Assembly: GCA_050258455.1 (NCBI GenBank)
Contig: JBLMYT010000114.1
Coordinates: 55,995 to 119,994, forward strand
Direction of reading: 5' to 3'
DNA from: Candidatus Omnitrophota bacterium
GTDB lineage: Bacteria > Acidobacteriota > Aminicenantia > UBA2199
Length of the DNA stretch: 64,000 bases
The position numbers and the translations under genes are program-made. The notes beneath the pieces were generated by a model. It had not been told where the DNA came from. It made no database searches and saw nothing but the letters and a program-made list of their open reading frames with translations. This document shows, piece after piece, positions 1-64,000 of the stretch; positions within the stretch are counted from its first letter, which is position 1; the number at the start of each line of letters is the position of its first letter.

Positions 1-349
1 ATGAACGGGGTTCCAGCGGCGTGAGGTAGGCGGTCGAAACCGTGTCTTCGCTGCCTTTGTTGAGGGTGATCGTTCGATAAACCTCGGTAAAACCGGGCTT
101 GGTGATTTTGATTTTAAATGTGCCCCCGAACTGAAAGATCAGTTTCCAGTCCCCGGTGCCGGTGCTTTGAACTGTGATGCCCGAAGCCGTGATCTGTGCT
201 TTGGCAATCGGTTTATCGGATATTGCGTCTTTGACCTTACCGTAGATAATGGTATTGGTGGTGGTTTCCGATTGTGGCCAAATCAGGAAAAGACTGGCGG
301 AAATAATAATCAAGAAAAATACGAATAAAATGGTTCCTTTTCTTTCCAT
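1..349 (-). CDS. Partial CDS: N-terminal 116 aa of a protein with a carboxypeptidase-regulatory-like (CarbopepD_reg) beta-sandwich domain, possibly the N-terminus of a TonB-dependent/SusC-like receptor. The C-terminus runs off the window start.
   Basis: The minus-strand ATG (reverse complement of 347-349) is preceded by a strong RBS, GGAGGAGGG. The N-terminal hydrophobic segment MERKGTILFVFFLIIISASLF is followed by IYGKVKDAISDKPIAKAQITASGITVQSTG, which is typical of the CarbopepD_reg fold. The frame stays open to position 1. This ORF is not in the supplied ORF track because it is truncated. Confidence 0.45.
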   Translation of the reverse strand, partial: MERKGTILFVFFLIIISASLFLIWPQSETTTNTIIYGKVKDAISDKPIAKAQITASGITVQSTGTGDWKLIFQFGGTFKIKITKPGFTEVYRTITLNKGSEDTVSTAYLTPLEPRS

Positions 350-497
350 TCAACCCTCCTCCTCACTTGTTTAATATTTTTAATTACGATCTATAATATA
401 CGCGTTTGGAAAATTAAAATCAATAAGGAGCTCCATAATGTTATTGACATTAAGGATAAAAAATGATATTTTTAGGCATGTACCATCGTTAATGGAT

Positions 498-570
498 GCG
501 CCTGTAGCTCAGAGGATAGAGCTTGGGATTCCTAATCCCAGTGCCGCAGGTTCGACTCCTGCCAGGCGCA
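498..570 (+). tRNA. tRNA-Arg, anticodon CCU (reads AGG)
   Basis: The cloverleaf was folded by hand. The acceptor stem GCGCCTG pairs with CAGGCGC, the D-stem GCTC pairs with GAGC, and the anticodon stem TGGGA pairs with TCCCA around the loop TTCCTAA (anticodon CCT). The T-stem GCAGG pairs with CCTGC around the T-loop TTCGACT, the variable loop is 5 nt and the discriminator is A. CCA is not encoded. Total length is 73 nt. Confidence 0.85.
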
Positions 571-620
571 CGCTTTGGTTTTATGCGTTTTTAAATAGTC
601 AATTTTTAAGGAGAAGCGTT

Positions 621-1130
621 ATGGCTTTCGATTCAAATCAGCATCATCGTGACACGGGTTACTCGACCCCATCGGGTTCAACATCCTTCTTTGGAAAAAC
701 CATTCGCATCGAAGGTGAAATTTCATCCGAGGAAGACCTGGTCATCGAAGGGCGAGTCAACGGGGATGTGAAGACCGGTAAAACATTAATTATCGGAAAA
801 GATGGATACGTCAACGGTAATATCTCTGCTTCCGTTGTTTGTATTGGAGGAAAAACCGAAGGTCATATCTCTGCTTCCGAAAAACTGGAAGTCTCTGCCG
901 AAGGAAGATGCGACGGAACGATTCGGTCGGGAAAGATCCAGGTGGAAGAAGGGGCGAAATTGAAAGTCACGGTCAATCAAGACGACGAACGCCCTCAGGT
1001 GAAGGATCAAAAACCTCTTAAGAAAGAAGAACCGATCAGCCAGGCCGTTGCCCCGATCGAAAGCGTGATCGAAAGCGTGGAAGAGGATGACTTTGCGGTC
1101 GCCGAAGTGGTCGAAGGCGTTGTTGAATAA
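621..1130 (+). CDS. Bactofilin-family cytoskeletal protein (DUF583/CcmA-like) with an acidic C-terminal tail
   Basis: The ATG at 621 follows AAGGAG at 608-613. Repeated G-rich beta-helix motifs (IEGEISSEEDLVIEGRVNGDVKTGKTLIIGKDGYVNGNISAS, VCIGGKTEGHISAS) are typical of bactofilins. The ORF-track start at 438 would overlap the tRNA and is rejected. Confidence 0.75.
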   Translation: MAFDSNQHHRDTGYSTPSGSTSFFGKTIRIEGEISSEEDLVIEGRVNGDVKTGKTLIIGKDGYVNGNISASVVCIGGKTEGHISASEKLEVSAEGRCDGTIRSGKIQVEEGAKLKVTVNQDDERPQVKDQKPLKKEEPISQAVAPIESVIESVEEDDFAVAEVVEGVVE

Positions 1131-1155
1131 GGTTGATAAATAATCGAATAAACTC

Positions 1156-1177
1156 ATAACTTTTATAAAAAAGTTAT
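1156..1177. promoter_or_regulatory. Perfect AT-rich hairpin/palindrome (9-bp stem ATAACTTTT / AAAAGTTAT, 4-nt loop) between the bactofilin and ABC genes. It may be an operator or a weak terminator.
   Basis: Seen directly in the sequence. It is followed by an A-rich run, not a T-run. Confidence 0.25.
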
Positions 1178-1208
1178 CAAACGCAAACAATAAAAAAATA
1201 AAAATCTC

Positions 1209-1895
1209 GTGGGGAACGGGGATTATCGATTCCGATTGAATGGGGTATCCAAATTCTATTCCGGCGTTCGAGCCTTAAACCGAATCGATTTAACCATTGA
1301 TGATCAAACGATCACCGCCCTGGTCGGCGAATCGGGCTGTGGCAAATCAACCCTGGCCCGAGTCCTGATGCGGCTGGAACCTTATGACGCAGGAGAAATC
1401 TTTTACAAAAACAAACCGATGGAATCGGTTCCGTTAAAACCCTTCAGACAAGAGAATCAAATCGTTTTTCAAAACCCGTTTTTATCCGTCAATCCATGTT
1501 TTAATGTGTATAAGATTATGGCAGAACCCTTGATAATCCAAAAAAAGGATAAGGAGACGATTAAAGAAAAAATCCTGCAATTGCTGGATGTCATCCGCAT
1601 TCCGGAACATTTTTTGACCAAATACCCGCGCGAGTTATCGGGCGGCGAATTGCAGCGGGTGGCACTGGCCCGGGCGTTGACGATCGAACCGGAGTTTTTG
1701 ATCCTGGACGAGCCATTTTCAGCCTTGGACGAGATGACCGCGTCCCGCCTGATCCGCCACTTTCGAGACGTAATGGAACGGTTGCATATCGGCGCCTTGT
1801 TTATCTCGCATCATCCCGGTCATGTGGCCCGGATGGCCGATGCGGTCCGAACCATGAAAAACGGAACGATCATTCCCAATAATTATCAACCGTAA
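1209..1895 (+). CDS. ABC transporter ATP-binding protein (peptide/nickel-type ATPase fold), orphan with no adjacent permease
   Basis: Walker A is GESGCGKST, the ABC signature is LSGGELQRV, Walker B is LILDEPFSALD and the H-loop is ISHH. The ORF track gives a GTG start at 1209, but the exact start is uncertain. Confidence 0.8.
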   Translation: MGNGDYRFRLNGVSKFYSGVRALNRIDLTIDDQTITALVGESGCGKSTLARVLMRLEPYDAGEIFYKNKPMESVPLKPFRQENQIVFQNPFLSVNPCFNVYKIMAEPLIIQKKDKETIKEKILQLLDVIRIPEHFLTKYPRELSGGELQRVALARALTIEPEFLILDEPFSALDEMTASRLIRHFRDVMERLHIGALFISHHPGHVARMADAVRTMKNGTIIPNNYQP

Positions 1896-1910
1896 TGACG
1901 ATCAACCGCG

Positions 1911-4484
1911 TTAATCGTTCAGCAGCTCGATGTGTTTCCGGATGGAAACCCATTTGAGAATCTCAAACCACATCACACTCAATATCCCGGCGCCAAATGA
2001 GATGAGAATATCGAGAGGATGAAAGGACGCGAAATGAAAAATTTTCTTTAAAAACGGGACGAAGATCACCAGCCCCAGAAACAGGGCCGCGCCCGGAATG
2101 ACCCACAAAACCGCCGGATTGGGTGTTTGAAGCGACGACGCAATGCTTCGCGACCAGGAGCGGTTGGCCAATAACAGGCAAATGTTGGATACGATTAAGG
2201 TGAAAAAGGAAAACGTGCGGGCCTCGGCTTCGGATTGACCGAGTCGAAGCGCCAGAACCAGAACCGCACTGATGACGATCAAGGAAAAGACACCCTGGAG
2301 CAGACTCAGGAGGATCAAACGCTTTCCAAACAGCGGGGCAAGGGGATTGCGCGGGGGCCTTTGCATGATCGTCGCTTCTTCGCTTTCCTGTTCAAAAACC
2401 ATCGTACAAGCCGGGTCGATGATTAATTCCAGAAAAACGATATGAACCGGAAAGAGGATAATGGGCCATTTGAACACCAGGGGAAAGAGCGAAATTCCGG
2501 CAATCGGAATATGAACGCTGATAATATAGGCCATGGATTTTTTTAAGTTATCGAAGATTCGCCGACCGAGTCGAACAGCAGCCACAATCGAGGAGAAATC
2601 GTCTTTTAACAGAACGATATCCGCAGACTCGCGAGCAACATCCGTGCCCCGCTCTCCCATGGCCACGCCGATATGAGCCGATTTCAAGGCCGGGGCATCG
2701 TTGACCCCATCGCCGGTCATGGCAACGATTTCGCCATTCGTTTTCAGGGCATTGACAATCCGAAGTTTCTGTTCGGGAACCACACGGGCAAAAATGGCGA
2801 TGTCCCGGATCATGGAGGCCAACTCCGCATCGCTCAATCGGTCCAGTTCATTCCCGGTGAGGATCCGCTCGGTATGTTTTAAACCGATCCGACGCCCGAT
2901 GTTTTGGGCAGTGACCGGATAATCGCCCGTAATCATCATCACCCGAATCCCTGCCTGATAACATTCGTTGATGGCTGCGGGAACGGTATCCCGGATGGGA
3001 TCCGCAAGCCCCACGAGCCCGAGGAACTCAAAGTCGAAATCGTGCTGGTTTTTGGGTAATTCGGGATTTGAGGAACGTGCACGGGCAACACCCAGGACGC
3101 GCATGCCTTCGGCTGCCATGAGAGATGTTTTTTCCGCGATGGCGTTTCGCTCGTCAAGACCTAAATGGCAGAGGTCGGTAATGGCTTCGGGGGCACCTTT
3201 GGCTGAAATAATGAAGTCCCCGGTTTCCGGAGATCGATACACATGGGAAAGGGAAAGCAGGGTATCGGAAAGCGGGTACTCGAGGATAAGGGGCCAGCCG
3301 TCGTGAAGATGCTCCGTATGGGAAAGTTTTTTCGTCCCCAGGGCCCGAAGGGCTTTCTCCATGGGGTCAAAAGGGTCGGATTTACTGGCCAGGATCCCGT
3401 ATTCCACAAGTTCGTGGAACGTTTCCGGCAGCGGGGATTTGGGATTTTCACGGATATCGAAAAACTCATCCCGAGCAAAGAGCTTTTGGATGGACATGCG
3501 ATTTTGGGTGAGGGTTCCGGTTTTATCCACGCACAGAACCGTTGCGGACCCGAGGGTTTCAACCGCAGCCATGCGCCGGGTTAAGACCTGTTTTTTAGAG
3601 ATTCGCCACGCCCCAATGGCCAGAAAGACCGTCAAAACAACGGGAAACTCTTCCGGTATCATGGCCATGGCCAGGGTCAGGCCCGAAAGGATTCCCTGAA
3701 TCCAATTTTGCCGAATTAACCCGTAGATTAAAACCATCACCATACAGAGAAGCGTGGCCACAATAAAAACGGTTTTGACGATTTTCAGGATCTCGTTTTG
3801 GAGGAACGTGCGTTCGGTCTCGATCGCGCGAAGGGATTTGCCGATCTTTCCGATTTCGGTATGAACCCCGGTTGCCACGATGCGGGCAAGGCCCTGACCT
3901 TGAACGATGAGGCTGGCCGAGTAGATAAAGGGAAGGTCGTCTCCGCCCGGTCGACGGGTGTCCGGGATGGCGTCCCCGAAATCCGGTTTTTTTCGAACCG
4001 GAATGGATTCGCCGGTGAGAAGCGATTCATCCGCGGTCAGGTTCATGCCCCAGAGCAGCAGGGCATCGGCCGGGACGCGGTCGCCTTCGTTGATGAGGAT
4101 GATATCGCCGGTAACCACCTCGCGTCCGGCGATTCGTTTTTGGATGCCGTCGCGGATGACGAGCGCGCGGGGACTCGACAGGTCCCGGAGCGCCTTCAAC
4201 GCATTTTCGGTTTTATTTTCCTGGTAGATGGTGATCCCAATGATGAAAAAAACAAAACCCAGGAGCATCACGGCTTCGTTCATATCTCCGAGCGTCAGGT
4301 ATATCGACCCGCAGGCCACCAGAAGGATGAGCATGGGTTCTTTGACGATTTCCAGGATGATTTTAAATATACTGCGTTTTTTGGCTGAGGGTAACTCATT
4401 GAAGCCGTCGGTGTTGAGTTTCTCCCGGGCTTCGGCTTCCGAAAGCCCCCGGATGTCGTTGATTTCATGCCCCAGTACCTTCAT
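1911..4484 (-). CDS. Cation-transporting P-type ATPase (P2-type, Ca2+/Mg2+-ATPase-like)
   Basis: The phosphorylation motif DKTGTLT, the ITGD motif and the TGDGVNDAPAL hinge are present. There are 10 predicted TM segments and the protein is 857 aa. Confidence 0.9.
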   Translation of the reverse strand: MKVLGHEINDIRGLSEAEAREKLNTDGFNELPSAKKRSIFKIILEIVKEPMLILLVACGSIYLTLGDMNEAVMLLGFVFFIIGITIYQENKTENALKALRDLSSPRALVIRDGIQKRIAGREVVTGDIILINEGDRVPADALLLWGMNLTADESLLTGESIPVRKKPDFGDAIPDTRRPGGDDLPFIYSASLIVQGQGLARIVATGVHTEIGKIGKSLRAIETERTFLQNEILKIVKTVFIVATLLCMVMVLIYGLIRQNWIQGILSGLTLAMAMIPEEFPVVLTVFLAIGAWRISKKQVLTRRMAAVETLGSATVLCVDKTGTLTQNRMSIQKLFARDEFFDIRENPKSPLPETFHELVEYGILASKSDPFDPMEKALRALGTKKLSHTEHLHDGWPLILEYPLSDTLLSLSHVYRSPETGDFIISAKGAPEAITDLCHLGLDERNAIAEKTSLMAAEGMRVLGVARARSSNPELPKNQHDFDFEFLGLVGLADPIRDTVPAAINECYQAGIRVMMITGDYPVTAQNIGRRIGLKHTERILTGNELDRLSDAELASMIRDIAIFARVVPEQKLRIVNALKTNGEIVAMTGDGVNDAPALKSAHIGVAMGERGTDVARESADIVLLKDDFSSIVAAVRLGRRIFDNLKKSMAYIISVHIPIAGISLFPLVFKWPIILFPVHIVFLELIIDPACTMVFEQESEEATIMQRPPRNPLAPLFGKRLILLSLLQGVFSLIVISAVLVLALRLGQSEAEARTFSFFTLIVSNICLLLANRSWSRSIASSLQTPNPAVLWVIPGAALFLGLVIFVPFLKKIFHFASFHPLDILISFGAGILSVMWFEILKWVSIRKHIELLND

Positions 4485-4518
4485 TTATTTTTTTCTCTTT
4501 ACTTCTTGTTATTTCCTG

Positions 4519-5127
4519 TTACTTCTTGTTTAATTGGTCCTGAAGTTCGGCGATGAGTCGTAAATATTCCTGGAGCAACCGTTGTTGCTCCTGAGCAATA
4601 CGGGTTAACGCCGTCACGACATCCTTTAACTGTTGATTCGTTAACTGTTGAGTCGCGTTCTCGGGTCCCCCGACAATGGTTTCAGCGGGAATGAGAATGG
4701 GAGTGGGTGGGGTGCGTTGCTCGACTTTAAACATTCTGCCGTTGGACCAATTCCCCAGTTCCTTCCCTGACGCGTCCAGGGCCCGGGTATACCAGACATA
4801 GATGCCTCCGTTTTTCAGGCTTTGGGTCGATGGCAGTTTCCAGGAGGGCGAACCGGAGGAGCCGGAGGTATCGATACGGATGAACGGCGATGACTTTGAC
4901 GCGATATCGGCGTAAGGTGAGACGCGATCCCCTGTGGTTTCAAAGAGCGCCAGCCGGTAAGCGGCGGCCTGGTCGGTGGCCGGCCAAACGAACCAGGGAC
5001 AAACTTCCCAGATGGTAAGTACTTCGGTTTCGCTTCCCGGTGAAGCCATCGGATTGTCGTCTTGGGCAATCGCCACGCCGCTTAAAAACATCAAAACAAA
5101 AACCAATATTATTTTTAATCCATTCAT
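4519..5127 (-). CDS. Secreted hypothetical protein with a signal peptide and a C-terminal coiled-coil
   Basis: The internal start MNGLKIILVFVLMFLSGVAIAQ at 5127 is preceded by a GAGAGGGG RBS, and the signal peptide cleavage site appears to be AIA-QD. No recognisable catalytic motif was found. The C-terminus, QQRLLQEYLRLIAELQDQLNKK, is coiled-coil-like. Confidence 0.5.
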   Translation of the reverse strand: MNGLKIILVFVLMFLSGVAIAQDDNPMASPGSETEVLTIWEVCPWFVWPATDQAAAYRLALFETTGDRVSPYADIASKSSPFIRIDTSGSSGSPSWKLPSTQSLKNGGIYVWYTRALDASGKELGNWSNGRMFKVEQRTPPTPILIPAETIVGGPENATQQLTNQQLKDVVTALTRIAQEQQRLLQEYLRLIAELQDQLNKK

Positions 5128-5383
5128 TTTCCCCTCTCTTACGTTTAAGTTCGAACAGATACTCATACAGATAATAATATAAGGGTAAAAAAGTTTCAAC
5201 CTTTTTTAAATTTTAAGAATTTTAAGACGTCTTTTCTTCCATTTCTTCATTTCTTCCAAGGAGAGGTTGACAAACCCGCGGATTACCAGTATATTAAAAT
5301 TTTGGATTAAAGCAAAGCATTGCCTTTGTTTTCCAAATTGGTTTCCCGATAACTTTACAAATTTTACAACAAAGGAGGATACG

Positions 5384-7429
5384 ATGACCAAACCTTTTTT
5401 GGGTTTCCTTGTGATAGGCTGCGTCATGTTCATGATCGGTACCACGATGCTTTCGGCTCAAAACGGGCCGAAGGCGATCGACCCGAAAACCATTGACTCG
5501 GTCAAGGAAACGCTTTTGAAACAATATGGCGAAGGCAGCCGCGAGCGGATCGAACGCGGCTTGCAGCAAGTGGCTCTCTTCTGGACGAAGGACGATGGCA
5601 CACCGGAGGAGTTTTCCGAATTTTGCAAGACCCAATTCATCGGTTCCGAGGAAGCGCTGGACGCCAACTTCAAACGTCTGGAAATGGATATGGAAAGTTT
5701 ATTCGGATATTTCAATGAGATGCGGACCGATTTGAAGCAGGCTCTCGATCTGACCTGGGGTCCCATTCAACCGATCGATATGGCAATGGGCGAATACAAT
5801 CCGTCCGCTCATTTGATCGATGATTTGTTTGCCAATAAAATCGCGTTTGCCATTCTGTTAAACTATCCCCATTATTCGCTGGAGGAAAAAATCCGGCTGG
5901 GTGAAACCTGGAACCGCAAACAGTGGGCACTCGCCCGCATGGGTGACGGATTTATGTCCCGGGTGCCGGCTTCGGTCTCCCAGGATATGACCAAGAATTT
6001 TACCCAGGCCGAAGCGTATATTGCCGATTACAACATCTACATGGGAGAACTGGTCGACAATGCCGGAAAAACGCATTTCCCCGCCGATATGAAACTCCTG
6101 AGCCATTGGAATTTAAGGGATGAATTACGGGCAAGATACAACGATCCCAATGGGCTCTTTAAACAGATGATGATCTATAAGGTCATGGATCGGATCATCA
6201 ATCAGGAGATCCCGGGTGTGGTCGTGAACAGTCCCACTTACCAATGGAACCCGTTTACCAATAAAGTCTATGAAAAGGGAAAGAACATTCAGACACCGGC
6301 CGAACCGGATACCCGTTACGCGAAATTCCTCAATTTATTTAAATCGATCAAGAAATCCGATTCCTATAATCCCTATCTTCCGACGCACATCAAGCGGATG
6401 TTCGAAGGGAACCGGGAATTGACCGAAGCCGAAGTGGAGTCGCTGTTTAAGGAGTTGATGTCTTCGAAAGAAGTGGCGCAAGTGGCTGCGTTGATTCAAA
6501 AACGGTTAAACCGAAAATTGCAACCGTTCGATATCTGGTACAATGGGTTTCGCACCCGGAGTGCGATGAGCGCCGAGGAGCTGGATAAAATCGTTGCCGC
6601 CAAATATCCGACGGCTCAGGCCTTTGAAAACGATATTGAAAACATCCTGATGAGGTTGGGTTTTGCCGACGATCGGGCCAAAGCCATTGCCGCCAAAATT
6701 CGCGTGGACCCTGCCCGGGGATCGGGCCATTGTTCGCCATCGCTCATGCGAAGTGCCAAATCGCGGCTGCGGACGCGGGTCCCGGAAGGCGGGATGAATT
6801 ACAAGGGGTATAACATCGCCATCCATGAACTGGGCCATGCGGTCGAATCCGTGCTGGATCTCGATTATATCGACTACTATTCGCTTTCGGGCGTTCCCAA
6901 TATTGCGTTTACCGAAGCGTTCGCGTTCCTCTTTCAACAGCGGGACCTCGAGCTTCTGGGAATTAAACAGGATGACCCTCAGGCCAAATATTTGGAGGCG
7001 CTGGATATTTTCTGGCAGGCGTGCGAAAGCATGGCCGACGGTTTGATGGACATGAAGGTCTGGAACTGGCTTTACAGCCATCCGGAGGCCACGCCGGCCG
7101 ACCTCAAGAAAGCCGTGATTGCCATTTCCAAGGATATCTGGAACCAATACTATGCCCCGGCGTTTAAGATCAAGGACCAGCCGATTACGGCGATTTACTC
7201 CCATATGATCGATTCCGCCCTCTATCTTCCCGATTATGCCATTGGGTATTTGATTCAATTTCAGATTGAGACCTACATGGAAGGAAAAGTGATCGGAAAA
7301 GAAATGGAACGGATGTGTCTGGCCGGTCGGGTGATTCCCCAACTGTGGATGAAGAATGCCGTGGGGGAAAAGATTTCGGTCAAACCGCTTCTGGACGCGG
7401 TGGATGAAGCGTTAAAAAACATCAAATAA
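5384..7429 (+). CDS. Secreted zinc metallopeptidase-like protein (HEXXH motif); family not resolved
   Basis: The ATG at 5384 follows the RBS AAAGGAGGA. The signal/TM peptide is MTKPFLGFLVIGCVMFMIGTTMLSAQ. The HEXXH zinc-binding motif is IAIHELGHAVESV. The ORF-track start at 5267 is probably a 5' overextension. Confidence 0.55.
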   Translation: MTKPFLGFLVIGCVMFMIGTTMLSAQNGPKAIDPKTIDSVKETLLKQYGEGSRERIERGLQQVALFWTKDDGTPEEFSEFCKTQFIGSEEALDANFKRLEMDMESLFGYFNEMRTDLKQALDLTWGPIQPIDMAMGEYNPSAHLIDDLFANKIAFAILLNYPHYSLEEKIRLGETWNRKQWALARMGDGFMSRVPASVSQDMTKNFTQAEAYIADYNIYMGELVDNAGKTHFPADMKLLSHWNLRDELRARYNDPNGLFKQMMIYKVMDRIINQEIPGVVVNSPTYQWNPFTNKVYEKGKNIQTPAEPDTRYAKFLNLFKSIKKSDSYNPYLPTHIKRMFEGNRELTEAEVESLFKELMSSKEVAQVAALIQKRLNRKLQPFDIWYNGFRTRSAMSAEELDKIVAAKYPTAQAFENDIENILMRLGFADDRAKAIAAKIRVDPARGSGHCSPSLMRSAKSRLRTRVPEGGMNYKGYNIAIHELGHAVESVLDLDYIDYYSLSGVPNIAFTEAFAFLFQQRDLELLGIKQDDPQAKYLEALDIFWQACESMADGLMDMKVWNWLYSHPEATPADLKKAVIAISKDIWNQYYAPAFKIKDQPITAIYSHMIDSALYLPDYAIGYLIQFQIETYMEGKVIGKEMERMCLAGRVIPQLWMKNAVGEKISVKPLLDAVDEALKNIK

Positions 7430-7450
7430 TATATCCGAATGGGATGATTT

Positions 7451-7476
7451 GTAGGGGCAGACCCGCGTGTCTGCCC
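7451..7476. repeat. REP-like palindromic element GTAGGGGCAGACCCGCGTGTCTGCCC. It belongs to the same family as the elements at 9862, 21784/21815, 25409 and 36805.
   Basis: An 8-bp stem GGGCAGAC/GTCTGCCC is preceded by GTAG. Near-identical sequences are found elsewhere in the window in both orientations. Confidence 0.6.
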
Positions 7477-7491
7477 GCTCTCCAATGAATT

Positions 7492-7510
7492 CGCTCCGCA
7501 GTGCGGAGCG
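7492..7510 (+). terminator. Rho-independent terminator-like hairpin (CGCTCCGCA G TGCGGAGCG followed by TTTT) downstream of the peptidase gene
   Basis: A perfect 9-bp GC-rich inverted repeat with a T-run lies in the convergent intergenic region 7430-7596. Confidence 0.55.
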
Positions 7511-7596
7511 TTTTGAAAAGGTCGTTCGGAAAAGGATTTTAGGGCGGCTCGCGAGCCGCCCCTAATTCACGCGTTACGCAGATTTCCCCTTATTTT

Positions 7597-9084
7597 TTAT
7601 CCGCAGTGCATAAATTTATTCACCAACTCTTTCAATGAATCGGCCTGGCCGAATAACTTCTCACTCAAATCTTTATCATTATGGCTTTTCAGATCTTTTG
7701 ACAGTTTGTCAATCATACCGGCCGGAAAGACACCGTATTTTTCATAATATTCGCGGTCTCTTAAGAGCGCTTCCGCCGATTCGAAACAGGAGGCCGGAAG
7801 TTGTCTCAAATTCTTGCATTTACTGGCATCTTCGCTGACAAACAGTTCTTCGGCCATTCGCAAGGAATTTGGATTGTCCAGGCCGTGCAGCGCCGCCACC
7901 GCCATACCGGCCAGCAATTGGTGCACATTGGCACTGCCATCCGGGCTTCGCAGTTCCACGGTCTGCGAATCCATGTCGCATCGGGTTTCGTTCGGCTCAT
8001 TGGAGTTGGCATCGCGGATCATGTTTTGAACGCCCAGCCACCCCAGCGGAACGCGCACGAGCACGGACCGGTTCCGGTCGCCCCAACAAATGGCTGTGGG
8101 CGCTTCCTGATGGGGAACCAGCCTCAAAAACGAGGTGGGCACAGTGTTACCAAAAGCCGTCAGCGACGGGGCCAGATGCAAGAAACCGGCAATCATCTTT
8201 TTGGCGGTATCGGTGAGCCCCTTTTCATCGGCCATCATGTTTTTCCCGTTTTTGACCAATCGGGTATGGATATGCAAGCCGCTGCCCGCATGGCCGACAA
8301 TGATTTTTGGCGCAAAACTCACTTCCAGGTTGTGCTTGTAGGCGACTTCCCGAACGACCCACTTGGCCAGGACCATTTGATCGGCCGCATCCTCGATCGG
8401 GGTCGGGAGCATTTCGATTTCATGCTGAACCATTTCAATATCGTTATGGATAATATTTCCCACTTCCGCATGCCCATATTTGATCTGACCGCCCATTTCA
8501 CTGATGGCCATCATGGCTTCCCGTCGCACGACTTCCCACTTGGAAAAGGGGTGCGACTCGTGGTACCCTTTCTGCTGGGTGATGGGAAAAATCGAATCGA
8601 CTTCCGAAAACAGGTAATATTCCAGTTCACCCAGGGCTTCAAAGGTCATCCCTGTTTTTTCTTTAAAAATATTATGGGCTTTTTTTACAATATATTCGGG
8701 AGAACTCTCCAATGGCTTGCCGTCCCTCGTGTAGTAGGAGCACAGGATGTCCAGCGTGGGAAAATCCGTGATGAACGGATTGATAAAAGCGGTTTTATAA
8801 CGGGGCACAACATAAAGATCACTGGATGAGGCATCGATGTAGGGAAACAGGCTGGATCCGTCCACCCGTTCGCCCGTGGAAAGAATCCGGTCCAGATACG
8901 CTTTGTTGTTGATCACAAAATTAAGCGTTTTCAATCGGCCATCACCGCCGACATAGCGAAAGTTGAGCATCCGAATGTTGTTATCGCCGATGAATTTGAT
9001 AATGTCTTTTTTGGTAAAATCCTCTGCGGGTTTATCCAGGTGCCTGACCAGTTTATTGGGGTTTAATGCAATACGGTCGTTCAT
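7597..9084 (-). CDS. Glutamine synthetase family protein (GlnA/PuuA-like glutamate-ammonia ligase fold)
   Basis: The 495-aa protein has a GS catalytic-domain signature around FAPKIIVGHAGSGLHIHTRL and an N-terminal beta-grasp region. The exact GS type cannot be assigned without an alignment. Confidence 0.65.
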   Translation of the reverse strand: MNDRIALNPNKLVRHLDKPAEDFTKKDIIKFIGDNNIRMLNFRYVGGDGRLKTLNFVINNKAYLDRILSTGERVDGSSLFPYIDASSSDLYVVPRYKTAFINPFITDFPTLDILCSYYTRDGKPLESSPEYIVKKAHNIFKEKTGMTFEALGELEYYLFSEVDSIFPITQQKGYHESHPFSKWEVVRREAMMAISEMGGQIKYGHAEVGNIIHNDIEMVQHEIEMLPTPIEDAADQMVLAKWVVREVAYKHNLEVSFAPKIIVGHAGSGLHIHTRLVKNGKNMMADEKGLTDTAKKMIAGFLHLAPSLTAFGNTVPTSFLRLVPHQEAPTAICWGDRNRSVLVRVPLGWLGVQNMIRDANSNEPNETRCDMDSQTVELRSPDGSANVHQLLAGMAVAALHGLDNPNSLRMAEELFVSEDASKCKNLRQLPASCFESAEALLRDREYYEKYGVFPAGMIDKLSKDLKSHNDKDLSEKLFGQADSLKELVNKFMHCG

Positions 9085-9191
9085 ATGGGAATTCTCCTTT
9101 ATGATTTTTTTAAGAGATAATAATATTATAAAAAATTTGTATAAAACACAAGAGGGTTGAAATAATTTTCATATCTGGTATATAATTAAGT

Positions 9192-9524
9192 ATGGGATAT
9201 ACATCGACATCGCGGCATAATCGGGGAAACGAATCCGAAATCGAACGCTTTATCAGCCATCATGCCACGTTAAAACCCGGCGATAAACTCGAAGGAAAAA
9301 TCATCGAGATCAAACCCAACGGCAATGTGCTGATTCACTTCGGCGCGTTTCGCGCCGTGGCCCAGGCCACGTTCCCGATCACCGAGGGCGAAACCATCCG
9401 TGTGATCGTGGTCTCCCGGTATCCGAAACTCAAATTGCAACTGGAAAACCGGGACGGCGAATTCGATGTCAAAAAACTGGGTCCGGATGCCCCGAACAGT
9501 AAAATGTTGGATGTCAAAGCCTGA
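9192..9524 (+). CDS. Hypothetical protein, possibly a FliK C-terminal (Flg_hook)-like domain protein that partners the downstream FlhB-like gene
   Basis: It lies 6 nt upstream of the FlhB-like ORF. The beta-rich segment LEGKIIEIKPNGNVLIHFGAFRAVAQATFPITEGETIRVIV is weakly reminiscent of FliK C-terminal domains. Confidence 0.35.
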   Translation: MGYTSTSRHNRGNESEIERFISHHATLKPGDKLEGKIIEIKPNGNVLIHFGAFRAVAQATFPITEGETIRVIVVSRYPKLKLQLENRDGEFDVKKLGPDAPNSKMLDVKA

Positions 9525-9530
9525 CCGCCC

Positions 9531-9857
9531 ATGAAAAACGAACAGTCAAATCCCGATAACGTAAACAAAAACAAAAACAAAAACCAAAGCCCAATGGATT
9601 TAACCCCTAAAAAAGCCGTGGCGTTAAAATACGAGATGGGAAAAGACCGGGCGCCCCGCATCGCCGCCAAAGGTTCCGATTTAATCGCGGAAAAAATTAT
9701 CGAAGTAGCCAGAGAGCATCATATCCCCCTTCACGAGGATAAAGAGATGATCCAGGTTCTGGATGCCCTGGACCTGGATATGGAAATTCCTCCCGAACTT
9801 TTTCGCGCCGTTGCCGAAGTCCTCGCGTTTATCTATCGGATGAACAAGAAAATCTAG
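9531..9857 (+). CDS. FlhB C-terminal domain-like protein (EscU/YscU/HrcU-family small protein, YlzI-like)
   Basis: KKAVALKYEMGKDRAPRIAAKGSDLIAEKIIEVAREHHIPLHEDKEMIQVLDALDLDMEIPPELFRAVAEVLAFIY matches the conserved FlhB-C/Bac_export_2 C-terminal fold motifs. Confidence 0.7.
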   Translation: MKNEQSNPDNVNKNKNKNQSPMDLTPKKAVALKYEMGKDRAPRIAAKGSDLIAEKIIEVAREHHIPLHEDKEMIQVLDALDLDMEIPPELFRAVAEVLAFIYRMNKKI

Positions 9858-9861
9858 TATC

Positions 9862-9887
9862 GGGCGCACACACGGGTGCGCCCCTAC
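9862..9887. repeat. REP-like palindrome GGGCGCACACACGGGTGCGCCCCTAC. The 28-mer at 9861-9888 is identical to 36804-36831, which lies inside the NRPS CDS.
   Basis: It sits in the convergent intergenic region between the FlhB-like gene and pilR. The stem is GGGCGCAC/GTGCGCCC. Confidence 0.65.
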
Positions 9888-9896
9888 GGAATTGGC

Positions 9897-11294
9897 CTAC
9901 TTTCCCTTTAAATTGTACTTATCCAACAGATACCGCAACGAGCGGTAATTGAGTTTCAGCATCTCGGCAGTTTTCTTGATACTGCTGTTGTTTAACTCCA
10001 GCGCTTTTAAAATAATCTTCCGGCTAACCGCATCGATATATTGAGAGAAATCAAAATGGTCATCGGATAAGAGGACACCGATATCATTTTCCAATTCACT
10101 TTTTCCGGAGGTATTGTACACCAATTCGGCGGGAAGCGAACTTAAACCGATAAATTTATTCTTTTCCAGAGCCACGGACCGTTCCACCACGTTTTCCAAC
10201 TCCCGAACATTTCCCGGCCAGGAATAAGCCATAAACAAATCCAAGATATCCTTTTCAAATCCTTCGATGCACCGGTTAAACCGGTTGTTGTAGTACGTTA
10301 AAAAATAATGTAAAAACAGGGGGATATCATCCTTTCGTTCCCGAAGCGGCGGCACGGCTATCGAAATGACATTCAGTCGGTAAAAGAGGTCCGACCGAAA
10401 TTCACCGTTTTTAATTCCTTCCATCAGGTCCTTGTTGGTCGAGGCAATAATTCGAACATCCACGTCGATCTCCCGATTTCCGCCCACGCGCCGGATTTTT
10501 CGCTCCTGGATGGCCCGCAACAATTTGACCTGCATCTTCTGCGACATCTCTCCGATTTCATCCAATAGAATCGTCCCCTTATCGGCCAATTCGAATAACC
10601 CTTCCTTATCCTTATAAGCATCGGTAAACGCCCCTTTGGTGTGACCGAACAATTCACTCTCCAGCAGATTCTCCGGTAACGCACCGCAGTTGATGGAGAC
10701 AAACTCATTGCCGGATCGTAAGCTCTTTTTGTGAATGGCCCGGGCAATCAACTCTTTACCCGTTCCGCTCTCCCCGCGAATGAGCACCGTGGAATCCGTT
10801 TGAGCTACCGAATCGATCAACTCGTAAATCTTTAACATCCGAAGGTTCTTTCCCACGATATTCTCAAATTTTTCTTTCTCCGCCAACTGGGACTTCAAGC
10901 GAATATTTTCGGTTTCGGCATTTCGTTTGGTCAGTGTTTTTTCAATAATCAACCGCAATTCATCGAGGTTGAACGGTTTGGTGATATAATCGGCGGCCCC
11001 CAGTTTCATGGCTTCGACCGCATCATTGGCCGACGCATACGCGGTAATCATAATGATCGGTATCTCCGATTTGATGATTTTGATCTTTTTAAGCAGCTCG
11101 ATGCCGCCGATGCCCGGCATTTTGATATCGGAAATGATCAGGTCAACGGTTTCCCCTTTTAACAGCGTCAGGGCATACTCGCTACTTTCAGCCAACGCCA
11201 CGTCATAATTACTCTTCTTCAGGACGATACTCAGCATATTTCGAATGCTGGGATCATCATCCACAATCAATATTTTTGCTTTTTCCTGAAACAT
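9897..11294 (-). CDS. pilR: Sigma-54-dependent response regulator (NtrC family), PilR-like
   Basis: The receiver domain is ILIVDDDPSIRNML...DIKMPG. The AAA+ sigma-54 activator domain has GESGTGKELIARAIH and the GAFTDA motif, and there is a C-terminal HTH. It is the last gene of the pilB-T-C-S-R block. The gene symbol is assigned by synteny only. Confidence 0.85.
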   Translation of the reverse strand: MFQEKAKILIVDDDPSIRNMLSIVLKKSNYDVALAESSEYALTLLKGETVDLIISDIKMPGIGGIELLKKIKIIKSEIPIIMITAYASANDAVEAMKLGAADYITKPFNLDELRLIIEKTLTKRNAETENIRLKSQLAEKEKFENIVGKNLRMLKIYELIDSVAQTDSTVLIRGESGTGKELIARAIHKKSLRSGNEFVSINCGALPENLLESELFGHTKGAFTDAYKDKEGLFELADKGTILLDEIGEMSQKMQVKLLRAIQERKIRRVGGNREIDVDVRIIASTNKDLMEGIKNGEFRSDLFYRLNVISIAVPPLRERKDDIPLFLHYFLTYYNNRFNRCIEGFEKDILDLFMAYSWPGNVRELENVVERSVALEKNKFIGLSSLPAELVYNTSGKSELENDIGVLLSDDHFDFSQYIDAVSRKIILKALELNNSSIKKTAEMLKLNYRSLRYLLDKYNLKGK

Positions 11295-12865
11295 ATGCGT
11301 ATCTCTGTACCAATATCCTTTTGCGAATCAATGGTAATCTCAAACCCATGATCATCCATAATCCGTTTCACCAGCGCCATCCCCAACCCGATCCCGGAGG
11401 TAAACCGGGAATAAAACGGGGTAAATATCCGGGGCAAATCCGCGGGCGCTATACCGATTCCATTATCGGCAATCGACAGGTAAACATCGTCCTCGTTCCG
11501 GTAAAGATTAATCTCAATGGTTCCGTTCTCATTCACGGCCTTGATCGCATTGGTAATCAGATTCCACAGGGCCTGCTTCATCTTCTTCATGTCGGCAGAC
11601 ACCCAATACCCGGGACTGTACTTGCGAATCAAGGTCACCCCCTGATGATGGATCAACACCAGCTCCGCAATTTCATCGATGAGCGCCGCCATATCGACCT
11701 GGCTCCGCTCCAGGGGCGTCACTTTGGTAAACTCCAGAAAGTATTCGATGGAATTGGATAACCGCGTGGATTCCCTCACAATGATATCCATCAACTTTTT
11801 ATACTCTTCATTTTCAAATTGCAGCTCTTTACTCAAAAACTGAACCGACCCCGAAATCGAGGCCAGAGGATTTCGAATCTCATGGGCAATACCCGCAGAC
11901 ATCTCCCCAATCAGCGCCAGATGCTCCTTTTTCTTCAACTCTTCTTCGATGGCCCGCCGCTGCGTCAAATCGGTCACGATAAACACAAACAACTTATCGA
12001 AGGAGTAAATCTTTTCAATGATGGAAACCGAAACCCCCAACGTCAACAGGTGACTCTGGATCTCAAAATAGTTTTTGTTGTCTTCCTGGGAAATCTTCCG
12101 GATTTGATTGGCATCGAACTTTGAAAACAACAAATCAAAGATATTGCTGCCGGCGTTGATTTTGAGCATGGATTTGGCTTTTTCATTGTAAGAGATAACC
12201 GCCCCGTTGGAGTCGCTGGTAATAAACCCATTCTCCATTTTTTCCATGACCGTGTTGTTGAGCAAAATCATGTCCCTTAAGTTCTCCCGGGCGTTTCGCA
12301 ATTCCGCGTCCGTTTTTCGCAGCCGGTCAAAGTAGTAGGAGGAAAGGAACGCCACACTCGAAAAGGCCAGAATACTCATCGCCAGATTGTAGACAAAATT
12401 CCCCAACGAAATCTCGACCGCGGCATTGGGCGGATAAAACGGAATGATCTCGAGGTAGATCAGATTCGAAAGCACCCCAAAGACGATAAACGATAAGGAG
12501 GCAATATAGATCGTGTCCCGCCGGTTCAAAAACACCGCCGATACAATGATCGGTAAAATGTAGAGGAAGTAAAACGGGCTTCGAAACGCCTGGGAAAAAT
12601 AAACCAGGATCGTAATCAACGTGATATCCACCATTAACTGGATATAGACCGCCACCCGGTAGTTCAGGCGCTTGAATAAGGGAAAATGCAGGAGACTGCA
12701 AAGAAACGCAACGCCCAGGGCGATAATAATGGGACGAGCCGGAAAGGGAATATCGAAGAGTAAAAGGAAAACCGAGATGAAGATAAGCGCGGATAAAACA
12801 GCAATACGAATGGAATTGACAAAGATAAACTTTCGTCTGATTTTCTTATCTTCTATCGCAATCAA
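11267..12865 (-). CDS. pilS: Sensor histidine kinase with a multi-TM N-terminal domain, PilS-like
   Basis: Six or more N-terminal TM helices are followed by a PAS-like region. The HisKA H-box is GIAHEIRNPLASISG and the HATPase_c G-boxes are DNGIGI and GIGLGMALV. The gene overlaps pilR by 28 nt. The start codon is uncertain; the ORF track uses TTG at 12865. Confidence 0.8.
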   Translation of the reverse strand: MIAIEDKKIRRKFIFVNSIRIAVLSALIFISVFLLLFDIPFPARPIIIALGVAFLCSLLHFPLFKRLNYRVAVYIQLMVDITLITILVYFSQAFRSPFYFLYILPIIVSAVFLNRRDTIYIASLSFIVFGVLSNLIYLEIIPFYPPNAAVEISLGNFVYNLAMSILAFSSVAFLSSYYFDRLRKTDAELRNARENLRDMILLNNTVMEKMENGFITSDSNGAVISYNEKAKSMLKINAGSNIFDLLFSKFDANQIRKISQEDNKNYFEIQSHLLTLGVSVSIIEKIYSFDKLFVFIVTDLTQRRAIEEELKKKEHLALIGEMSAGIAHEIRNPLASISGSVQFLSKELQFENEEYKKLMDIIVRESTRLSNSIEYFLEFTKVTPLERSQVDMAALIDEIAELVLIHHQGVTLIRKYSPGYWVSADMKKMKQALWNLITNAIKAVNENGTIEINLYRNEDDVYLSIADNGIGIAPADLPRIFTPFYSRFTSGIGLGMALVKRIMDDHGFEITIDSQKDIGTEIRICFRKKQKY

Positions 12866-12890
12866 TTTGATTTATGTCGTTTATTACTCG

Positions 12891-14105
12891 TTATCCGACT
12901 TTTCCGATGATGTCGAACATGGGCATGTACATGGCAATGATGACGCCGCCGACCAATCCGCCCAGAACGAGGATCAGGAGCGGTTCCATCAAGGCCACGA
13001 GCGCATCGACCGCATGGTTCACTTCTTCGTCGTAAAAATCCGCAATTTTCGACAACATCGTGGAAAGGGCTCCGGTCTGTTCCCCCACGGATACCATTTG
13101 CGTGACCATGTGGGGAAAAAGTTTTTGTTCTTCCCAAGAATCGCCCAGCGGTTTTCCTTCCTGGACCGATAACCGGCTTTTCAACACCGCATCTTCGATG
13201 ATGGAGTTTCCCGCGGTTTTGGCGGTAATGGTCATGGCTTCGATGATTTCGACACCGGAATTCAATAAGGTTTCAAGGGTACGCGTCATGCGGGCCACAC
13301 CGGATTTTAACAACAGACCGCCGAATACGGGGAGTTTTAATTTAATCCGGTCCAATACCCGTCGGCCTTTGTACGTGCGGTTGTACTTCCTCAAGGCAAA
13401 TACGCCCGCAATACCGGCCGCAATAATATACAAAATATTATATTGAACGAAATGAGACACATCGATAATAATCTGCGTGGGCATGGGAAGCGATGCCCCG
13501 AGGTTTTTAAATAAATCCTCAAATATCGGAACCACTTTGATCATGATGACAGCCGTAATGACCACGGCAATAATTAAAACGGCAATGGGATAAGAGAGCG
13601 CGGATTTGACTTTCCCGATCAATCGGTTCATGCTTTCGATGTATTGCGATAACCGCAGCAAAATGGTGTCAAGGTTACCCGACGCTTCACCGGCCTGGAT
13701 CATGCTGGTGTACAATTCATTAAAAATATCGGGGTACAACCGCATGGCATTGGAGAGGTTGGAACCGGCCTCGACATCTTTGCGAATCTCCTGGAGCGCT
13801 TCCTGGAAATATTTATTTTTCTGCTGGGCCGCCAATATCCCGAGGCCCTGCGTTACCGGCAATCCGGCATTGAACATAACGGCCAACTGGCGGTTGAATA
13901 CGGAGAGATCGCGAAGCGAAACGCCTTTTTTTCGCTTTCCCGAAATAAACGGGATGCGAAACGCCATGGCTTTGCGCTCGATGTTGATCACCTGAATTTG
14001 CTCCTTTTCCAGCGCAGCAATCAACTCCTGCTGGGAACGCACGTTCCGCTCCCCAGTCACCATATTTCCCATACGATTTTTTCCTTTATACTTAAATATC
14101 GGCAT
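12891..14105 (-). CDS. pilC: Type IV pilus assembly platform protein PilC (GspF family)
   Basis: Two GspF repeats and three TM segments are present. The N-terminus MPIFKYKGKNRMGNMVTGE is typical of PilC. Confidence 0.9.
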   Translation of the reverse strand: MPIFKYKGKNRMGNMVTGERNVRSQQELIAALEKEQIQVINIERKAMAFRIPFISGKRKKGVSLRDLSVFNRQLAVMFNAGLPVTQGLGILAAQQKNKYFQEALQEIRKDVEAGSNLSNAMRLYPDIFNELYTSMIQAGEASGNLDTILLRLSQYIESMNRLIGKVKSALSYPIAVLIIAVVITAVIMIKVVPIFEDLFKNLGASLPMPTQIIIDVSHFVQYNILYIIAAGIAGVFALRKYNRTYKGRRVLDRIKLKLPVFGGLLLKSGVARMTRTLETLLNSGVEIIEAMTITAKTAGNSIIEDAVLKSRLSVQEGKPLGDSWEEQKLFPHMVTQMVSVGEQTGALSTMLSKIADFYDEEVNHAVDALVALMEPLLILVLGGLVGGVIIAMYMPMFDIIGKVG

Positions 14106-14114
14106 GTTATTCCT

Positions 14115-15278
14115 CTAAAAATTTTCTAACGTTTTGCCCCGAACCGGGTTTTGTCCTTGAGGAACCGGAGATGTGCCATACGTGCTCTTCAATTGGGTGG
14201 ATAAAGCTCCCGGTCCCCGCTTGATCATCTCATTTAATTCCTCCGGATTGTGAGAGGTTTTCTGGGCTGTGTCCAATGAAATTTGTCGTTTAAAATACAG
14301 ATTGGCCAGGGATTGGTTGTAGGTAATCATCCCGTATTTTTCCTGGCCGGTTTGCATGGCCGAATAGATCTGATGGATCTTGTTATCCCGAATCAGATGC
14401 CTGACGGCCGGCGTGGGAATCAGCACTTCGATGGCCAATACCCGGCCGCGCCCATCGGCTCGCTGAAGGAGATTCTGGGTCACGATCCCTTCCAGATTCA
14501 TCGACAACTGGGTTCGGACCTGATCCTGCTGGTGCGGCGGGAAGACGTCGATCATACGGTTGATGGTCTGGGACGCCGAATTGGTGTGAAGGGTTCCAAA
14601 GGTCAGGTGACCGGTTTCGGCAATCGTAATTGCAGACTGAATCGTTTCCAGGTCTCTCATTTCCCCGATTAACACGACGTCGGGGTCTTCGCGGAGAACC
14701 GAGCGCAGGGCTTCGCTAAACCCTTTGGTGTCGGCGTGAAGCTCCCGCTGATTGATCATGGCTTTCTTGTGCGAATGCAGGTATTCGATGGGATCTTCGA
14801 TCGTGATGATATGAACGGGTTTTTCACTATTGATCTTATCGATCATGGCCGCCAGCGTTGTGGTTTTACCCGAACCCGTGGGGCCGGTGACCAATACCAG
14901 TCCCCGAGGTTTTTCCGCCATTTTGGCCACCACCTGCGGGAGTCCCAATTTTTCAAAACTCCAGATTTCATAGGGGATCCGCCGAAACGCACCGGCGACG
15001 GCTCCCCTCTGCATAAAGATATTGGCACGAAACCGGGCAATCCCTTTGATACCGAAGGAAAAATCCAGCTCCCAACTCTCCTCGAATTTGTACTTTTGGT
15101 TATCATTCAGGATACTGTAAATGAGTTGCTTGGTCTCTGCGGGCGTTAACTGAGGATGCTCGATTCGTTTTAAATCGCCGTGAACCCGGATAACCGGTGA
15201 AGAATTGGTCGTGACGTGAAGGTCGGTCCCTCCTTCGTCCACCATGATTTTCAATAACTGAGGAAGCGGGAGTGCCAT
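14115..15278 (-). CDS. pilT: Twitching-motility retraction ATPase PilT
   Basis: Walker A is LVLVTGPTGSGKTTTLAAMI, the Asp box and His box are present, and the AIRNLIRE-like motif is VRHLIRDNKIHQIYS. The protein is 387 aa. Confidence 0.9.
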   Translation of the reverse strand: MALPLPQLLKIMVDEGGTDLHVTTNSSPVIRVHGDLKRIEHPQLTPAETKQLIYSILNDNQKYKFEESWELDFSFGIKGIARFRANIFMQRGAVAGAFRRIPYEIWSFEKLGLPQVVAKMAEKPRGLVLVTGPTGSGKTTTLAAMIDKINSEKPVHIITIEDPIEYLHSHKKAMINQRELHADTKGFSEALRSVLREDPDVVLIGEMRDLETIQSAITIAETGHLTFGTLHTNSASQTINRMIDVFPPHQQDQVRTQLSMNLEGIVTQNLLQRADGRGRVLAIEVLIPTPAVRHLIRDNKIHQIYSAMQTGQEKYGMITYNQSLANLYFKRQISLDTAQKTSHNPEELNEMIKRGPGALSTQLKSTYGTSPVPQGQNPVRGKTLENF

Positions 15279-15298
15279 GTTGTTCTCCTATTTCTATT

Positions 15299-17008
15299 TT
15301 ATAATTTGGATGTTTCCCTGACCACTTCATCGATGGACGTGGCACCGAGCTTGATTTTTTCGATGCCGCTCAATCGAAGGGTCAGCATTCCTTTTTCTTT
15401 CGCCTTTTGTCTTAATTCGGTGGTCGAGGCACCGATCATGATTTGCTCGCGTAATTCTTCGTCAATTTCCATGACTTCGAATAATCCGACTCTTCCCTTG
15501 TACCCCGTGTTGCTGCATTTTTCACACCCATTGGGTTCGAAAATCTTGGCGCTTTTGGCCTCTTCGGGCAGAAAACCGACATCGATCAGGGTTTGAACGG
15601 GTGTTTTGGCCGGTTTTTTACAGGAACACAACCGCCGGACCAATCGCTGGGCCGCCACGAGGCGGACCGCACTGGCCACGAGAAACGGCTCGATGCCCAT
15701 GTTAATCAACCGGGCAATCGTCGAGGGCGCATCGTTGGTATGAAGCGTGGACAACACCAGGTGTCCGGTTAATGCGGCTTTGATCGCAATGTCAGCCGTC
15801 TCAAAATCACGGATCTCCCCGACCAGGATGATGTTGGGGTCCTGCCGGAGGAACGAACGCAGCGCTGCCGGGAAGGTCAACCCGATCGCTTCCCGGATGT
15901 TGACCTGGTTGATTCCGAACAGGTTGAATTCAACCGGGTTTTCCGCGGTCAGGATGTTGACTTCATCGCTGTTTAACTTGGAAATGGCCGAATACAGGGT
16001 ATTGGTTTTTCCCGACCCGGTCGGACCCGTGACCAGCACGATGCCCCAGGGTTCGGAAATACTCTTTTCAAACCGCTGCATGGAGAGGGGTTCAAAACCC
16101 AGTTTGGTCATGTCCAGCATCAAATTGTCTTTATCCAGCAATCGGATAACAATTTTTTCACCGTGAATCGTGGGCAGCGACGAGACGCGCATGTCGATGG
16201 ATTTGGTTTTACCATCCACCTGCAATTTGGTCTTGATACGCCCATCCTGGGGAAGCCGGCGTTCGGCAATATCGATCCCGGCAATCAGCTTGACCCGGGA
16301 TAAAACCTTGTTTTTCAAATTCATCGGAGGCGTCATGTATTCGTGCAAGACACCGTCGATTCGAAACCGAATTCGAAAGACTTTTTCATACGGTTCGAAA
16401 TGAATATCCGAGGCGCCTTTGGTGACCGAGTCCTGGAAAATCAAATTCACGAGTTTAATGGCCGGAGCATCTTCGTCATTCTCACCTTCATACCCATATT
16501 CCTCTTCATCGGCCACCAATTGGACGGAACTTTCGTCCACTTCTCCCAACTCGAATTCTTCGAGGAATTTTTGGGCTTCAATGCCCGTGGACGATCCGTA
16601 ATATTTATCGATCGCCTGAATAATCGAACTCTCCGGTGAGATCACAGCCTGGATTCGTAAGTTGGTGGAAAAACGGATTTCCTCCTGAACAAACAGGTTG
16701 GAGGGATCCGCCATGGCCAGGGTCAGGATGGAGCCGATCCGGTGAACCGGCATGACAATGTGTTTGCGGGCCGTCTCGGGCTTGATCAATTCCAATACCC
16801 GTTCATCGATATCGAATTTGGATAAATTAATGGACGGGTAACCGAATTGTTTACTCAATGCCTGGGCAATGTCTTCTTCGGTGACATACCCCATCCGGAT
16901 CAGAATGCTCCCCAATTTTCCGGGTTCTTTTTTCTGTGCCTCCAGGGCGTTTGTCAGTTGCTCCTGGGTAATTTTATTATCATCTAGTAAAAACTCTCCA
17001 ATCTTCAT
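15299..17008 (-). CDS. pilB: Type IV pilus assembly ATPase PilB (GspE family)
   Basis: An N-terminal GSPII_E_N domain is present. Walker A is VLVTGPTGSGKTNTLYSAI and the tetracysteine motif is CSCKK...CEKC. The protein is 569 aa. Confidence 0.9.
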   Translation of the reverse strand: MKIGEFLLDDNKITQEQLTNALEAQKKEPGKLGSILIRMGYVTEEDIAQALSKQFGYPSINLSKFDIDERVLELIKPETARKHIVMPVHRIGSILTLAMADPSNLFVQEEIRFSTNLRIQAVISPESSIIQAIDKYYGSSTGIEAQKFLEEFELGEVDESSVQLVADEEEYGYEGENDEDAPAIKLVNLIFQDSVTKGASDIHFEPYEKVFRIRFRIDGVLHEYMTPPMNLKNKVLSRVKLIAGIDIAERRLPQDGRIKTKLQVDGKTKSIDMRVSSLPTIHGEKIVIRLLDKDNLMLDMTKLGFEPLSMQRFEKSISEPWGIVLVTGPTGSGKTNTLYSAISKLNSDEVNILTAENPVEFNLFGINQVNIREAIGLTFPAALRSFLRQDPNIILVGEIRDFETADIAIKAALTGHLVLSTLHTNDAPSTIARLINMGIEPFLVASAVRLVAAQRLVRRLCSCKKPAKTPVQTLIDVGFLPEEAKSAKIFEPNGCEKCSNTGYKGRVGLFEVMEIDEELREQIMIGASTTELRQKAKEKGMLTLRLSGIEKIKLGATSIDEVVRETSKL

Positions 17009-17055
17009 TGTCCTTGCCTGTTATGTGTTTTTACTTACTCTTTTATTCTTTCGGT

Positions 17056-18240
17056 TCACTTAACCAATATAAAACCTGATACTGCGAGATTTTTTACCGA
17101 TCCCCCGCTATTTAGTCCGATTGCCAGATCCACGATAAAGTTCTTGAGATTGAATCCCAATCCCAATCCATACAGGGCATTGGATTCGTTACCCAAAAAA
17201 TGCTTTTGATTTAAATCGTTGAACATCCCCCCTCTGACAAATAGTTTATTATTAAAAAATCCTTTCTCAATACCGAATGAAATGGGTTGCATGGCTTCGC
17301 CCGTATAGAGCAAATCCGCTTTTTGCAAATCCATATCCAGATAAAATCCCCAACTGGGGTTGGGGCGAAACGCCAGACCCGCGGTAAACCGTCTCGGAAT
17401 TTGGATGTCCCGCACCGGGCTTTGAATTTTGGCTTTTCCGAAATTTTTCACGGCCATTCCGACCGTAAAATAATTGCCCAGACCAATATTAAGACCGACA
17501 TCGGACACGATTTTCGAAAAACTTTTTCCTCCGTCTTTACCGGCATTGGTCCAACCGTACCGAAGGTAGTCGGCGGTGCCGGTTCCTGCCGTAAAAATAT
17601 CGGACACAATGGAACGATTAAAGTCATTGATTTTCCCATTCAAATAGTGAACGGCAATTCCCAAATGAATCGAGCTGTAAATCTGAAGGCCATAGGCCAA
17701 GGAAATCTGTTTGTACTTGAGCCCTAGAAAATTCATGTTCAACGACGCGATATCCTCGTTGGTGACCTCGGAAATATCTTTATTAAAGATACCGGTTCCG
17801 GGATCGACCGGACTCACCACCGCGGTATTGACAAACGAGACGGCAAACCCATAACCCTTGGAAACAAAACCGGGTATACTGGAGCTGTATCCATTCATGC
17901 CGTTTTTGGACCCGTACAGGTCTTTGAGTTTTGAAAAAAGGGCGGTCTTATTCTGCGCATTGAGATGACTAAAATTCGCCAACTCGACTCCCAGCACCTC
18001 GCTCAACCGATCCTGAAAATTTTTGTCGTCCAGGTAACTATTTTGGTATTGGTAACCATAGAGCTGGTAATCGTTTGACGATAAAATTGCGGGGTTGATA
18101 AAGATGGAGTTGATGTCGTAATTAAATGCCGAGGATGCGTATCCGAGAGATAATGACCGCGCGCCGTAATACGAAGGGACAACGGAAAAGACGTGAATTG
18201 TCAGCCCGCATAATATAATCAGCATAATTCGTTTTTTCAT
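17056..18240 (-). CDS. Secreted protein, probably outer-membrane-associated (beta-rich, Gly/Ser/Tyr-rich), encoded immediately upstream of pilB
   Basis: The internal start MKKRIMLIILCGLTIHVFS at 18240 carries a signal peptide. The composition is typical of OM beta-barrel proteins. No family could be assigned. Confidence 0.45.
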   Translation of the reverse strand: MKKRIMLIILCGLTIHVFSVVPSYYGARSLSLGYASSAFNYDINSIFINPAILSSNDYQLYGYQYQNSYLDDKNFQDRLSEVLGVELANFSHLNAQNKTALFSKLKDLYGSKNGMNGYSSSIPGFVSKGYGFAVSFVNTAVVSPVDPGTGIFNKDISEVTNEDIASLNMNFLGLKYKQISLAYGLQIYSSIHLGIAVHYLNGKINDFNRSIVSDIFTAGTGTADYLRYGWTNAGKDGGKSFSKIVSDVGLNIGLGNYFTVGMAVKNFGKAKIQSPVRDIQIPRRFTAGLAFRPNPSWGFYLDMDLQKADLLYTGEAMQPISFGIEKGFFNNKLFVRGGMFNDLNQKHFLGNESNALYGLGLGFNLKNFIVDLAIGLNSGGSVKNLAVSGFILVK

Positions 18241-18331
18241 TCTTTCTATAATACAATACCAAAAATGAATATGCAATACTCTGCGTCAAAACTTTTGAAT
18301 TTATTATAAGCGAAACAATTAATATCGTCGA

Positions 18332-19021
18332 TTAATTGTCCATCAATCCCCTGTTTTTAAAACTAAAACTGCTGGTTTTGCCGATAATAATATGATCCAA
18401 CAGCCGGATTCCCAGAAGGTCGGCGGATTCCTGCAATCGCTTGGTAATCAGGATATCTTCGGCGCTGGGATGCACATCGCCGCCCGGATGATTGTGAACG
18501 CAAATGATACTGGCGGCCCGATCGGTCAATGCATCGGCAAAGACTTCCCGCGGATGAATGAGCGATTGATTCAGCGTCCCGATAAACACCGTGCGCTTCT
18601 CGATCAGATGGTTCCCTCCATCCAGCGTGAGCGTCAAAAAATATTCCTGCTTTTTTTCCCGTAATTCTTCGACCAGCGGAAGCACGTCCACATCGTTTCG
18701 AATCCGGATGCCCACATGAACCAGAAAACGCCGGGAATACTCGATCGCTGCCAGAAGCTGACAGGCCCGAACCGCTCCGATTCCTTCCACCCCTTGCAGT
18801 TTCTCCAGAGAGAGCGTGCAAAAATTATCTTCGATGATTTCCGTGATCTCATGAGCGATCTCATACAGATCGCGATTTCGGGTCCCGCATCCCACCAGAA
18901 CCGCCGCCAATTCGAGGTTGGACAGGGATTCCGGCCCGCGTGTGACCATCTTCTCTCGGGGACGGTCGAACCGGGGAACGTCTTTAAATTTCCTAATGCC
19001 GCTTTTGTTCGATTTTGCCAT
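18332..19021 (-). CDS. radC: RadC-family protein (JAB/MPN domain, UPF0758)
   Basis: The JAMM motif is ICVHNHPGGDVHPSAEDILITKRL and there is an N-terminal HhH region. Confidence 0.85.
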   Translation of the reverse strand: MAKSNKSGIRKFKDVPRFDRPREKMVTRGPESLSNLELAAVLVGCGTRNRDLYEIAHEITEIIEDNFCTLSLEKLQGVEGIGAVRACQLLAAIEYSRRFLVHVGIRIRNDVDVLPLVEELREKKQEYFLTLTLDGGNHLIEKRTVFIGTLNQSLIHPREVFADALTDRAASIICVHNHPGGDVHPSAEDILITKRLQESADLLGIRLLDHIIIGKTSSFSFKNRGLMDN

Positions 19022-19139
19022 AAAAACATCCTTCGACGTTAAGTTTTACAGCAAAACCAAAAAAATGTCAAATATTTTTAACTTTATATTTTATATTTTT
19101 CGATATTTTCTTCGCTATTTTTCGATTCGATAAGCGCCA

Positions 19140-19625
19140 TTATTTCCCGAGGAGTTCCTTGACCTTCTGTTTCAACTCTTCGCCCCTCAATCCGGAGGCC
19201 ACGATTTTTCCTTTTTTGATCACAAACACCGACGGAATAAATTGAACATTGTATTTCTCGGCGATCTCGCCCCCGACTTTCCGATCGATAATGTGAACCC
19301 AGTCCATCTTCAGGTCCTTGACAAACTGCACCGCATTCTGATCGTTCCGTTCAAACCCGTTCACGCTGATGATTTCAAAATTTTTATTGTTTTTAAACGT
19401 ATTCTTCAGGGAAACCAACGTCGGGATTTCCTTTCGGCAGGGCCCGCACCACGTTGCCCAAAAATCGAGAACAACGATTTTATTGTTGAAATCAGATAAT
19501 TTTATCTTTTTTCCATTCGTATCCACCGCGCTGAAATTAAACGCGTCCGAATCGGCAACCACGGTCAACGAGGTGCATGACAAAACCACGATCATCATGA
19601 GAAAAAGAAACATTTGCTTTTTCAT
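19140..19625 (-). CDS. TlpA/ResA-like thiol-disulfide oxidoreductase lipoprotein (thioredoxin fold)
   Basis: The lipobox is VLSCTS and the CxxC active site is WATWCGPCRKE. Confidence 0.85.
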   Translation of the reverse strand: MKKQMFLFLMMIVVLSCTSLTVVADSDAFNFSAVDTNGKKIKLSDFNNKIVVLDFWATWCGPCRKEIPTLVSLKNTFKNNKNFEIISVNGFERNDQNAVQFVKDLKMDWVHIIDRKVGGEIAEKYNVQFIPSVFVIKKGKIVASGLRGEELKQKVKELLGK

Positions 19626-19838
19626 TCTTCAAAATCTCCTTATGTTTTACTTCGGAATCCCACGCGACCCCACGTCCATCATCCGAAACTGAATTATATC
19701 ACCAATAGCATAAAAAAAAAATATGGCTTCCATTAAAACAAATAAAATTCGTTTACCAGAGAAGTTCTATTGATTTTTCATGAAATATGCGGTATCATTC
19801 TTTTACTCCTGATACGCCGTAACAACGTTTTTTAGACG

Positions 19839-21740
19839 ATGAGAAACCTTGAAAATATACATCAAGCGTTAATACAAATTTTTAGAGCGAGTCTTTGCCG
19901 GGAAGGGTCTTTGGAAGAATTAGCAAGGATTTGCCATGACGAATTCATCCAGTTAATGGATACCGATAAAGCTAAAAATTTTTATATTGCCGTTCATGTG
20001 GGGGATTACAACTACCTTCTGCCGTACTACAAAGACGAAAAGGATTCGTATCATCCCACCAATGCCCCCTACAATTTAAAAGGCGGCCTCACCGACCATA
20101 TCATGAGGACTGGGAAAACCGAGTTAATCGATAAGAAAAGACTCGCGTATCTTCTGGAACAGGGAATTGTCAAGGGAGTGATCGGCTCCGAACCCCAGGA
20201 GTGGCTGGGCACGCCCCTGATTTATGGGGGGCGGCAACTCGGTGTCATGGGAATTTTTACCTATGAACCCCATATCCATTACTCCGAAGAGGATGTGGAA
20301 TTGTTCGATGCCTTGTCCGGGGATATCGCTCTGGCGATCGAACGCAAGAATAGAGACCGGGAATCCAACGAAGTTAAAGAAAACCTTGAAATAAGAGTCC
20401 AGAAAAAGTCCGAGGAAATCTTAAAGAAAAATACCGAGCTCAAACGGGAGATCGGGAAAGTCAAAAAGAGCGAAAAAATTCAGCGGGTGCTTTTCAATAT
20501 CTCCGAGGCGAAAAGCAAAGAAAAAAACCTTTCCGACTTGTTGAAAAAGATCCACGAACAGGTAAAATCCTTAATGGATGCCACCAATTTTTATGTGGCC
20601 ATTGTCGTGGATAAAGAAAAGGGGCTCTACCGTTTCCCCTATATCACCGATGAGAACCCCGAAGAGCTCGAAGATCCTGAAGATGTCGTGGATGTTTCCA
20701 ACGGACTCACCCATTTCGTATTAAAAACCGAACAGGCCTTACTGGGGGATCGCCCGGCCCTGTTGGCCTTAAAATCCGCCTACAATGTCGGGGTCGTGGG
20801 AAAACTCCCCTACTCCTGGCTGGGGATTCCGTTACGCACCGACCACGGGGAAATCCTGGGGGTGGTTGCCGTTCAAAGTTACACCGACCCCGAAGCCTAC
20901 AATCATACAGACAAAAAGATTTTATCCATTATTTCAACCAGCATTGCCGATGCCGTCAAACACAAGCAACTGGAAGAAGAAAAAGTCATCCTGGAAGAAA
21001 AACTGCTGGACTTAAAGAAAATGGAAGCCATGGGCATTCTGGCCTCGGGCGTCGCCCATGAATTCAATAATCTCCTGAGTATCATCATGGGACACGCGTA
21101 TACCGGCATGCTGGAAAGTATGAAAGGCGATTACAATTACAAACGCTATGAAAAAATCGAAAGAGCCGGCGAACGCGCCGCCGAATTGATCGAAAAACTG
21201 ATGATCCTGGCCCAGAAGCGGGACAAGGAAAAAATTTATATCAAAGAAATCGATAAAGCCATTGAAACCGCGGTGACCGGGTTTCAGCAACGCGTCCAAA
21301 ACCAGGGTAAGTTCGAAATCCTTATCGATATCAAAGAAAAACTGTGGCCGGTTCTCTTCGGTTGGCATGAAATCGACGATATCATGATCAACCTGCTGGA
21401 AAATGCGTTTCATGCCATCTCCGGGCAAAACGCAGGAGACGGTCAAATCCGGATTTCAGCGGAAAACCTCCATAACCGATCGCCCAATGCGTCCTTTTTA
21501 AAGAATTCGGTCAAATACATCTACCTCAAAATCTCAGACAATGGTCACGGCATGGACAAATGCACCATGGCTCAAATATTTAATCCCTTTTTTACGACCA
21601 AAGAACCGGGAAAAGGCACCGGCCTGGGCCTGGCGATTGTGTTTTCGATTATCAAAAAATACGAAGGCATGATCGACGTCGAATCCGAACCCGGAAAGGG
21701 AACGACCTTTCACATCTTTTTACCTTCCACGGAAAGTTAA
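19839..21740 (+). CDS. Cytoplasmic sensor histidine kinase with tandem GAF domains
   Basis: Two GAF-like regions are present. The HisKA H-box is [16 protein letters not shown] and the HATPase_c motifs are DNGHGM and GTGLGLAIV. Confidence 0.85.
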
Positions 21741-21783
21741 CCTTCCAAACCATCCCCTTCATAGCCTTTACTGACTTTTTTAA

Positions 21784-21836
21784 GGGCGATTCGCGAATCG
21801 CCCCTACCAAAATTGGGGCGCACCGCGGTGCGCCCC
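21784..21836. repeat. Two adjacent REP-like palindromes (GGGCGATTCGCGAATCGCCCCTAC and GGGGCGCACCGCGGTGCGCCCC) in a convergent intergenic region
   Basis: They are perfect 10-bp and 9-bp stems. The second is a variant of the GGGCGCAC..GTGCGCCC family. Confidence 0.6.
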
Positions 21837-21871
21837 GATAAACTATTCTTTAATCCTATTACTTCCAACGA

Positions 21872-23536
21872 TTATTTCTTTTCGTCCTGTTTCACAGGGG
21901 TTTTAAGATAACGGTCCCCGGATTCCTGGACAATCTTTTTGTACCAGGATTTCGGATACTCGGGATGGGTAATATTGCCCTTTTCGTCTCTCACGTTGCC
22001 ATCCAGATACTTCACGATTAACGATTCACCCAATTTTTTCCATCGGGCAACCACCGCATCGCCTTCTGAGGCCGAGTAATTGGAGAGATACTCCCGGGCC
22101 AATTCGGGTCCGGTTTTGTATAACGCCAGAGCGGTTTTATCCACTTCCGGCTGGTCGGCAAAGAATTTCCCTTCCAGTTCGCGCTGAACGACCTGAACAT
22201 CCTGGATCATGTCACAATACCGGGAATAGGTGTAATTGGCCACAAAGTTAAAAACCCAAAACGCCGAGTCCCAACTGAAATGGTGAAAGTCCGCCGTGCC
22301 CCGGGCAAAGCTTTTCGGAACTTTTTTGATTCCGCAGTACATGGGGATATACACCGTGCTGTACGTGTCATCGACACCAAACCACGTGATCCCGCCAATG
22401 ATATTCGGCAACCAGGATCGGCACTGAGAGACGAAGGAGTATCCCGTTTGCTGCGTGGAAACGGCCCGTTCGTGAACGTATTCCGGGGCGTCTTTTTTAT
22501 CTTTATCTTCCAGTTTCCATTCCATGGGGCGCCAGCGATAGGGCAGCGCAAAGGGGCCGGCCCCGACGTCCTGGGTCATATCCATGGGGGTTCCTTCGTA
22601 ATGATCTCGCATCAGTTCCATGACATCCCGAACCGATAATTTTTTATCCGGTTTGATCCATAAAGGCATGACATTTTTCGGGTTGTGCCCCAGGGCATAA
22701 TCCAAATATTTCTCTACCTGTTTCGAATCCGGGGTCACCCGGTGAAACATGCACCAAACCCTGGCTTCGCAGGCACGCAGACCGCCAAAGTCGGGAGGCG
22801 CATACGCATCCACGAAACTAAAGTCTTCGTCTTTCCCGTTAAAGTATCCTTTTTCCCGGGCAAATGAAATGGTATCCGGTGCGTACATGCAATTTAATTT
22901 ATCGTTTAACGGAAATTGACGGATCCTTGCCTGGTTGGCGTGGCCGCTGATATACCCATCGGGAACGCGTCGGGCCACCCACACGGCGCCTTTTTTGTCC
23001 GGGCCTTTGGAAATCATATCCATGATCCAGACTTCATTGGGATCGGCAATGGAAAACGATTCCCCTGTGCTGTAATATCCGTATTCGGCGACCAGTTCGC
23101 CCATCACGCGGATCGCGTCCCGGGCGGTTTTGGCTCTTTGGAGTGCCAGGTTCATCAGGCTGACGTAATCGATCAGCGCCTTCGGGTCCTTTAATTCCTC
23201 ACGGCCGCCGAAAGTCGTTTCACCGATCGTGACCTGATGTTCATTGATCAGCCCGACAACTGCATAGGTATGGGCCGCTTGTTTGATTTTACCGAGGTAT
23301 TTTCCGGTATCTCCTTCATAGATATCCACCAGGGTTCCCTCGCGGTAATCGGCTGCGGGTAAATATTGAAGCTCACCGTATAATTCATGAGAATCGGCAG
23401 AATAAGTGATCATGGTGCTTCCGTCAGTCGAAGCACCTTTGGTGATTAAATAATTCGTGCATGCGTGTATCGAGATGTTGAAAGCCAACACCGACAAGGC
23501 GATTCCCATTGTCACCATTAATAGAATTCTTTTCAT
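21872..23536 (-). CDS. Secreted C69-family dipeptidase (Ntn-hydrolase type)
   Basis: The signal peptide is immediately followed by Cys (AFNISIHA-CTNYLITKGASTDGS). An N-terminal nucleophile cysteine right after the signal peptide is the hallmark of peptidase family C69. Confidence 0.7.
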   Translation of the reverse strand: MKRILLMVTMGIALSVLAFNISIHACTNYLITKGASTDGSTMITYSADSHELYGELQYLPAADYREGTLVDIYEGDTGKYLGKIKQAAHTYAVVGLINEHQVTIGETTFGGREELKDPKALIDYVSLMNLALQRAKTARDAIRVMGELVAEYGYYSTGESFSIADPNEVWIMDMISKGPDKKGAVWVARRVPDGYISGHANQARIRQFPLNDKLNCMYAPDTISFAREKGYFNGKDEDFSFVDAYAPPDFGGLRACEARVWCMFHRVTPDSKQVEKYLDYALGHNPKNVMPLWIKPDKKLSVRDVMELMRDHYEGTPMDMTQDVGAGPFALPYRWRPMEWKLEDKDKKDAPEYVHERAVSTQQTGYSFVSQCRSWLPNIIGGITWFGVDDTYSTVYIPMYCGIKKVPKSFARGTADFHHFSWDSAFWVFNFVANYTYSRYCDMIQDVQVVQRELEGKFFADQPEVDKTALALYKTGPELAREYLSNYSASEGDAVVARWKKLGESLIVKYLDGNVRDEKGNITHPEYPKSWYKKIVQESGDRYLKTPVKQDEKK

Positions 23537-23945
23537 GATTTCATTTCTCCTTTTAATGAATGATTAAGATATGACGTTTTGATTGGTTATGAACCATATT
23601 ATAAACCATATATTATTGTATAAAAAAGATTGTATCGTGTCAATCTCTTTGTGTTTTTATAGTTGGTAATTCCCTGCGCATTGTGGGGGGGTTCCGATCA
23701 AAAGTTGGAGGGTATCGATCAAAAGAAACCGGAAAAAGATATCGAAATGACAGAATCCGACGAGTAATCAAAATCTGAAAAAGGGGCAGGGCATGAAGAT
23801 GCCCGACCCTGTCAGGGTTACATTTTCAATTTCAGTTGAATCCTCACGAATCAATGTTGCCATCGATTGGCAAAGTACAGCATCCGAACCATTTTTTCAA
23901 CTTTACTTTATTCATCAGGGAATAGTAAATAGAAATACCAGGAAA

Positions 23946-23974
23946 TTGAAAAAAGATCCAAAATATGGTATTAT
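23946..23974 (+). promoter_or_regulatory. Candidate sigma70-type promoter for the NRPS operon: TTGAAA-17 nt-TATTAT, with TG at the extended -10 position
   Basis: The -35 element is at 23946-23951, the TG is at 23966-23967 and the -10 element is at 23969-23974. This lies about 150 nt upstream of the NRPS-1 ATG in a 585-bp AT-rich divergent intergenic region. It is a pattern match only. Confidence 0.3.
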
Positions 23975-24121
23975 TTATTTTAAAAGTGGGGACTATTGGT
24001 TTCATTTGAGCTCTCCCAAAACAAAGACAAAATTTAAATTTATGATAGACGTATAGAAGCGTTGGCAGAAGCTGCCATCGTTCAAACAATCGATTATTCA
24101 GACAAGATAAGGAGTGATACC

Positions 24122-27100
24122 ATGTACAGGAGTGGTCTATCCGATTTCGATCGGTTATGGATTGCTGCAGGAAAAAAGGCCAAAGAAAAACAATATTGGA
24201 CCGAAAAATTATCCGGAAAATTGTCAACCAGTCGTTTTCCATATTCTCATTTTCATAAAGACGTAATTACCGAAAACTTATATAGCCATTCGGTTTACCT
24301 CGGTTTTGATGAGCATATATCTTCGCAATTGGTAAAATGGAGTGCGAATTCCGATATCCGCCTTCACATTATATTAAGCGCCGTACTGACACTTTTACTC
24401 TCAAAATATACGGGTAATGAGGATATCATTATGGGTACGCCGGTTTCTCACGGAGGACACGGAGAAACAAATGAAGATGCGGCTGTTATCAATACGGTCT
24501 TGGCATTACGTCATCAACTGAATGGTGAAATGCCGTTCAAGGAATTGCTGTTCCAGGTCAGACAAACCATCATTGAAGCGGATGAAAACCAGAATTATCC
24601 GTTTGAAGTATTGGTCAGGCAATTGGAAACGCCGTTTTCAGAGGAGGGGTGTCCCCTTTTCGATGTCGCGGTGGTATTGGAAAACATTCAGAATAAAGAG
24701 CATCTTTCAGCAATTAATCCAAAAGTCATCTTTTCGTTTTTACGGATTGAAAAACATATTGAAGGCAAAATAATATATAACACGCATTTTTATCATCGGC
24801 AGATGATTGAACGCATTGCCCTTCATTTTGGGCATATTGTGGAAATCATATTATCCGATCCCAATAGGAAGATATCGGAGATCGAGGTCATCACCGAAAA
24901 TGAAAAGAGACAATTATTAAATGATTTTAACAATACGGCGGCGGAATATCCGAAAGATAAAACCATTCATGAATTATTTGAAGATCAGGCAGAGAAAACG
25001 CCGGATCATATAGCAGTTATAGGTTCAATTTCTGTGCGGGCGCTTCGCCAATTATCCCTACAAATTTCCTATCGACAACTGAATGAACGATCCGAACAAT
25101 TGGCGAATAAATTAATCCAAGAAAACGTTCAACCCGATATTATTGTGGGTATAAAGATCGGGCGCTCGGTTGAGATGATTATCGGAATTTTGGGAATATT
25201 AAAAGCAGGTGGCGCATATTTACCCATTGATCCGGATTACCCGCAGGAACGGATTGATTATATGGTAAAGGATAGTGGTGCGGCATTGTTGGTTACCACC
25301 AACCATGAAGAAGGTGAGAAGTTAAGAAGTTGGGAAGTTAAGAAAGTGCTCTTTTTAGATCCTCTTAATCTCTCAGCTTCTCAACCTCTTAACTTCTCTT
25401 TAAATTCCGTAGGGGCAGATCCGTGTATCTGCCCGAGTACTTCTCTATTACCGGTAATCGGTAACCGGCCACTGGCCACTTCTCTCGCTTATGTTATTTA
25501 TACCTCCGGTTCAACCGGAAGTCCCAAAGGAGTAATGGTCGAGCATCGAAACGTTATTCGTTTAGTGAAAAATACGAATTTCATTGATTTTCAACCCGAA
25601 GATCGATTATTACAAACCGGGGCATTGGCGTTTGATGCCTCCACGTTTGAAATATGGGGCGCGTTGTTAAATGGTCTTAGCCTTCATCTGATGGATAAAG
25701 AAGACGTATTGAACCCGGATAAATTAAAGAAGCGCATGATTGAGCATCAAATCACCATCATGTGGATGACATCCCCGTTCTTTAATCAGATGGTGCAAAG
25801 TAATGAAGAAATCTTTGGACCTCTTCGTTATTTATTGGTTGGGGGCGATGTCTTATCCCCGTCGCATATCGATCGGGTACGAAAGCGGTTTCCCGGTTTG
25901 AGGGTTGTTAATGGTTATGGGCCGACCGAGAATACGACTTTTTCCACCACGTTTTTGATCGATAAGGATGATGAGGAAAAGATTCCCATCGGTAAACCCA
26001 TTGCCAATTCAACCGCTTATGTTGTGGATAGACATGGAGCTCTGCAACCGGTCGGAATTGCCGGAGAATTGTGGGTTGGAGGGGACGGTGTATCCCGCGG
26101 GTATTTAAACAACCCGGAATTGACGGCCCAGAAATTTTCCTCTGTGCCCTCCGTGACCTCTGTGGCTAAAAATTTATACAAAACCGGGGACCTGTGCCAG
26201 TGGATGGAGGACGGCAATATCGAATTCTTGGGTCGCATCGATCAGCAGGTAAAGATCAGAGGATTTCGCATTGAATTGGAAGAAATCGAGCATCGATTAT
26301 TGAAGCATCCGGCCATTCAAGACGCTGTCATTGTTGTGAAACACGATAAATATAAAAACAAGTATCTCTGCGCTTATATTGTTTCAAAAGATCCCTGTGA
26401 TCCCGCCCAATTAAGAGAATACCTAATAAAATATTTACCGGATTACATGATCCCGTCCCATTTCGGGCTCATAGAGAAAATACCGCTAACTCCGAATGGT
26501 AAAGTCGACCGGAAAGCATTACCCGAAATAAAGGTGAAAACAGGCCCGGATTATGTTGGGGCCGGGGATACGATCGAAGAAAAATTGTCAGCCATATGGT
26601 CCGATGTTCTGGAAATCGAAAAAAACGCCATTGGGATTCATGACAATTTTTTCAATCTGGGTGGACATTCCTTAAAGGCCGTTCGATTAATTTCTGAAAT
26701 TCATAACCAACTAAGTGTCAAATTATCCCTAACGGAAATATTCGCCTTTCCAACGGTAAAGGATTTGGCCGGGTATATAAGGGGCGCGCGCAGAAATGAA
26801 TATGCAATGATCGAGACGGTGGAAGAAAGAGAATACTATGACGTGGCCCAGGCCCAGGAACGGTTATGGATATTGGATCAGGTCCAAACGGAACTGACCG
26901 CTTACAATATTCCCGGTTATGTGGTATTCGAAAATTTGAATCGCAACGCTCTTCAACAGGCATTCGAATCGTTAATAAAACGCCATGAAATTTTGAGGAC
27001 CACGTTTATCACCGTAAATGGGGAACTCAAACAAAAAGTGCATGATTTTAAAAATCATGATATCCGGATAAATTATCTCGATTTGAGAAGAGAAGAAAAA

Positions 27101-28213
27101 AGAGGAGCCATCGTTGAAAGCTTAAAAGAAAAAGAAATGAGTACACCGTTTAACCTGGAAAAAGGTCCCTTATTAAGGAGCACATTGCTCCATGTCGAAG
27201 ATCATCGGTATATATTTTTATATACCCTGCATCATATTATTTCGGATGGATGGTCGATGGATATCCTACAAACGGAATTTATGACCCTTTATCAAGCGTA
27301 TTGCAGCGGTCAAGAGAACCCCTTGCCACCCCTTCGGATTCAATACAAAGATTACACCTACTGGCAGATGAAGCAATTGGCCGGCGAAAACTTAAAAAAC
27401 CACGAAGATTATTGGTTGAACCGGTTTAATGGCGACCTACCGGTTCTGGAACTGCCCCTCGATTACCCTCGCTCGGAACTACGGTCATTTGCGGGCGAAT
27501 TTATCCTATTTTCGTTAAGTAAGGAAATGACCGGACACTTAAAACGGATGTGCAATGAATTGGGCACCACTCTGTTTATCATCTTGCTGGCAATGGTAAA
27601 GGTTTTCTTGTATCGATATACAGGCCAAACGGACATTATTGTTGGAACTCCGGTTGCCGGTAGAGACCATAAAGACCTGGAAAATCAAATCGGTTTTTAT
27701 GTAAACATGTTGGCATTAAGAAATCAACTAACCAAAGGTCAGAGTTTCAGAGACGTTTTGGAAATGGTTAAACGCAGTACCCTGGAAGCCTTTGAACACC
27801 AGGTCTATCCCTTTGACCGTCTGGTTCATGAGTTAAAGGCCGTAAAGGATCTGAGTCGTCATCCCTTGTTTGATGTGGTGGTAATTTTAAGAAACCCCAT
27901 GAACGCGCCGGAACAAGTAAACCTGAGGACATTGCCGGAAGCAAATAGAGACGACGAATGGGTTGAAAACGGAGTAGAGGCCAGTAAGTTTGATTTAGGC
28001 TTAGGCTTCACCGACCAGGGCGATCAAATCATTGCCCATTTCAGATACAATGCGCAATTATTTAAAAGAGAACGAATCATGCTTATACGGGAACGGTTTA
28101 TCGGGTTGATGACAGATATTGTTTCCCATCTGGATAAAGAAATAGATGACCTCATGTTTACGTCTGAAGCAGAGAAAGGAAAACCGAAAAACAAATTTAA
28201 AGGAGGATTTTAA
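24122..28213 (+). CDS. NRPS 1 (one module): orphan C-domain C-lobe, then A, PCP and a complete C domain
   Basis: The ATG at 24122 follows AAGGAG at 24108-24113. The A-domain cores present are A1 ISYRQLNERSEQLA, A2 LKAGGAYLPIDPDYP, A3 LAYVIYTSGSTGSPKGV, A5 NGYGPTE, A6 GELWVGGDGVSRGYL, A7 YKTGD, A8 GRIDQQVKIRGFRIELEEIE and A10 NGKVDRKALPE. The PCP motif is LGGHSLKAV. The C domain carries HHIISDGWS. The stop is 3 nt before NRPS 2. Confidence 0.9.
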   Translation: MYRSGLSDFDRLWIAAGKKAKEKQYWTEKLSGKLSTSRFPYSHFHKDVITENLYSHSVYLGFDEHISSQLVKWSANSDIRLHIILSAVLTLLLSKYTGNEDIIMGTPVSHGGHGETNEDAAVINTVLALRHQLNGEMPFKELLFQVRQTIIEADENQNYPFEVLVRQLETPFSEEGCPLFDVAVVLENIQNKEHLSAINPKVIFSFLRIEKHIEGKIIYNTHFYHRQMIERIALHFGHIVEIILSDPNRKISEIEVITENEKRQLLNDFNNTAAEYPKDKTIHELFEDQAEKTPDHIAVIGSISVRALRQLSLQISYRQLNERSEQLANKLIQENVQPDIIVGIKIGRSVEMIIGILGILKAGGAYLPIDPDYPQERIDYMVKDSGAALLVTTNHEEGEKLRSWEVKKVLFLDPLNLSASQPLNFSLNSVGADPCICPSTSLLPVIGNRPLATSLAYVIYTSGSTGSPKGVMVEHRNVIRLVKNTNFIDFQPEDRLLQTGALAFDASTFEIWGALLNGLSLHLMDKEDVLNPDKLKKRMIEHQITIMWMTSPFFNQMVQSNEEIFGPLRYLLVGGDVLSPSHIDRVRKRFPGLRVVNGYGPTENTTFSTTFLIDKDDEEKIPIGKPIANSTAYVVDRHGALQPVGIAGELWVGGDGVSRGYLNNPELTAQKFSSVPSVTSVAKNLYKTGDLCQWMEDGNIEFLGRIDQQVKIRGFRIELEEIEHRLLKHPAIQDAVIVVKHDKYKNKYLCAYIVSKDPCDPAQLREYLIKYLPDYMIPSHFGLIEKIPLTPNGKVDRKALPEIKVKTGPDYVGAGDTIEEKLSAIWSDVLEIEKNAIGIHDNFFNLGGHSLKAVRLISEIHNQLSVKLSLTEIFAFPTVKDLAGYIRGARRNEYAMIETVEEREYYDVAQAQERLWILDQVQTELTAYNIPGYVVFENLNRNALQQAFESLIKRHEILRTTFITVNGELKQKVHDFKNHDIRINYLDLRREEKRGAIVESLKEKEMSTPFNLEKGPLLRSTLLHVEDHRYIFLYTLHHIISDGWSMDILQTEFMTLYQAYCSGQENPLPPLRIQYKDYTYWQMKQLAGENLKNHEDYWLNRFNGDLPVLELPLDYPRSELRSFAGEFILFSLSKEMTGHLKRMCNELGTTLFIILLAMVKVFLYRYTGQTDIIVGTPVAGRDHKDLENQIGFYVNMLALRNQLTKGQSFRDVLEMVKRSTLEAFEHQVYPFDRLVHELKAVKDLSRHPLFDVVVILRNPMNAPEQVNLRTLPEANRDDEWVENGVEASKFDLGLGFTDQGDQIIAHFRYNAQLFKRERIMLIRERFIGLMTDIVSHLDKEIDDLMFTSEAEKGKPKNKFKGGF
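25321..25440. repeat. MITE/REP-like element embedded in frame in the NRPS-1 A-domain A2-A3 loop. The left end GTTAAGAAGTTGGGAAGTTAAGAAAG is identical to 36739-36764, and the internal palindrome GTAGGGGCAGATCCGTGTATCTGCCC is at 25409-25434.
   Basis: The left terminus is an identical 26-mer shared with the second copy. Imperfect terminal inverted repeats are present (GAAGTTAAGAA ... TCTTAACTTC). The encoded peptide, LRSWEVKKVLFLDPLNLSASQPLNFSLNSVGADPCICPSTSLL, is low-complexity and unlike canonical A-domain sequence. Confidence 0.55.
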
Positions 28214-28216
28214 TCA

Positions 28217-31200
28217 ATGGCGGTCGACATCCACACCCTCGCTCTATACAACACATGTGAGGATTATTGGCTTAAAACACTGAATGGCGTAACGCTTACC
28301 CCTATTTTTGGGGATCAAAGTAATAACGGTATTAGCACCCGCGATTCATGGCGTGTGGCATTTCCTCCCGGCCTGTCAGATTCTATTCACTCCATGGTCC
28401 GGGGGGAAGATACCAATGCTTTTTTGATTTTTCTTACAGCGTTTAATATTTTAATATATAAATATACCCACGCGGATGATATATTAATCCATACCCCGGA
28501 TTTCCGGGATGAAGAATCTAAAAATTCCGAAGATGCAATGCTTTTCTTCCGTACCCATCCGGGTGAGGATCAAATCATTCGTGATTTATTAAACCAATTC
28601 CTTTCCGAATTAAACGGGGCCTATGAAAATCATCAATTCCTTTATGAATCATTGCTCAGACGTTTTAATGATAACCAAAATGGAGACGTTAACGCCTTAT
28701 CCGCTTTTGGTTTGCGGTATAACCGATTTAATCTGGAAAGCTTGCGGATGGAAGCAAGTCATTTGTTTTTTTCAATCGAGCAACGCGATCATGGCATCGA
28801 TCTTTTGATTCACTATCATACCTGTTCCTACACCTCGGATCAAATTGCTCAATTGGCACGGCATTATATCCATATCTTGGCCTCGATGGTGTCAAATTTG
28901 GACACCCCGCTTCATGCCATCGGTATATTTTCGCCGGAGGACAAACAAAAATTAATGGAGTTTATCGGAGAAGAAATCGAGGCCCCGGAGGAGGGGAAAA
29001 CATTTTTGGCCCGATTCGAACGCCAGGTTGAAGACTCGCCCCAATCTCCCGCCTTAGCCTGCGGGCCCGTGACATTGAGTTACCGGGCGTTAAATGAAAG
29101 GGCCAATCAACTGGCCCGACGATTACGTCACGAGGCTCCCCTCGCCAACGATGATTCCGTGGCCCTGGTGATGGACCGATCCCCAAAGATGGTGGAGAGC
29201 ATTCTGGCCGTATGGAAATGCGGGGCCGCTTATATCCCCATCGATCCGTCGTATCCCCAGGAGCGAATCGACACGATTATCAACGACTCCGGCGCCAAAT
29301 TGATGATTCGTGAAACGGGTAATATTTCATTTAAAGTGGAACAAACCCTGAAACCGGCAACCAGGGTCATTTACCTGGATCAAATCGAAAATGACCGCTT
29401 ACATGAGGATAAGACCAACCTTTGCGTTCCCCGACATCCCGGGGATCTGGCTTATATTATTTATACATCAGGCTCCACGGGTAAACCCAAAGGCGTCATG
29501 ATCGAACAGCGAGGCATGATGAATCATCTTCATGCCAAGATTTCGGAAATCCAAATCGATGCGACAAGCGTGATTGCTCAAAATGCCTCACACTGTTTCG
29601 ATATCTCCGTCTGGCAATTTTTCGCTGCCCTGTTGGTCGGCGGTAAAACAATTATTTATTCTGACCAGGCCGTGTTAAACCCCACGGCGTTTACCCGACA
29701 GTTGGCTGAGGATGGGGTTAATATATTGGAGGTCGTGCCATCCTATTTGTCAGTAATATTAGATCTAATCGAAGATCAGCAGACAGGCGATGCACTCGCC
29801 GGGTGTCGCTGCTTGTTGGTCACGGGCGAAAGCGTGAAGCCCGGCCTCGTGAACCGGTGGTTCAAAACATTTCCGGGTATACGAATGGTGAATGCTTATG
29901 GCCCCACCGAAGCATCCGACGACATCACCCATTTCGTGATGGACCGGTTCCCCGGGACCGGAAATATCCCAATCGGTAAAACGCTTCGTAACTTTCGTAT
30001 TTACATCGTAAATTCGCGTATGGAGCTATGTCCCGTCGGTGTGAAAGGTGAAATTCTCGTATCGGGACTCGGCGTCGGACGGGGGTATCTGAATGACATA
30101 AAAAAGACCACGGACGCCTTTATGGAAGATCCCTTTCGGCCGGAACGGGGTTTTCGGTTGTACAAAACCGGTGATATCGGACGCTATTTACCTGACGGCA
30201 ATATCGAATTTTTTGGCAGAAAAGATTACCAGGTGAAAGTCCGGGGTTATCGAATCGAGCTCGAAGAGATCGAGAATAAATTATCCCGCCTTGACGGAAT
30301 CCGGGATGCGGCAGTCGTTGAGAAAGACAGTAAAAATAAAGGCGACGGCATGTATTTGTGCGCTTATATCACGCTGCGCGATGGCGTCCGGACACGGACG
30401 GAAGAGATTAAAACCGAATTGGCCCGGACGCTTCCCCATTACATGATCCCGGCCTTTATTGTTGTGCTCGACGCCTTGCCATTGACCCCCAACGGCAAAT
30501 TGGACCGCAAGGCATTACCGGATCCGGATGAATCCGGAATCGGGGACGTCGCGTATGTGGCGCCCCGCAATGCCATTGAAATCAAGTTGGCGGAGATATG
30601 GCGACAGGTCATCGGAGTGGAGCAGATCGGCATTCACGATAACTTTTTTGCGTTGGGAGGAAATTCATTACTGGGAATTCGGATTGTGAACAAAATTCAG
30701 GAATGGTTGCACGAAACCGTTCATGTCACCATCCTCTTTTTGGCCCCGACGATTGAGCAGTTGGCGGTGAAACTGGAGAGTTACCGGCAGGAAAAAGAGA
30801 CCCGAATCAATGAGGCGGATATCGCGGAACTTCGGTCTCTCATGCCTCCCTTGCCCCCTCTGCCTTCCCATTTGGTTCGCCCGGGTAAAACCCCTCCGGT
30901 CCTGTTCATTTTGTGTCCGCCCCGGTCCGGTTCCACGTTGTTAAGGGTTATATTGGCCGGCCATCCCGGGTTATTTGCGCCACAGGAGTTGCAATTGCTG
31001 TCCTTCAATACGCTGACGGAGCGAAAAGCGGCCCTTTCCGGGACCTACAGCCTTTACCTGGAGGGAGTGATCCGGGCCATCATGGAGATGAAGGCGATTG
31101 GTGCGGACCAGGCCAAACAGATCATGGAAGCATTTGAAGCCCAGGGGATGACGGTGCAGGAGTTTTACGGCATCCTTCAGCATTGGCTGGGGGAAACGAT

Positions 31201-34200
31201 GCTGGTAGAGAAAACCCCGCAATATGCTTACGATATCAATGTCCTGCAACGGGCGGAAGCGTATTTTGATTCCGCCCTTTACATTCATCTGGTTCGAAAC
31301 CCCTATGCGGTGATTCATTCGTACGAAAACGCGCGGTTGGACCAATTGTTTGAATATCCCCACCGTTTTTCGACTCGGGAATTGGCCGAATTGTTGTGGG
31401 TCATTTGCAACCAGAATATCTTGCAGTTCCTGGAGACAATCCCTGCCGGACGGAAATACCGGATGGAGTATGAAGAATTGGTTGGAAACCCGGAATCGGT
31501 GGTATCCCGCATGTGCGAGCACTTCGGTTTGGAATTTGACCGGGGAATGCTGGATGTATATGATGATGCCGGCCACCGGATGACGGACGGTATCTATGCC
31601 GAATCAAAGATGCTCGGAGATGTCAAATTCTTCAGCCATACGTCCATTGACACGACGTCCGTGGAGAAGTGGAAGGAGAAATATACAACCGAATTTTTGG
31701 GACAAACCGCCGTGGATTTGGCGAAATATTTTGGGTATTTGAGGGGACGCCATGAATACCCGACGATTGAACCGGCACCTGAGAAAGAGTATTATGAATT
31801 ATCGCCAGCCCAAAGACGATTATGGTTATTGGACCGGCTGGTGGAGAACCAGATTGCCTATAACATGCCGGGGGCCTATTGGGTGGAAGGGAATTTACAC
31901 ATCGATGTATTGGAAAAATCGTATGCGGCAGCAATTAAGCGACATGAAATATTGAGAACCACGTTTGTATCCGTGGAAGGCCCCCCCCGGCAAAAAATTC
32001 ACGCTTTTGAAGCGATGGGGTACCGGTTGGATTATCTGGATCTAAGAACGGATCCGGGTCGGGAAGAAACGGCAGCGTATCTGATCCGGGAAGAAGCCGC
32101 CAAACCGTTCAATCTGGAACAGGGACCTTTAATCCGGACCCGGTTGATTCATATGGATGCCAATCGGTATATATTTTTATTTAACATGCATCACATTATT
32201 TCGGATGGGTGGTCGATGCATGGATTAATGAAGGAAATCATCGCATATTATGACGCCTATGCCACGAACAGTGCGGAGTCTCTTGAGCCGTTGCGATTGC
32301 AATATAAAGATTATTCGGAGTGGATGACTCGTGAATCCACGCAGCGGGTCCTTCAACAACAGGAAAAATATTGGCTCGACCAATTTGCAGAAGACATCCC
32401 GGTCTTAAGTTTACCCACCGATTACGCGCGACCGGCAATCATGAGTTTTGAAGGACATACTGTCAACTTTGATTTTACGGCCCAGGAAACAGGGGAATTG
32501 ACCAAAGTGGCCCGGTCCGAGGGAGTTACTTTATTTATTTTATTAATTTCCATTTTCAATGTATTTTTGTCTAAAGTCAGCGGTGAGGAGGATATAATTA
32601 TCGGAACGCCCGTTGCTGGCCGGAATCATCCGGATCTGGAACACATCCTTGGGATGTTTGTCAACACATTGGCGCTGCGCAACTATCCTCGGGGAGAAAT
32701 GACCTTTATCCGGTTTCTTCATCACCTGAAAACCCTGATGTTAGAGGCCTTTGAGAATCAGGATTACCCCTTTGAAACCCTGGTTGAAAAATTGGAAATA
32801 ACGCGCGACACGAGTCGTAATCCACTCTTCGACGTCATGTTTACCATTCAGGATATTTATGAATCGGACAGGGGCTTGAATCAATTCAGCGACCTGAAAA
32901 TAAAACCCTATGCCTTCGACCATCGAATATCCAAATTTGATTTGTTACTCGCCACATTTGAAACCGATGGAAGGGTCTGTTTTGTCTTTGAGTATTGTAC
33001 GGCGTTGTTCCGGGAGGGCACCATCCAAAGATTTATTCAGTACGTGAAAGCCATTGCCCGGTCGATTATTCAAGACCCTGCGATCCGAATATCCGATATG
33101 GAGATCATAACCCCGGAGGAAAAGCGACAAATTATTTCGGATTTTAATCGTACGCAAGCTGCTTATCCATCGGATAAAACGATCGAAATGTTGTTTGAAG
33201 ACCAGGTGAAAAAAACGCCTGATTGCATTGCGGTTATCGGTTCCACGGTATCGCTCCCCAAACCCGTAGAAACGTTGTGTACAGCGTTCCTTCACCTAAC
33301 GTATAAAGAATTGAATGAACGATCCGATCGATTGGCGTATGAATTAATACAAAAAGGCGTTGAGCCGGATGCCATTGTCGGCATAAAAATCGAACGTTCC
33401 ATTCAAATGATTATCGGGATTTTTGCCATTTTGAAAGCAGGTGGCGCTTATCTTCCCATCGATCCGGATTACCCCCAGGAACGCATCGAATACATGTTAA
33501 AGGATAGCCAGGCGCATTTATTGGTAACTCATTGTTTAGGGGCAGCCCCATGCATTGGCCCGGGTGTTATTAACCCGGAACTTCCCTCCGTACCCGCTGT
33601 GTCCGCCGTGAGAGAAAAATCAAATCTTGCCTATGTCATTTACACTTCCGGTTCAACGGGAATGCCCAAAGGGGTCGTGGTCAAAAGGGAAGGATTTTTA
33701 AATTTACTCTATTGGTACATCAACGAATTTAATATAAATCCAAACGATAACGTTTTACTCATTGCATCGGTGAGTTTTGATTTGGCGCAAAAAAACGTAT
33801 TTAGTTCTTTTATGGTCGGCGGATGTTTGACTTTAGCCTCCCCTGGGCTCCCGGATTATTCAACGCTCTCGAAGCTTATCCAAAAAGCGCCAATCACCCT
33901 GATCAATTGTGCGCCCAGTGTCTTTTATCCATTGGTAGAATTTAATCGGAATTCGGGTTTTACGGATTTAAACACATTGCGATGGGTCATTCTCGGTGGT
34001 GAACCGATTTTAATCGAAAAGCTTTTACCCTGGATGGATTCCGAATCGTATCGATGTCAGATTGCCAACACGTATGGGCCGACCGAATGCACAGACATTG
34101 CCTCTTGTTACCGCATTCCCAATGAAAAAATTCGGGATTTAAAATCAATACCCATCGGAAAACCCGTTTCCAATGTAGCGGTTTATATATTGGGTAAATA

Positions 34201-37200
34201 CCGGGAGATACTCCCGGTGGGTGTGGTCGGGGAATTGTATATCGGGGGGATCGGGGTATCCCAGGGGTATTATAACAACAGGCAATTAACGGAGGAGAAA
34301 TTTTTGGAATTATCCCATTTACCGGAATCGAAAATATACCGGACCGGGGATATGGGGCGATGGTTGGACGATGGAAATATTGAGTTTTTAGGGCGAGTCG
34401 ATGATCAGGTTAAAATAAATGGCATGAGAATCGAGCTGGGAGAAATCGAGCATGTATTGTTGAGTCATAACGAGATTAAGGATGCGGTTGTTATTGTCCA
34501 TAAAAAAGAAAAGACGGATTACTATTTATGTGCCTACATCATTTCGCATAAGAATTTATCGATAGCAGATATACAGGAATATTTATCGTATCGTTTACCT
34601 CAATATATGATACCAACCCACTTTATTCAGCTCGAGCACATACCGTTAACACCCAGTGGAAAAGTAGATAAACGGTCTTTGCCTGATCCTGAAATGGGGT
34701 CTACACGGTCGTACATTGCGCCCGAAAATGCAGTGGAAAAAGAAATGGTGAAAATTTGGGCAGAAGTTCTGGGAATGGCAAAAGATCGAATCAGTATGGA
34801 TGATAATTTTTTCCAATTGGGGGGACATTCTATAAAAGCATCGTTATTGGTATCCCAAATTCGTAAAGCATTTGATGTGAATATTTCACTATCGGATATA
34901 TTCCGGATTTCCACGGTTCGGGGATTATCTCATCAAATTAAAGGATCGGTTAAGGAAAAATACCTTTCGATACCCCCTGCTGAGAAGAAAGAATACTATG
35001 AGTTATCTTCGGCACAAAGGCGCTTATACATTTTACACCAGATGGATGAAAAGGGGATCAATTACAATATTTCGTCTGTGTTTCTATTGGAAGGGGAGAT
35101 TGATAAAGATAGATTTGAGGGGACGTTTAGGCAGCTTATCGATCGGCATGAGAGTTTGCGAACATCATTTCCGATGGTCGGTAATGAACCGATGCAGCGA
35201 ATTCATGATGATGTTGAATTTGAAATTAATTATTTAGCCACAGAGTTCACAGGGGACACAGAGGGGGAAGGGAAGAAGGTAAGTGGAATAGAGAATTTTA
35301 TTAAATTTTTCGATTTATCTAAAGCGCCATTGATGCGTGTGGAATTGATGAGAGTCGACGATAACACGCATCTTCTTGCAGTGGGCATGCATCATATTAT
35401 TTCGGATGGAACTTCCATGAATATTGTGGTGCAAGATTTCATGGCGTTTTATAAGGGTGAAGAATTGCCGGAAGTACAAATTCAGTATAGGGATTTTTCA
35501 GAGTGGCAGAAACGGGAAAATCAAAAAGAATTGCGAAAGCAGCAAGAGGCGTTCTGGTTAAACGAATTTGAAGGGGAAATACCGGTATTGGATCTTCCGG
35601 CGGATTTTTTAAGGCCTTCGATTCAGAGTTTTGAAGGAAGACGGGTCCAATTTGAACTGGATAAAGAAACCACCGGATTATTGAAAGCGTTGGCGTTGGA
35701 GACTGGTGCCACTTTATATATGATGCTTTTGGCTTTATACAACGTGTTTTTATCTAAAATCTGTAATCAGGAGGATATTGTTATCGGTTCGCCGATTGCG
35801 GGGAGAAGTCATTCTGATTTAGAGAAAGTTGTCGGAATGTTTGTCAATACATTGGCCTTACGGAATTATCCGATAGGAGAAAAAGTATTTACTGATTTTT
35901 TGGAGGAAGTAAAAGGAAACATCTTAAGAGATTTTGAAAATCAGGAATATCCTTATGAAGAATTGGTGGAACGGGTGTTGGTAAACAGGGACACCGGTCG
36001 GAATCCGTTATTTGACACCATGTTTGTGTTACAGAATGCGGATATGCAATCGTTGGCGATTCCCGGACTGGTATTAACTCCTTATGAATATGAGAATCAC
36101 GTATCCAAGTTTGATTTGACATTATCCGCAATAGAAAAAGAAGATCGTTTATGTTTTACATTTGAATACAGCACGAAGCTATTTAAGCGTGAAACGATTG
36201 AGCGATTCATTTCATATTTTAAGAACATCGTTAACGGTGTTATTGAGAATAGAGCTCGAACCCTTTCGAATTTTGAGATTATTACGGAAGAAGAGAAGAA
36301 TCATCTGTTATATGATTTTAATCATACAGAGGTCGAATATACGAAAGATAAGACCATTCAACAATTATTTGAAGAGCGGGCATGCCGGGGATGGGATAGG
36401 ATTGCATTGGTCGGCGCTATTTCCGGTATAGGGGCAGCCTCAGGTGTCTGCCCTCAATTATCTTACGCTGAATTGAATGAACGATCGAATCGATTCGCCT
36501 ATGAGTTAATCCAAAAAGGCGTTGGACCCGATGTGATTGTGGGGATAAAAATCGAACGGTCTATTGAAATGATCATCGGTATTCTGGGAGTTTTGAAAGC
36601 CGGCGGCGCGTATTTACCGATTGACCCCGGTTTGCCGCAGGAACGGGTCGATTATATGTTAAATGATAGTAGAGCTAAATTTATTTTTCTCACGGAGCAC
36701 ACAGGGGACACGGGGGGGAGTGGTGTAGAAGTTGAGACGTTAAGAAGTTGGGAAGTTAAGAAAGCGGTCTTTTTAGATCCTTTTAACCTCTCAGTTTGTC
36801 CAGCGGGCGCACACACGGGTGCGCCCCTACGTAATTCCGAATCAATTTCCCTTTTAGATCAACTTAACCTCTCATCTTCTCAACCTCTTAACTTCTTCCC
36901 TTCCTCCGTGCCCCCCGTGTCCTCCGTGAGAAATCATTCAAATCTTGCTTATATCATTTACACATCCGGTTCCACCGGGAAACCTAAAGGCGTATTCATT
37001 CGCCATTCGAATATCTGTCCGTTGCTGCATTGGGGATACGAGCATTTGGCGTTGACGAGCGATGACCGTTCGGTTCAGAATTTATCCTATTATTTCGATT
37101 GGTCCGTATGGGAGATATTTATTGCATTAACGTCCGGGGCCGGTCTTCACATGGTATCCAATGAACTGATCATGGATGGGGTGAGTTATGCCGATTACAT

Positions 37201-39709
37201 GAACCGTTATGGAATTACAGTATTGCATATTACGCCCACGCATTTTCAGGCGCTCATTTTTTCGGGGAAGCGTTTACCGTCATTGCGTCATTTGTGTTTT
37301 GGCGCCGAAAAGCTTGCCCATGATTTGGTGGAGAAGAGCATTGAGGTTATCGAACCTCAATGCCGAATCTATAACATGTATGGTCCCACCGAAGCCACGA
37401 TTATGGCAGCGGTATTAACGATCGATCGGTCCAGGTTACCGTTTTACAGTCAGTTGTCCGGTGTTCCGATCGGAGAAAATCTGGGAAATAATGTCCTTTT
37501 CATATTGGACAGAAGTTTTAACTTGTGTCCGATCCATATCTTTGGCGAATTATACATCGGCGGTGACGGCGTTTCACCGGGATACTTAAACAACCCCGAA
37601 TTAACAGTTAAACGGTTTATCTCCGTGACCTCCGTGCGCTCCGTGAGAGACAAATTATATAAAACCGGGGATTTATGTCGATGGTTGGATGATGGAACCA
37701 TTGAGTTTTTGCATCGCATGGATGAGCAGGTTAAGATCAGGGGATTTCGCATTGAGTTGGGGGAGATTGAAAGTCGTTTATTAACGTGTGATCACATCAA
37801 AGAAGCCGTCGTCATTGTGAGAGAAAAGACGAGCGGCGACAAATATCTGGCTGCGTATGTGGTTTCGGATATTGAACTTTCGGAATCCGAATTAAACGAT
37901 TATTTATTAAAGACATTACCGGACTATATGGTCCCTTCTTCTTTTACGCAATTGGAAAAAATTCCGTTAAATCCCAATGGAAAATTGGACCGCAAAGCAT
38001 TACCTGAACCAGAGTGGAAAGGGGAGACCGGTTATGCGGCCCCGCAAAATGCTACGCAAGTCAAACTGGTAGAGATATGGTCCGATATCTTAAATGTCGA
38101 AGAAAATTCTATTGGCATAGACACCAATTTCTTTCAATTGGGAGGGCATTCATTGAAAGCAGTCCTCTTGCTTTCCAAAATCCATCAAGCGTTGAGTGTC
38201 AAACTCCCATTTATTCAACTCTTTAAAACCCCAACCATCAGAGAATTGTCCTCATATATAAAAGGGATGACGAAAGCGAAGGCGGAAGTCATTGAACCGG
38301 TGGAACAAAAAGAATATTACCGGCTGTCATCGGCTCAGAAACGGATTTTCTTCATGCAGCAATTGGATCCGGCCAGTACCACCTATAATATCCCGCAGGC
38401 CAATCTCATTCGCGGGCAATTGGACCTGGTCTTATTGGACTCCACCTTTTACCGTTTGTTGCAACGCCATGAGAGTTTGAGAACGTCGTTTGAGATGATC
38501 CATGAAGAACCGGCGCAACGCATTCATCCCGACGTGAGATTTAATATTGAATATTCTACCGGTAAACCCGGGCTTGGGAGCCCGGGTACCGGAGAACCGG
38601 TTGAGGATTTCACCCCTTACCTCGAAGGTTTTGTCAAACCCTTTGATTTGAGCCAAGCGCCCTTAATCCGGGTTAAAGTGGTCGAAATCGAGCGATTCAC
38701 GCATATCCTGCTGATCGATGTCCATCATATCGTCACCGATGGGGTATCCAATGGGATACTACTCAGGGATTTCGATTTTCTGTATCGGAATAAAGGCGCA
38801 GAATTACCGGAGTTACGGATCCAGTACAAAGAATATGCCGAATGGCAAGGCCGCAAGGATCAAAGACAAAGGTTAACGCAGCAGGAAAATTACTGGTTGC
38901 ATCAATTGGGGCACGGTATTCCGGTTCTTGATATTCCGACCGATTATCCCCGGCCGACCCCCCGAAGTCTAAAAGGCGATGCGATCCGGTGGGATATCGA
39001 TGAAACTTTGTCTGCCCGTATTCGGGCGTTCGTAAGCGATGTCGGTTGCACGTTAAATATTTTCTTCCTGGCTGTCCATCAGGTGCTATTGGCAAAATAT
39101 TCGAACCAAGAAGATATTATTGTCGGAACCGTATCCGCTGGCCGGCGACATGCCGATTTGGAACATACCGTTGGAATGTTTATCAACATGTTGGCTATCC
39201 GCAACCAGCCGTATAAAGAGAAAGTATTTAAAGACTTTTTGTTGGAAGTCAAACAACGGTCGATCGATGCGTATGAAAACCAGGATTACCAATTCGATGA
39301 CCTGGTCTTAAAATTGGGATTACAAAGGGCTCAGGACCGCACCCCCATATTTGAGACGGTATTTGTGGTTCAGAATCTTGAAATGGGGCACTCCCTTAAA
39401 CAGGACGGTCTCACCGCATCAGAGGAAATCAGTGTGTTGGAAATTCCCAGGAGCCAGTTGGAAAGCCAATACTATGATTTGATCTTTCAAGCCGAGGAAA
39501 GGCCGGACGTCATCAAAATGGTGCTGCTGTATGCCACGGCCCTATTCAAACGCTCCACTGCCGAATGGATCCAAAAACACTTTATGGACATTTTGGCCCA
39601 GGTGGTCAAACAACCGGATTTAAAATTAATGGATATTGAGATCACCCAACAATTTTTGAAAGCCGATTCCAACGTGATTAAAGATCAGCCATCGGATTTT
39701 CGATTTTAG
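28217..39709 (+). CDS. NRPS 2 (three modules): orphan C-lobe, then A-PCP-sulfotransferase, C-A-PCP, C-A-PCP and a final C
   Basis: There are three complete A domains, with A3 cores LAYIIYTSGSTGKPKGV, LAYVIYTSGSTGMPKGV and LAYIIYTSGSTGKPKGVF. The three PCPs are LGGNSLLG, LGGHSIKAS and LGGHSLKAV. The three C domains carry HHIISDGWS, HHIISDGTS and HHIVTDGVS. An embedded sulfotransferase domain has a 5'-PSB-like motif CPPRSGSTLL and a 3'-PB-like motif RNPYAVIHS. The RBS AGGAGGA lies inside the end of NRPS 1. The protein is 3830 aa. Confidence 0.9.
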   Translation: MAVDIHTLALYNTCEDYWLKTLNGVTLTPIFGDQSNNGISTRDSWRVAFPPGLSDSIHSMVRGEDTNAFLIFLTAFNILIYKYTHADDILIHTPDFRDEESKNSEDAMLFFRTHPGEDQIIRDLLNQFLSELNGAYENHQFLYESLLRRFNDNQNGDVNALSAFGLRYNRFNLESLRMEASHLFFSIEQRDHGIDLLIHYHTCSYTSDQIAQLARHYIHILASMVSNLDTPLHAIGIFSPEDKQKLMEFIGEEIEAPEEGKTFLARFERQVEDSPQSPALACGPVTLSYRALNERANQLARRLRHEAPLANDDSVALVMDRSPKMVESILAVWKCGAAYIPIDPSYPQERIDTIINDSGAKLMIRETGNISFKVEQTLKPATRVIYLDQIENDRLHEDKTNLCVPRHPGDLAYIIYTSGSTGKPKGVMIEQRGMMNHLHAKISEIQIDATSVIAQNASHCFDISVWQFFAALLVGGKTIIYSDQAVLNPTAFTRQLAEDGVNILEVVPSYLSVILDLIEDQQTGDALAGCRCLLVTGESVKPGLVNRWFKTFPGIRMVNAYGPTEASDDITHFVMDRFPGTGNIPIGKTLRNFRIYIVNSRMELCPVGVKGEILVSGLGVGRGYLNDIKKTTDAFMEDPFRPERGFRLYKTGDIGRYLPDGNIEFFGRKDYQVKVRGYRIELEEIENKLSRLDGIRDAAVVEKDSKNKGDGMYLCAYITLRDGVRTRTEEIKTELARTLPHYMIPAFIVVLDALPLTPNGKLDRKALPDPDESGIGDVAYVAPRNAIEIKLAEIWRQVIGVEQIGIHDNFFALGGNSLLGIRIVNKIQEWLHETVHVTILFLAPTIEQLAVKLESYRQEKETRINEADIAELRSLMPPLPPLPSHLVRPGKTPPVLFILCPPRSGSTLLRVILAGHPGLFAPQELQLLSFNTLTERKAALSGTYSLYLEGVIRAIMEMKAIGADQAKQIMEAFEAQGMTVQEFYGILQHWLGETMLVEKTPQYAYDINVLQRAEAYFDSALYIHLVRNPYAVIHSYENARLDQLFEYPHRFSTRELAELLWVICNQNILQFLETIPAGRKYRMEYEELVGNPESVVSRMCEHFGLEFDRGMLDVYDDAGHRMTDGIYAESKMLGDVKFFSHTSIDTTSVEKWKEKYTTEFLGQTAVDLAKYFGYLRGRHEYPTIEPAPEKEYYELSPAQRRLWLLDRLVENQIAYNMPGAYWVEGNLHIDVLEKSYAAAIKRHEILRTTFVSVEGPPRQKIHAFEAMGYRLDYLDLRTDPGREETAAYLIREEAAKPFNLEQGPLIRTRLIHMDANRYIFLFNMHHIISDGWSMHGLMKEIIAYYDAYATNSAESLEPLRLQYKDYSEWMTRESTQRVLQQQEKYWLDQFAEDIPVLSLPTDYARPAIMSFEGHTVNFDFTAQETGELTKVARSEGVTLFILLISIFNVFLSKVSGEEDIIIGTPVAGRNHPDLEHILGMFVNTLALRNYPRGEMTFIRFLHHLKTLMLEAFENQDYPFETLVEKLEITRDTSRNPLFDVMFTIQDIYESDRGLNQFSDLKIKPYAFDHRISKFDLLLATFETDGRVCFVFEYCTALFREGTIQRFIQYVKAIARSIIQDPAIRISDMEIITPEEKRQIISDFNRTQAAYPSDKTIEMLFEDQVKKTPDCIAVIGSTVSLPKPVETLCTAFLHLTYKELNERSDRLAYELIQKGVEPDAIVGIKIERSIQMIIGIFAILKAGGAYLPIDPDYPQERIEYMLKDSQAHLLVTHCLGAAPCIGPGVINPELPSVPAVSAVREKSNLAYVIYTSGSTGMPKGVVVKREGFLNLLYWYINEFNINPNDNVLLIASVSFDLAQKNVFSSFMVGGCLTLASPGLPDYSTLSKLIQKAPITLINCAPSVFYPLVEFNRNSGFTDLNTLRWVILGGEPILIEKLLPWMDSESYRCQIANTYGPTECTDIASCYRIPNEKIRDLKSIPIGKPVSNVAVYILGKYREILPVGVVGELYIGGIGVSQGYYNNRQLTEEKFLELSHLPESKIYRTGDMGRWLDDGNIEFLGRVDDQVKINGMRIELGEIEHVLLSHNEIKDAVVIVHKKEKTDYYLCAYIISHKNLSIADIQEYLSYRLPQYMIPTHFIQLEHIPLTPSGKVDKRSLPDPEMGSTRSYIAPENAVEKEMVKIWAEVLGMAKDRISMDDNFFQLGGHSIKASLLVSQIRKAFDVNISLSDIFRISTVRGLSHQIKGSVKEKYLSIPPAEKKEYYELSSAQRRLYILHQMDEKGINYNISSVFLLEGEIDKDRFEGTFRQLIDRHESLRTSFPMVGNEPMQRIHDDVEFEINYLATEFTGDTEGEGKKVSGIENFIKFFDLSKAPLMRVELMRVDDNTHLLAVGMHHIISDGTSMNIVVQDFMAFYKGEELPEVQIQYRDFSEWQKRENQKELRKQQEAFWLNEFEGEIPVLDLPADFLRPSIQSFEGRRVQFELDKETTGLLKALALETGATLYMMLLALYNVFLSKICNQEDIVIGSPIAGRSHSDLEKVVGMFVNTLALRNYPIGEKVFTDFLEEVKGNILRDFENQEYPYEELVERVLVNRDTGRNPLFDTMFVLQNADMQSLAIPGLVLTPYEYENHVSKFDLTLSAIEKEDRLCFTFEYSTKLFKRETIERFISYFKNIVNGVIENRARTLSNFEIITEEEKNHLLYDFNHTEVEYTKDKTIQQLFEERACRGWDRIALVGAISGIGAASGVCPQLSYAELNERSNRFAYELIQKGVGPDVIVGIKIERSIEMIIGILGVLKAGGAYLPIDPGLPQERVDYMLNDSRAKFIFLTEHTGDTGGSGVEVETLRSWEVKKAVFLDPFNLSVCPAGAHTGAPLRNSESISLLDQLNLSSSQPLNFFPSSVPPVSSVRNHSNLAYIIYTSGSTGKPKGVFIRHSNICPLLHWGYEHLALTSDDRSVQNLSYYFDWSVWEIFIALTSGAGLHMVSNELIMDGVSYADYMNRYGITVLHITPTHFQALIFSGKRLPSLRHLCFGAEKLAHDLVEKSIEVIEPQCRIYNMYGPTEATIMAAVLTIDRSRLPFYSQLSGVPIGENLGNNVLFILDRSFNLCPIHIFGELYIGGDGVSPGYLNNPELTVKRFISVTSVRSVRDKLYKTGDLCRWLDDGTIEFLHRMDEQVKIRGFRIELGEIESRLLTCDHIKEAVVIVREKTSGDKYLAAYVVSDIELSESELNDYLLKTLPDYMVPSSFTQLEKIPLNPNGKLDRKALPEPEWKGETGYAAPQNATQVKLVEIWSDILNVEENSIGIDTNFFQLGGHSLKAVLLLSKIHQALSVKLPFIQLFKTPTIRELSSYIKGMTKAKAEVIEPVEQKEYYRLSSAQKRIFFMQQLDPASTTYNIPQANLIRGQLDLVLLDSTFYRLLQRHESLRTSFEMIHEEPAQRIHPDVRFNIEYSTGKPGLGSPGTGEPVEDFTPYLEGFVKPFDLSQAPLIRVKVVEIERFTHILLIDVHHIVTDGVSNGILLRDFDFLYRNKGAELPELRIQYKEYAEWQGRKDQRQRLTQQENYWLHQLGHGIPVLDIPTDYPRPTPRSLKGDAIRWDIDETLSARIRAFVSDVGCTLNIFFLAVHQVLLAKYSNQEDIIVGTVSAGRRHADLEHTVGMFINMLAIRNQPYKEKVFKDFLLEVKQRSIDAYENQDYQFDDLVLKLGLQRAQDRTPIFETVFVVQNLEMGHSLKQDGLTASEEISVLEIPRSQLESQYYDLIFQAEERPDVIKMVLLYATALFKRSTAEWIQKHFMDILAQVVKQPDLKLMDIEITQQFLKADSNVIKDQPSDFRF
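36739..36950. repeat. Second, longer copy of the MITE/REP-like element, in frame in the A2-A3 loop of NRPS-2 module 3. It contains the palindrome GGGCGCACACACGGGTGCGCCCCTAC at 36805-36830 and a duplicated TTTTAGATC..CTTAACCTCTCA segment.
   Basis: The 26-mer at 36739-36764 is identical to 25321-25346, and the 28-mer at 36804-36831 is identical to intergenic 9861-9888. A repeated segment (CTTTTTAGATCCTTTTAACCTCTCAG ... CCTTTTAGATCAACTTAACCTCTCAT) flanks the palindrome and resembles a target duplication. Translation stays in frame as VCPAGAHTGAPLRNSES. Confidence 0.55.
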
Positions 39710-39744
39710 AGAAATGTGATATAAATAGTGAAGGAGTTTTTAAC

Positions 39745-41433
39745 ATGAAAACGTTCAAGGACAGCAAAATACTTTTGGTGTTACTGCCTTTTTGGACCCC
39801 TTTGATTCCCCCTCCGGGAATCGCCGGTCTTAAAAGTTTTCTTCAGGGATACGGCTTTCGCGTCAAAGCCGTGGATGCCAACATCGAACCCGAATTTAAA
39901 TACATACACGATAAATATTTTGATACCTTAAGAGCCATGCTTCCCGAAGATAAATGGGGAAATTTTTTCAAGGTGGGTTATGAAGTATTACGAAATCATC
40001 TGATGGCTCATATCAATCATACCGAGCCCGGGCAATATATCGCGTTGGTCAAATTGTTGATATATCGAAATTATTACGTCAATGTGAACGATCATCAGGT
40101 GTTTGGATTAAATGGAATCCTGGATGAATTTTATGCCCGGCTGGAAACGTATGTTTCGGGCCTATTGGAAAAGGAGACGCCTGATGTATTGGGGGTATCG
40201 ACCACAGTCGGAACGCTCCCGGCCACGATGGTTGCCTGTGAAGTTACCAAACGGAAGTACCCCCACATCATGACGGTAATGGGCGGGTGTCTCTTTTCCT
40301 GGAGTTTGCATCAATCGCCTGACTTTGATGTTTTATTGGAAAAAGTTCCTTATATCGATAAAATTATTATTGGGGAAGGGGAGCAGTTGTTCTTGAAATT
40401 ACTTCAAGGCGAGCTCCCGGCATCTCAACGGGTGTATTCCCTTCAAGACATCGATGGAAAAGAACTGGACATTTCCCAGGCCACGATTCCCGATCTTTCG
40501 GACTTCGATTTGCAGGCCTATCCCTACCTGGTGGCTTCCGGCTCCATCGGATGTTCGTTTCAATGCGGCTTTTGTAATTTCCCCTCGTTGTATGGAAAAT
40601 ACAGAAAAAAAGAGGCCAAACGGATTGTTGACGAAATGACTGCGTTATACAGGGCCTATAAGTCTCAGATCTTTTTTATGAGCGATTTACTCATAAATCC
40701 GATTTTGCCTGAACTGTCAACTGAATTACTCAAATCCGAACGCATGTTTTATTGGGATGTGCATATGCGGTTGGATGAGCCCGTGACCAATCCGGAAAAT
40801 ACCCTCTTGTGGCGGCGTGCCGGTTTGTATCGGGCCCGGTTGGGGTTGGAGAGCGGGTCGCAGCGCGTGCTGAATTTGATGAATAAAAAGATTACCGTGG
40901 ACCAGGCCAAGGCCGCCATATCCAGCCTGGCGTATGCAGGGATCAAAACCTCGGTGTTCATCGTGGTAGGGTTTCCCGGGGAAACCGAAGCGGATTTCCA
41001 ACAAACCCTGGATTTTATCGAAGAAATGAAGCATGATATCTGGCACGTGGAAAGCACCCCGTTTCAGTATTTTTATACGGGCCAGGTCGAAGCCGACGAG
41101 TGGGCCAGGCACCGGAAACTCCTCTATCCCGCCGAATTCCGGGATATGTTGGTGACTCAAACCTGGATATTGGACTGCGAACCAACCCAGGAAGACACGT
41201 ATGACCGGGTCAATCGATTGGAAAAACATCTGCACCGATTGAATATACCCGATCCTTTTTCGTCCTTAGAGAATCATTACTACGCCGATGAACGTTGGAA
41301 ACGGCTTCATGAAAACGCTGTGCCTTCACTGGTGGAGTTTAAGAGTAATGACGACGTGGATGAGAAGAACAACATTAAGACATTGATCCTGGCGGAGAAA
41401 AAAACGCAGGAAAATGCAGCGTTTCGTTTTTAA
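39745..41433 (+). CDS. B12-binding radical SAM enzyme (class B radical SAM, probable methyltransferase)
   Basis: The N-terminal cobalamin-binding Rossmann domain is ILLVLLPFWTPLIPPPGIAGLKSFL ... IIIGEGEQLF. The radical SAM cluster motif is CSFQCGFC (CxxxCxxC). The RBS is AAGGAG. The protein is 562 aa. Confidence 0.85.
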   Translation: MKTFKDSKILLVLLPFWTPLIPPPGIAGLKSFLQGYGFRVKAVDANIEPEFKYIHDKYFDTLRAMLPEDKWGNFFKVGYEVLRNHLMAHINHTEPGQYIALVKLLIYRNYYVNVNDHQVFGLNGILDEFYARLETYVSGLLEKETPDVLGVSTTVGTLPATMVACEVTKRKYPHIMTVMGGCLFSWSLHQSPDFDVLLEKVPYIDKIIIGEGEQLFLKLLQGELPASQRVYSLQDIDGKELDISQATIPDLSDFDLQAYPYLVASGSIGCSFQCGFCNFPSLYGKYRKKEAKRIVDEMTALYRAYKSQIFFMSDLLINPILPELSTELLKSERMFYWDVHMRLDEPVTNPENTLLWRRAGLYRARLGLESGSQRVLNLMNKKITVDQAKAAISSLAYAGIKTSVFIVVGFPGETEADFQQTLDFIEEMKHDIWHVESTPFQYFYTGQVEADEWARHRKLLYPAEFRDMLVTQTWILDCEPTQEDTYDRVNRLEKHLHRLNIPDPFSSLENHYYADERWKRLHENAVPSLVEFKSNDDVDEKNNIKTLILAEKKTQENAAFRF

Positions 41434-41457
41434 ATATGTGGATACAGAGGAGAAGCA

Positions 41458-44400
41458 ATGAAGAATCAACGCCATCATGAGCTTGGAAATGTCGTGCTTG
41501 CAGCAAGACAATCGGAAAAAGAAAGAACGTACTGGAAAAATAAACTGGCGGGCGAATTACATCCCGGTCATTTTCCGTTTGATAAAAAACCAATGGGCCA
41601 TGTCCCCCGCCATCGGGATACCGTCCCATTTGAGATCGATGGGGACGTGTTCGCGAAACTCACCTGGATCATCAATGGGGCCGACACCTTACTCCATGTT
41701 ATTTTATGTTCGGTCGTGAAGGTATTACTTCATAAATATACAGGTAATACAGATATGATTATCGGTACACCGATTTATAAACAGGATATCGCAGGCGATT
41801 TTGTGAATACTATCTTGATTTTAAGAAATAAACTCGAAACGGCTATGAGTTTTAAGGACTTCTTGTTTCAGGTTAGAGACAGTCTTAATGAAGCCGTGGA
41901 GCATCAGAATTATCCGGTCGAAGGGATCTTCTATGACCTGGGGTTGCCCTACAACAGGGAGGACTGCCACTTGTTCGATACGGTGGTGATTCTGGAAAAT
42001 ATTCAAGCCTCCCACTATATCGACCACGTCAACCGGAATATTCTCTTCTCCTTTTTGCGGACCGATGGCGGGATGAACGGAACCATCGAATATAACACGA
42101 CCCTGTTTGAACGCCACACCATCGAGCGCATCCTGACCAGTCTCTTATTTATCATGCGCCAGGTCCTGTTTAATGTCACCATACCGTTGGATCAGGTGGA
42201 TGCCCTGACCGAAGACGAGAAGAAAACGCTATTAAGGGATTTCAATGGTCATGAAATCCAATATCCGAAGGAAAAAACGCTCCAGGATTTGTTTGAAGCG
42301 CAGGTCGAGACATCTCCGGACCGGGTCGCCGTGGTATACGACGGGCAAACATTAACGTACCGGGAATTGAACCGGAGGGCCAACCGTCTGGCCTGGTTAT
42401 TGAGGCATCAGCGGGTTGGCCCCAACGCTGTGGTCGGATTGATCAGCGAGCGGTCGTTAAATATGATTATCGGAATATGGGGGATTTTGAAATCCGGTGC
42501 TGCGTATTTACCCATTGACCCCTTATCGCCCACCAACCGCCTAATGGCCTTGGTACGGGACAGCGAGCCGTCTCATTTGGTTTTAACCGATAAGACGGTG
42601 GAACGACATTCGTACATGGCTTTCTTAAATCAGGATTTGGCCCATGTCAAGTTCATCAAAACGCCGCCCCGGCCGCCCATCGGCGAATTGGATATGCTGC
42701 CGTTCCCGGATCGTTCCCTGGTGGATTATGAGGTTTACAACCGGTATATTGGGCAGGCATTGGCCAAAAATAAAATGGTTCTTCAGGGATCCCGTGGGTG
42801 CCCGTTTAATTGTGCCTTTTGTCATAAGATATGGCCCAAAAAGCAAGTGAGCCGGTCCGCCGAAAATATCTTTGCGGAAATGCGCGTGTATTATGACATG
42901 GGGGTTCGCCGATTCGCTTTTGTGGATGACATATTTAATTTAAATATCGCTAATACATCGAGGCTATTCGACATGCTCATCGATCATCAGTTGAAGGTGG
43001 AATTATTCCTCGCGTTACGCGGGGATATCTTAACTCCCGAGTACATCGACCTCATGGTTCGAGCAGGGGCCGTGCGGATTACCATGTCACTGGAAACCGC
43101 CTCCGAACGCCTTCAAACCCTCATCGGCAAAAAGCTAAACCTTGACCGATTCCGGAAAAATATCGAGTACGTGTGTGAAAAGTACCCTCATGTTATCCTG
43201 GAGCTCAATACCCTGCATGGCATCCCGACCGAAACTCCCGAGGAAGCCCGCATGACCCTGGACTTTATTAAAGGGTTGAAGTGGCTCCATTTCCCCTATG
43301 TCCATGTCTTGAAAATTTATCAGAATACCGACATGGAAAAGATTGCCCTGCGAAGCGGTATTTCAAAAGAGGCCATTATCAGATCCGAAAATCTCGCCTA
43401 CCATGAGCTTCCGGAGACACTCCCGTTCGACAAAACGTTCTCGAAAAATTACCAGGCGGATTTTTTCAATAATTATTTCATGTCCAAAGAGCGTCTCCTC
43501 CGGGTGTTACCCTTCCAGATGAAGATTTTAACCGAAGACGAAATCGTACAGAAATACGACAGCTATGTGCCGGCGGATATTCATTCGCTTGACGATTTAT
43601 TGGCATATGCCGGCATTCGGAGAGACGAGTTGTCCATAACCCAATGTCGATCGGAAGAGCAAATCGCGATCCCGGATTTTAATCAAAAACTTCGGGCGGC
43701 TTTTCCTAAAACACCCCCCGCGGATTCGGCACAGGAATTGAAAATTTTACTCCTGGATTTATCCCAATTATTTACCGCCAATAAAAAGATGCTGTACGAT
43801 ATATTCGAGCCGCCGCTCGGGTTAATGAATTTATTGAGTTACGCGAGCCATCGATTGCCCGGTAAAATTAACGGGAAAATCGCAAAATCCCGGGTTGATT
43901 TTAATAATTACCGGGAGTTAAAAGCCCTTCTCGATGAATTTAAACCCGATGTTATCGGAGTTCGAACACTGAGTTTTTTCAAAGATTTTTTTCATCAAAC
44001 CATTGGGTTGATTCGTCAATGGGGAATTCAAACGCCAATTATTGCCGGAGGGCCTTACGTCACGAGTGATTATTTAACCATTCTGGCTGATCCGAATATC
44101 GATTTAATGGTCATTGGGGAGGGGGAGCTCACGTTCTGTGAGGTGATCGAGCGAATCATGGCCAATAACGGCCAGTTACCCGGACCTGAGGCGTTGCACC
44201 AAATCCCCGGGATCGTGTTTGCCACTCGGAGCGACAAAAACCAAACGGCCAGTCGCCCGCTTATTCAGATGGACGAAGTCATGAGATATACCCCGGATAT
44301 CCCGGATCATAATCCCCCGAGCATCAATCGGCCCGACGATCTATCCTATGTCATTTTTACTTCCGGCTCTACCGGTAAGCCCAAAGGCGTTAAGATCAGA

Positions 44401-47400
44401 CATCAAAGTGTTCACAACCTGGTCATTGGGTTAACCGAGCGCATTTACCACCGGTACTCACCCGGAGCTGCGGTCAGTTTGGTTGCCCCATACATCTTTG
44501 ATGCGTCGATAAAACAGATATTTGCCGCCCTGGTTTTGGGGCACACTCTCGATGTGGTCCCCGAAGATGCGCGGACCGACGGGGCTCGGTTGAGCGATTT
44601 CTTTAGACGACATCAGGTTGATATTATCGATGGAACCCCCACGCATCTTCGCTTGTTGCGGGAAATTCTGGGGAGCGGAAACCCGGGATTTTCCCCTCGG
44701 CATTTTGTGATTGGAGGAGAGGCCTTCCCCCGCGGACTGGCCCGAGAAATAGGAGAGATATTCAATATCAACGGGCACGCGTGCACCATTACCAATGTAT
44801 ACGGCCCGACCGAATGTTGCGATGTCTCGACCACGTATGAAATGACCCTTGAGGATCCCCACCCGGGGGATATTCTACCTATCGGTAAGCCCATGCCCAA
44901 TGTCCGTGTTTATATTCTGGATCCGGATCTTCGATTGGTGCCGATCGGAATGATGGGCGAATTGTGTATCGGAGGCGATGGGGTTGCGGCCGGTTATTTA
45001 AACAGCGATGTGCTCACATCGCAAAAGTTTATTGAGAATCCCTTTGAAAAAGGGACATCGTTGTATCGAAGCGGTGACCTGGTTCGATGGTTGGCGAATG
45101 GGCATATCGAATTCGTGGGGAGAAAGGACCATCAAATTAAAATCCGGGGATTCCGGATCGAACCCGGAGAAATTGAGAAACAACTCCTGCATATTGAGCA
45201 TATCAAGGAATGCATGGTCGTGGCGAAAAAAGACGCCAGGGGCGATAACTTTTTATGTGCGTATATTGTTCCCCGGCACGGCGAAATCGCGTTGAAGCAG
45301 ATGACCACCGTGAACCCTCCCTTTCATTTTGAAAAAATGATCAAAAAACATTCCGAGTTTCGCCTAAACGATATGGCACTCAGTGGGGATATGTTTATCT
45401 CGGAGGCGTTGACAAACCCTGGCGATTCCCAACCCCGCACCCGCTCTTTTGCTCAGCATTTTCAAACGTTGGTAATGGAAAAAAGCGATGAAATCGCGGT
45501 GAAATCAGGTACCCAATCTTTGTCGTTTCATTTGCTGGATGCTCAATCCAACCGGTTGGCAAGACGAATTATCGAATCGTACGATGACCGGTTCCAATTA
45601 TCCGGAGAAGAACATAACCGGTACCAACGTCAAATCCTCCTGGACCGCTGGGGAGTGGAATGTCAGGAAAAGCTTAAAAGTACAACGGTATTTGTTGCCG
45701 GGGCCGGCGGCATTGGGTCTCAGATCATCCAGCAACTGGCGCTGCTGGGATTCGGCACCTTGATCATCTGCGATGACGATACAGTGGAATTGTCGAATTT
45801 AAACCGTCAGAGTATGCATGATCTGTCGCGAATGGGTATGAATAAGGCCTTGTCAGCCCAAATGACCGTCCAGCGAATAAACCCTCACGTTACCGTGAGG
45901 GTGCGACAGGAGCGAATCAAATGGGAGAATATTGATGATTTGGTCGAAGATTCCCAAATCATTTTCGATTGCGTGGATGACCTTGAAACCAAATTCATCC
46001 TATCCGAGGCCGCAGTAGCTCGGCAAATTCCCCACATCCTTTCCGGGATGATCGAGGTCAATTCATTTGCTGCTATTTTGCATGCCCCCCGTACCGCTTG
46101 CTTCCATTGCATTTATGACCGGAGCAAAGTCGATGAAATTAACGAAATGAGGAAAACCGTTACCAATTACCGGAAGAAACCTTTCCCCGTTGCTGCCCCG
46201 GCTCTTTTTGTGACGACCGGTTTTGTATGCAACGAAGCGCTCAAAATCGTGTTGGGGTTTGAAAACCCGGCGTATGATAAATTTTTTGTATTCAACCAGA
46301 TGGGAACGCCTCGAATTGTCGAAACGGAAGGGTACAAACAAATGACGTTTGCATTTAACGATCATTTAAAGCAGACCTCCAAAGCCCAGGGATTTGATTG
46401 GGATATATGTTGGAGTGGAAAGTTTGTCGAAGAATTGACGATCGGCCCGGATCCCCATTGCCCCCTTTGTTCCCAAAAGCGGCGGCAACAAGCGGGTACT
46501 CGGTCCGAAGGAACCGGAATCGGGCATACGGGTTCGCCGGCGGTAAATAACGAAACAAAGGGGCACCAATCCGTGGCCTCGATCTTGAATAATGACGTGG
46601 GGTCGATTTTGTCGCTTCTCGGCACCTTTAAATCGGGAAAAACCTACGTTCCGCTCAATCCCACGTCCCCCGATAAAAAATTGGCTTACCTGGTTGAGGC
46701 GATCGGTTCCCGGTTAATACTGACCGATAGTGAAAATCTCGATCACGCATTAAAAATCAGGGATCGGGTGAATAAGCGAATCCCTGTAATTAATATCGAT
46801 GAGGTCGGTGATGAAGACGATGGCTTAACCGAAATCCCGGATATCGATATCTCTCCCGATTCCGAAGCTTATCTTTTCCCTCAATTTAATACCCGGAGTC
46901 AGGATGTTCCGTTAACGCCCTCCGGGTTGCGGGAGTTTTTGTTAAAGGAATTACCGGACTATATGATTCCCAATTATTTTATGGAAATTGAAACGTTTCC
47001 TTTGACCGCCAATGGAAAATTGGATATCGATGCCTTGCCGGAACCCAGGATCGGCCAGCCGGATGAAAATCATGAAGTTCCCCGAAATCCGGTTGAAAAA
47101 AAATTAGCCGAAATCTGGTCGGATGTTCTTTCGGTCAATGGGGATTTGATTGGAATCAACTCTCATTTTTTCGATTTGGGGGGGCATTCCTTGCGAGCGA
47201 CATCGCTGATCGCCAAAATCAACAAAGAATTTAATGTTAAAGTGCCCCTGGTGGAAGTTTTTCGCACGCCGACCATCAAAGGCCTGGCGCAATTTATCTC
47301 CAATTCCCAAAGAGAGAACGCGAGCGTTAGTGATGATGCTCACCTGGTGAGGCTCAACGTGCGACCCGGAGAATCCGGGAACTTGTTCTTTATCCATGAA

Positions 47401-48195
47401 ATTAGTGGAGGCGTGGATGGCTATATGGAATTTGTTCTCCACCTGGATGTGAATCTGAATTGTTGGGGGATTCGGGCCGCATGGGATGATTACCCGGCGC
47501 CCAAAAATCAAACCATTGAAGAGATGGCAACTCGCTACATCGAAACAATGAAGATGGTTCAGCCCCGCGGGCCTTATTTTCTGGTCGGGTGGTCGCTGGG
47601 CGGATCCATTGCCTTTGAAATGGTTCGGCAATTGGAACAATCGAATGAACCTATAGGGTTTGTGTCTTTGATTGATTCGGTGGGGCCCCGTGGCGCTTTC
47701 CAAAAAGATGCCCTCCCTTTTACGTCCGAATCTGAGAAGGCGTTTGTCCGTCGTGCCATATCGGATCCCGAGCTCCATGAAAAACTTGAAAGCGCTTCAG
47801 GGTTGGATCAAATTTGGTCTGTAATTGGGGAATATCTGGAGAAGACCCCCGCCGGTATGGATATCCTGAAAGAGGAAATCCGGAAAAATACCAATCCCGG
47901 AATGGGGATAGACGGGCAGATAAAGCCGATGGATATGATTAAACGATTCAATATGGCACGCACGCTGGCGAATGCATGGTCGCTGTATAATCCGGCCGAA
48001 AAAATCAAAACACCGATCCATTACGTTGCGGCGGTCAGGTCGAAAGAGACTATTAAAGATAAATGGGAGGATTATTCCGAACAACCGATTTTACATTATG
48101 AAATTGACGGGGACCATTTCTCCATATTTCGAAAGCCGGATGTCCTCGCTTTTGCAGAAAAATTTTGTAATATGGTGCGTACTGTTATATCATGA
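41458..48195 (+). CDS. Terminal NRPS 3: orphan C-lobe, then one A domain split by two insertions, then PCP and thioesterase. The first insertion is a radical SAM plus B12-binding unit between A2 and A3. The second is a ThiF/MoeB E1-like domain between A8 and A9/A10.
   Basis: The A cores in order are A1 LTYRELNRRANRLA and A2 LKSGAAYLPIDP, then an insertion of about 590 aa. The insertion carries the radical SAM motif GSRGCPFNCAFCH and later a B12-binding Rossmann segment ILLLDL..PPLGLMNLLSYA..KPDVIGVRTLSF..IIAGGPY..MVIGEGE. The A cores resume with A3 LSYVIFTSGSTGKPKGV, A4 FDAS, A5 NVYGPTE, A6 GELCIGGDGVAAGYL, A7 YRSGDL and A8 GRKDHQIKIRGFRIEPGEIE. A second insertion of about 450 aa carries the E1 Rossmann segment YQRQILLDRWGVECQEKLKSTTVFVAGAGGIGSQIIQQLALLGFGTLIICDDDTVELSNLNRQ and two CxxC pairs (CFHC, CPLC). 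The A domain ends with A9/A10 LPDYMIPNYF..TANGKLDIDALPEP. The PCP motif is LGGHSLRAT and the TE motif is GWSLGGSIA. The protein is 2245 aa and has no internal stop codons. Confidence 0.85.
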   Translation: MKNQRHHELGNVVLAARQSEKERTYWKNKLAGELHPGHFPFDKKPMGHVPRHRDTVPFEIDGDVFAKLTWIINGADTLLHVILCSVVKVLLHKYTGNTDMIIGTPIYKQDIAGDFVNTILILRNKLETAMSFKDFLFQVRDSLNEAVEHQNYPVEGIFYDLGLPYNREDCHLFDTVVILENIQASHYIDHVNRNILFSFLRTDGGMNGTIEYNTTLFERHTIERILTSLLFIMRQVLFNVTIPLDQVDALTEDEKKTLLRDFNGHEIQYPKEKTLQDLFEAQVETSPDRVAVVYDGQTLTYRELNRRANRLAWLLRHQRVGPNAVVGLISERSLNMIIGIWGILKSGAAYLPIDPLSPTNRLMALVRDSEPSHLVLTDKTVERHSYMAFLNQDLAHVKFIKTPPRPPIGELDMLPFPDRSLVDYEVYNRYIGQALAKNKMVLQGSRGCPFNCAFCHKIWPKKQVSRSAENIFAEMRVYYDMGVRRFAFVDDIFNLNIANTSRLFDMLIDHQLKVELFLALRGDILTPEYIDLMVRAGAVRITMSLETASERLQTLIGKKLNLDRFRKNIEYVCEKYPHVILELNTLHGIPTETPEEARMTLDFIKGLKWLHFPYVHVLKIYQNTDMEKIALRSGISKEAIIRSENLAYHELPETLPFDKTFSKNYQADFFNNYFMSKERLLRVLPFQMKILTEDEIVQKYDSYVPADIHSLDDLLAYAGIRRDELSITQCRSEEQIAIPDFNQKLRAAFPKTPPADSAQELKILLLDLSQLFTANKKMLYDIFEPPLGLMNLLSYASHRLPGKINGKIAKSRVDFNNYRELKALLDEFKPDVIGVRTLSFFKDFFHQTIGLIRQWGIQTPIIAGGPYVTSDYLTILADPNIDLMVIGEGELTFCEVIERIMANNGQLPGPEALHQIPGIVFATRSDKNQTASRPLIQMDEVMRYTPDIPDHNPPSINRPDDLSYVIFTSGSTGKPKGVKIRHQSVHNLVIGLTERIYHRYSPGAAVSLVAPYIFDASIKQIFAALVLGHTLDVVPEDARTDGARLSDFFRRHQVDIIDGTPTHLRLLREILGSGNPGFSPRHFVIGGEAFPRGLAREIGEIFNINGHACTITNVYGPTECCDVSTTYEMTLEDPHPGDILPIGKPMPNVRVYILDPDLRLVPIGMMGELCIGGDGVAAGYLNSDVLTSQKFIENPFEKGTSLYRSGDLVRWLANGHIEFVGRKDHQIKIRGFRIEPGEIEKQLLHIEHIKECMVVAKKDARGDNFLCAYIVPRHGEIALKQMTTVNPPFHFEKMIKKHSEFRLNDMALSGDMFISEALTNPGDSQPRTRSFAQHFQTLVMEKSDEIAVKSGTQSLSFHLLDAQSNRLARRIIESYDDRFQLSGEEHNRYQRQILLDRWGVECQEKLKSTTVFVAGAGGIGSQIIQQLALLGFGTLIICDDDTVELSNLNRQSMHDLSRMGMNKALSAQMTVQRINPHVTVRVRQERIKWENIDDLVEDSQIIFDCVDDLETKFILSEAAVARQIPHILSGMIEVNSFAAILHAPRTACFHCIYDRSKVDEINEMRKTVTNYRKKPFPVAAPALFVTTGFVCNEALKIVLGFENPAYDKFFVFNQMGTPRIVETEGYKQMTFAFNDHLKQTSKAQGFDWDICWSGKFVEELTIGPDPHCPLCSQKRRQQAGTRSEGTGIGHTGSPAVNNETKGHQSVASILNNDVGSILSLLGTFKSGKTYVPLNPTSPDKKLAYLVEAIGSRLILTDSENLDHALKIRDRVNKRIPVINIDEVGDEDDGLTEIPDIDISPDSEAYLFPQFNTRSQDVPLTPSGLREFLLKELPDYMIPNYFMEIETFPLTANGKLDIDALPEPRIGQPDENHEVPRNPVEKKLAEIWSDVLSVNGDLIGINSHFFDLGGHSLRATSLIAKINKEFNVKVPLVEVFRTPTIKGLAQFISNSQRENASVSDDAHLVRLNVRPGESGNLFFIHEISGGVDGYMEFVLHLDVNLNCWGIRAAWDDYPAPKNQTIEEMATRYIETMKMVQPRGPYFLVGWSLGGSIAFEMVRQLEQSNEPIGFVSLIDSVGPRGAFQKDALPFTSESEKAFVRRAISDPELHEKLESASGLDQIWSVIGEYLEKTPAGMDILKEEIRKNTNPGMGIDGQIKPMDMIKRFNMARTLANAWSLYNPAEKIKTPIHYVAAVRSKETIKDKWEDYSEQPILHYEIDGDHFSIFRKPDVLAFAEKFCNMVRTVIS

Positions 48196-48244
48196 GTAGC
48201 GGCAATAAAAATCAATTTTTAAATCAATTTTTAAAGGTGAATAA

Positions 48245-49279
48245 ATGAAAGAAAAAAAATGTTCGTTTCAACTGTTTTTAAGTATATGGATTGTCATTTT
48301 CATGTTTGGAGCATCCGTCGTAGGGGCCGTTGAGAACCCCTTGAGTCTCTCAACGGTTCAAGAGGGGGTCTATCGGATCGTGGGTTTGAATCTTGAGGTT
48401 AATGTGACCTGTCTGGTCACCGGGGAAGGGGTATTGGTCATCGATTCAGGTACGAATCCTGTGGAAGGGCGATGGATTGTCGAGCGAATCAAAGAAAAAA
48501 CAGATAAACCGATTAAATATGTCGTGCTAACCCATTACCATTTTGATCATTCGGCGGGGTTAATGGGATTTCCCAAAGATGTAACGGTTTTGGCGCACGC
48601 CAATTGTTATCAAAATATTTCCAAATACAATGAAGCCCGGCGGGTCTCGCTGGTAGAGAAGGTTTTACCGGGGCAGATCCAGGGGATTCGTCAGGAGCTT
48701 GAAACGTTAAAAAAACAAAATAGCCCTGATATTAAAGAAAATGAAACGAAATTGGAAAACCTGACGCGGCAGTTGGAGGCATTCCAAAAAGCGAATGTGG
48801 TGTTGCCTTCCGTCACGTTTGAACAACAGTTGGTGCTCCGGTTGGGAGGAGAAAAAATCGAATGTATTTATCCGGGGCCGACGCATACCAATGGTAGTAT
48901 TTGCGTTTATGTACCGGACAAAAAATTATTAGTCACCGGGGATATGGTGTTCAATGGTTTTATTCCGTATATCGATTGGAAAGCGGGTTCCAATACCCGG
49001 AACTGGATCGATCAATTGGGGAAATTATCCCAATGGAATATTGAAACGGTGATCCCGGGTCATGGCGAACCGGTTGGCAAAGCGGTCCTGGATGAGCAGA
49101 AACGTTTTCTCTCGGATTTGAGGGCCAGTGTAACCGAGGCCATCGGTAAAGGATTGACGTTGGACCAAATGAAGACATCGATTAAATTGGCCAATTACAG
49201 TCATTTAAAATTTCCGAATTTCCTTGGTAGTGATATCGAATCGGTTTATGTCGAATTGACAAATAGCAAAAAGGAATAG
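48245..49279 (+). CDS. Secreted metallo-beta-lactamase-fold hydrolase
   Basis: There is a signal peptide. The MBL motif is THYHFDHSAG (HxHxDH), with further downstream His and Asp ligands. Confidence 0.8.
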   Translation: MKEKKCSFQLFLSIWIVIFMFGASVVGAVENPLSLSTVQEGVYRIVGLNLEVNVTCLVTGEGVLVIDSGTNPVEGRWIVERIKEKTDKPIKYVVLTHYHFDHSAGLMGFPKDVTVLAHANCYQNISKYNEARRVSLVEKVLPGQIQGIRQELETLKKQNSPDIKENETKLENLTRQLEAFQKANVVLPSVTFEQQLVLRLGGEKIECIYPGPTHTNGSICVYVPDKKLLVTGDMVFNGFIPYIDWKAGSNTRNWIDQLGKLSQWNIETVIPGHGEPVGKAVLDEQKRFLSDLRASVTEAIGKGLTLDQMKTSIKLANYSHLKFPNFLGSDIESVYVELTNSKKE

Positions 49280-49299
49280 GTTTGAAGAGGAGAAGCGGC

Positions 49300-50241
49300 A
49301 TGACGTTTGAAGAAACAATCGCATCGTCGAGAGTCGTATTAACGGAGGGGGGAATGGTTGAGCGAATTCGGCGGGATCCGGAAGTGCAATTGGATCCGTT
49401 TATTGCCCATTCGGGGTTGGTATATGAGGAAACCGGGCGTCGTGTTCTCGGCCGTATTTACAGGGAATACATCGACGTTGCCCACAGGTATCAGCTTCCC
49501 ATGATGAGTTATGCGCCCACCTGGAGGGCGAATCCGGAGAATCTCAAGAAATCGTTTTTTTGTAACTGTAAAGATATAACCATGGACTGTGTCGATTTCT
49601 TAAAGGAAATTCGGGCATGTTACGGCGAGTATTCTCCGTCGATTTTTATTGGGGGGTTAATGGCATGTAAGGGGAATGCGTATTGTCCGGAAGAAGCTCT
49701 GTCGAAAGAGGAAGCGGTAGTGTTTCACCGGGAGCAAGCGGAGGCGTTGGCGCGAAGCAAGGTGGATTTTATCAAAGCCGCTACTTTACCGGCAGTTTCC
49801 GAAGCCTATGGAATTGCGAAAGCCATTGCCTCCCAGGGAATTCCGTATATTTTAAGTTTTGTGGTCCGGCCCGATGGGTGCGTACTGGATGGAACCCCAA
49901 TTTATAGCGCAATTGAATGGATTGATTCGGAAATCCATCCCAAACCGATTTTTTATATGTTGAATTGTGTGCATCCGAAGATATTTGATCAAGCCGTCAG
50001 CCAGGAATCCAATATGTCCAAACAGGTAACCCGGCGGATTTTGGGGTTTCAAGCCAACACGTCTTCAAAGAGTCCAAAGGAGTTAGATAATTTATCCTAT
50101 TTGGATACATTGCCCCCAGAGGAGTTTGGCGGGATGATGATTGCGTTACACCGAAAATTTGCGATTAAAGTTTTAGGCGGGTGTTGTGGAACCGATGCCA
50201 GACATATTATCGAGATAGCCAAAAAATTAAAAAATTCCTGA
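49300..50241 (+). CDS. Homocysteine S-methyltransferase-family protein (PF02574-like; the same fold as the MetH homocysteine-binding domain)
   Basis: The C-terminal zinc-ligand motif is GGCCGTDARHI, with upstream Cys at CVHP. The ATG at 49300 follows GAGGAG. The ORF track starts at TTG 49282. Confidence 0.7.
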   Translation: MTFEETIASSRVVLTEGGMVERIRRDPEVQLDPFIAHSGLVYEETGRRVLGRIYREYIDVAHRYQLPMMSYAPTWRANPENLKKSFFCNCKDITMDCVDFLKEIRACYGEYSPSIFIGGLMACKGNAYCPEEALSKEEAVVFHREQAEALARSKVDFIKAATLPAVSEAYGIAKAIASQGIPYILSFVVRPDGCVLDGTPIYSAIEWIDSEIHPKPIFYMLNCVHPKIFDQAVSQESNMSKQVTRRILGFQANTSSKSPKELDNLSYLDTLPPEEFGGMMIALHRKFAIKVLGGCCGTDARHIIEIAKKLKNS

Positions 50242-50280
50242 CACTCCCATCATGCTCAGAAGTCGATTTGCCAAGTACGC

Positions 50281-51729
50281 TTATTTTAAAGCGGAAACCG
50301 CTGTATGAATGAGCTCAAACAAGGGCTGTGGATAAATTCCCATGGCCACCAAAAGAATGGTCAATACCCCAATGGCAAACATCCCGGGCGAGGCAAAAGA
50401 AACCGGTTCGATTTCACCGTCTCTCGTTCGGGTAAGCAAGATGTAAACGACTCGTAAATAATAAAACAAGCCAATTATACTCCCGATAATGAGCGCGGCT
50501 AATAATACCCATAAATTCCGCTGAATTCCGATGGAGATGAGATAGATTTTAGCCATAAATCCAAAAGTAAAAGGGAAACCCGCCAACGAAAAGAGAAAAA
50601 TAACAAACGCCGCGGTAAGCCAGGGATGCCGATACGCCAAACCCCGAAAGTCTTCCAATTCGTCGGCTTCCTTTCCACCGGAAGAAGACAACAAGATCAC
50701 CACACCAAACGCCCCCATGATGGTAATAATATAAGCCAATAGATAAAAAATAACGGCGGTGTAACCGATCGGATGAAAGATCACCATGGGAACCATCAAA
50801 TACCCCAAATGCCCGATCGATGAATAAGCCAACAGTCGCTTGACATGGTTTTGCAAGAGCGCCAACAGATTCCCGACTAACATGGACGCGGCCGCCAAAA
50901 GACTCAGCATGAACTTCATCCCCGGATGATCAGCAGGCGCTGCCCAGGTCAACAACCGAACCAACAGGATCACGACCGCACCTTTGGAAACGGTGGTGAC
51001 AAACGCAGTCACCGGAGATGGCGCGCCCTGATAGATATCGGGCGCCCACATGTGAAAGGGCACCAACGCGAGTTTAAATCCAACGCCCAAAATGATCAAG
51101 GCCAATCCTGCGAGAAACCATAAATTGGCATTCCCATCCGAGGCATAAATCCGCGATAATTCCATAAACGACATGGATCCGGAATCGCCATAAACGAGAG
51201 CCATTCCAAAGAGAATAAATGCGGTTGCAACCGAAGCAAGAATCAAATACTTGACGCCGGCTTCAAGACGCAGAAGCTTTGCGGGATTGTATGCAATCAT
51301 GGCGTACAACGATACGCTGAGAATTTCCAGTCCCAAAAAGAATGAAATGAAATGCGTGCTGACGGTTAAAACCGATGCCCCCAACAGCGATAAAAGCAGT
51401 AAGACATAAAACTCTTCCTTTTCCCCGGTTTCAGTTCCAAAATACCCAAACGCAAACGCAACAACCGCCAATCCGAAAAGGAACAGAAAGGACTGACATA
51501 ATATCGCATACATATCCACGGTGATTAATTCCCCGGTCCAGGAGGTTCCGGTGATTCCGATTAAGGATATCAACGCTAAAACCAATGATCCGCCGGTAAA
51601 TAAAACAATCGGGAAATAGGTCCGCTTAAAGGTAATCCATACCATCAATCCAATGGCGGCAACACCCAGAATTGCCAATGGGAGAAGCGAGAAGATGTTA
51701 TTTCCCGGCATGAAATCCTCCTCCGACAA
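50281..51729 (-). CDS. nuoN: NADH-quinone oxidoreductase subunit N
   Basis: It is a 14-TM antiporter-like subunit and the last gene of the nuo operon. The exact start is uncertain, since it overlaps nuoM. Confidence 0.85.
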   Translation of the reverse strand: MSEEDFMPGNNIFSLLPLAILGVAAIGLMVWITFKRTYFPIVLFTGGSLVLALISLIGITGTSWTGELITVDMYAILCQSFLFLFGLAVVAFAFGYFGTETGEKEEFYVLLLLSLLGASVLTVSTHFISFFLGLEILSVSLYAMIAYNPAKLLRLEAGVKYLILASVATAFILFGMALVYGDSGSMSFMELSRIYASDGNANLWFLAGLALIILGVGFKLALVPFHMWAPDIYQGAPSPVTAFVTTVSKGAVVILLVRLLTWAAPADHPGMKFMLSLLAAASMLVGNLLALLQNHVKRLLAYSSIGHLGYLMVPMVIFHPIGYTAVIFYLLAYIITIMGAFGVVILLSSSGGKEADELEDFRGLAYRHPWLTAAFVIFLFSLAGFPFTFGFMAKIYLISIGIQRNLWVLLAALIIGSIIGLFYYLRVVYILLTRTRDGEIEPVSFASPGMFAIGVLTILLVAMGIYPQPLFELIHTAVSALK

Positions 51730-53218
51730 ACAAGGGACGCGGGACGGTTGAACCGGGTCGCACGTTCTGATAAATCCCCTTCATGGCCGGCTCCGAAACA
51801 TCGAGCACGGGACGCGGATAAATCCCTAACCCGAGAAGGAAGATCACGGCTAACGCCAATATCAGGGTTTCACGAGCGGAAAGATCCGAGACATGCATGC
51901 CGGCCGGCGGTACCCCATACACGGCTCGCTGCAACAGACTCAACGAATAAATGGTGGCTACGACCAATCCGATGGCTGCAATGGCAGTCAGGGTGGCACT
52001 GATGGAATAACTGCCGAAAAGGATTAAAAACTCGCCGATAAAGTTTCCGATTCCCGGAAGTCCAAGGGAAGCGAGTGCAAAAAATAAAATGAATGCGGAT
52101 ATGCGCGGAGCCTGGGTCCACATGCCTCCCATATGCGCCAATTCCCGCGTGTTCAACCGTTCCTGCACCTGTCCGGCAATCACAAACAACGCACCGGTAC
52201 TCAATCCGTGACAAATGATCTGCATGACCGCGCCCTGAAACGCGAGAGGATTTAACGCAAATATTCCCAATAACACAAATCCCATGTGACTGATACTGGT
52301 ATACGCTACCAGACGTTTGAAGTCGGTCTGCGCAAAGGCCAAAACGGCGCCGTAAAGGATACCGGCCACACCCAATGCCATGGCAATGGGCGCAAATGCC
52401 TGAGCCGCCCCGGGAAATAACGGTACCACAAATCGCACCATGCCGTACGCACCTGTTTTTAATAACAGCCCGGCAAGAATGACACTTCCCGCTGTGGGCG
52501 CTTCGGTATGGGCATCCGCCAACCAGGTATGCAACGGCACGGCCGGCATCTTTACGGCAAATGCAATAAAAAAACCCAACAACAAAAACATGGCCTGACG
52601 AGGACCCAGTTCCGTGCCTATCAATTGCAGGTAATCAAAGGTCCATATGCCCGTGATCCGCCCATGAATCACTACCAATCCGAGGATCGATAGGAGCATC
52701 AACAAGCCACCGGCCTGGGTAAAGATGAAAAATTTGACGGACGCGTACACGCGCCGTTCATGCCCCCAAAGACTGATCAAAAAATACATGGGAATTAACA
52801 TCAATTCCCAAAAGAAATAGAACAAAAACAAATCCATGGCCATAAAGACGCCGGTAATCCCGGCTAAAATCAGGAGTAAATTGAAATGAAAAAACCCGAC
52901 GCGCCGCTGTATCTCATGCCAGGAACAAAGCACGGAAAAAATTCCCAGAAAAAAGGTCAGCAACAGTAACAACAAACTGAGTCCATCCATGGCGAAATGC
53001 AAGCGAATCCCGAAAATGGGTATCCAGGGCCGATCAAACTCGGCCATCCATCGAGTTCCCCCGTAACGATGCGATAACCAATAACCAAGGGTTAAACCAA
53101 CGTTCAACGTTAAGACGATGAGCGAAATCCAACGCGGACCATTCTTCGAATTATGTCCGAAACCCCACGCCAGAAACGCGCCCACCAGCAAAAATATTAG
53201 CATTAATATGAGTATCAT
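51698..53218 (-). CDS. nuoM: NADH-quinone oxidoreductase subunit M
   Basis: It is an antiporter-like subunit. The start is taken at MILILMLIFLLVG (ATG at 53218), which overlaps the nuoL stop as ATGA. The ORF-track 5' extension is rejected. Confidence 0.85.
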   Translation of the reverse strand: MILILMLIFLLVGAFLAWGFGHNSKNGPRWISLIVLTLNVGLTLGYWLSHRYGGTRWMAEFDRPWIPIFGIRLHFAMDGLSLLLLLLTFFLGIFSVLCSWHEIQRRVGFFHFNLLLILAGITGVFMAMDLFLFYFFWELMLIPMYFLISLWGHERRVYASVKFFIFTQAGGLLMLLSILGLVVIHGRITGIWTFDYLQLIGTELGPRQAMFLLLGFFIAFAVKMPAVPLHTWLADAHTEAPTAGSVILAGLLLKTGAYGMVRFVVPLFPGAAQAFAPIAMALGVAGILYGAVLAFAQTDFKRLVAYTSISHMGFVLLGIFALNPLAFQGAVMQIICHGLSTGALFVIAGQVQERLNTRELAHMGGMWTQAPRISAFILFFALASLGLPGIGNFIGEFLILFGSYSISATLTAIAAIGLVVATIYSLSLLQRAVYGVPPAGMHVSDLSARETLILALAVIFLLGLGIYPRPVLDVSEPAMKGIYQNVRPGSTVPRPLFVGGGFHAGK

Positions 53219-55080
53219 AGGAACACCACCAATGCCACAATCACGATGGCACCCGCGACAATTGCCGCCGCATAAATCCGAACTTTTCCTTCCTGCGTCA
53301 ACCGGAGGACCCGATGCACCCTCACCGTGACCCAACTCACACCATCCACGAACCGATCGATCCCATCGTTTTTATTGATTCCGGACACCCATCGAAAGGG
53401 CCGCACCCAAACCCATTGGTACACGTGATCGATTCCCCATCCTTCCCGAAAGAAACGGGTGATCCACGCTTGCGTTTTTGAAGGAATGGCAACGGGCAGT
53501 TTTCTGTTTTGATAATAAAGTCTGATTGCCCAATAAATTCCAAGAAGAACCACCAGCGCTGAGATCCCTTTCACGTACGTTTCCCCGAAAATGCTGTGGG
53601 CAACGCGAGACACAGTCGGTAATCCATGCTCCAGAAACCGGGGAACGCCCAGTAACCCGCAAATGAGGGTGAAACACGCCAGAATCACGACGGGTATCTT
53701 CATGGCTTGCCCGGTTTCATGGCGAATATCGGAGTTTGCGGGTCCGAAAAACACGAGAAATACCATGCGAAAGGTGTACAGCGCAGTCAGAAACGCCCCC
53801 ATTTCTCCGATAAACCATAACCAGCCATTGGACGATGGAGTGGAAAAGATATCCCAGAGGATGCGATCCTTACTCAGAAAAGCCGAACCGAGAAACGGGA
53901 CTGCCGATAACGCCAGCGCCCCGATCAGAAAGGTGATAAATGCCACCGGTACTTTTTTGAATAATCCCCCCATGTGTCGCATGTCCTGTTCCCCATCGAG
54001 GCTGTGAATGACAAGCCCTGCCGCCAGAAAGAGCAAGGCTTTAAAAAAGGCGTGAGTAAAGAAATGAAAGATGGCCGAAGCCCACGCCCCGACTCCCAGA
54101 GCGAGAAACATGTAACCGATTTGACTGATGGTGGAATACGCCAGCGTGCGTTTGATGTCGGTTTGAACCATGGCGGAAATACCGGCCATAAGCAACGTTA
54201 CCCCTCCGATGACGGCAGTGGCCATTAACACCGCAGGCGCCAGTTCAAACAGGACATGGGTTCGGGCAATGAGGTAAACGCCCGCAGTCACCATGGTGGC
54301 GGCATGAATCAGGGCACTGACGGGTGTCGGGCCTGCCATGGCATCGGGCAACCAGGTTTGCAACGGCAATTGCGCGGATTTTCCGACGGCACCGCCGAGC
54401 AACAGCACCGAGGCCCAGACCACAGGCGCAGCGCCGATCATCCATTTGTGCGGCGCCATGGAAAGGATCTCCTGAATATTCAATGTTTTGGTCGTGTTAA
54501 ACAACAGGAACAATCCCACTGCCATCACGGTATCACCCACACGGGTGATGATAAACGCCTTTTGCCCCGCCAATACATTGTCCGGATTCTTATACCAGAA
54601 TCCGATTAACAGGTAACTGCACAACCCGACGCCTTCCCACCCGAAAAACAGGAGCAAGAGGTTATCGGCTAAGAGTAAGAGGACCATGGATCCGACAAAG
54701 AGATTCATGTACGCAAAAAACCGACTGAACCCGTCGTCATTTTCCATATACCCGACCGAATACCAATGGATGAAAAACCCGACCACGGTCACGATCACGA
54801 CCATCACCAATGACAGCGGATCCAGGACAAAGCCAATGTCTGCGCTCAAACCGCCGGTATTGACAAAGGTGAATACCGATTGGGAAAACCGGTAACCGGG
54901 CGGAGGAGAGGATACAAATGAGGCGGCAACGATCAGGGTGACCAGAGCCGAAAGCGCCACGGAACCGCAGCCAATCCAGGAAACCTGTCTGGACGAACAT
55001 CTTTTTCCGATCAACGCCAAAACGAGAAACCCGAGCAGAGGAAACACCGGAATCCACACCAGCCATCGAAGCATCATCAT
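53215..55080 (-). CDS. nuoL: NADH-quinone oxidoreductase subunit L
   Basis: It is a 621-aa antiporter-like subunit with a long C-terminal extension. Confidence 0.9.
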   Translation of the reverse strand: MMMLRWLVWIPVFPLLGFLVLALIGKRCSSRQVSWIGCGSVALSALVTLIVAASFVSSPPPGYRFSQSVFTFVNTGGLSADIGFVLDPLSLVMVVIVTVVGFFIHWYSVGYMENDDGFSRFFAYMNLFVGSMVLLLLADNLLLLFFGWEGVGLCSYLLIGFWYKNPDNVLAGQKAFIITRVGDTVMAVGLFLLFNTTKTLNIQEILSMAPHKWMIGAAPVVWASVLLLGGAVGKSAQLPLQTWLPDAMAGPTPVSALIHAATMVTAGVYLIARTHVLFELAPAVLMATAVIGGVTLLMAGISAMVQTDIKRTLAYSTISQIGYMFLALGVGAWASAIFHFFTHAFFKALLFLAAGLVIHSLDGEQDMRHMGGLFKKVPVAFITFLIGALALSAVPFLGSAFLSKDRILWDIFSTPSSNGWLWFIGEMGAFLTALYTFRMVFLVFFGPANSDIRHETGQAMKIPVVILACFTLICGLLGVPRFLEHGLPTVSRVAHSIFGETYVKGISALVVLLGIYWAIRLYYQNRKLPVAIPSKTQAWITRFFREGWGIDHVYQWVWVRPFRWVSGINKNDGIDRFVDGVSWVTVRVHRVLRLTQEGKVRIYAAAIVAGAIVIVALVVFL

Positions 55081-55085
55081 CTTCC

Positions 55086-55394
55086 TTACCCCCGCATACT
55101 GGAAAGGACATCGCTGTCCAGGTTTTTAAATTTCCGGTGCACCTGCACGAGCAGACCCAAACCCACGGCTGCTTCGGCGCCGGCAGCGGTCAGGATGAAA
55201 ATAAACATGACCTGGCCGTCGGCCTGTCCCCATCGGGCCGCAGCAGCAATAAAGGCCAGTGCGGACGCGTTAATCATGATTTCCAGAGACATTAATGTAA
55301 ACAAGAGATTGCGGCGCGTCAGTACGCCGGCCACACCGAGAATGAATAACACGGCCGCCAACCCCAAACTATACGCGATCGGAATTCCGTTCAT
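55086..55394 (-). CDS. nuoK: NADH-quinone oxidoreductase subunit K
   Basis: The protein is 102 aa. GLEIMINASALAFIA and GQADGQVMFIFILTAAGAEAAVGL match conserved NuoK/ND4L motifs. Confidence 0.9.
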   Translation of the reverse strand: MNGIPIAYSLGLAAVLFILGVAGVLTRRNLLFTLMSLEIMINASALAFIAAAARWGQADGQVMFIFILTAAGAEAAVGLGLLVQVHRKFKNLDSDVLSSMRG

Positions 55395-55896
55395 CCGGAC
55401 TCTCCTTATGTTTCTTACTCAAATGCAAGGCACCGACCAATGCGGCGAGCAGCAGCACGGACGCGAGTTCCACCCCTAACCCGTACGTTCCGAAAAGAGA
55501 GAGCCCCACCTGCCGGGGATCGATCGCCATTCGTGGATACGTGGCTTCACTGCCTCGCCGGATCACGACAACCAACCATTCCACCAATAGAATGGCACTC
55601 AGAATCGACGGGCCCACCCAGGTTCCCGGCCGTAATAGGAATCGTTCCTGATTGAGGGTTTTGTCACCGGCGTTGAGCATCATGACGGCAAACAGGAACA
55701 GAACCATGATGGCCCCTGCATAGATGATGACTTCCAGCGCGGCTGCCAGATGCGCACCCAGGATGAAAAAAATCGTGGAAACAGCCAGAAGAGAGACCAC
55801 GAGGTACACCAGGGCATGAACCGCCTGCTTGCGCGTGATGGCCAAAAAGGTCGCGCCGATTGCCACCAGAGCAGAGATAAAAAATACGATTATCAT
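55369..55896 (-). CDS. nuoJ: NADH-quinone oxidoreductase subunit J
   Basis: It has 5 TM segments, an ND6-like profile, and sits in the expected operon position. Confidence 0.8.
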   Translation of the reverse strand: MIIVFFISALVAIGATFLAITRKQAVHALVYLVVSLLAVSTIFFILGAHLAAALEVIIYAGAIMVLFLFAVMMLNAGDKTLNQERFLLRPGTWVGPSILSAILLVEWLVVVIRRGSEATYPRMAIDPRQVGLSLFGTYGLGVELASVLLLAALVGALHLSKKHKESPDERNSDRV

Positions 55897-55933
55897 TGCG
55901 TTATCTCCTTATCCTCATCCTCATCCTATCCGT

Positions 55934-56449
55934 TTAAGGAAGCAGATCGCGCACATCGATGGGCGGCGCTTCGTTTTCCGCTTCGCCTTTGTCTTTTCCC
56001 TGGATGCGCTGTCCGGCGACCCGGTAAAAATTATAGTCCGGGTACTTGCCGGTTCCCTGAATGAGGAGGTCTTCTTTTTCATAAACCATATCGCTGCGGC
56101 GGTATTCACTCATTTCAAAATCGGGAATCAGTTGAATCGCATAGGTCGGGCAGGCTTCTTCACACATTCCACAGAAAATACAACGCGAGAAATTGATACG
56201 AAAAAAACCGGGAAACCGTCGCCCATCCGGTGCGGTATCGGCTTGCAGCGCAATGCAATCGACCGGGCATGCGGCTGCACACAGATAACATGCGACGCAG
56301 CGCTCCTGACCTTCGGGATCGCGCGACAGGATGATGCGTCCTCGCCACCGCGGCGGCAACGGGACTTTTTCTTCCGGGTATTGGATGGTGACCCGCTTTC
56401 GAAACATGTGCCGAAACACCAATGCCATTGTTTTCAAAATACTAAACAT
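55934..56449 (-). CDS. nuoI: NADH-quinone oxidoreductase subunit I (2x[4Fe-4S] ferredoxin)
   Basis: The two 4Fe-4S motifs are [16 protein letters not shown] and [12 protein letters not shown]. Confidence 0.9.
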
Positions 56450-56472
56450 ACCGACCTCTCTCCCCCTACTGT

Positions 56473-57429
56473 TTACTGTTGCGCCATGAGAATCACGGCA
56501 CCGGTAATTAACAGATTAGCCAATGAAATGGGTAACGCTAATTTCCATCCCCATGCCATCAATTGGTCGAAACGGGGACGCGGCAATGACCCGCGCAGCA
56601 AGATAAAGATACAAATAAACACAAGGGTCTTTATCAAAAACCACAGCGCAGGCGGCAGCCAGGGCCCCAGCCATCCTCCGAAAAAGAGCGTGACCATTAA
56701 TGCCGATACCAGGATGATCCCCAGATACTCGCCGACAAAAAACATGCCGAATTTCATTCCCGAATACTCGGAATGAAAACCGGCAACGAGCTCATTTTCA
56801 GCTTCGGGAAGGTCAAACGGCAAACGGCGTGTTTCCGCCAGTCCGGCGATAAAAAATACCACCAATCCGACCACCTGCGGGATACAGAACCACAGGTTCT
56901 GCTGAGCCTCAACAATCGTTACCAGATTGAAACTTCCGGCTTGCATGACCACACCCATGAGCGACAGTCCCATGAACACTTCATAGCTGATCATCTGGGC
57001 GGCACCGCGAAGTCCGCCCAATAGAGAGTACTTGTTGTTGGACGACCATCCGGCAAGAACAATGCTGTACACGCCGAGCGACGACATGGCTAAAACGAAC
57101 AACAATCCGATGTCGAGTTGAGCCACCACGATTTGCCGGGTAAAGGGAATCACGGCCGCACTCAGCAACACGGTGATCATGATCACGGCCGGTGCCAACA
57201 CAAATACCGCTTTGTCGGCAAAAGGCGGGATCCAGTCTTCTTTGGTAAAGATTTTGATGACATCGGCGAGCACTTGCAATAAACCGAACGGACCTGCCCG
57301 GTTGGGACCATAGCGGTCCTGCCACAATGCCAGGAGACGGCGTTCCAGCCAGATCAGGCCGGCAGCCACAGTTAACATGGCAGCCAGCACGACCACGATG
57401 ATCAGAAAGAAATACACGGTTTCATTCAT
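56473..57429 (-). CDS. nuoH: NADH-quinone oxidoreductase subunit H
   Basis: The start is taken at [13 protein letters not shown] (57429), overlapping the nuoG stop by 8 nt. It has an ND1-like 8-TM profile. The ORF-track 5' extension is rejected. Confidence 0.85.
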
Positions 57430-60298
57430 GGGATGTCCATTCTTTATTTTCTCGGTTCTCGCCGTTGACAAAGATGCGGCCCCATGCGGGACACAGGCGA
57501 CCGGCGATGTTGTTAAACGGTCCCACGGGAATACCCACGGTTCCTTCGGGAAGAGACGGAATGGATTTGACCCGAAACCTGGCGATCTCTCCGCCCAGTG
57601 CCGCACTCACCCATTCGCCCTCGCGAACGCCGAGCGTGTCCATGGTTGGTTGATTCATTCCCACATACGGGACTTCAATCAATGTGGCAATCGGCGGACT
57701 CAATCGGCTGAGGGGTTCGGAACCAAAAATATGGTGCATTGGTAAAAACATCCATCGGTCTTCTTCCGGGGTAAACAGCGGCGCAATGTATTCCCAGTAT
57801 TCCACGGCAAGGGAGGGTTCGAGCGGAAGCAACTGAATCCCGGGATGGAAATGCTCCAGCGGTCCCCCGACTTCCTGCTGAAATTTATTTAACGCCTGAA
57901 CCGAGTTCCACTCGGGCCACCAGTAGCGGGGGATCAGGCCTGCGGGAATATTTCCTTCATGGGCGTCCGCGCCTTCCATTGAAAACACAAACGGGGAATC
58001 CGGATCTTCCGGCGGCTTTTCGTCAAAAACAGAGATATGGGCGTTCATTGCCGTGCGTCCGCTGTAACCCGGGGATTGCCGGGCAATCTTTTGATCCAGG
58101 ATTCGCCCATCCTTTTCCCCCCCGCTTGAATAACCCAAACCCAAATTACTAAAACCTAAAAAATCAAACGCTTTTGAAAGGGGTTGCACCCCTGTCGATC
58201 CGGAAGCCTTTTCTCGAAAAGAGTTTTGGCGGTCGGAGACAATGGCGGTTCGGATATCATCCAGATTCTCCCAGCTCAATTCTCCGGGCGTTTCGAATAA
58301 CTTATCCATATCCAGCAGCCATTTCCAGCTTTCTTTCACCGGAGGTAAGGGCTCCAATACTTTAAAGAAAGGCTGGGCTCGGCCTTCGTTATTAATATAA
58401 ATTCCTTCGCCTTCGGTAAATGGGGATACCGGCAAAAGCAGCGTGCTCTTTTCGGCGGTTCGGGTGTAGGTATGATCCAGGACGATTCGGTGTTTAAATT
58501 GATCCATGAACCGGGAAAACAACTGGGGGTGAATGATTTTTGCCAGATCGGTTTCAAGGATGATCACCGTATCGATTCCCCCTTCTTCCATCTTTTTCAA
58601 TGCATTGTTCAAACCGGACGGTCCCAACAATGAAAGCCCGAGGCTGTTGCATTCGGGAACGACAAAACACCATTTGACGTTCGGGTTCGTGTCATAGAGG
58701 GCCAATGCAATATTGGCGGCCGCTTGAATGACGGTTTCCGAGCCGCACCCGGTCCCGGAAACGATCAAGGGTTGCCGGGCATTGTCCAGTTCGCGGGCAA
58801 TTTCTTCGACCAATCGCTGCATGTCTTCCGAAAGATCGTTGCTTTCGGCCAGGTCCGAATTGAGTTCATGAGCAATGGCCATGGCGATGCGCCCAATATT
58901 TCCGGGTGCCATATACCGACACGTCCGGGCAATATCATCCAGTCGGGTGGCAGTCATGGTAAAACTATACAGCGGTCCGTTCTGGTTTTGACTGACTTCG
59001 CGCACACCGGCATCGTTCCAGTACTCGACGCCGTGTTTGTCTGCCAGGGTAATCGCCTCATTGCGCACGGCCTGACGCAGAGACAACGCCAACATCGGCG
59101 CGGTCTGAGTCACATCTTCGCCCAGGATCAAGACCACATCGGACTTGGCAACGCCGGCAAGCGACGCAGGGCTTACCGGTCCTTTTCGAAGAATATCCCG
59201 AATCAAGGTAATCAGGGAAAAGTGCTGATCCGAAAGACCGGCATAAAAATGCGCTTCCCCGACCAATGCCCGAAGCACCATGTTGGCTTCCATGGACGCG
59301 CGGGGCGAACCGATCCCCATGATCTTGCCAACCTGAGGCGCCAGCCTCTTAAAATAGTCCATCGCGGCTTCGGGACTCACCGGTGTTTTGCCTTCCCCAT
59401 TCATTTTCATTCCATTGCGCCGAATATGACGAATCCGCAATTTACTATTGACAAATCCATAGCCGAACCGTCCGCGGTCACATAAAAAATACCCATTCAC
59501 ATCCGGGTGGTACCGGTTATAGACGCGGCGAACGTCCCCGTAACGTGCCGCAGGAATCGTATTGCATCCCAATCCGCACAGCGGGCAAACGGATGGCGCG
59601 GTTTGCCAGTCCCATTTGCGGGTATAGGTTTTATTCAACGTCTTATCGGTGAATACCCCGGTGGGGCAAATCTCGATGAGGTTTCCACTGAATTCGCTTT
59701 CCAGTTTTCCTTCCGTGAAACGGCCGAAATACACCCGGTCATGCACGCCGAATACATCCAGATCTCGCCCCCCGGCATAGTTTCGGTAATACCGCACACA
59801 CCGGTAACATTGAATACAGCGGTTCATCTCATGATCGATGAACGGCCCCAGGTCCTGATCGCGGTAGGTTCGTTTGTTGAAATGGGTTCGGCGAATGGTG
59901 TGACCGGTCATGACGGTCATATCCTGAAGGTGGCATTCGCCTCCCTCATCGCAAACCGGGCAATCGTGGGGATGATTCACCATCAGCCATTCGATGACCG
60001 AAGCGCGAAACGCGCGGGCTTCCGGATCTGAAATCGAAATCCGCATGTTTTCGGTAACCGCGGTCATACACGCCATGATAATCTTTCCTTTTTTATCTGT
60101 TTCATCTTTAAATTGCTTGACCGCACACTGACGGCAGGCACCGACGGAATGCAACGCCGGATGCCAACAAAAATAGGGCAAATCGAATTTTAATGATAAA
60201 CAGACCTGAAGAAGGTTCTGCCCGCTCTTGACCGTATAGGGTTTATTTTCGATGAATAGGGTCAATGTTTTGGCTTCGTTTTGGGATTCGTCGGTCAT
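57422..60298 (-). CDS. nuoG: NADH-quinone oxidoreductase subunit G (75-kDa Fe-S/molybdopterin-fold subunit)
   Basis: The start is taken at [21 protein letters not shown] (60298), overlapping nuoF as ATGA. It carries 2Fe-2S and 4Fe-4S Cys clusters ([27 protein letters not shown]) and a C-terminal molybdopterin-oxidoreductase-like domain. Confidence 0.9.
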
Positions 60299-61587
60299 TC
60301 GTGTCTCCACGGGCAGCGTTGATCCTTGATATGCTGCTGAAAATCGTCCATAAAATAATCCAGGGCGCTTTGCAAGGGTTCCATGGCCCCGGGCGCCAAC
60401 ATGCAAAACGTTCGTCCCGGTCCCAGCATTCGGGTTTGTTCCCGCAAGATGTCGAGGTCTTCCATGGTTCCGGTTCCGGCTTCGATACTTTCCAATATGT
60501 TCACGATCCAGGGTAAACCCTCGCGGCACGGGGTGCACCATCCGCAGGATTCGCGGGCAAAAAAGCGTTCCAGTTGCAACACAAATGCCACCGGGCAGGT
60601 TCGGTCATCGAGAACGATCATGGTTCCCGTGCCCAACCGACTTCCGGTTTTGGGCATGGAATCAAAATCCATGGGCGTATCCAGATGTTTGTCCAACACA
60701 AACTCAGTGGATGCACCGCCCGGAATAATTCCCCGCATGCGGAAGCCCTCTTTCATTCCTCCGGCGCGGTCTTCAAAAATTTCCCGAATGGTCACGCCAA
60801 GCGGCAGTTCCCACAACCCGGGACGGTTGACCCGACCGCTCACTCCGTATAATTTGGACCCGCCTTCGTTGCTGCGGCTGATGTTTTTAAACCAATCCAC
60901 GCCATTGTTGATAATATGAGGCACATTGCAAATGGTTTCCACGTTGTTGACAATCGTGGGTTTACCGAAAAGCCCGCAAAACTGCGGATACGGCGGTTTG
61001 GGTCGGGGAACGGCGCGTTTTCCCTGAAGCGCGTTGAGAAGCCCGGTTTCTTCGCCGCACATGTAACGCCCGGCACTGACGTGCAGGTAAATGTCGAGGT
61101 CAAAACCGGAACCGAGAATATTTTTTCCGATGTATCCCGCATGGTACGCTTCGGCCAGGGCGTTTCGAAGTCGGTCTTCGGCGGTATAATAACCGGCCCG
61201 AAGAAAAATATACGCAATCTCTGCCCCAATCGCAAACGACGATAGGATGATGCCTTCGATCAACTGGTGGGGATCGCCTTCCATTAACCACCGGTCTTTG
61301 AAGGTTCCGGGTTCCATTTCATCGGCATTCACGATGAAATATTTGGGACGGGGAGCATTCTCGTCCATGGGCATAATTTTCCATTTTTTACCCGTACTGA
61401 AACCGGCGCCGCCGCGTCCGCGCAACCCCGATTGGAGCACCCACGTCGTGATGTCTTCGGGTTTCATCTTGAGACCGCGTGTCAACGACCGGTAACCGCC
61501 GGCGTTCGTGTATTCCTGAAGACTCAACGGCTTGCGGCCTTTTGTGATGTGTTGTCCCAGGGGAAGCGTCGGGTATGCGTTCGGCAT
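60295..61587 (-). CDS. nuoF: NADH-quinone oxidoreductase subunit F (51 kDa, FMN/NADH-binding)
   Basis: The NADH/FMN glycine-rich motifs are GRGGAGFSTGKKW and GEETGLLNALQGKR. The 4Fe-4S motif is CGWCTPCREG. Confidence 0.9.
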   Translation of the reverse strand: MPNAYPTLPLGQHITKGRKPLSLQEYTNAGGYRSLTRGLKMKPEDITTWVLQSGLRGRGGAGFSTGKKWKIMPMDENAPRPKYFIVNADEMEPGTFKDRWLMEGDPHQLIEGIILSSFAIGAEIAYIFLRAGYYTAEDRLRNALAEAYHAGYIGKNILGSGFDLDIYLHVSAGRYMCGEETGLLNALQGKRAVPRPKPPYPQFCGLFGKPTIVNNVETICNVPHIINNGVDWFKNISRSNEGGSKLYGVSGRVNRPGLWELPLGVTIREIFEDRAGGMKEGFRMRGIIPGGASTEFVLDKHLDTPMDFDSMPKTGSRLGTGTMIVLDDRTCPVAFVLQLERFFARESCGWCTPCREGLPWIVNILESIEAGTGTMEDLDILREQTRMLGPGRTFCMLAPGAMEPLQSALDYFMDDFQQHIKDQRCPWRHE

Positions 61588-61595
61588 TTTCGCTT

Positions 61596-62075
61596 CTATC
61601 CCCTATTCAACCCCTGCACGTCGTTTAGGATCTCATCGATTCGTTCAACGGTTAAATCGGTGTGCAGGGTTTGATCGATCATCATGACCGGTGCTTTCTC
61701 ACAAACGCCGAGACACGCCGTGGGCAACAGGGTAAACATGCCGTCGGCTGTGGTCTGCCCGGGCGTAATCTCCAATTTTCGACATAAATAATCGAGCAGG
61801 GTTTCGCTACCCAAAATCCAACAGGAAATACTGTCGCAAACCAGAATGATGTGTTTTCCCACGGGTTTGCGAAAGATGAGGTTATAGAATGTGGCGATGT
61901 TCTCGACTTCTGCGGGATCCAGTCCCAGGTAGTCGCCAATATCGTGAATCGCTTCATCGGAAATCCATCCCCGATGCCGTTGAACGATTTTCAGGGCTTC
62001 GATGCCGACAGCCTGCTTGTTCTGGTAATATGTCACTTCTTGTTCAATTTCGTTGATTTCGATTTTTTGTAACAT
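61596..62075 (-). CDS. nuoE: NADH-quinone oxidoreductase subunit E (24 kDa, 2Fe-2S)
   Basis: The thioredoxin-like 2Fe-2S cysteines are CDSISC....CLGVCEKAP. Confidence 0.85.
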   Translation of the reverse strand: MLQKIEINEIEQEVTYYQNKQAVGIEALKIVQRHRGWISDEAIHDIGDYLGLDPAEVENIATFYNLIFRKPVGKHIILVCDSISCWILGSETLLDYLCRKLEITPGQTTADGMFTLLPTACLGVCEKAPVMMIDQTLHTDLTVERIDEILNDVQGLNRG

Positions 62076-62082
62076 GGTCCAC

Positions 62083-63852
62083 TCACCGGTCTACATCGCC
62101 TAAAACAAAATCGATGCTTCCGAGTATGGCAATCAGGTCCGCCACCATTAATCCGCGGCTGATCAGCGGGACGGTTTGCAGATGGGCAAAGGACGGGGTA
62201 CGCACCCGCAACCGGTAAGCGCTCACGTTGTGATCGCTTATGAGATAATACCCGTTGCTGCCTTTGGTGGCTTCAATGGCCACAAACGATTCCCCGGCCG
62301 GAAGAACCGGCCCCCAGCTCACACCGAGAAAATGGGTAATCAGGGTTTCAATATCGTGCATGGTGCGTTCCTTTAACGGCGGTGTGGTTAGCGGATGATC
62401 GGACTTGTGCTTTCCCGGCGGCATATTCTCCAGGCATTGGGTGATAATGCGTAGACTTTGGCGCATTTCTTCGACTCGAACCCGGCCCCGATCGTAGCAG
62501 TCCCCATTTTTCCCGATGGGAATCTCAAACTCGAAATGCTCATAACCGGAATACGGCCGTTTCTTTCGCCAATCCCAGTTGAACCCACAGGCCCGCAGGT
62601 TCGGACCGGTCACCCCCCACTCGATCGCCTCTTTGACCGAGTATGCACCGATCCCAACCGTACGGGCTTTTACAATGCGATTTTCCATCATCATGCCATC
62701 GTACTCCTTTAAGCGGCCGGGAAAATAATCGATAAATTCTTTCACCAGTTTGTCCCAGCCGTGGGGCAAATCATTGGTGACGCCGCCGATGCGAAACCAG
62801 CCGGGATGCAGGCGGGCTCCGGTAACGGCTTCAACGATTTTTAAGATGCGTTCGCGGTCGCTGAACATATAAAATACCGGAGACAGCGCCCCCATGTCCT
62901 GGAGAAAGGTTCCGTACCAGACCAGATGACTGGAGAGGCGGAATAATTCGGCCATCATGATGCGGATGGTTTTGACCCGGTCGGGCACCTCGATTCCCGC
63001 GAGTTGTTCGACTGCCAGCACGTAAGGAAAATTGTTCATCACACCGCCGAGGTAATCGATGCGGTCGGTATAAGGAATATACGAATGCCAGGTCTGGCGT
63101 TCCCCCATCTTTTCAGCGGCCCGGTGATGGTAACCGATATCCATGACCGCGTCGCGAATCTTTTCGCCGGACAGTTGTAAAATAATGCGCATCGGTCCAT
63201 GGGTTCCCGGATGCTGCGGACCGAAGTTCAAAAACAGGTAATCCGTATCGTCGTCGCTCTCTTTCATCCCGAACGCTTCCGGGTTTACTTTCAAACGATC
63301 CTGTTCGGCTTCTTCGCGTTCATCCGGAAGAAGAAACGGCCCCATTTCCGTGGCCCGGCACGGATGTTCCTTTCGCAAGGGGTGGCCTTTCCAGGAAGAG
63401 GGAAGCAGAATACGGCGTAAATCCGGATGGTTGGAAATGTGAATCCCGAACATGTCCCAGATTTCTCGTTCGTACCAGTTGGCCGACGGATAGATCCCGG
63501 TTATGGTGGGCAATTGGGGCGCTTCGCCCTGAAGCGGTACCTTGAGACGGATATCCTGGTTTCGCTCATAGGAAAGCAAATGATACACGCCGGTAAAATC
63601 CGAAGCCGGTTGACCCTCGCGGTCCTTTCGTTTGCGTTCATCGATGGCAGTCAGATCGTACAACGTTGAAAACGGTTGATCGATTTGACCTTTCAAATAG
63701 TTTAACATATCGATGAGTCTATTTTCGGAAACCCAAAGCGTCGGGATTTGATCCTGCGTGTCCTGAATCGTCAGGATATCTTTTCCGAAAACCTGGCGAA
63801 GGTCCTGCACCAGTTGCGAGGCATGGGATTGGACGTGATCTTGGGTGTTCAT
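62083..63852 (-). CDS. nuoCD: Fused NADH-quinone oxidoreductase subunit C/D
   Basis: A single 589-aa ORF carries an N-terminal 30-kDa (NuoC) region and a C-terminal 49-kDa (NuoD) region with [13 protein letters not shown] and the conserved C-terminal RxPxFxxL region. The RBS is GAGGAAA. Confidence 0.9.
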
Positions 63853-63859
63853 CGTTTCC

Positions 63860-64000
63860 TCAAACCGTATCCATGGACGGCAGGGTAGTCATTTGAATAC
63901 GCGCGTCGTGTTTGGCTTCACGCCGGGACATAACGGGAGGCCGTTCCACATTTTGGGGGCCGACGACCCAACTGAGCGGGCGTTTCTCGGTTCCCACGAG
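63860..64000 (-). CDS. nuoB: Partial CDS: the C-terminal 47 aa of the gene upstream of nuoCD, probably nuoB (20-kDa subunit). The N-terminus runs off the window end.
   Basis: The open frame ends ...PSMDTV* with a stop at 63860-63862, 7 nt before the nuoCD RBS. The assignment rests on operon position only. Confidence 0.4.

What the first reader, a model, noticed from the sequence alone, without database searches (positions are those of the whole stretch)
30880..31750. PAPS-type sulfotransferase domain embedded in-line in NRPS 2, between the first PCP and the next C domain
A domain of about 290 aa lies between PCP1 (LGGNSLLG) and the second module's C domain. It carries sulfotransferase hallmarks: the 5'-PSB motif ILCPPRSGSTLL and the 3'-PB-like motif RNPYAVIHS, and its overall similarity is to the CurM/OLS-type ST family. 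In known assembly lines the ST domain is terminal and pairs with a TE (ST-TE), which gives decarboxylative alkene formation. Here it is internal to an NRPS with no adjacent TE. That implies on-line O- or N-sulfation of the module-1 aminoacyl/peptidyl intermediate.
Basis: partly seen in the sequence, partly recalled or inferred. Interest (0 to 1): 0.75.

Follow-up and report, generated by a model that had tools for sequence, protein, structure and literature searches.

The report
Sulfotransferase domain inside a peptide synthetase
A complete sulfate-transferring enzyme domain sits inside a peptide assembly-line protein, directly after the module predicted to load the diamino acid Dab. It belongs to a large, mostly unstudied group of such built-in domains, and here it probably puts a sulfo group on an amine rather than on a hydroxyl.

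Summary
ORF2 (28217-39709, +, 3830 aa) is an uninterrupted NRPS: C-remnant, A1, PCP1, ST, C2, A2, PCP2, C3, A3, PCP3, C4. Residues 886-1180 (nt 30872-31756) are a full CurM/OLS-type PAPS sulfotransferase domain. Support: Pfam Sulfotransfer_3 E=4e-28; CurM ST 4GBM E=4e-61; AF2 model TM 0.86-0.93. All PAPS-binding residues and the putative catalytic residues are kept.

In-line NRPS ST domains are published for OciA and DysB. My survey finds A-PCP-ST-C to be the commonest context among more than 1,100 family clusters.

In relatives, the A domain just before the ST mostly encodes Ser, Thr, Tyr or Hse (36/49 versus 5/67 elsewhere). Here A1 carries the exact 2,4-diaminobutyrate code DIWELTADDK. That pairing is conserved in the closest relatives, which form their own ST clade. 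No hydroxylase is in the cluster.

Best reading: in-cis sulfonation of PCP1-tethered Dab on its side-chain amine, giving a sulfamate. That acceptor is inferred, not shown.

Verdict: a new variant of a known kind, of moderate interest.

The parts
28217..39709 (+). ORF2, a 3830-aa NRPS: C-terminal-half C remnant (aa 1-265), A1, PCP1, ST, C2, A2, PCP2, C3, A3, PCP3, C4
   Evidence: ORF list and translation; Pfam; domain mapping by phmmer with the window's own domains
29012..30511 (+). A1 adenylation domain (aa 266-765). Its specificity code is DIWELTADDK, the 2,4-diaminobutyrate (Dab) code.
   Evidence: GrsA-anchored alignment. The code matches 'Dab(2)' 10/10; that code is listed for 20 characterised domains including PvdL in Table S21 of PMC12283262.
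30572..30796 (+). PCP1 carrier domain (aa 786-860). The phosphopantetheine-attachment Ser817 lies in LGGNSLLG (nt 30665-30667).
   Evidence: Pfam PP-binding
30797..30871 (+). Pro-rich linker of 25 aa between PCP1 and the ST
   Evidence: Translation; domain limits
30872..31756 (+). CurM/OLS-type PAPS sulfotransferase domain (aa 886-1180)
   Evidence: Pfam PF13469 E=4.3e-28. PDB 4GBM E=3.9e-61 and 4GOX E=5.4e-59. AF2 pLDDT 90.4. Foldseek TM 0.86/0.93 to 4GBM.
30920..30937 (+). 5'-phosphosulfate-binding loop PRSGST (aa 902-907)
   Evidence: Aligned with PRSGST of CurM and OLS. R903, S904, G905 and T907 are nearly invariant in 68 homologues.
30986..30988 (+). E924, equivalent to the proposed catalytic base Glu60 of CurM ST. 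Q926 (nt 30992-30994) replaces CurM His62.
   Evidence: Alignments. E924 is nearly invariant. The role of Glu60 comes from my memory of McCarthy 2012.
31211..31213 (+). K999 in VEKTP. It is an invariant Lys, equivalent to the Lys of CurM VDKSP.
   Evidence: Invariant column K118 in alignment A2
31295..31321 (+). 3'-phosphate-binding stretch RNPYAVIHS (R1027 to S1035)
   Evidence: R146 and S154 are invariant in alignment A2. The stretch aligns to RHPYSVIES of CurM.
31772..33136 (+). C2 condensation domain (HHIISDG present). It receives the PCP1-bound intermediate.
24062..28213 (+). ORF1, the upstream NRPS: C remnant, A (code DAFWLGGTFK, Val-like), PCP, full C. It supplies the donor for condensation onto PCP1-bound Dab.

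Best explanation
Nucleotides 30872-31756 encode a complete and apparently active PAPS-dependent sulfotransferase domain of the CurM/OLS family. It is fused in cis between PCP1 and C2 of a three-module NRPS.

It belongs to a large, essentially uncharacterised class of NRPS-embedded ST domains. These sit directly behind the carrier domain of the module whose residue they modify.

Proposed working cycle:
1. A1 loads L-2,4-diaminobutyrate onto PCP1.
2. The C domain at the end of ORF1 couples the upstream Val-like residue to it. This may happen before or after step 3.
3. The phosphopantetheine arm delivers the tethered (Val-)Dab thioester to the ST. With E924 as general base and K999, R903, R1027 and S1035 holding PAPS, the ST transfers SO3 to the only side-chain nucleophile available, the gamma-amino group of Dab. 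The product is a sulfamate (N-sulfo-Dab).
4. C2 passes the sulfonated intermediate on to module 2 (homoserine-like code).

What is shown: the domain's identity, fold and position, the conservation of its residues, the Dab code, and the conservation of the Dab-ST pairing.

What is inferred: that the ST acts on the PCP1-bound intermediate, that the acceptor is the Dab amine, and that the sulfo group stays in the product.
For: Identity and fold:
- Pfam Sulfotransfer_3 hit; CurM ST E=3.9e-61.
- AF2 pLDDT 90.4 and TM 0.86-0.93 to 4GBM and 4GOX.
- K999, R1027 and S1035 are invariant, and R903, S904, G905, T907 and E924 nearly invariant, in 68 homologues.

Position rule in relatives:
- The ST always directly follows a PCP.
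- The A domain in front of it carries Ser, Thr, Tyr or Hse codes in 36/49 cases, against 5/67 for other A domains in the same proteins (Fisher p=6e-14). Code assignments are checked against Tables S16-S18 of PMC12283262.
- The ST therefore modifies the side chain loaded by its own module.

Dab pairing:
- A1 = DIWELTADDK, an exact match to the Dab code.
- The same code precedes the ST in the syntenic orthologue L079 (ST 67% identical, whole protein 51%) and in P0121.
- These STs form one clade together with P0382 (DIWEITADDK).
- Dab/Dap-type codes precede 10 of 113 STs among the cluster representatives, in several ST lineages. Lys-like codes occur too.
- A1-PCP1-ST is a compositional block: GC3 0.57-0.63 against 0.31-0.55 elsewhere in ORF2.
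- The clade has its own substitutions next to the catalytic motifs: PQE, VEKTP, RNPY, KFF.

Cluster content and precedent:
- No oxygenase or hydroxylase is found in the cluster, 24062-50241.
- N-sulfonation of a PCP-tethered diamino acid has a precedent in SulN acting on Dap in sulfazecin biosynthesis (PMC11298585).
Against: - No member of the CurM/OLS family is known to N-sulfonate. Characterised members act on hydroxyl groups.
- The acceptor is deduced from a specificity code, not measured.
- Several Dab/Dap-coupled STs elsewhere sit next to Ser-coupled STs in the tree (for example P0482). The ST sequence therefore does not cleanly track the acceptor.
- About a quarter of STs follow modules with hydrophobic or Gly codes. 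The rule that the ST modifies its own module's side chain is therefore not universal, and acceptors could lie elsewhere on the chain.
- A hydroxylase encoded outside the cluster cannot be excluded.
- The co-occurrence statistics are not corrected for shared ancestry.
- The representative list is ranked by similarity to this Dab-coupled ST.
- No PAPS-supply genes are found in the window.
Confidence: 0.5

Rival explanations
1. The domain makes an ordinary sulfate ester. The real acceptor is a hydroxyl group. Either A1 loads, or a trans-acting oxygenase creates, a hydroxylated Dab (for example 3-hydroxy-Dab) on PCP1, or the acceptor is a hydroxyl elsewhere on the PCP1-bound chain. The ST O-sulfonates it, as its Ser-, Thr- and Tyr-coupled relatives presumably do.
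For: - All characterised family members are O-sulfotransferases (CurM, OLS; OciA and DysB give sulfated glyceric acid).
- 72% of relatives follow hydroxy-amino-acid modules.
- A beta-OH-Dab-activating domain exists with a related code, DVWQMIGDDK.
Against: - A1's code matches plain Dab 10/10, not the beta-OH-Dab code.
- No hydroxylase is in the cluster. The MBL-fold gene resembles B1 beta-lactamases and SoxH-like Zn hydrolases, not diiron hydroxylases.
- The only upstream residue has a Val-like code.
Confidence: 0.2
2. The sulfonation is an activating step. The sulfo group is installed as a leaving group, as in CurM/OLS, and is lost again in an elimination or cyclisation (dehydro-amino acid, aziridine or another ring). 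The final product would carry no sulfur.
For: - The domain is 38-40% identical to the two 'activating' STs.
- The flap region of low model confidence (model residues 231-260) is present.
- Many relatives follow Ser or Thr modules, whose codes also serve Dha and Dhb modules.
- A-PCP-ST-TE termini after Ser or Thr are common (27 cases).
Against: - This needs an O-sulfate. A sulfamate on the Dab amine is a poor leaving group.
- There is no hydroxyl on the predicted substrate.
- No TE is adjacent.
- Published in-line NRPS STs (OciA, DysB) keep the sulfate in the product.
Confidence: 0.1
3. The ST acts on the next module. It O-sulfonates the homoserine-like residue on PCP2 rather than the PCP1-bound intermediate.
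For: The A2 code DLKNIGTDIK matches the Hse code DLKNLGTDVK at 8 of 10 positions, with conservative changes at the other two. Hse has a free hydroxyl. A Hse-like code directly precedes an ST in L049, P0408 and P0492.
Against: - In every surveyed relative the hydroxy-amino-acid module is upstream of the ST, not downstream.
- The orthologue L079 keeps Dab-PCP-ST-C, but its downstream module has a Val-like code.
Confidence: 0.08
4. The domain is a catalytically dead relic, kept only as a structural spacer.
For: There is no direct evidence of activity. The CurM His62 equivalent is Gln.
Against: - All PAPS-binding and proposed catalytic residues are kept, and they are invariant or nearly so across 68 homologues.
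- The model is confident and complete.
- The domain is retained at 61-67% identity in orthologues.
- The His62 position is variable throughout the family.
Confidence: 0.04

Closest known systems
CurM ST and olefin synthase (OLS) ST domains (PDB 4GBM, 4GOX): the ACP-ST-TE terminating tridomain of cyanobacterial PKSs
   Same: - Same protein family and fold: E=1e-59 to 1e-61, 38-40% identity, TM 0.83-0.93.
- Same PAPS-binding motifs and conserved Glu.
- Fused in cis directly after a carrier domain.
   Different: - Here the host is an NRPS and the position is internal (PCP-ST-C), with no TE.
- The predicted substrate is an aminoacyl or peptidyl thioester of Dab, not a beta-hydroxyacyl chain.
- No decarboxylative olefin formation is possible.
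- CurM and OLS are an outgroup to the large NRPS-embedded clade.
In-line ST domains of the cyanobacterial NRPSs OciA (cyanopeptolin/oscillapeptin) and DysB (dysinosin)
   Same: - An ST embedded inside an NRPS, followed by a C domain rather than a TE.
- The sulfate is retained in the product (PMC2533009, PMC6520454).
- The corresponding Nostoc-type loci (FkbM-FkbH-PCP-ST-C) fall inside the same ST family tree.
   Different: - Those STs follow an FkbH glycerate-loading unit and make an O-sulfated glyceric acid starter.
- Here the ST follows a standard A-PCP module with a Dab code in an elongation position.
- The window's ST lies in a separate clade.
SulN, the sulfotransferase of sulfazecin (monobactam) biosynthesis
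   Same: PAPS-dependent sulfonation of the side-chain amine of a diamino acid while the peptide is tethered to an NRPS carrier domain (PMC11298585). The Dap code of the sulfazecin NRPS (DVWEMNADDK) is close to the Dab code found here.
   Different: - SulN is a separate protein acting in trans on a C-terminal Dap.
- Its sulfamate is used by a Cys-TE to close a beta-lactam.
- Here the ST is in cis and the Dab is internal (module 2 of 5).
- The cluster's TE has a Ser nucleophile, GWSLGG.
- Sequence relatedness to SulN was not tested.

Membership tests
CurM/OLS-type assembly-line sulfotransferase domain (Pfam Sulfotransfer_3; PDB 4GBM/4GOX) | Significant sequence similarity to the CurM and OLS ST domains | tested here: met
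   phmmer E=3.9e-61 and 5.4e-59; 40% and 38% identity; PF13469 E=4.3e-28, above the cutoff
CurM/OLS-type assembly-line sulfotransferase domain (Pfam Sulfotransfer_3; PDB 4GBM/4GOX) | Same three-dimensional fold, including the flexible active-site flap | tested here: met
   AF2 pLDDT 90.4 and pTM 0.89. Foldseek TM 0.86/0.93 (4GBM) and 0.83/0.92 (4GOX); the next-best matches, TPSTs, reach about 0.55. The only internal low-confidence stretch (model residues 231-260) coincides with the flap region. The flap's location is from my memory of McCarthy 2012.
CurM/OLS-type assembly-line sulfotransferase domain (Pfam Sulfotransfer_3; PDB 4GBM/4GOX) | PAPS-binding residues (5'-PSB loop PRSGST, Lys of VDKxP, 3'-PB Arg and Ser) and the proposed catalytic Glu | tested here: met
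   R903, S904, G905, T907, E924, K999, R1027 and S1035 are all present and invariant or nearly invariant in 68 homologues. PAPS binding itself was not measured.
CurM/OLS-type assembly-line sulfotransferase domain (Pfam Sulfotransfer_3; PDB 4GBM/4GOX) | Fused directly downstream of a carrier domain in a megasynthase | tested here: met
   PCP1 (aa 786-860), then a 25-aa linker, then the ST (aa 886-1180)
'Activating' ST of the ACP-ST-TE olefin-forming termination module | ST followed by a TE, a beta-hydroxyacyl-ACP substrate made by a KS-AT-KR module, and decarboxylative loss of sulfate | tested here: not met
   The ST is followed by a C domain. No TE is nearby. The upstream module is A-PCP with a Dab code. 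No PKS domains are present.
OciA/DysB-type in-line NRPS ST (sulfated glyceric acid starter) | PCP-ST-C arrangement inside an NRPS | tested here: met
   The same arrangement is found in Nostoc-type loci.
OciA/DysB-type in-line NRPS ST (sulfated glyceric acid starter) | An FkbH-like glycerate-loading domain (with or without a methyltransferase) upstream of the PCP-ST pair | tested here: not met
   The window has a canonical A domain upstream. FkbH (TIGR01686, E=4e-95) and FkbM are found in the cyanobacterial relative L027 but not here.
SulN-like N-sulfonation of a carrier-tethered diamino acid | The substrate is a PCP-bound peptide ending in a diamino acid (Dap or Dab) | tested here: inconclusive
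   The A1 code matches Dab exactly, but loading was not measured.
SulN-like N-sulfonation of a carrier-tethered diamino acid | Formation of a sulfamate (an N-S bond) | not testable with these tools
   This needs a PAPS assay with mass spectrometry or NMR.
SulN-like N-sulfonation of a carrier-tethered diamino acid | A discrete trans-acting enzyme coupled to a Cys-TE that closes a lactam | tested here: not met
   The ST is in cis, the Dab is internal, and the terminal TE has the Ser motif GWSLGG.

The most novel reading that the evidence does not exclude
The Dab-coupled clade of NRPS-embedded CurM-type ST domains (window, L079, P0121, P0382) may be assembly-line N-sulfotransferases that convert carrier-tethered 2,4-diaminobutyrate into a sulfamate. 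That would be the first in-cis N-sulfonating tailoring domain of an NRPS and a new reaction type for this family. The sulfamate might mask the Dab amine during chain extension, or prime a later heterocyclisation, by analogy with monobactam formation.
Probability: 0.4. Interest if true: 0.7.

Novelty: new variant of a known kind. Interest (0 to 1): 0.55.

Why it matters
Sulfonated non-ribosomal peptides are rare in the known chemical record. Yet this ST family has more than 1,100 clusters at 50% identity, and A-PCP-ST-C or A-PCP-ST-TE inside NRPSs is its most common context. These NRPSs come from Acidobacteriota, Chloroflexota, cyanobacteria and other mostly uncultivated lineages. None with an amino-acid module upstream appears in the literature I could search.

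If the Dab-coupled clade makes sulfamates, it would add a new on-line tailoring reaction to NRPS logic. It would also supply a portable A-PCP-ST unit for engineering. It would further point to unrecognised N-sulfonated peptides in uncultivated bacteria; NCBI labels the source MAG of this window Candidatus Omnitrophota.

The hypothesis is directly testable with one excised tridomain.

Tried and rejected
Literature and database look-ups that gave nothing:
- McCarthy et al. 2012 (PMC3528841) and Rounge et al. 2007 (PMC2168201) are not held. The catalytic-residue roles and the exact OciA domain order therefore rest on my memory and on secondary papers.
- A full-text search for DIWELTADDK found nothing. 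The code was found only in a supplementary table.
- The genome-contig scan did not find the source genome; the best ST identity was 56%.
- The look-up of encoding contigs had no record for the window's NuoF.
- Four literature searches for amino-acid-coupled NRPS ST domains, for ST-mediated dehydro-amino-acid formation, or for Dab sulfamates returned only the cyanobacterial glycerate cases and SulN.

Hypotheses tested and dropped:
- The MBL-fold gene (48245-49279) as a CmlA-like beta-hydroxylase that could give the ST an OH to act on. Rejected: its closest matches are B1 metallo-beta-lactamases and SoxH-related Zn hydrolases.
- A sulfazecin-like Cys-TE lactam-forming logic. Rejected: the TE has GWSLGG and the Dab is internal.
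- C domains that follow an ST forming a special functional class. Nearest-neighbour analysis gave 48/62, but orthology confounds it, so it is inconclusive.
- Strict co-evolution of ST clade with Dab code. Only partly true: the window's clade is uniformly Dab-coded, but other Dab/Dap-coupled STs scatter among Ser- and Thr-coupled ones.

Full report
**1.
The window carries one uninterrupted ORF at 28217-39709 (+), 3830 aa. Pfam finds four Condensation, three AMP-binding and three PP-binding stretches. It also finds one Sulfotransfer_3 hit at aa 894-1108 (E=4.3e-28, above the gathering score) and a weaker Sulfotransfer_1 hit.

Mapping with the window's own domains gives this order: C-terminal-half C remnant (1-265), A1 (266-765), PCP1 (786-860), ST (886-1180), C2 (1186-1640), A2, PCP2, C3, A3, PCP3, C4.

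**2. It is a CurM/OLS-type sulfotransferase, and it looks functional.**
- phmmer against all PDB sequences gives CurM ST (4GBM) E=3.9e-61 and OLS ST (4GOX) E=5.4e-59. The next hits are tyrosylprotein sulfotransferases at E of about 1e-3.
- BLASTP identity is 40% and 38%.
- An AlphaFold2 model built on 68 homologues has mean pLDDT 90.4 and pTM 0.89.
- The model superposes on 4GBM and 4GOX with TM 0.86/0.93 and 0.83/0.92.
- Its only internal soft region (model residues 231-260) corresponds to what I recall as the dynamic flap of this family.

Conservation in the 68-sequence alignment:

| Status | Residues |
|---|---|
| Invariant | K999 (VEKTP), R1027 and S1035 (RNPYAVIHS) |
| At least 90% conserved | R903, S904, G905 and T907 (PRSGST loop), E924 |

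E924 aligns with CurM Glu60, the proposed catalytic base. That role is from my memory of McCarthy et al. 2012, which is not held. CurM His62 is Gln926 here, but that column is E, D, H, Y or Q across the family, so this is not a defect.

**3. Genomic context.**
The biosynthetic cluster spans about 24062-50241:
- ORF1: C remnant, A (Val-like code DAFWLGGTFK), PCP, C.
- ORF2: as described in section 1.
- A stand-alone B12-radical-SAM gene.
- ORF4: a terminal module whose A domain is interrupted by a radical-SAM/B12 unit and a ThiF-like domain, followed by PCP and TE.
- An MBL-fold gene.
- A homocysteine-S-methyltransferase-like gene.

The flanks are housekeeping genes: type IV pilus genes, RadC and a histidine kinase upstream, and the nuo operon downstream. 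No oxygenase, no Dab-synthesis gene and no PAPS-supply gene lies in the cluster.

The window's NuoF is 100% identical to a protein that NCBI labels 'MAG: Candidatus Omnitrophota bacterium'.

**4. The architecture is not unprecedented.**
Published cases:
- The cyanopeptolin synthetase OciA has a sulfotransferase domain together with a glyceric-acid-loading domain (PMC2533009).
- DysB of the dysinosin pathway has 'an unusual sulfotransferase domain' with FkbH and methyltransferase domains, matching sulfated glyceric acid (PMC6520454).
- A 2025 paper notes that ST-containing homologues without a TE probably give sulfated products (PMC11730487).

My own survey:
- A scan of one genome per GTDB species found at least 541 loci encoding relatives.
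- In the 78 best loci the ST is almost always inside an NRPS. The forms are C-A-PCP-ST-C, A-PCP-ST-TE, or A-PCP-ST at a protein end. Some proteins carry two STs.
- The hosts are Acidobacteriota (Thermoanaerobaculia, Blastocatellia, Pyrinomonadaceae, Holophagales), Chloroflexota, cyanobacteria, and also Delftia and Comamonadaceae.
- An exhaustive HMMER search of 1.84 billion cluster representatives gives 1,117 representatives at E<=1e-30.
- Among the best 150, the contexts are A-PCP-ST-C 70, A-PCP-ST-end 30 and A-PCP-ST-TE 27.
- The cyanobacterial clade has FkbM-FkbH-PCP-ST-C (TIGR01686 E=4e-95). This is the published OciA/DysB type.
- CurM and OLS fall outside the NRPS-embedded clade.

**5. 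What the ST acts on in relatives.**
I extracted the ten specificity-code residues of every A domain by alignment to GrsA.

| A-domain position (GTDB loci) | Ser, Thr, Tyr or Hse code | Other code |
|---|---|---|
| Directly before PCP-ST | 36 | 13 |
| Elsewhere in the same proteins | 5 | 67 |

Fisher p=6e-14. The test is not corrected for shared ancestry. The codes were checked against the published tables: Thr DFWN[IV]GMVHK, Ser DVWH.SL[IV]DK, Tyr DA[AS]T[VI]AAVCK, Hse DLKN[VL]G[ST]DVK.

The simplest reading is that the ST modifies the side chain of the residue loaded by its own module while that residue hangs on the adjacent PCP. About a quarter of cases have hydrophobic, Gly, His or Lys-like codes. 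The rule is therefore strong but not absolute.

**6. What is special here.**
- A1 has the code DIWELTADDK. This is an exact match to 'Dab(2)' in Table S21 of PMC12283262, a code listed for 20 characterised 2,4-diaminobutyrate domains including PvdL. Dap codes are close relatives: DIWEVTADDK, DIWEATMDDK, and DVWEMNADDK in the sulfazecin NRPS.
- The pairing is conserved. A 211-kb metagenome contig (L079) carries a colinear orthologue (51% identity over 2,800 aa, ST 67%) with the same code before the ST. Its downstream module differs: Val-like in L079 against Hse-like here.
- P0121 (ST 66% identical, A-PCP-ST-C) has the same code.
- In NJ trees the window, L079, P0121, P0126, P0001 and P0382 (DIWEITADDK) group together.
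- Among cluster representatives, Dab/Dap-type codes precede 10 of 113 STs and appear in several ST lineages. Four or five further STs follow Lys-like codes.
- The A1-PCP1-ST stretch stands out compositionally (GC 0.51, GC3 0.57-0.63, against GC3 0.31-0.55 elsewhere in ORF2). This suggests that the tridomain moved as a unit.
- The clade has its own substitutions right next to the catalytic motifs: P923Q before the Glu, D998E before the Lys, H1028N after the 3'-PB Arg, W947Y and H1139F. The cofactor residues themselves are kept.

**7. Mechanism proposed.**
Dab has no hydroxyl group. The upstream residue is Val-like, and the cluster encodes no hydroxylase. The MBL-fold protein resembles B1 beta-lactamases and SoxH-like hydrolases, not diiron hydroxylases.

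The most economical model is PAPS-dependent transfer of SO3 to the gamma-amine of PCP1-tethered Dab or Val-Dab. This gives a sulfamate, which C2 then passes on.

There is a chemical precedent for N-sulfonating a carrier-tethered diamino acid. SulN acts on the Dap of the PCP-bound sulfazecin tripeptide (PMC11298585). The sulfazecin follow-up step, a Cys-TE closing a lactam, does not apply here: the Dab is internal and the TE has a Ser nucleophile.

My confidence levels:

| Claim | Confidence |
|---|---|
| Domain identity | about 0.97 |
| Action on the PCP1-bound intermediate | about 0.75 |
| N-sulfonation of Dab | about 0.45 |

Whether the sulfo group stays in the product, or serves as a transient mask of the amine, is open.

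**8. Rival explanations.**
- O-sulfonation of a hydroxylated Dab or another hydroxyl, with the hydroxylase encoded elsewhere (about 0.2).
- Activating sulfonation followed by elimination or cyclisation, as in CurM. This is attractive for the many Ser- and Thr-coupled relatives and for the A-PCP-ST-TE termini, but it needs an O-sulfate (about 0.1 for this locus).
- Action on the downstream Hse-like residue. The orthologue L079 and the upstream rule argue against it (about 0.08).
- A dead relic. Residue conservation argues against it (about 0.04).

**9. Verdict.**
- Already known: CurM-type STs, and in-line NRPS STs on glycerate starters.
- Apparently not described in the literature I could search (subscription journals are largely missing): the very large class of STs coupled to ordinary amino-acid modules, and within it a Dab-coupled clade that implies amine sulfonation.

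I rate it a new variant of a known kind, of moderate interest.

Noticed in passing
window 41458-48195 (+), ORF4: The terminal NRPS module has a doubly interrupted A domain. A radical-SAM domain (aa 445-604) plus a B12-binding domain (aa 822-896) are inserted after the N-terminal part of the A domain. A ThiF/E1-like domain (aa 1389-1615) and a degenerate A-like piece lie before PCP-TE. The A code is DAKDVGVDVK. A radical SAM enzyme fused inside an A domain looks unusual and may deserve its own study.
   Followed up: partly
window 39745-41433 (+): A stand-alone B12-binding radical SAM gene lies between ORF2 and ORF4. Its best NCBIfam matches are the PhpK-family and RiPP C-methyltransferase models, both below cutoff. 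It recalls DscE, the B12-rSAM that C-methylates Val in the discodermin NRPS pathway (PMC12858407).
   Followed up: partly
window 48245-49279 (+): An MBL-fold protein sits directly after the TE-containing NRPS. It most resembles subclass B1 metallo-beta-lactamases (BcII E about 1e-14) and SoxH-related Zn hydrolases, with all family cutoffs missed. It could be a resistance or product-processing hydrolase.
   Followed up: partly
window 49282-50241 (+): A homocysteine S-methyltransferase-like gene (Pfam S-methyl_trans) is the last gene of the cluster. Its role is unknown.
   Followed up: no
window 29012-31756: The A1-PCP1-ST block is a compositional island inside ORF2: GC 0.51 and GC3 0.57-0.63, against GC3 0.31-0.55 for the other domains. 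This suggests that the tridomain was acquired by recombination as one unit.
   Followed up: partly
window 33197-34696 (A2 of ORF2): The A2 code DLKNIGTDIK is close to the published homoserine codes DLKNLGTDVK and DLKNVGSDVK. A3 has the unassigned code DWWHCGMIMK. The predicted peptide is Val-Dab-Hse-X-Y.
   Followed up: partly
window 24062-24920, 28217-29011 and 41458-42240: Each of the three NRPS ORFs begins with a C-terminal-half C-domain remnant lacking the HHxxxDG motif. This holds even though the ORFs preceding ORF2 and ORF4 end in a complete C domain.
   Followed up: no
loci L016, L022, L042, L044, L045, L049, L054, L056, L067, L068; also L020, L032, L043, L047, L048, L055, L057: Many relatives end in A(Ser, Thr or other)-PCP-ST-TE inside pure NRPSs. 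By analogy with CurM, this could give decarboxylative elimination to terminal enamides. Several proteins carry two ST domains. None appears to be characterised.
   Followed up: no
proteins P0137, P0141, P0156, P0212, P0225, P0239 and others: Free-standing A-PCP-ST tridomain proteins of about 960-1010 aa are common. Their codes are Ser, His (DSALIAEVWK) or Gly-like. ACP-ST didomain proteins of about 430 aa are common in cyanobacteria and Thiothrix.
   Followed up: no
window 60295-61587 (-): NuoF is 100% identical to an NCBI protein from 'MAG: Candidatus Omnitrophota bacterium' (121-kb contig). The next-best hit is only 68% identical, so the source is a deep-branching uncultivated lineage. The closest NRPS fragments are labelled Candidatus Deferrimicrobium.
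   Followed up: partly
window 30971-31576 (-): A 201-aa antisense ORF (GTG start) lies wholly inside the ST-coding region. It is most likely a by-product of the higher GC content there and not a gene.
   Followed up: no

What the first reader, a model, noticed from the sequence alone, without database searches (positions are those of the whole stretch)
39745..50241. Stand-alone B12-radical SAM enzyme plus a MetH-Hcy-domain-like protein, a possible dedicated cobalamin methyl-relay for the cluster
The 562-aa gene between NRPS2 and NRPS3 has an N-terminal cobalamin-binding domain and a CxxxCxxC motif (CSFQCGFC). That is the class-B radical SAM architecture used for methylation of unactivated carbons. 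The last gene of the operon (49300-50241) belongs to the homocysteine S-methyltransferase family (GGCCGT..HI zinc motif). This is the fold that MetH uses to move methyl groups to or from cob(I)alamin and thiols. Their co-occurrence with a second, embedded rSAM/B12 unit in NRPS3 suggests two radical or methyl-transfer steps serviced by a pathway-specific methyl donor system. A secreted MBL-fold protein (48245-49279) may process or resist the product.
Basis: inference. Interest (0 to 1): 0.6.

Follow-up and report, generated by a model that had tools for sequence, protein, structure and literature searches.

The report
NRPS tail with B12-radical-SAM enzymes
The genes are real and form the end of a non-ribosomal peptide operon carrying two different B12-type radical SAM units, but the homocysteine-methyltransferase-like gene is an occasional add-on, not a required methyl supplier for them.

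Summary
These are a 562-aa B12-binding/radical SAM protein (CSFQCGFC), a second rSAM/B12 unit inside NRPS3, a signal-peptide MBL hydrolase, and a PF02574 protein with an intact Cys3 zinc motif.

The "cobalamin methyl-relay" reading is not supported. The stand-alone rSAM belongs to a very large, uncharacterised family. It sits in NRPS clusters in 72 of 79 genome loci, and none of those 79 loci has a PF02574 or MBL gene nearby. Relatives of the PF02574 protein at 58-66% identity mostly sit in unrelated contexts. The one characterised NRPS-pathway B12-rSAM C-methylase, DscE, needs only SAM, methylcobalamin and a reductant.

PF02574 does travel with this cluster type (window, L001, L010). It also occurs in a second, different rSAM-NRPS cluster (L094), so some link to these pathways is likely.

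My best reading has three parts:
- The rSAM is a self-sufficient, trans-acting radical C-methylase of the peptide.
- PF02574 is an accessory zinc thiol methyltransferase, for homocysteine-to-methionine salvage or an S-methylation.
- The MBL is a periplasmic processing or immunity hydrolase.

The more unusual feature lies in NRPS3. Its single A domain is interrupted twice, by a domain-order-reversed rSAM-B12 unit and by a ThiF/MoeB-like domain.

The parts
39745..41433 (+). Stand-alone B12-binding radical SAM protein ('family 1', 562 aa). It has an N-terminal Rossmann domain with a long helical insert (aa 8-220), an rSAM TIM core (aa 260-440, cluster cysteines C270/C274/C277) and a C-terminal helical domain.
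   Evidence: Pfam and NCBIfam hits. It is 100% identical to P0001, from a Candidatus Omnitrophota MAG. In an alignment of 29 homologues the only invariant Cys are the three cluster ligands. The AF2 model has pLDDT 89. Foldseek matches TsrM, MgmA, OxsB, AprD4 and TokK.
41458..48195 (+). NRPS3, the terminal module: C'-A(interrupted twice)-T-TE, 2245 aa.
   Evidence: Pfam hits and domain mapping by BLASTP against NRPS1 domains. The same architecture occurs in L001 (2247 aa) and L004 (2255 aa).
41497..42222 (+). C', the C-terminal lobe of a condensation domain only. It has no HHxxxDG motif.
   Evidence: It matches C-profile positions 187-456 only. The same element starts NRPS1 and NRPS2. In 55 of 79 related loci it begins the gene that follows the rSAM.
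42277..42591 (+). N-terminal piece of the A domain (motifs a1-a2).
   Evidence: BLASTP to the NRPS1 A domain, positions 1-114.
42640..44232 (+). Embedded radical SAM plus B12-binding unit ('family 2', aa 395-925 of NRPS3), inserted between a2 and a3. The rSAM core (CPFNCAFC) comes first and the Rossmann B12 domain last.
   Evidence: NCBIfam hits: the rSAM cores of PhpK, ApyD, BchE and AprD4 match segment aa 5-245, and the KedN5 B12 domain matches segment aa 401-528. It is only 27% identical to the stand-alone enzyme over the core. The AF2 model has pLDDT 91 and pTM 0.90. Colinear homologues occur both as free 540-580 aa proteins and inside A domains.
44326..45276 (+). A-domain core (a3-a8). 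The specificity code is approximately DAKDVGVDV.
   Evidence: Domain mapping. The same code appears in L001 and L004.
45622..46302 (+). ThiF/MoeB-like E1 adenylyltransferase domain inserted between a8 and a9. The GAGGIGS nucleotide loop and two CxxC pairs are present.
   Evidence: PF00899 at 191 bits. TIGR02356 ThiF at 157 bits and MoeB at 151 bits. The motifs were read in the translation.
46585..46782 (+). Fragment resembling the N-terminal part of an A domain (a pseudo-A piece) within the second insertion.
   Evidence: BLASTP to NRPS1 A positions 66-129, E 5e-6. TIGR01733 positions 23-124.
46909..47037 (+). C-terminal piece of the A domain (a9-a10).
   Evidence: BLASTP to NRPS1 A positions 478-520, 60% identity.
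47086..47310 (+). Thiolation (PCP) domain, with GGHSL.
47383..48159 (+). Thioesterase domain.
   Evidence: PF00975 at 78.7 bits.
48245..49279 (+). Metallo-beta-lactamase-fold hydrolase with a signal-peptide-like N-terminus and an HYHFDH motif.
   Evidence: PF00753 at 98 bits. Best NCBIfam hit is SoxH-related zinc metallohydrolase 2 at 129 bits; subclass B1 MBL scores 93 bits. It is conserved next to NRPS3-type genes in L001, L010 and L004 (52-63% identity) and absent from the 79 other loci.
49300..50241 (+). PF02574 (homocysteine S-methyltransferase family) protein, 313 aa, with zinc triad C223/C295/C296.
   Evidence: Pfam 102.6 bits. All NCBIfam equivalogs score far below their cut-offs (MmuM 63 against 215). 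The PDB profile search gives MmuM 5dml at 42.8 bits, BHMT at 32 and MetH at 23. Family alignment is; contexts are.

Best explanation
Region 39745-50241 is the 3' end of a six-gene NRPS operon (24062-50241) from an uncultured anaerobe.

(1) The stand-alone B12-binding radical SAM protein is a trans-acting tailoring enzyme of the assembly line. It is most likely a class-B radical C-methyltransferase. It would use one SAM to make the 5'-deoxyadenosyl radical and a second SAM to re-methylate its own cobalamin, and it would modify an unactivated carbon of a carrier-bound or released peptide. DscE does this in discodermin biosynthesis and PoyC does it in RiPPs. Shown here: the architecture, and the strict NRPS association of the family. 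Inferred: cobalamin binding, methyl transfer and the substrate.

(2) The second rSAM-B12 unit occupies the a2-a3 loop of the last A domain. This is the position where interrupted A domains usually carry SAM methyltransferases. It probably acts in cis on the aminoacyl-S-T intermediate. A ThiF/MoeB-like domain in the a8-a9 loop probably adenylates a carboxylate of the same residue, which the specificity code suggests is Glu-like. Both roles are inferred.

(3) The PF02574 protein is a zinc-thiolate methyltransferase that the rSAM enzymes do not need. It was recruited from a widespread, solitary clade. It most likely converts homocysteine (from the SAH that class-B turnover produces) back to methionine using a sulfonium donor, or it S-methylates some other thiol. 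Shown here: the zinc site and its optional, lineage-restricted presence. Inferred: the substrate.

(4) The signal-peptide MBL hydrolase acts outside the cytoplasm on the product, for maturation or self-protection (inferred).
For: Family 1 is NRPS-bound.
- 72 of 79 genome loci have A or C domains within 10 kb.
- The gene sits at a stereotyped junction. A full C domain ends within 400 nt upstream in 49 of 71 loci. The downstream gene starts with a C' lobe in 55 of 79.
- Similar contexts appear in L001, L002, L004-L009 and L094.

Class-B-like fold.
- Foldseek gives TsrM E 2e-13, plus MgmA, OxsB and TokK.
- In the profile search of the PDB, the best cobalamin enzymes are the methylases MgmA (57 bits) and TokK (56), ahead of OxsB (33).
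- The RiPP C-methyltransferase family TIGR03975 aligns over aa 9-430.
- There is no invariant Cys beyond the CxxxCxxC motif, so no auxiliary cluster is expected.

Precedent and self-sufficiency: DscE (PMC12858407).

PF02574 is not a general partner.
- It occurs in 0 of 79 loci.
- It sits in solitary contexts in L011, L012, L092 and L093 and in 29 metagenome loci of at least 8 kb.
- It has no conserved neighbour.

PF02574 is nevertheless part of this cluster type.
- It keeps its place after the MBL in L001 and L010, with overlapping stop and start codons and a different downstream flank.
- It occurs in a second rSAM-NRPS cluster, L094, where its copy does not fall in the window clade in a neighbour-joining tree.

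The zinc triad is invariant in the subfamily. The insertion points in the A domain were mapped, and ThiF scores 191 bits.
Against: - No member of either rSAM family has been characterised, and none of the literature searches found a paper on them.
- Sequence placement is ambiguous. BchE (a cyclase) scores nearly as well as PhpK. AprD4, a B12-independent dehydratase, is among the best structural matches for family 1 and is the best match for the embedded unit.
- PF02310 scores only at threshold for both units.
- The Glu that aligns with MmuM 'CETLP' and BHMT 'AEYFE' is Ala161 here and in the whole clade. From memory, that Glu anchors the homocysteine amino group. Homocysteine is therefore not assured as the substrate.
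- PF02574 recurs in two rSAM-NRPS cluster types, which leaves room for a more specific tie to the rSAM than simple salvage.
- No Cys-type A-domain code was found that would supply a product thiol.
Confidence: 0.5

Rival explanations
1. The PF02574 protein and the B12-rSAM form a pathway-specific methyl relay, in which PF02574 loads or resets the cobalamin of the rSAM enzyme or enzymes.
For: - Stand-alone PF02574 proteins can work with a separate corrinoid protein, as in the split MetH of Phaeobacter (bioRxiv 10.1101/192971).
- PF02574 occurs in two different NRPS clusters whose only shared accessory gene is the family-1 rSAM: the window type and L094.
Against: - None of the 79 other family-1 loci has PF02574.
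- Most close PF02574 relatives have no rSAM nearby.
- DscE and other class B methylases are self-sufficient with SAM (and established knowledge).
- PF02574 chemistry takes methyl from MeCbl to a thiolate, which is the opposite direction.
- There is no pterin-binding domain, B12-cap domain or corrinoid protein in the window.
Confidence: 0.07
2. PF02574 is a product-tailoring S-methyltransferase (or Se-methyltransferase) that acts on a thiol or thioacid of the peptide or of a building block.
For: - The zinc-thiolate machinery is intact.
- The canonical homocysteine-anchoring Glu is missing, which is compatible with a different thiol substrate.
- The gene is translationally coupled within the operon.
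- A ThiF/MoeB-like domain could in principle make a thiocarboxylate (this is an inference).
Against: - No Cys-type A-domain code was found (the codes are approximate).
- L094 has PF02574 but no ThiF domain. L004 has ThiF but no PF02574 in the sequence held.
- The Glu-to-Ala change is shared by the whole solitary clade, so it is not an adaptation to the cluster.
Confidence: 0.2
3. The stand-alone rSAM, the embedded one, or both are not methylases. They would instead carry out another radical reaction on the peptide, such as epimerisation, dehydration, rearrangement or cyclisation, with or without cobalamin.
For: - BchE scores 111 bits against 120 for PhpK.
- AprD4 and OxsB are among the top structural hits, and AprD4 is the top hit for the embedded unit at 23-26% identity.
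- PF02310 scores are only at threshold.
- No E domains are seen in this NRPS.
Against: - The best cobalamin-enzyme sequence matches are the methylases MgmA and TokK.
- There is full-length similarity to the RiPP C-methyltransferase family TIGR03975.
- DscE sets a precedent.
Confidence: 0.3
4. PF02574 is a housekeeping gene that merely lies next to the cluster.
For: - It is the last gene before a convergent nuo operon.
- The clade is mostly solitary and widespread.
Against: - It keeps its position after the MBL in L001 and L010, with overlapping stop and start codons, while the downstream flank changes from nuo to POR.
- It is again found inside an NRPS operon in L094.
Confidence: 0.1

Closest known systems
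DscE (discodermin pathway, 'Candidatus Entotheonella'), with the RiPP enzymes PoyB/PoyC: cobalamin-dependent radical SAM peptide C-methyltransferases
   Same: - It is a stand-alone B12-binding rSAM gene inside an NRPS cluster.
- The expected chemistry is radical methylation of unactivated side-chain carbons of a peptide.
- DscE needs no accessory methyl donor (PMC12858407).
- The family shows similarity to the RiPP C-methyltransferase family TIGR03975 over aa 9-430.
   Different: - Sequence relatedness to DscE could not be tested because no DscE sequence was available.
- The TIGR03975 score is far below its cut-off (100 against 282 bits).
- This family has a long helical insert in the Rossmann domain and a fixed position at C|C'-A junctions.
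- Its activity is unknown.
Structurally solved class B and B12-like rSAM enzymes: TsrM, TokK, MgmA, OxsB, AprD4
   Same: They share the N-terminal Rossmann domain, rSAM TIM barrel and C-terminal domain architecture. Foldseek E values are 1e-10 to 2e-13.
   Different: - Identity is only 13-19%.
- The set includes non-methylating members (OxsB, AprD4) and a non-radical member (TsrM), so fold does not fix function.
- The embedded unit has the two domains in reverse order.
Interrupted adenylation domains (A domains carrying methyltransferase or other inserts between a2-a3 or a8-a9; Labby et al. 2015, cited in PMC9259500)
   Same: The insertion points are a2|a3 and a8|a9, the A domain is otherwise complete, and a T domain follows.
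   Different: - The inserts are a B12-type radical SAM unit and a ThiF/MoeB-like E1 domain rather than class I SAM methyltransferases.
- Both are in one A domain.
- I found no report of either insert. A 2025 review lists a single validated non-RiPP ThiF-like enzyme, OxzB (PMC12596934).
MmuM/YagD, BHMT and the homocysteine module of MetH (PF02574)
   Same: They share the TIM-barrel family and the Cys3 zinc site (NC... and GGCCG motifs). The best PDB match is MmuM 5dml.
   Different: - It scores below every NCBIfam equivalog cut-off.
- The conserved Glu of 'CETLP'/'AEYFE' is Ala here.
- It belongs to a large uncharacterised clade of solitary 310-320 aa proteins of anaerobes.
- No folate or B12 modules accompany it.
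Split cobalamin-dependent methionine synthase (Phaeobacter inhibens: separate PF02574, pterin-binding and corrinoid proteins)
   Same: A free PF02574 protein could exchange methyl with cobalamin held by another protein (bioRxiv 10.1101/192971).
   Different: There is no corrinoid protein with a B12 cap and no pterin-binding protein here. The only cobalamin domains belong to rSAM enzymes.

Membership tests
Class B (cobalamin-dependent) radical SAM methyltransferases | CxxxCxxC radical SAM cluster motif within a PF04055 core | tested here: met
   CSFQCGFC is present. C270, C274 and C277 are invariant in 29 homologues. PF04055 scores 77 bits.
Class B (cobalamin-dependent) radical SAM methyltransferases | N-terminal Rossmann-type B12-binding domain packed against the TIM barrel | tested here: met
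   PF02310 scores 33.6 bits against a cut-off of 32.1, which is marginal. The TokK B12 domain scores 35.6 bits. The AF2 model matches TsrM, OxsB and TokK.
Class B (cobalamin-dependent) radical SAM methyltransferases | Actually binds cobalamin and transfers methyl from SAM via MeCbl | not testable with these tools
   This needs purified protein. AprD4 shows that the same fold can lack cobalamin.
   NCBIfam scores are PhpK 120, BchE 111, TIGR03975 100, the ladderane-type model 87 and BzaD 83 bits, all below their cut-offs. The PDB profile search gives MgmA 57 and TokK 56, ahead of AprD4 35 and OxsB 33. No tree with characterised sequences could be built.
Homocysteine S-methyltransferase family (PF02574) | Pfam model above the gathering score | tested here: met
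   102.6 bits against 22, covering aa 20-315 of the TTG-start ORF.
Homocysteine S-methyltransferase family (PF02574) | Three-cysteine zinc site | tested here: met
   C223 (NCVHP) and C295/C296 (GGCCG) are invariant in 34 relatives. They align with the MmuM and BHMT motifs.
Homocysteine S-methyltransferase family (PF02574) | Orthology to a characterised homocysteine methyltransferase (MmuM, BHMT, YitJ, MetH), including the conserved Glu of the homocysteine site | tested here: not met
   NCBIfam equivalog scores are 63 against 215, 48 against 453, 42 against 338 and 21 against 1011. The Glu is Ala161 across the clade. The role I assign to that Glu is from memory.
MetH-type cobalamin methyl relay (complete or split) | Methyl donor module (pterin-binding PF00809) and a corrinoid module with B12 cap (PF02607 plus PF02310) | tested here: not met
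   Neither was found in any ORF of at least 150 aa in the window. No cobalamin riboswitch was found.
MetH-type cobalamin methyl relay (complete or split) | Consistent co-occurrence of the PF02574 gene with the cobalamin protein | tested here: not met
   None of 79 family-1 rSAM loci has PF02574. Among 30 PF02574 loci of at least 8 kb, only L094 has an rSAM.
Interrupted adenylation domains | An extra catalytic domain inserted between core motifs of an otherwise complete A domain (a2-a3 or a8-a9) | tested here: met
   The A pieces are aa 274-378, 957-1273 and 1818-1860. The inserts are aa ~380-955 and ~1275-1817. The inserts were identified.
ThiF/MoeB E1-like adenylyltransferases (domain in NRPS3) | PF00899 fold with a nucleotide-binding glycine loop | tested here: met
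   191 bits. GAGGIGS, NLNRQ and two CxxC pairs are present in the translation. All NCBIfam equivalog scores are below their cut-offs. The substrate is unknown.
Metallo-beta-lactamase superfamily | PF00753 hit with the HxHxDH motif | tested here: met
   98 bits and HYHFDH. It is not a member of any named beta-lactamase family, because all those scores are far below their cut-offs.

The most novel reading that the evidence does not exclude
The PF02574 protein is a true partner of the NRPS-associated B12-radical SAM enzymes. Its zinc-activated thiolate would either load the enzyme-bound cobalamin from a sulfonium donor or strip methyl from it. That would make it the first accessory 'methyl valve' known for a class B radical SAM enzyme. 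It would act alongside an A domain that hosts a reversed-order B12-rSAM unit and an E1-like domain, both acting on the tethered residue.
Probability: 0.08. Interest if true: 0.8.

Novelty: new variant of a known kind. Interest (0 to 1): 0.55.

Why it matters
Radical C-methylation of non-ribosomal peptides has so far one characterised enzyme, DscE (2025). This window belongs to a very large, unstudied reservoir:
- More than 1,400 relatives of the stand-alone enzyme.
- More than 3,000 relatives of the embedded type.
- Often many copies per genome, in Aminicenantes, Clostridia, Bacteroidota and others.

In these clusters B12-type radical SAM enzymes are wired into NRPS assembly lines, either as genes at module junctions or as inserts in A domains.

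If the inserts are active, they extend the idea of interrupted A domains from simple SAM methyltransferases to radical and E1-type chemistry. They also point to new non-proteinogenic residues. Cultured carriers make this testable: Wukongibacter sp. M2B1, Ruminiclostridium cellobioparum DSM 1351, Chitinophaga sp. RAB17 and [Clostridium] polysaccharolyticum.

The PF02574 gene matters less. It is an optional accessory from an uncharacterised clade of the homocysteine methyltransferase family, and its substrate is worth determining.

Tried and rejected
- **Literature.** Searches for rSAM in NRPS or interrupted A domains, for Aminicenantes, and for ThiF in NRPS found no paper on these families. They did yield the DscE precedent and the ThiF review. 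A search for the MmuM/YagD structure paper found nothing, so the role of the conserved Glu rests on memory.
- **A conserved partner gene next to solitary PF02574 genes.** The downstream ORFs in L012, L092, L093 and L094 are unrelated to one another.
- **A link between PF02574 and the substrate of the last module.** L094 has a different A code (DAFLLGAVI against DAKDVGVDV).
- **A link between PF02574 and ThiF or the MBL.** L094 has neither.
- **A methylthiotransferase reading of the stand-alone enzyme.** RimO is its best PDB sequence hit. I rejected this because no conserved Cys exists for an auxiliary cluster.
- **Promoter and terminator scans around the operon ends.** These gave nothing above the shuffled expectation.
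- **Rfam.** No cobalamin or SAM riboswitch was found.
- **afdb50 fold search.** It was unavailable.
- **Glu-to-Ala change as a cluster-specific adaptation.** I rejected this because the whole clade shares it.

Full report
**Observation.**
- 39745-41433 encodes 562 aa.
- 41458-48195 encodes 2245 aa (NRPS3).
- 48245-49279 encodes 344 aa.
- 49300-50241 encodes 313 aa from the ATG. A TTG at 49282 is also possible, but the ATG product is identical to database protein P0121.

Pfam gives these hits:
- The 562-aa protein has PF04055 (77 bits) and PF02310 (33.6 bits, just above the 32.1 cut-off).
- The last ORF has PF02574 (102.6 bits against a cut-off of 22).
- The 344-aa ORF has PF00753 (98 bits).
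- NRPS3 contains a second PF04055 and a PF02310 hit that scores exactly at threshold.

The motifs CSFQCGFC, CPFNCAFC, NCVHP, GGCCGTDARHI and HYHFDH, and a signal-like N-terminus on the MBL, are all visible in the translations.

The operon starts at 24062 with NRPS1 (C'-A-T-C) and NRPS2 (C'-A-T-sulfotransferase-C-A-T-C-A-T-C). It ends at 50241, facing a convergent nuo operon. The stand-alone rSAM is 100% identical to a protein of a Candidatus Omnitrophota MAG on a 121-kb contig.

**The stand-alone enzyme (family 1).** It has more than 1,400 relatives (E ≤ 0.001). About 110 of the 120 best hits listed are 48-55% identical, and the few closest reach 58-78%. They come mainly from Aminicenantes/Acidobacteriota, Clostridia and Bacteroidota MAGs.

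Every context inspected is an NRPS or hybrid cluster. A scan of 185,579 species genomes returned 79 loci. The counts below are:
- 72 loci have NRPS A or C domains within 10 kb.
- 19 loci have a relative of the embedded rSAM-B12 unit.
- 6 loci have the ThiF insert.
- No locus has a PF02574 or MBL gene, although 48 of them have at least 8 kb of downstream sequence.

The gene occupies a stereotyped slot:
- A complete C domain ends within 400 nt upstream in 49 of 71 loci.
- The next gene starts with a C-terminal-lobe-only C' in 55 of 79 loci.

The AlphaFold model has pLDDT 89 and pTM 0.87. It shows three parts:
- a Rossmann domain with a long helical insert;
- an rSAM TIM barrel;
- a helical C-terminal domain.

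Foldseek's best matches are TsrM, MgmA, OxsB, MiaB, AprD4 and TokK. The only invariant cysteines are the three cluster ligands, so a MiaB/RimO-type auxiliary cluster is excluded.

Placement among characterised clades is undecided.
- NCBIfam gives PhpK 120, BchE 111, TIGR03975 (RiPP C-methyltransferase, aligned over aa 9-430) 100, the ladderane-type model 87 and BzaD 83 bits. All are far below their cut-offs.
- A family profile against the PDB ranks the methylases MgmA (57) and TokK (56) above AprD4 (35), OxsB (33), TsrM (21) and CysS (13.5).

I read this as a distinct clade that leans towards the methylases.

**Precedent.** DscE of the discodermin NRPS pathway is a cobalamin-dependent rSAM that converts Val to tert-Leu on the released peptide. 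Its in-vitro reaction contained only SAM, methylcobalamin and a reductant system (PMC12858407). I could not compare sequences with DscE.

**The PF02574 protein.** The zinc triad (C223, C295, C296) is invariant in 34 relatives.

The protein is not an orthologue of any characterised homocysteine methyltransferase.
- NCBIfam equivalog scores are 63 against 215 (MmuM), 48 against 453 (YitJ-type), 42 against 338 (BHMT) and 21 against 1011 (MetH).
- The Glu that aligns with MmuM 'CETLP' and BHMT 'AEYFE' is Ala161. From memory, that Glu is an anchor for the homocysteine amino group.
- This change is shared by every relative fetched, down to 30% identity. It defines a large uncharacterised clade rather than a cluster-specific adaptation.

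Contexts divide as follows.
- At 75-80% identity (L001, L010) the gene follows the MBL and an NRPS3-type gene, with overlapping stop and start codons. The flank beyond it differs from the window (POR in L010, nuo here). The gene therefore belongs to the cluster.
- At 58-66% identity four of five contexts are unrelated to NRPS or rSAM. These are L011, L012, L092, and L093, where it lies next to a Cys/Met PLP enzyme.
- The fifth, L094, is a different PKS/NRPS cluster. Its order is family-1 rSAM (46% identical to the window's), then C'-A-T-TE, then a 130-aa membrane or secreted protein, then PF02574.
- In a neighbour-joining tree the L094 copy lies outside the window/L001/L010 clade. This suggests two recruitments. 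The identities are too similar (64-69%) for this to be robust.
- Among 80 metagenome loci with PF02574 relatives (30-62% identity), none of the 29 that are at least 8 kb long has an rSAM or NRPS nearby.
- No conserved neighbour exists.

**Verdict on the relay idea.** Six points count against it:
- The rSAM family lacks PF02574 at all 79 other loci surveyed.
- The PF02574 clade usually lives without any rSAM.
- The window has no pterin-binding, B12-cap or corrinoid protein, no cobalamin biosynthesis or uptake gene, and no cobalamin riboswitch.
- Class B methylases re-methylate cob(I)alamin directly from SAM (established knowledge).
- The DscE assay required no partner.
- In MetH and split MetH the PF02574 module removes the methyl group from methylcobalamin.

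One point leaves the idea open. The family-1 rSAM is the only accessory gene shared by the two cluster types that carry PF02574. I put the relay at about 7%.

The more economical reading is that a solitary zinc thiol methyltransferase was recruited to support or decorate these pathways.
- Class-B turnover yields SAH, hence homocysteine. PF02574 enzymes such as BHMT regenerate methionine from it (PMC10992897).
- BGC-encoded SAM-cycle genes are known from other pathways (my own knowledge).
- S-methylation of a pathway thiol is the main alternative.

**NRPS3.** BLASTP mapping shows one A domain in three pieces: aa 274-378, 957-1273 and 1818-1860.

The a2|a3 insert (aa 395-925) is an rSAM core followed by a B12 Rossmann domain.
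- The KedN5 B12 domain aligns to the last 130 residues.
- It is only 27% identical to the stand-alone enzyme in the core.
- It belongs to a second family of more than 3,000 proteins. These occur both free (540-580 aa, for example in [Clostridium] polysaccharolyticum) and inside A domains.
- Its model is confident (pLDDT 91, pTM 0.90). It matches AprD4, MgmA and TsrM through the barrel, and MetH and mutase cobalamin domains through the Rossmann part.

The a8|a9 insert holds a ThiF/MoeB-like domain and a vestigial A-domain fragment.
- PF00899 scores 191 bits.
- The nucleotide loop and two CxxC pairs are intact.

The specificity code, approximately DAKDVGVDV, is conserved in L001 and L004 and resembles Glu codes (low confidence).

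A 2025 review knows only one validated non-RiPP ThiF-like enzyme (PMC12596934). I found no report of either insert type. The inferred logic is in-cis radical modification and carboxylate adenylation of the tethered residue. Nothing beyond the domain anatomy is shown.

**MBL.** Relatives at 52-63% identity follow NRPS3-type genes in L001, L010 and L004. They are absent from the other 79 loci. The MBL is therefore tied to this terminal-module type more tightly than PF02574 is. In L004 another NRPS gene follows the MBL. A periplasmic hydrolase for maturation or immunity is a reasonable inference, but it is untested.

**Novelty and score.** A stand-alone B12-rSAM in an NRPS cluster is now a known kind (DscE). 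The families here are uncharacterised. The doubly interrupted A domain, with a reversed-order B12-rSAM unit and an E1-like domain, is a new variant of interrupted A domains. The specific claim of the finding, a methyl relay, is weak. Interest is 0.55.

Noticed in passing
window 41458-48195 (inserts at 42640-44232 and 45622-46302): The single A domain of NRPS3 is interrupted twice. An rSAM-then-B12 unit sits between a2 and a3, in the reverse domain order of canonical class B enzymes. A ThiF/MoeB-like E1 domain plus a vestigial A fragment sits between a8 and a9. The same architecture occurs in L001 and L004. I found no literature report.
   Followed up: partly
window 30896-31540 (NRPS2 aa 894-1108): A sulfotransferase domain (PF13469, 99.5 bits) is embedded in NRPS2 after the first T domain. 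A homologue (58% identity) lies upstream of a family-1 rSAM in L036.
   Followed up: no
window 24167-24907, 28259-28951, 41497-42222; loci L013-L091: Every NRPS protein starts with a C-terminal-lobe-only condensation fragment (C', no HHxxxDG), and every upstream protein ends with a full C domain. In related genomes the family-1 rSAM gene sits at exactly such a junction: a full C domain lies upstream in 49 of 71 loci, and a C' starts the downstream gene in 55 of 79.
   Followed up: partly
loci L013, L019, L023, L024, L043, L045, L050, L066 (one MAG); L034, L051, L059, L063, L078, L079, L082, L086 (Aminicenantes Ww63): Single MAGs carry eight or more family-1 rSAM loci, sometimes two on one contig. 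This indicates a large expansion of rSAM-decorated NRPS clusters in these uncultured anaerobes.
   Followed up: no
L031 (Wukongibacter sp. M2B1, NZ_CP138200), L070 (Ruminiclostridium cellobioparum DSM 1351), L076 (Chitinophaga sp. RAB17), P0347 ([Clostridium] polysaccharolyticum): Cultured organisms carry family-1 or family-2 rSAM genes in or near NRPS genes. These are tractable systems for finding the products.
   Followed up: no
L094 5612-7503: In the second PF02574-containing cluster the gene overlaps an upstream 130-aa protein with an N-terminal membrane or signal segment. It is followed by a weakly DinB-like 172-aa protein (E 0.002-0.005). In both cluster types PF02574 follows a gene for an exported or membrane protein closely: the two genes overlap in L094, L001 and L010 and lie 20 nt apart in the window.
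   Followed up: partly
window 498-570 (+): A tRNA gene (68 bits) lies inside the mechanically called ORF 438-1130 (bactofilin-like). The true start of that gene must be downstream of the tRNA.
   Followed up: no
window 24000-50000 versus 52000-64000: The NRPS operon has a lower G+C content (about 0.41-0.51) than the adjacent nuo operon (0.50-0.54). Its closest relatives are in Acidobacteriota MAGs, while this contig is labelled Omnitrophota. This is compatible with horizontal transfer or with mis-binning.
   Followed up: no
loci L095-L174 and alignment A2: A large clade of solitary 310-320 aa PF02574 proteins has the motifs NC(V/A/T)HP and GGCCGTDxxH and lacks the Glu of MmuM 'CETLP'. It is widespread in Desulfobacterota, Bacteroidota, Calditrichota and Asgard archaea. 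No NCBIfam model reaches its curated cut-off for the window's member of this clade.
   Followed up: partly
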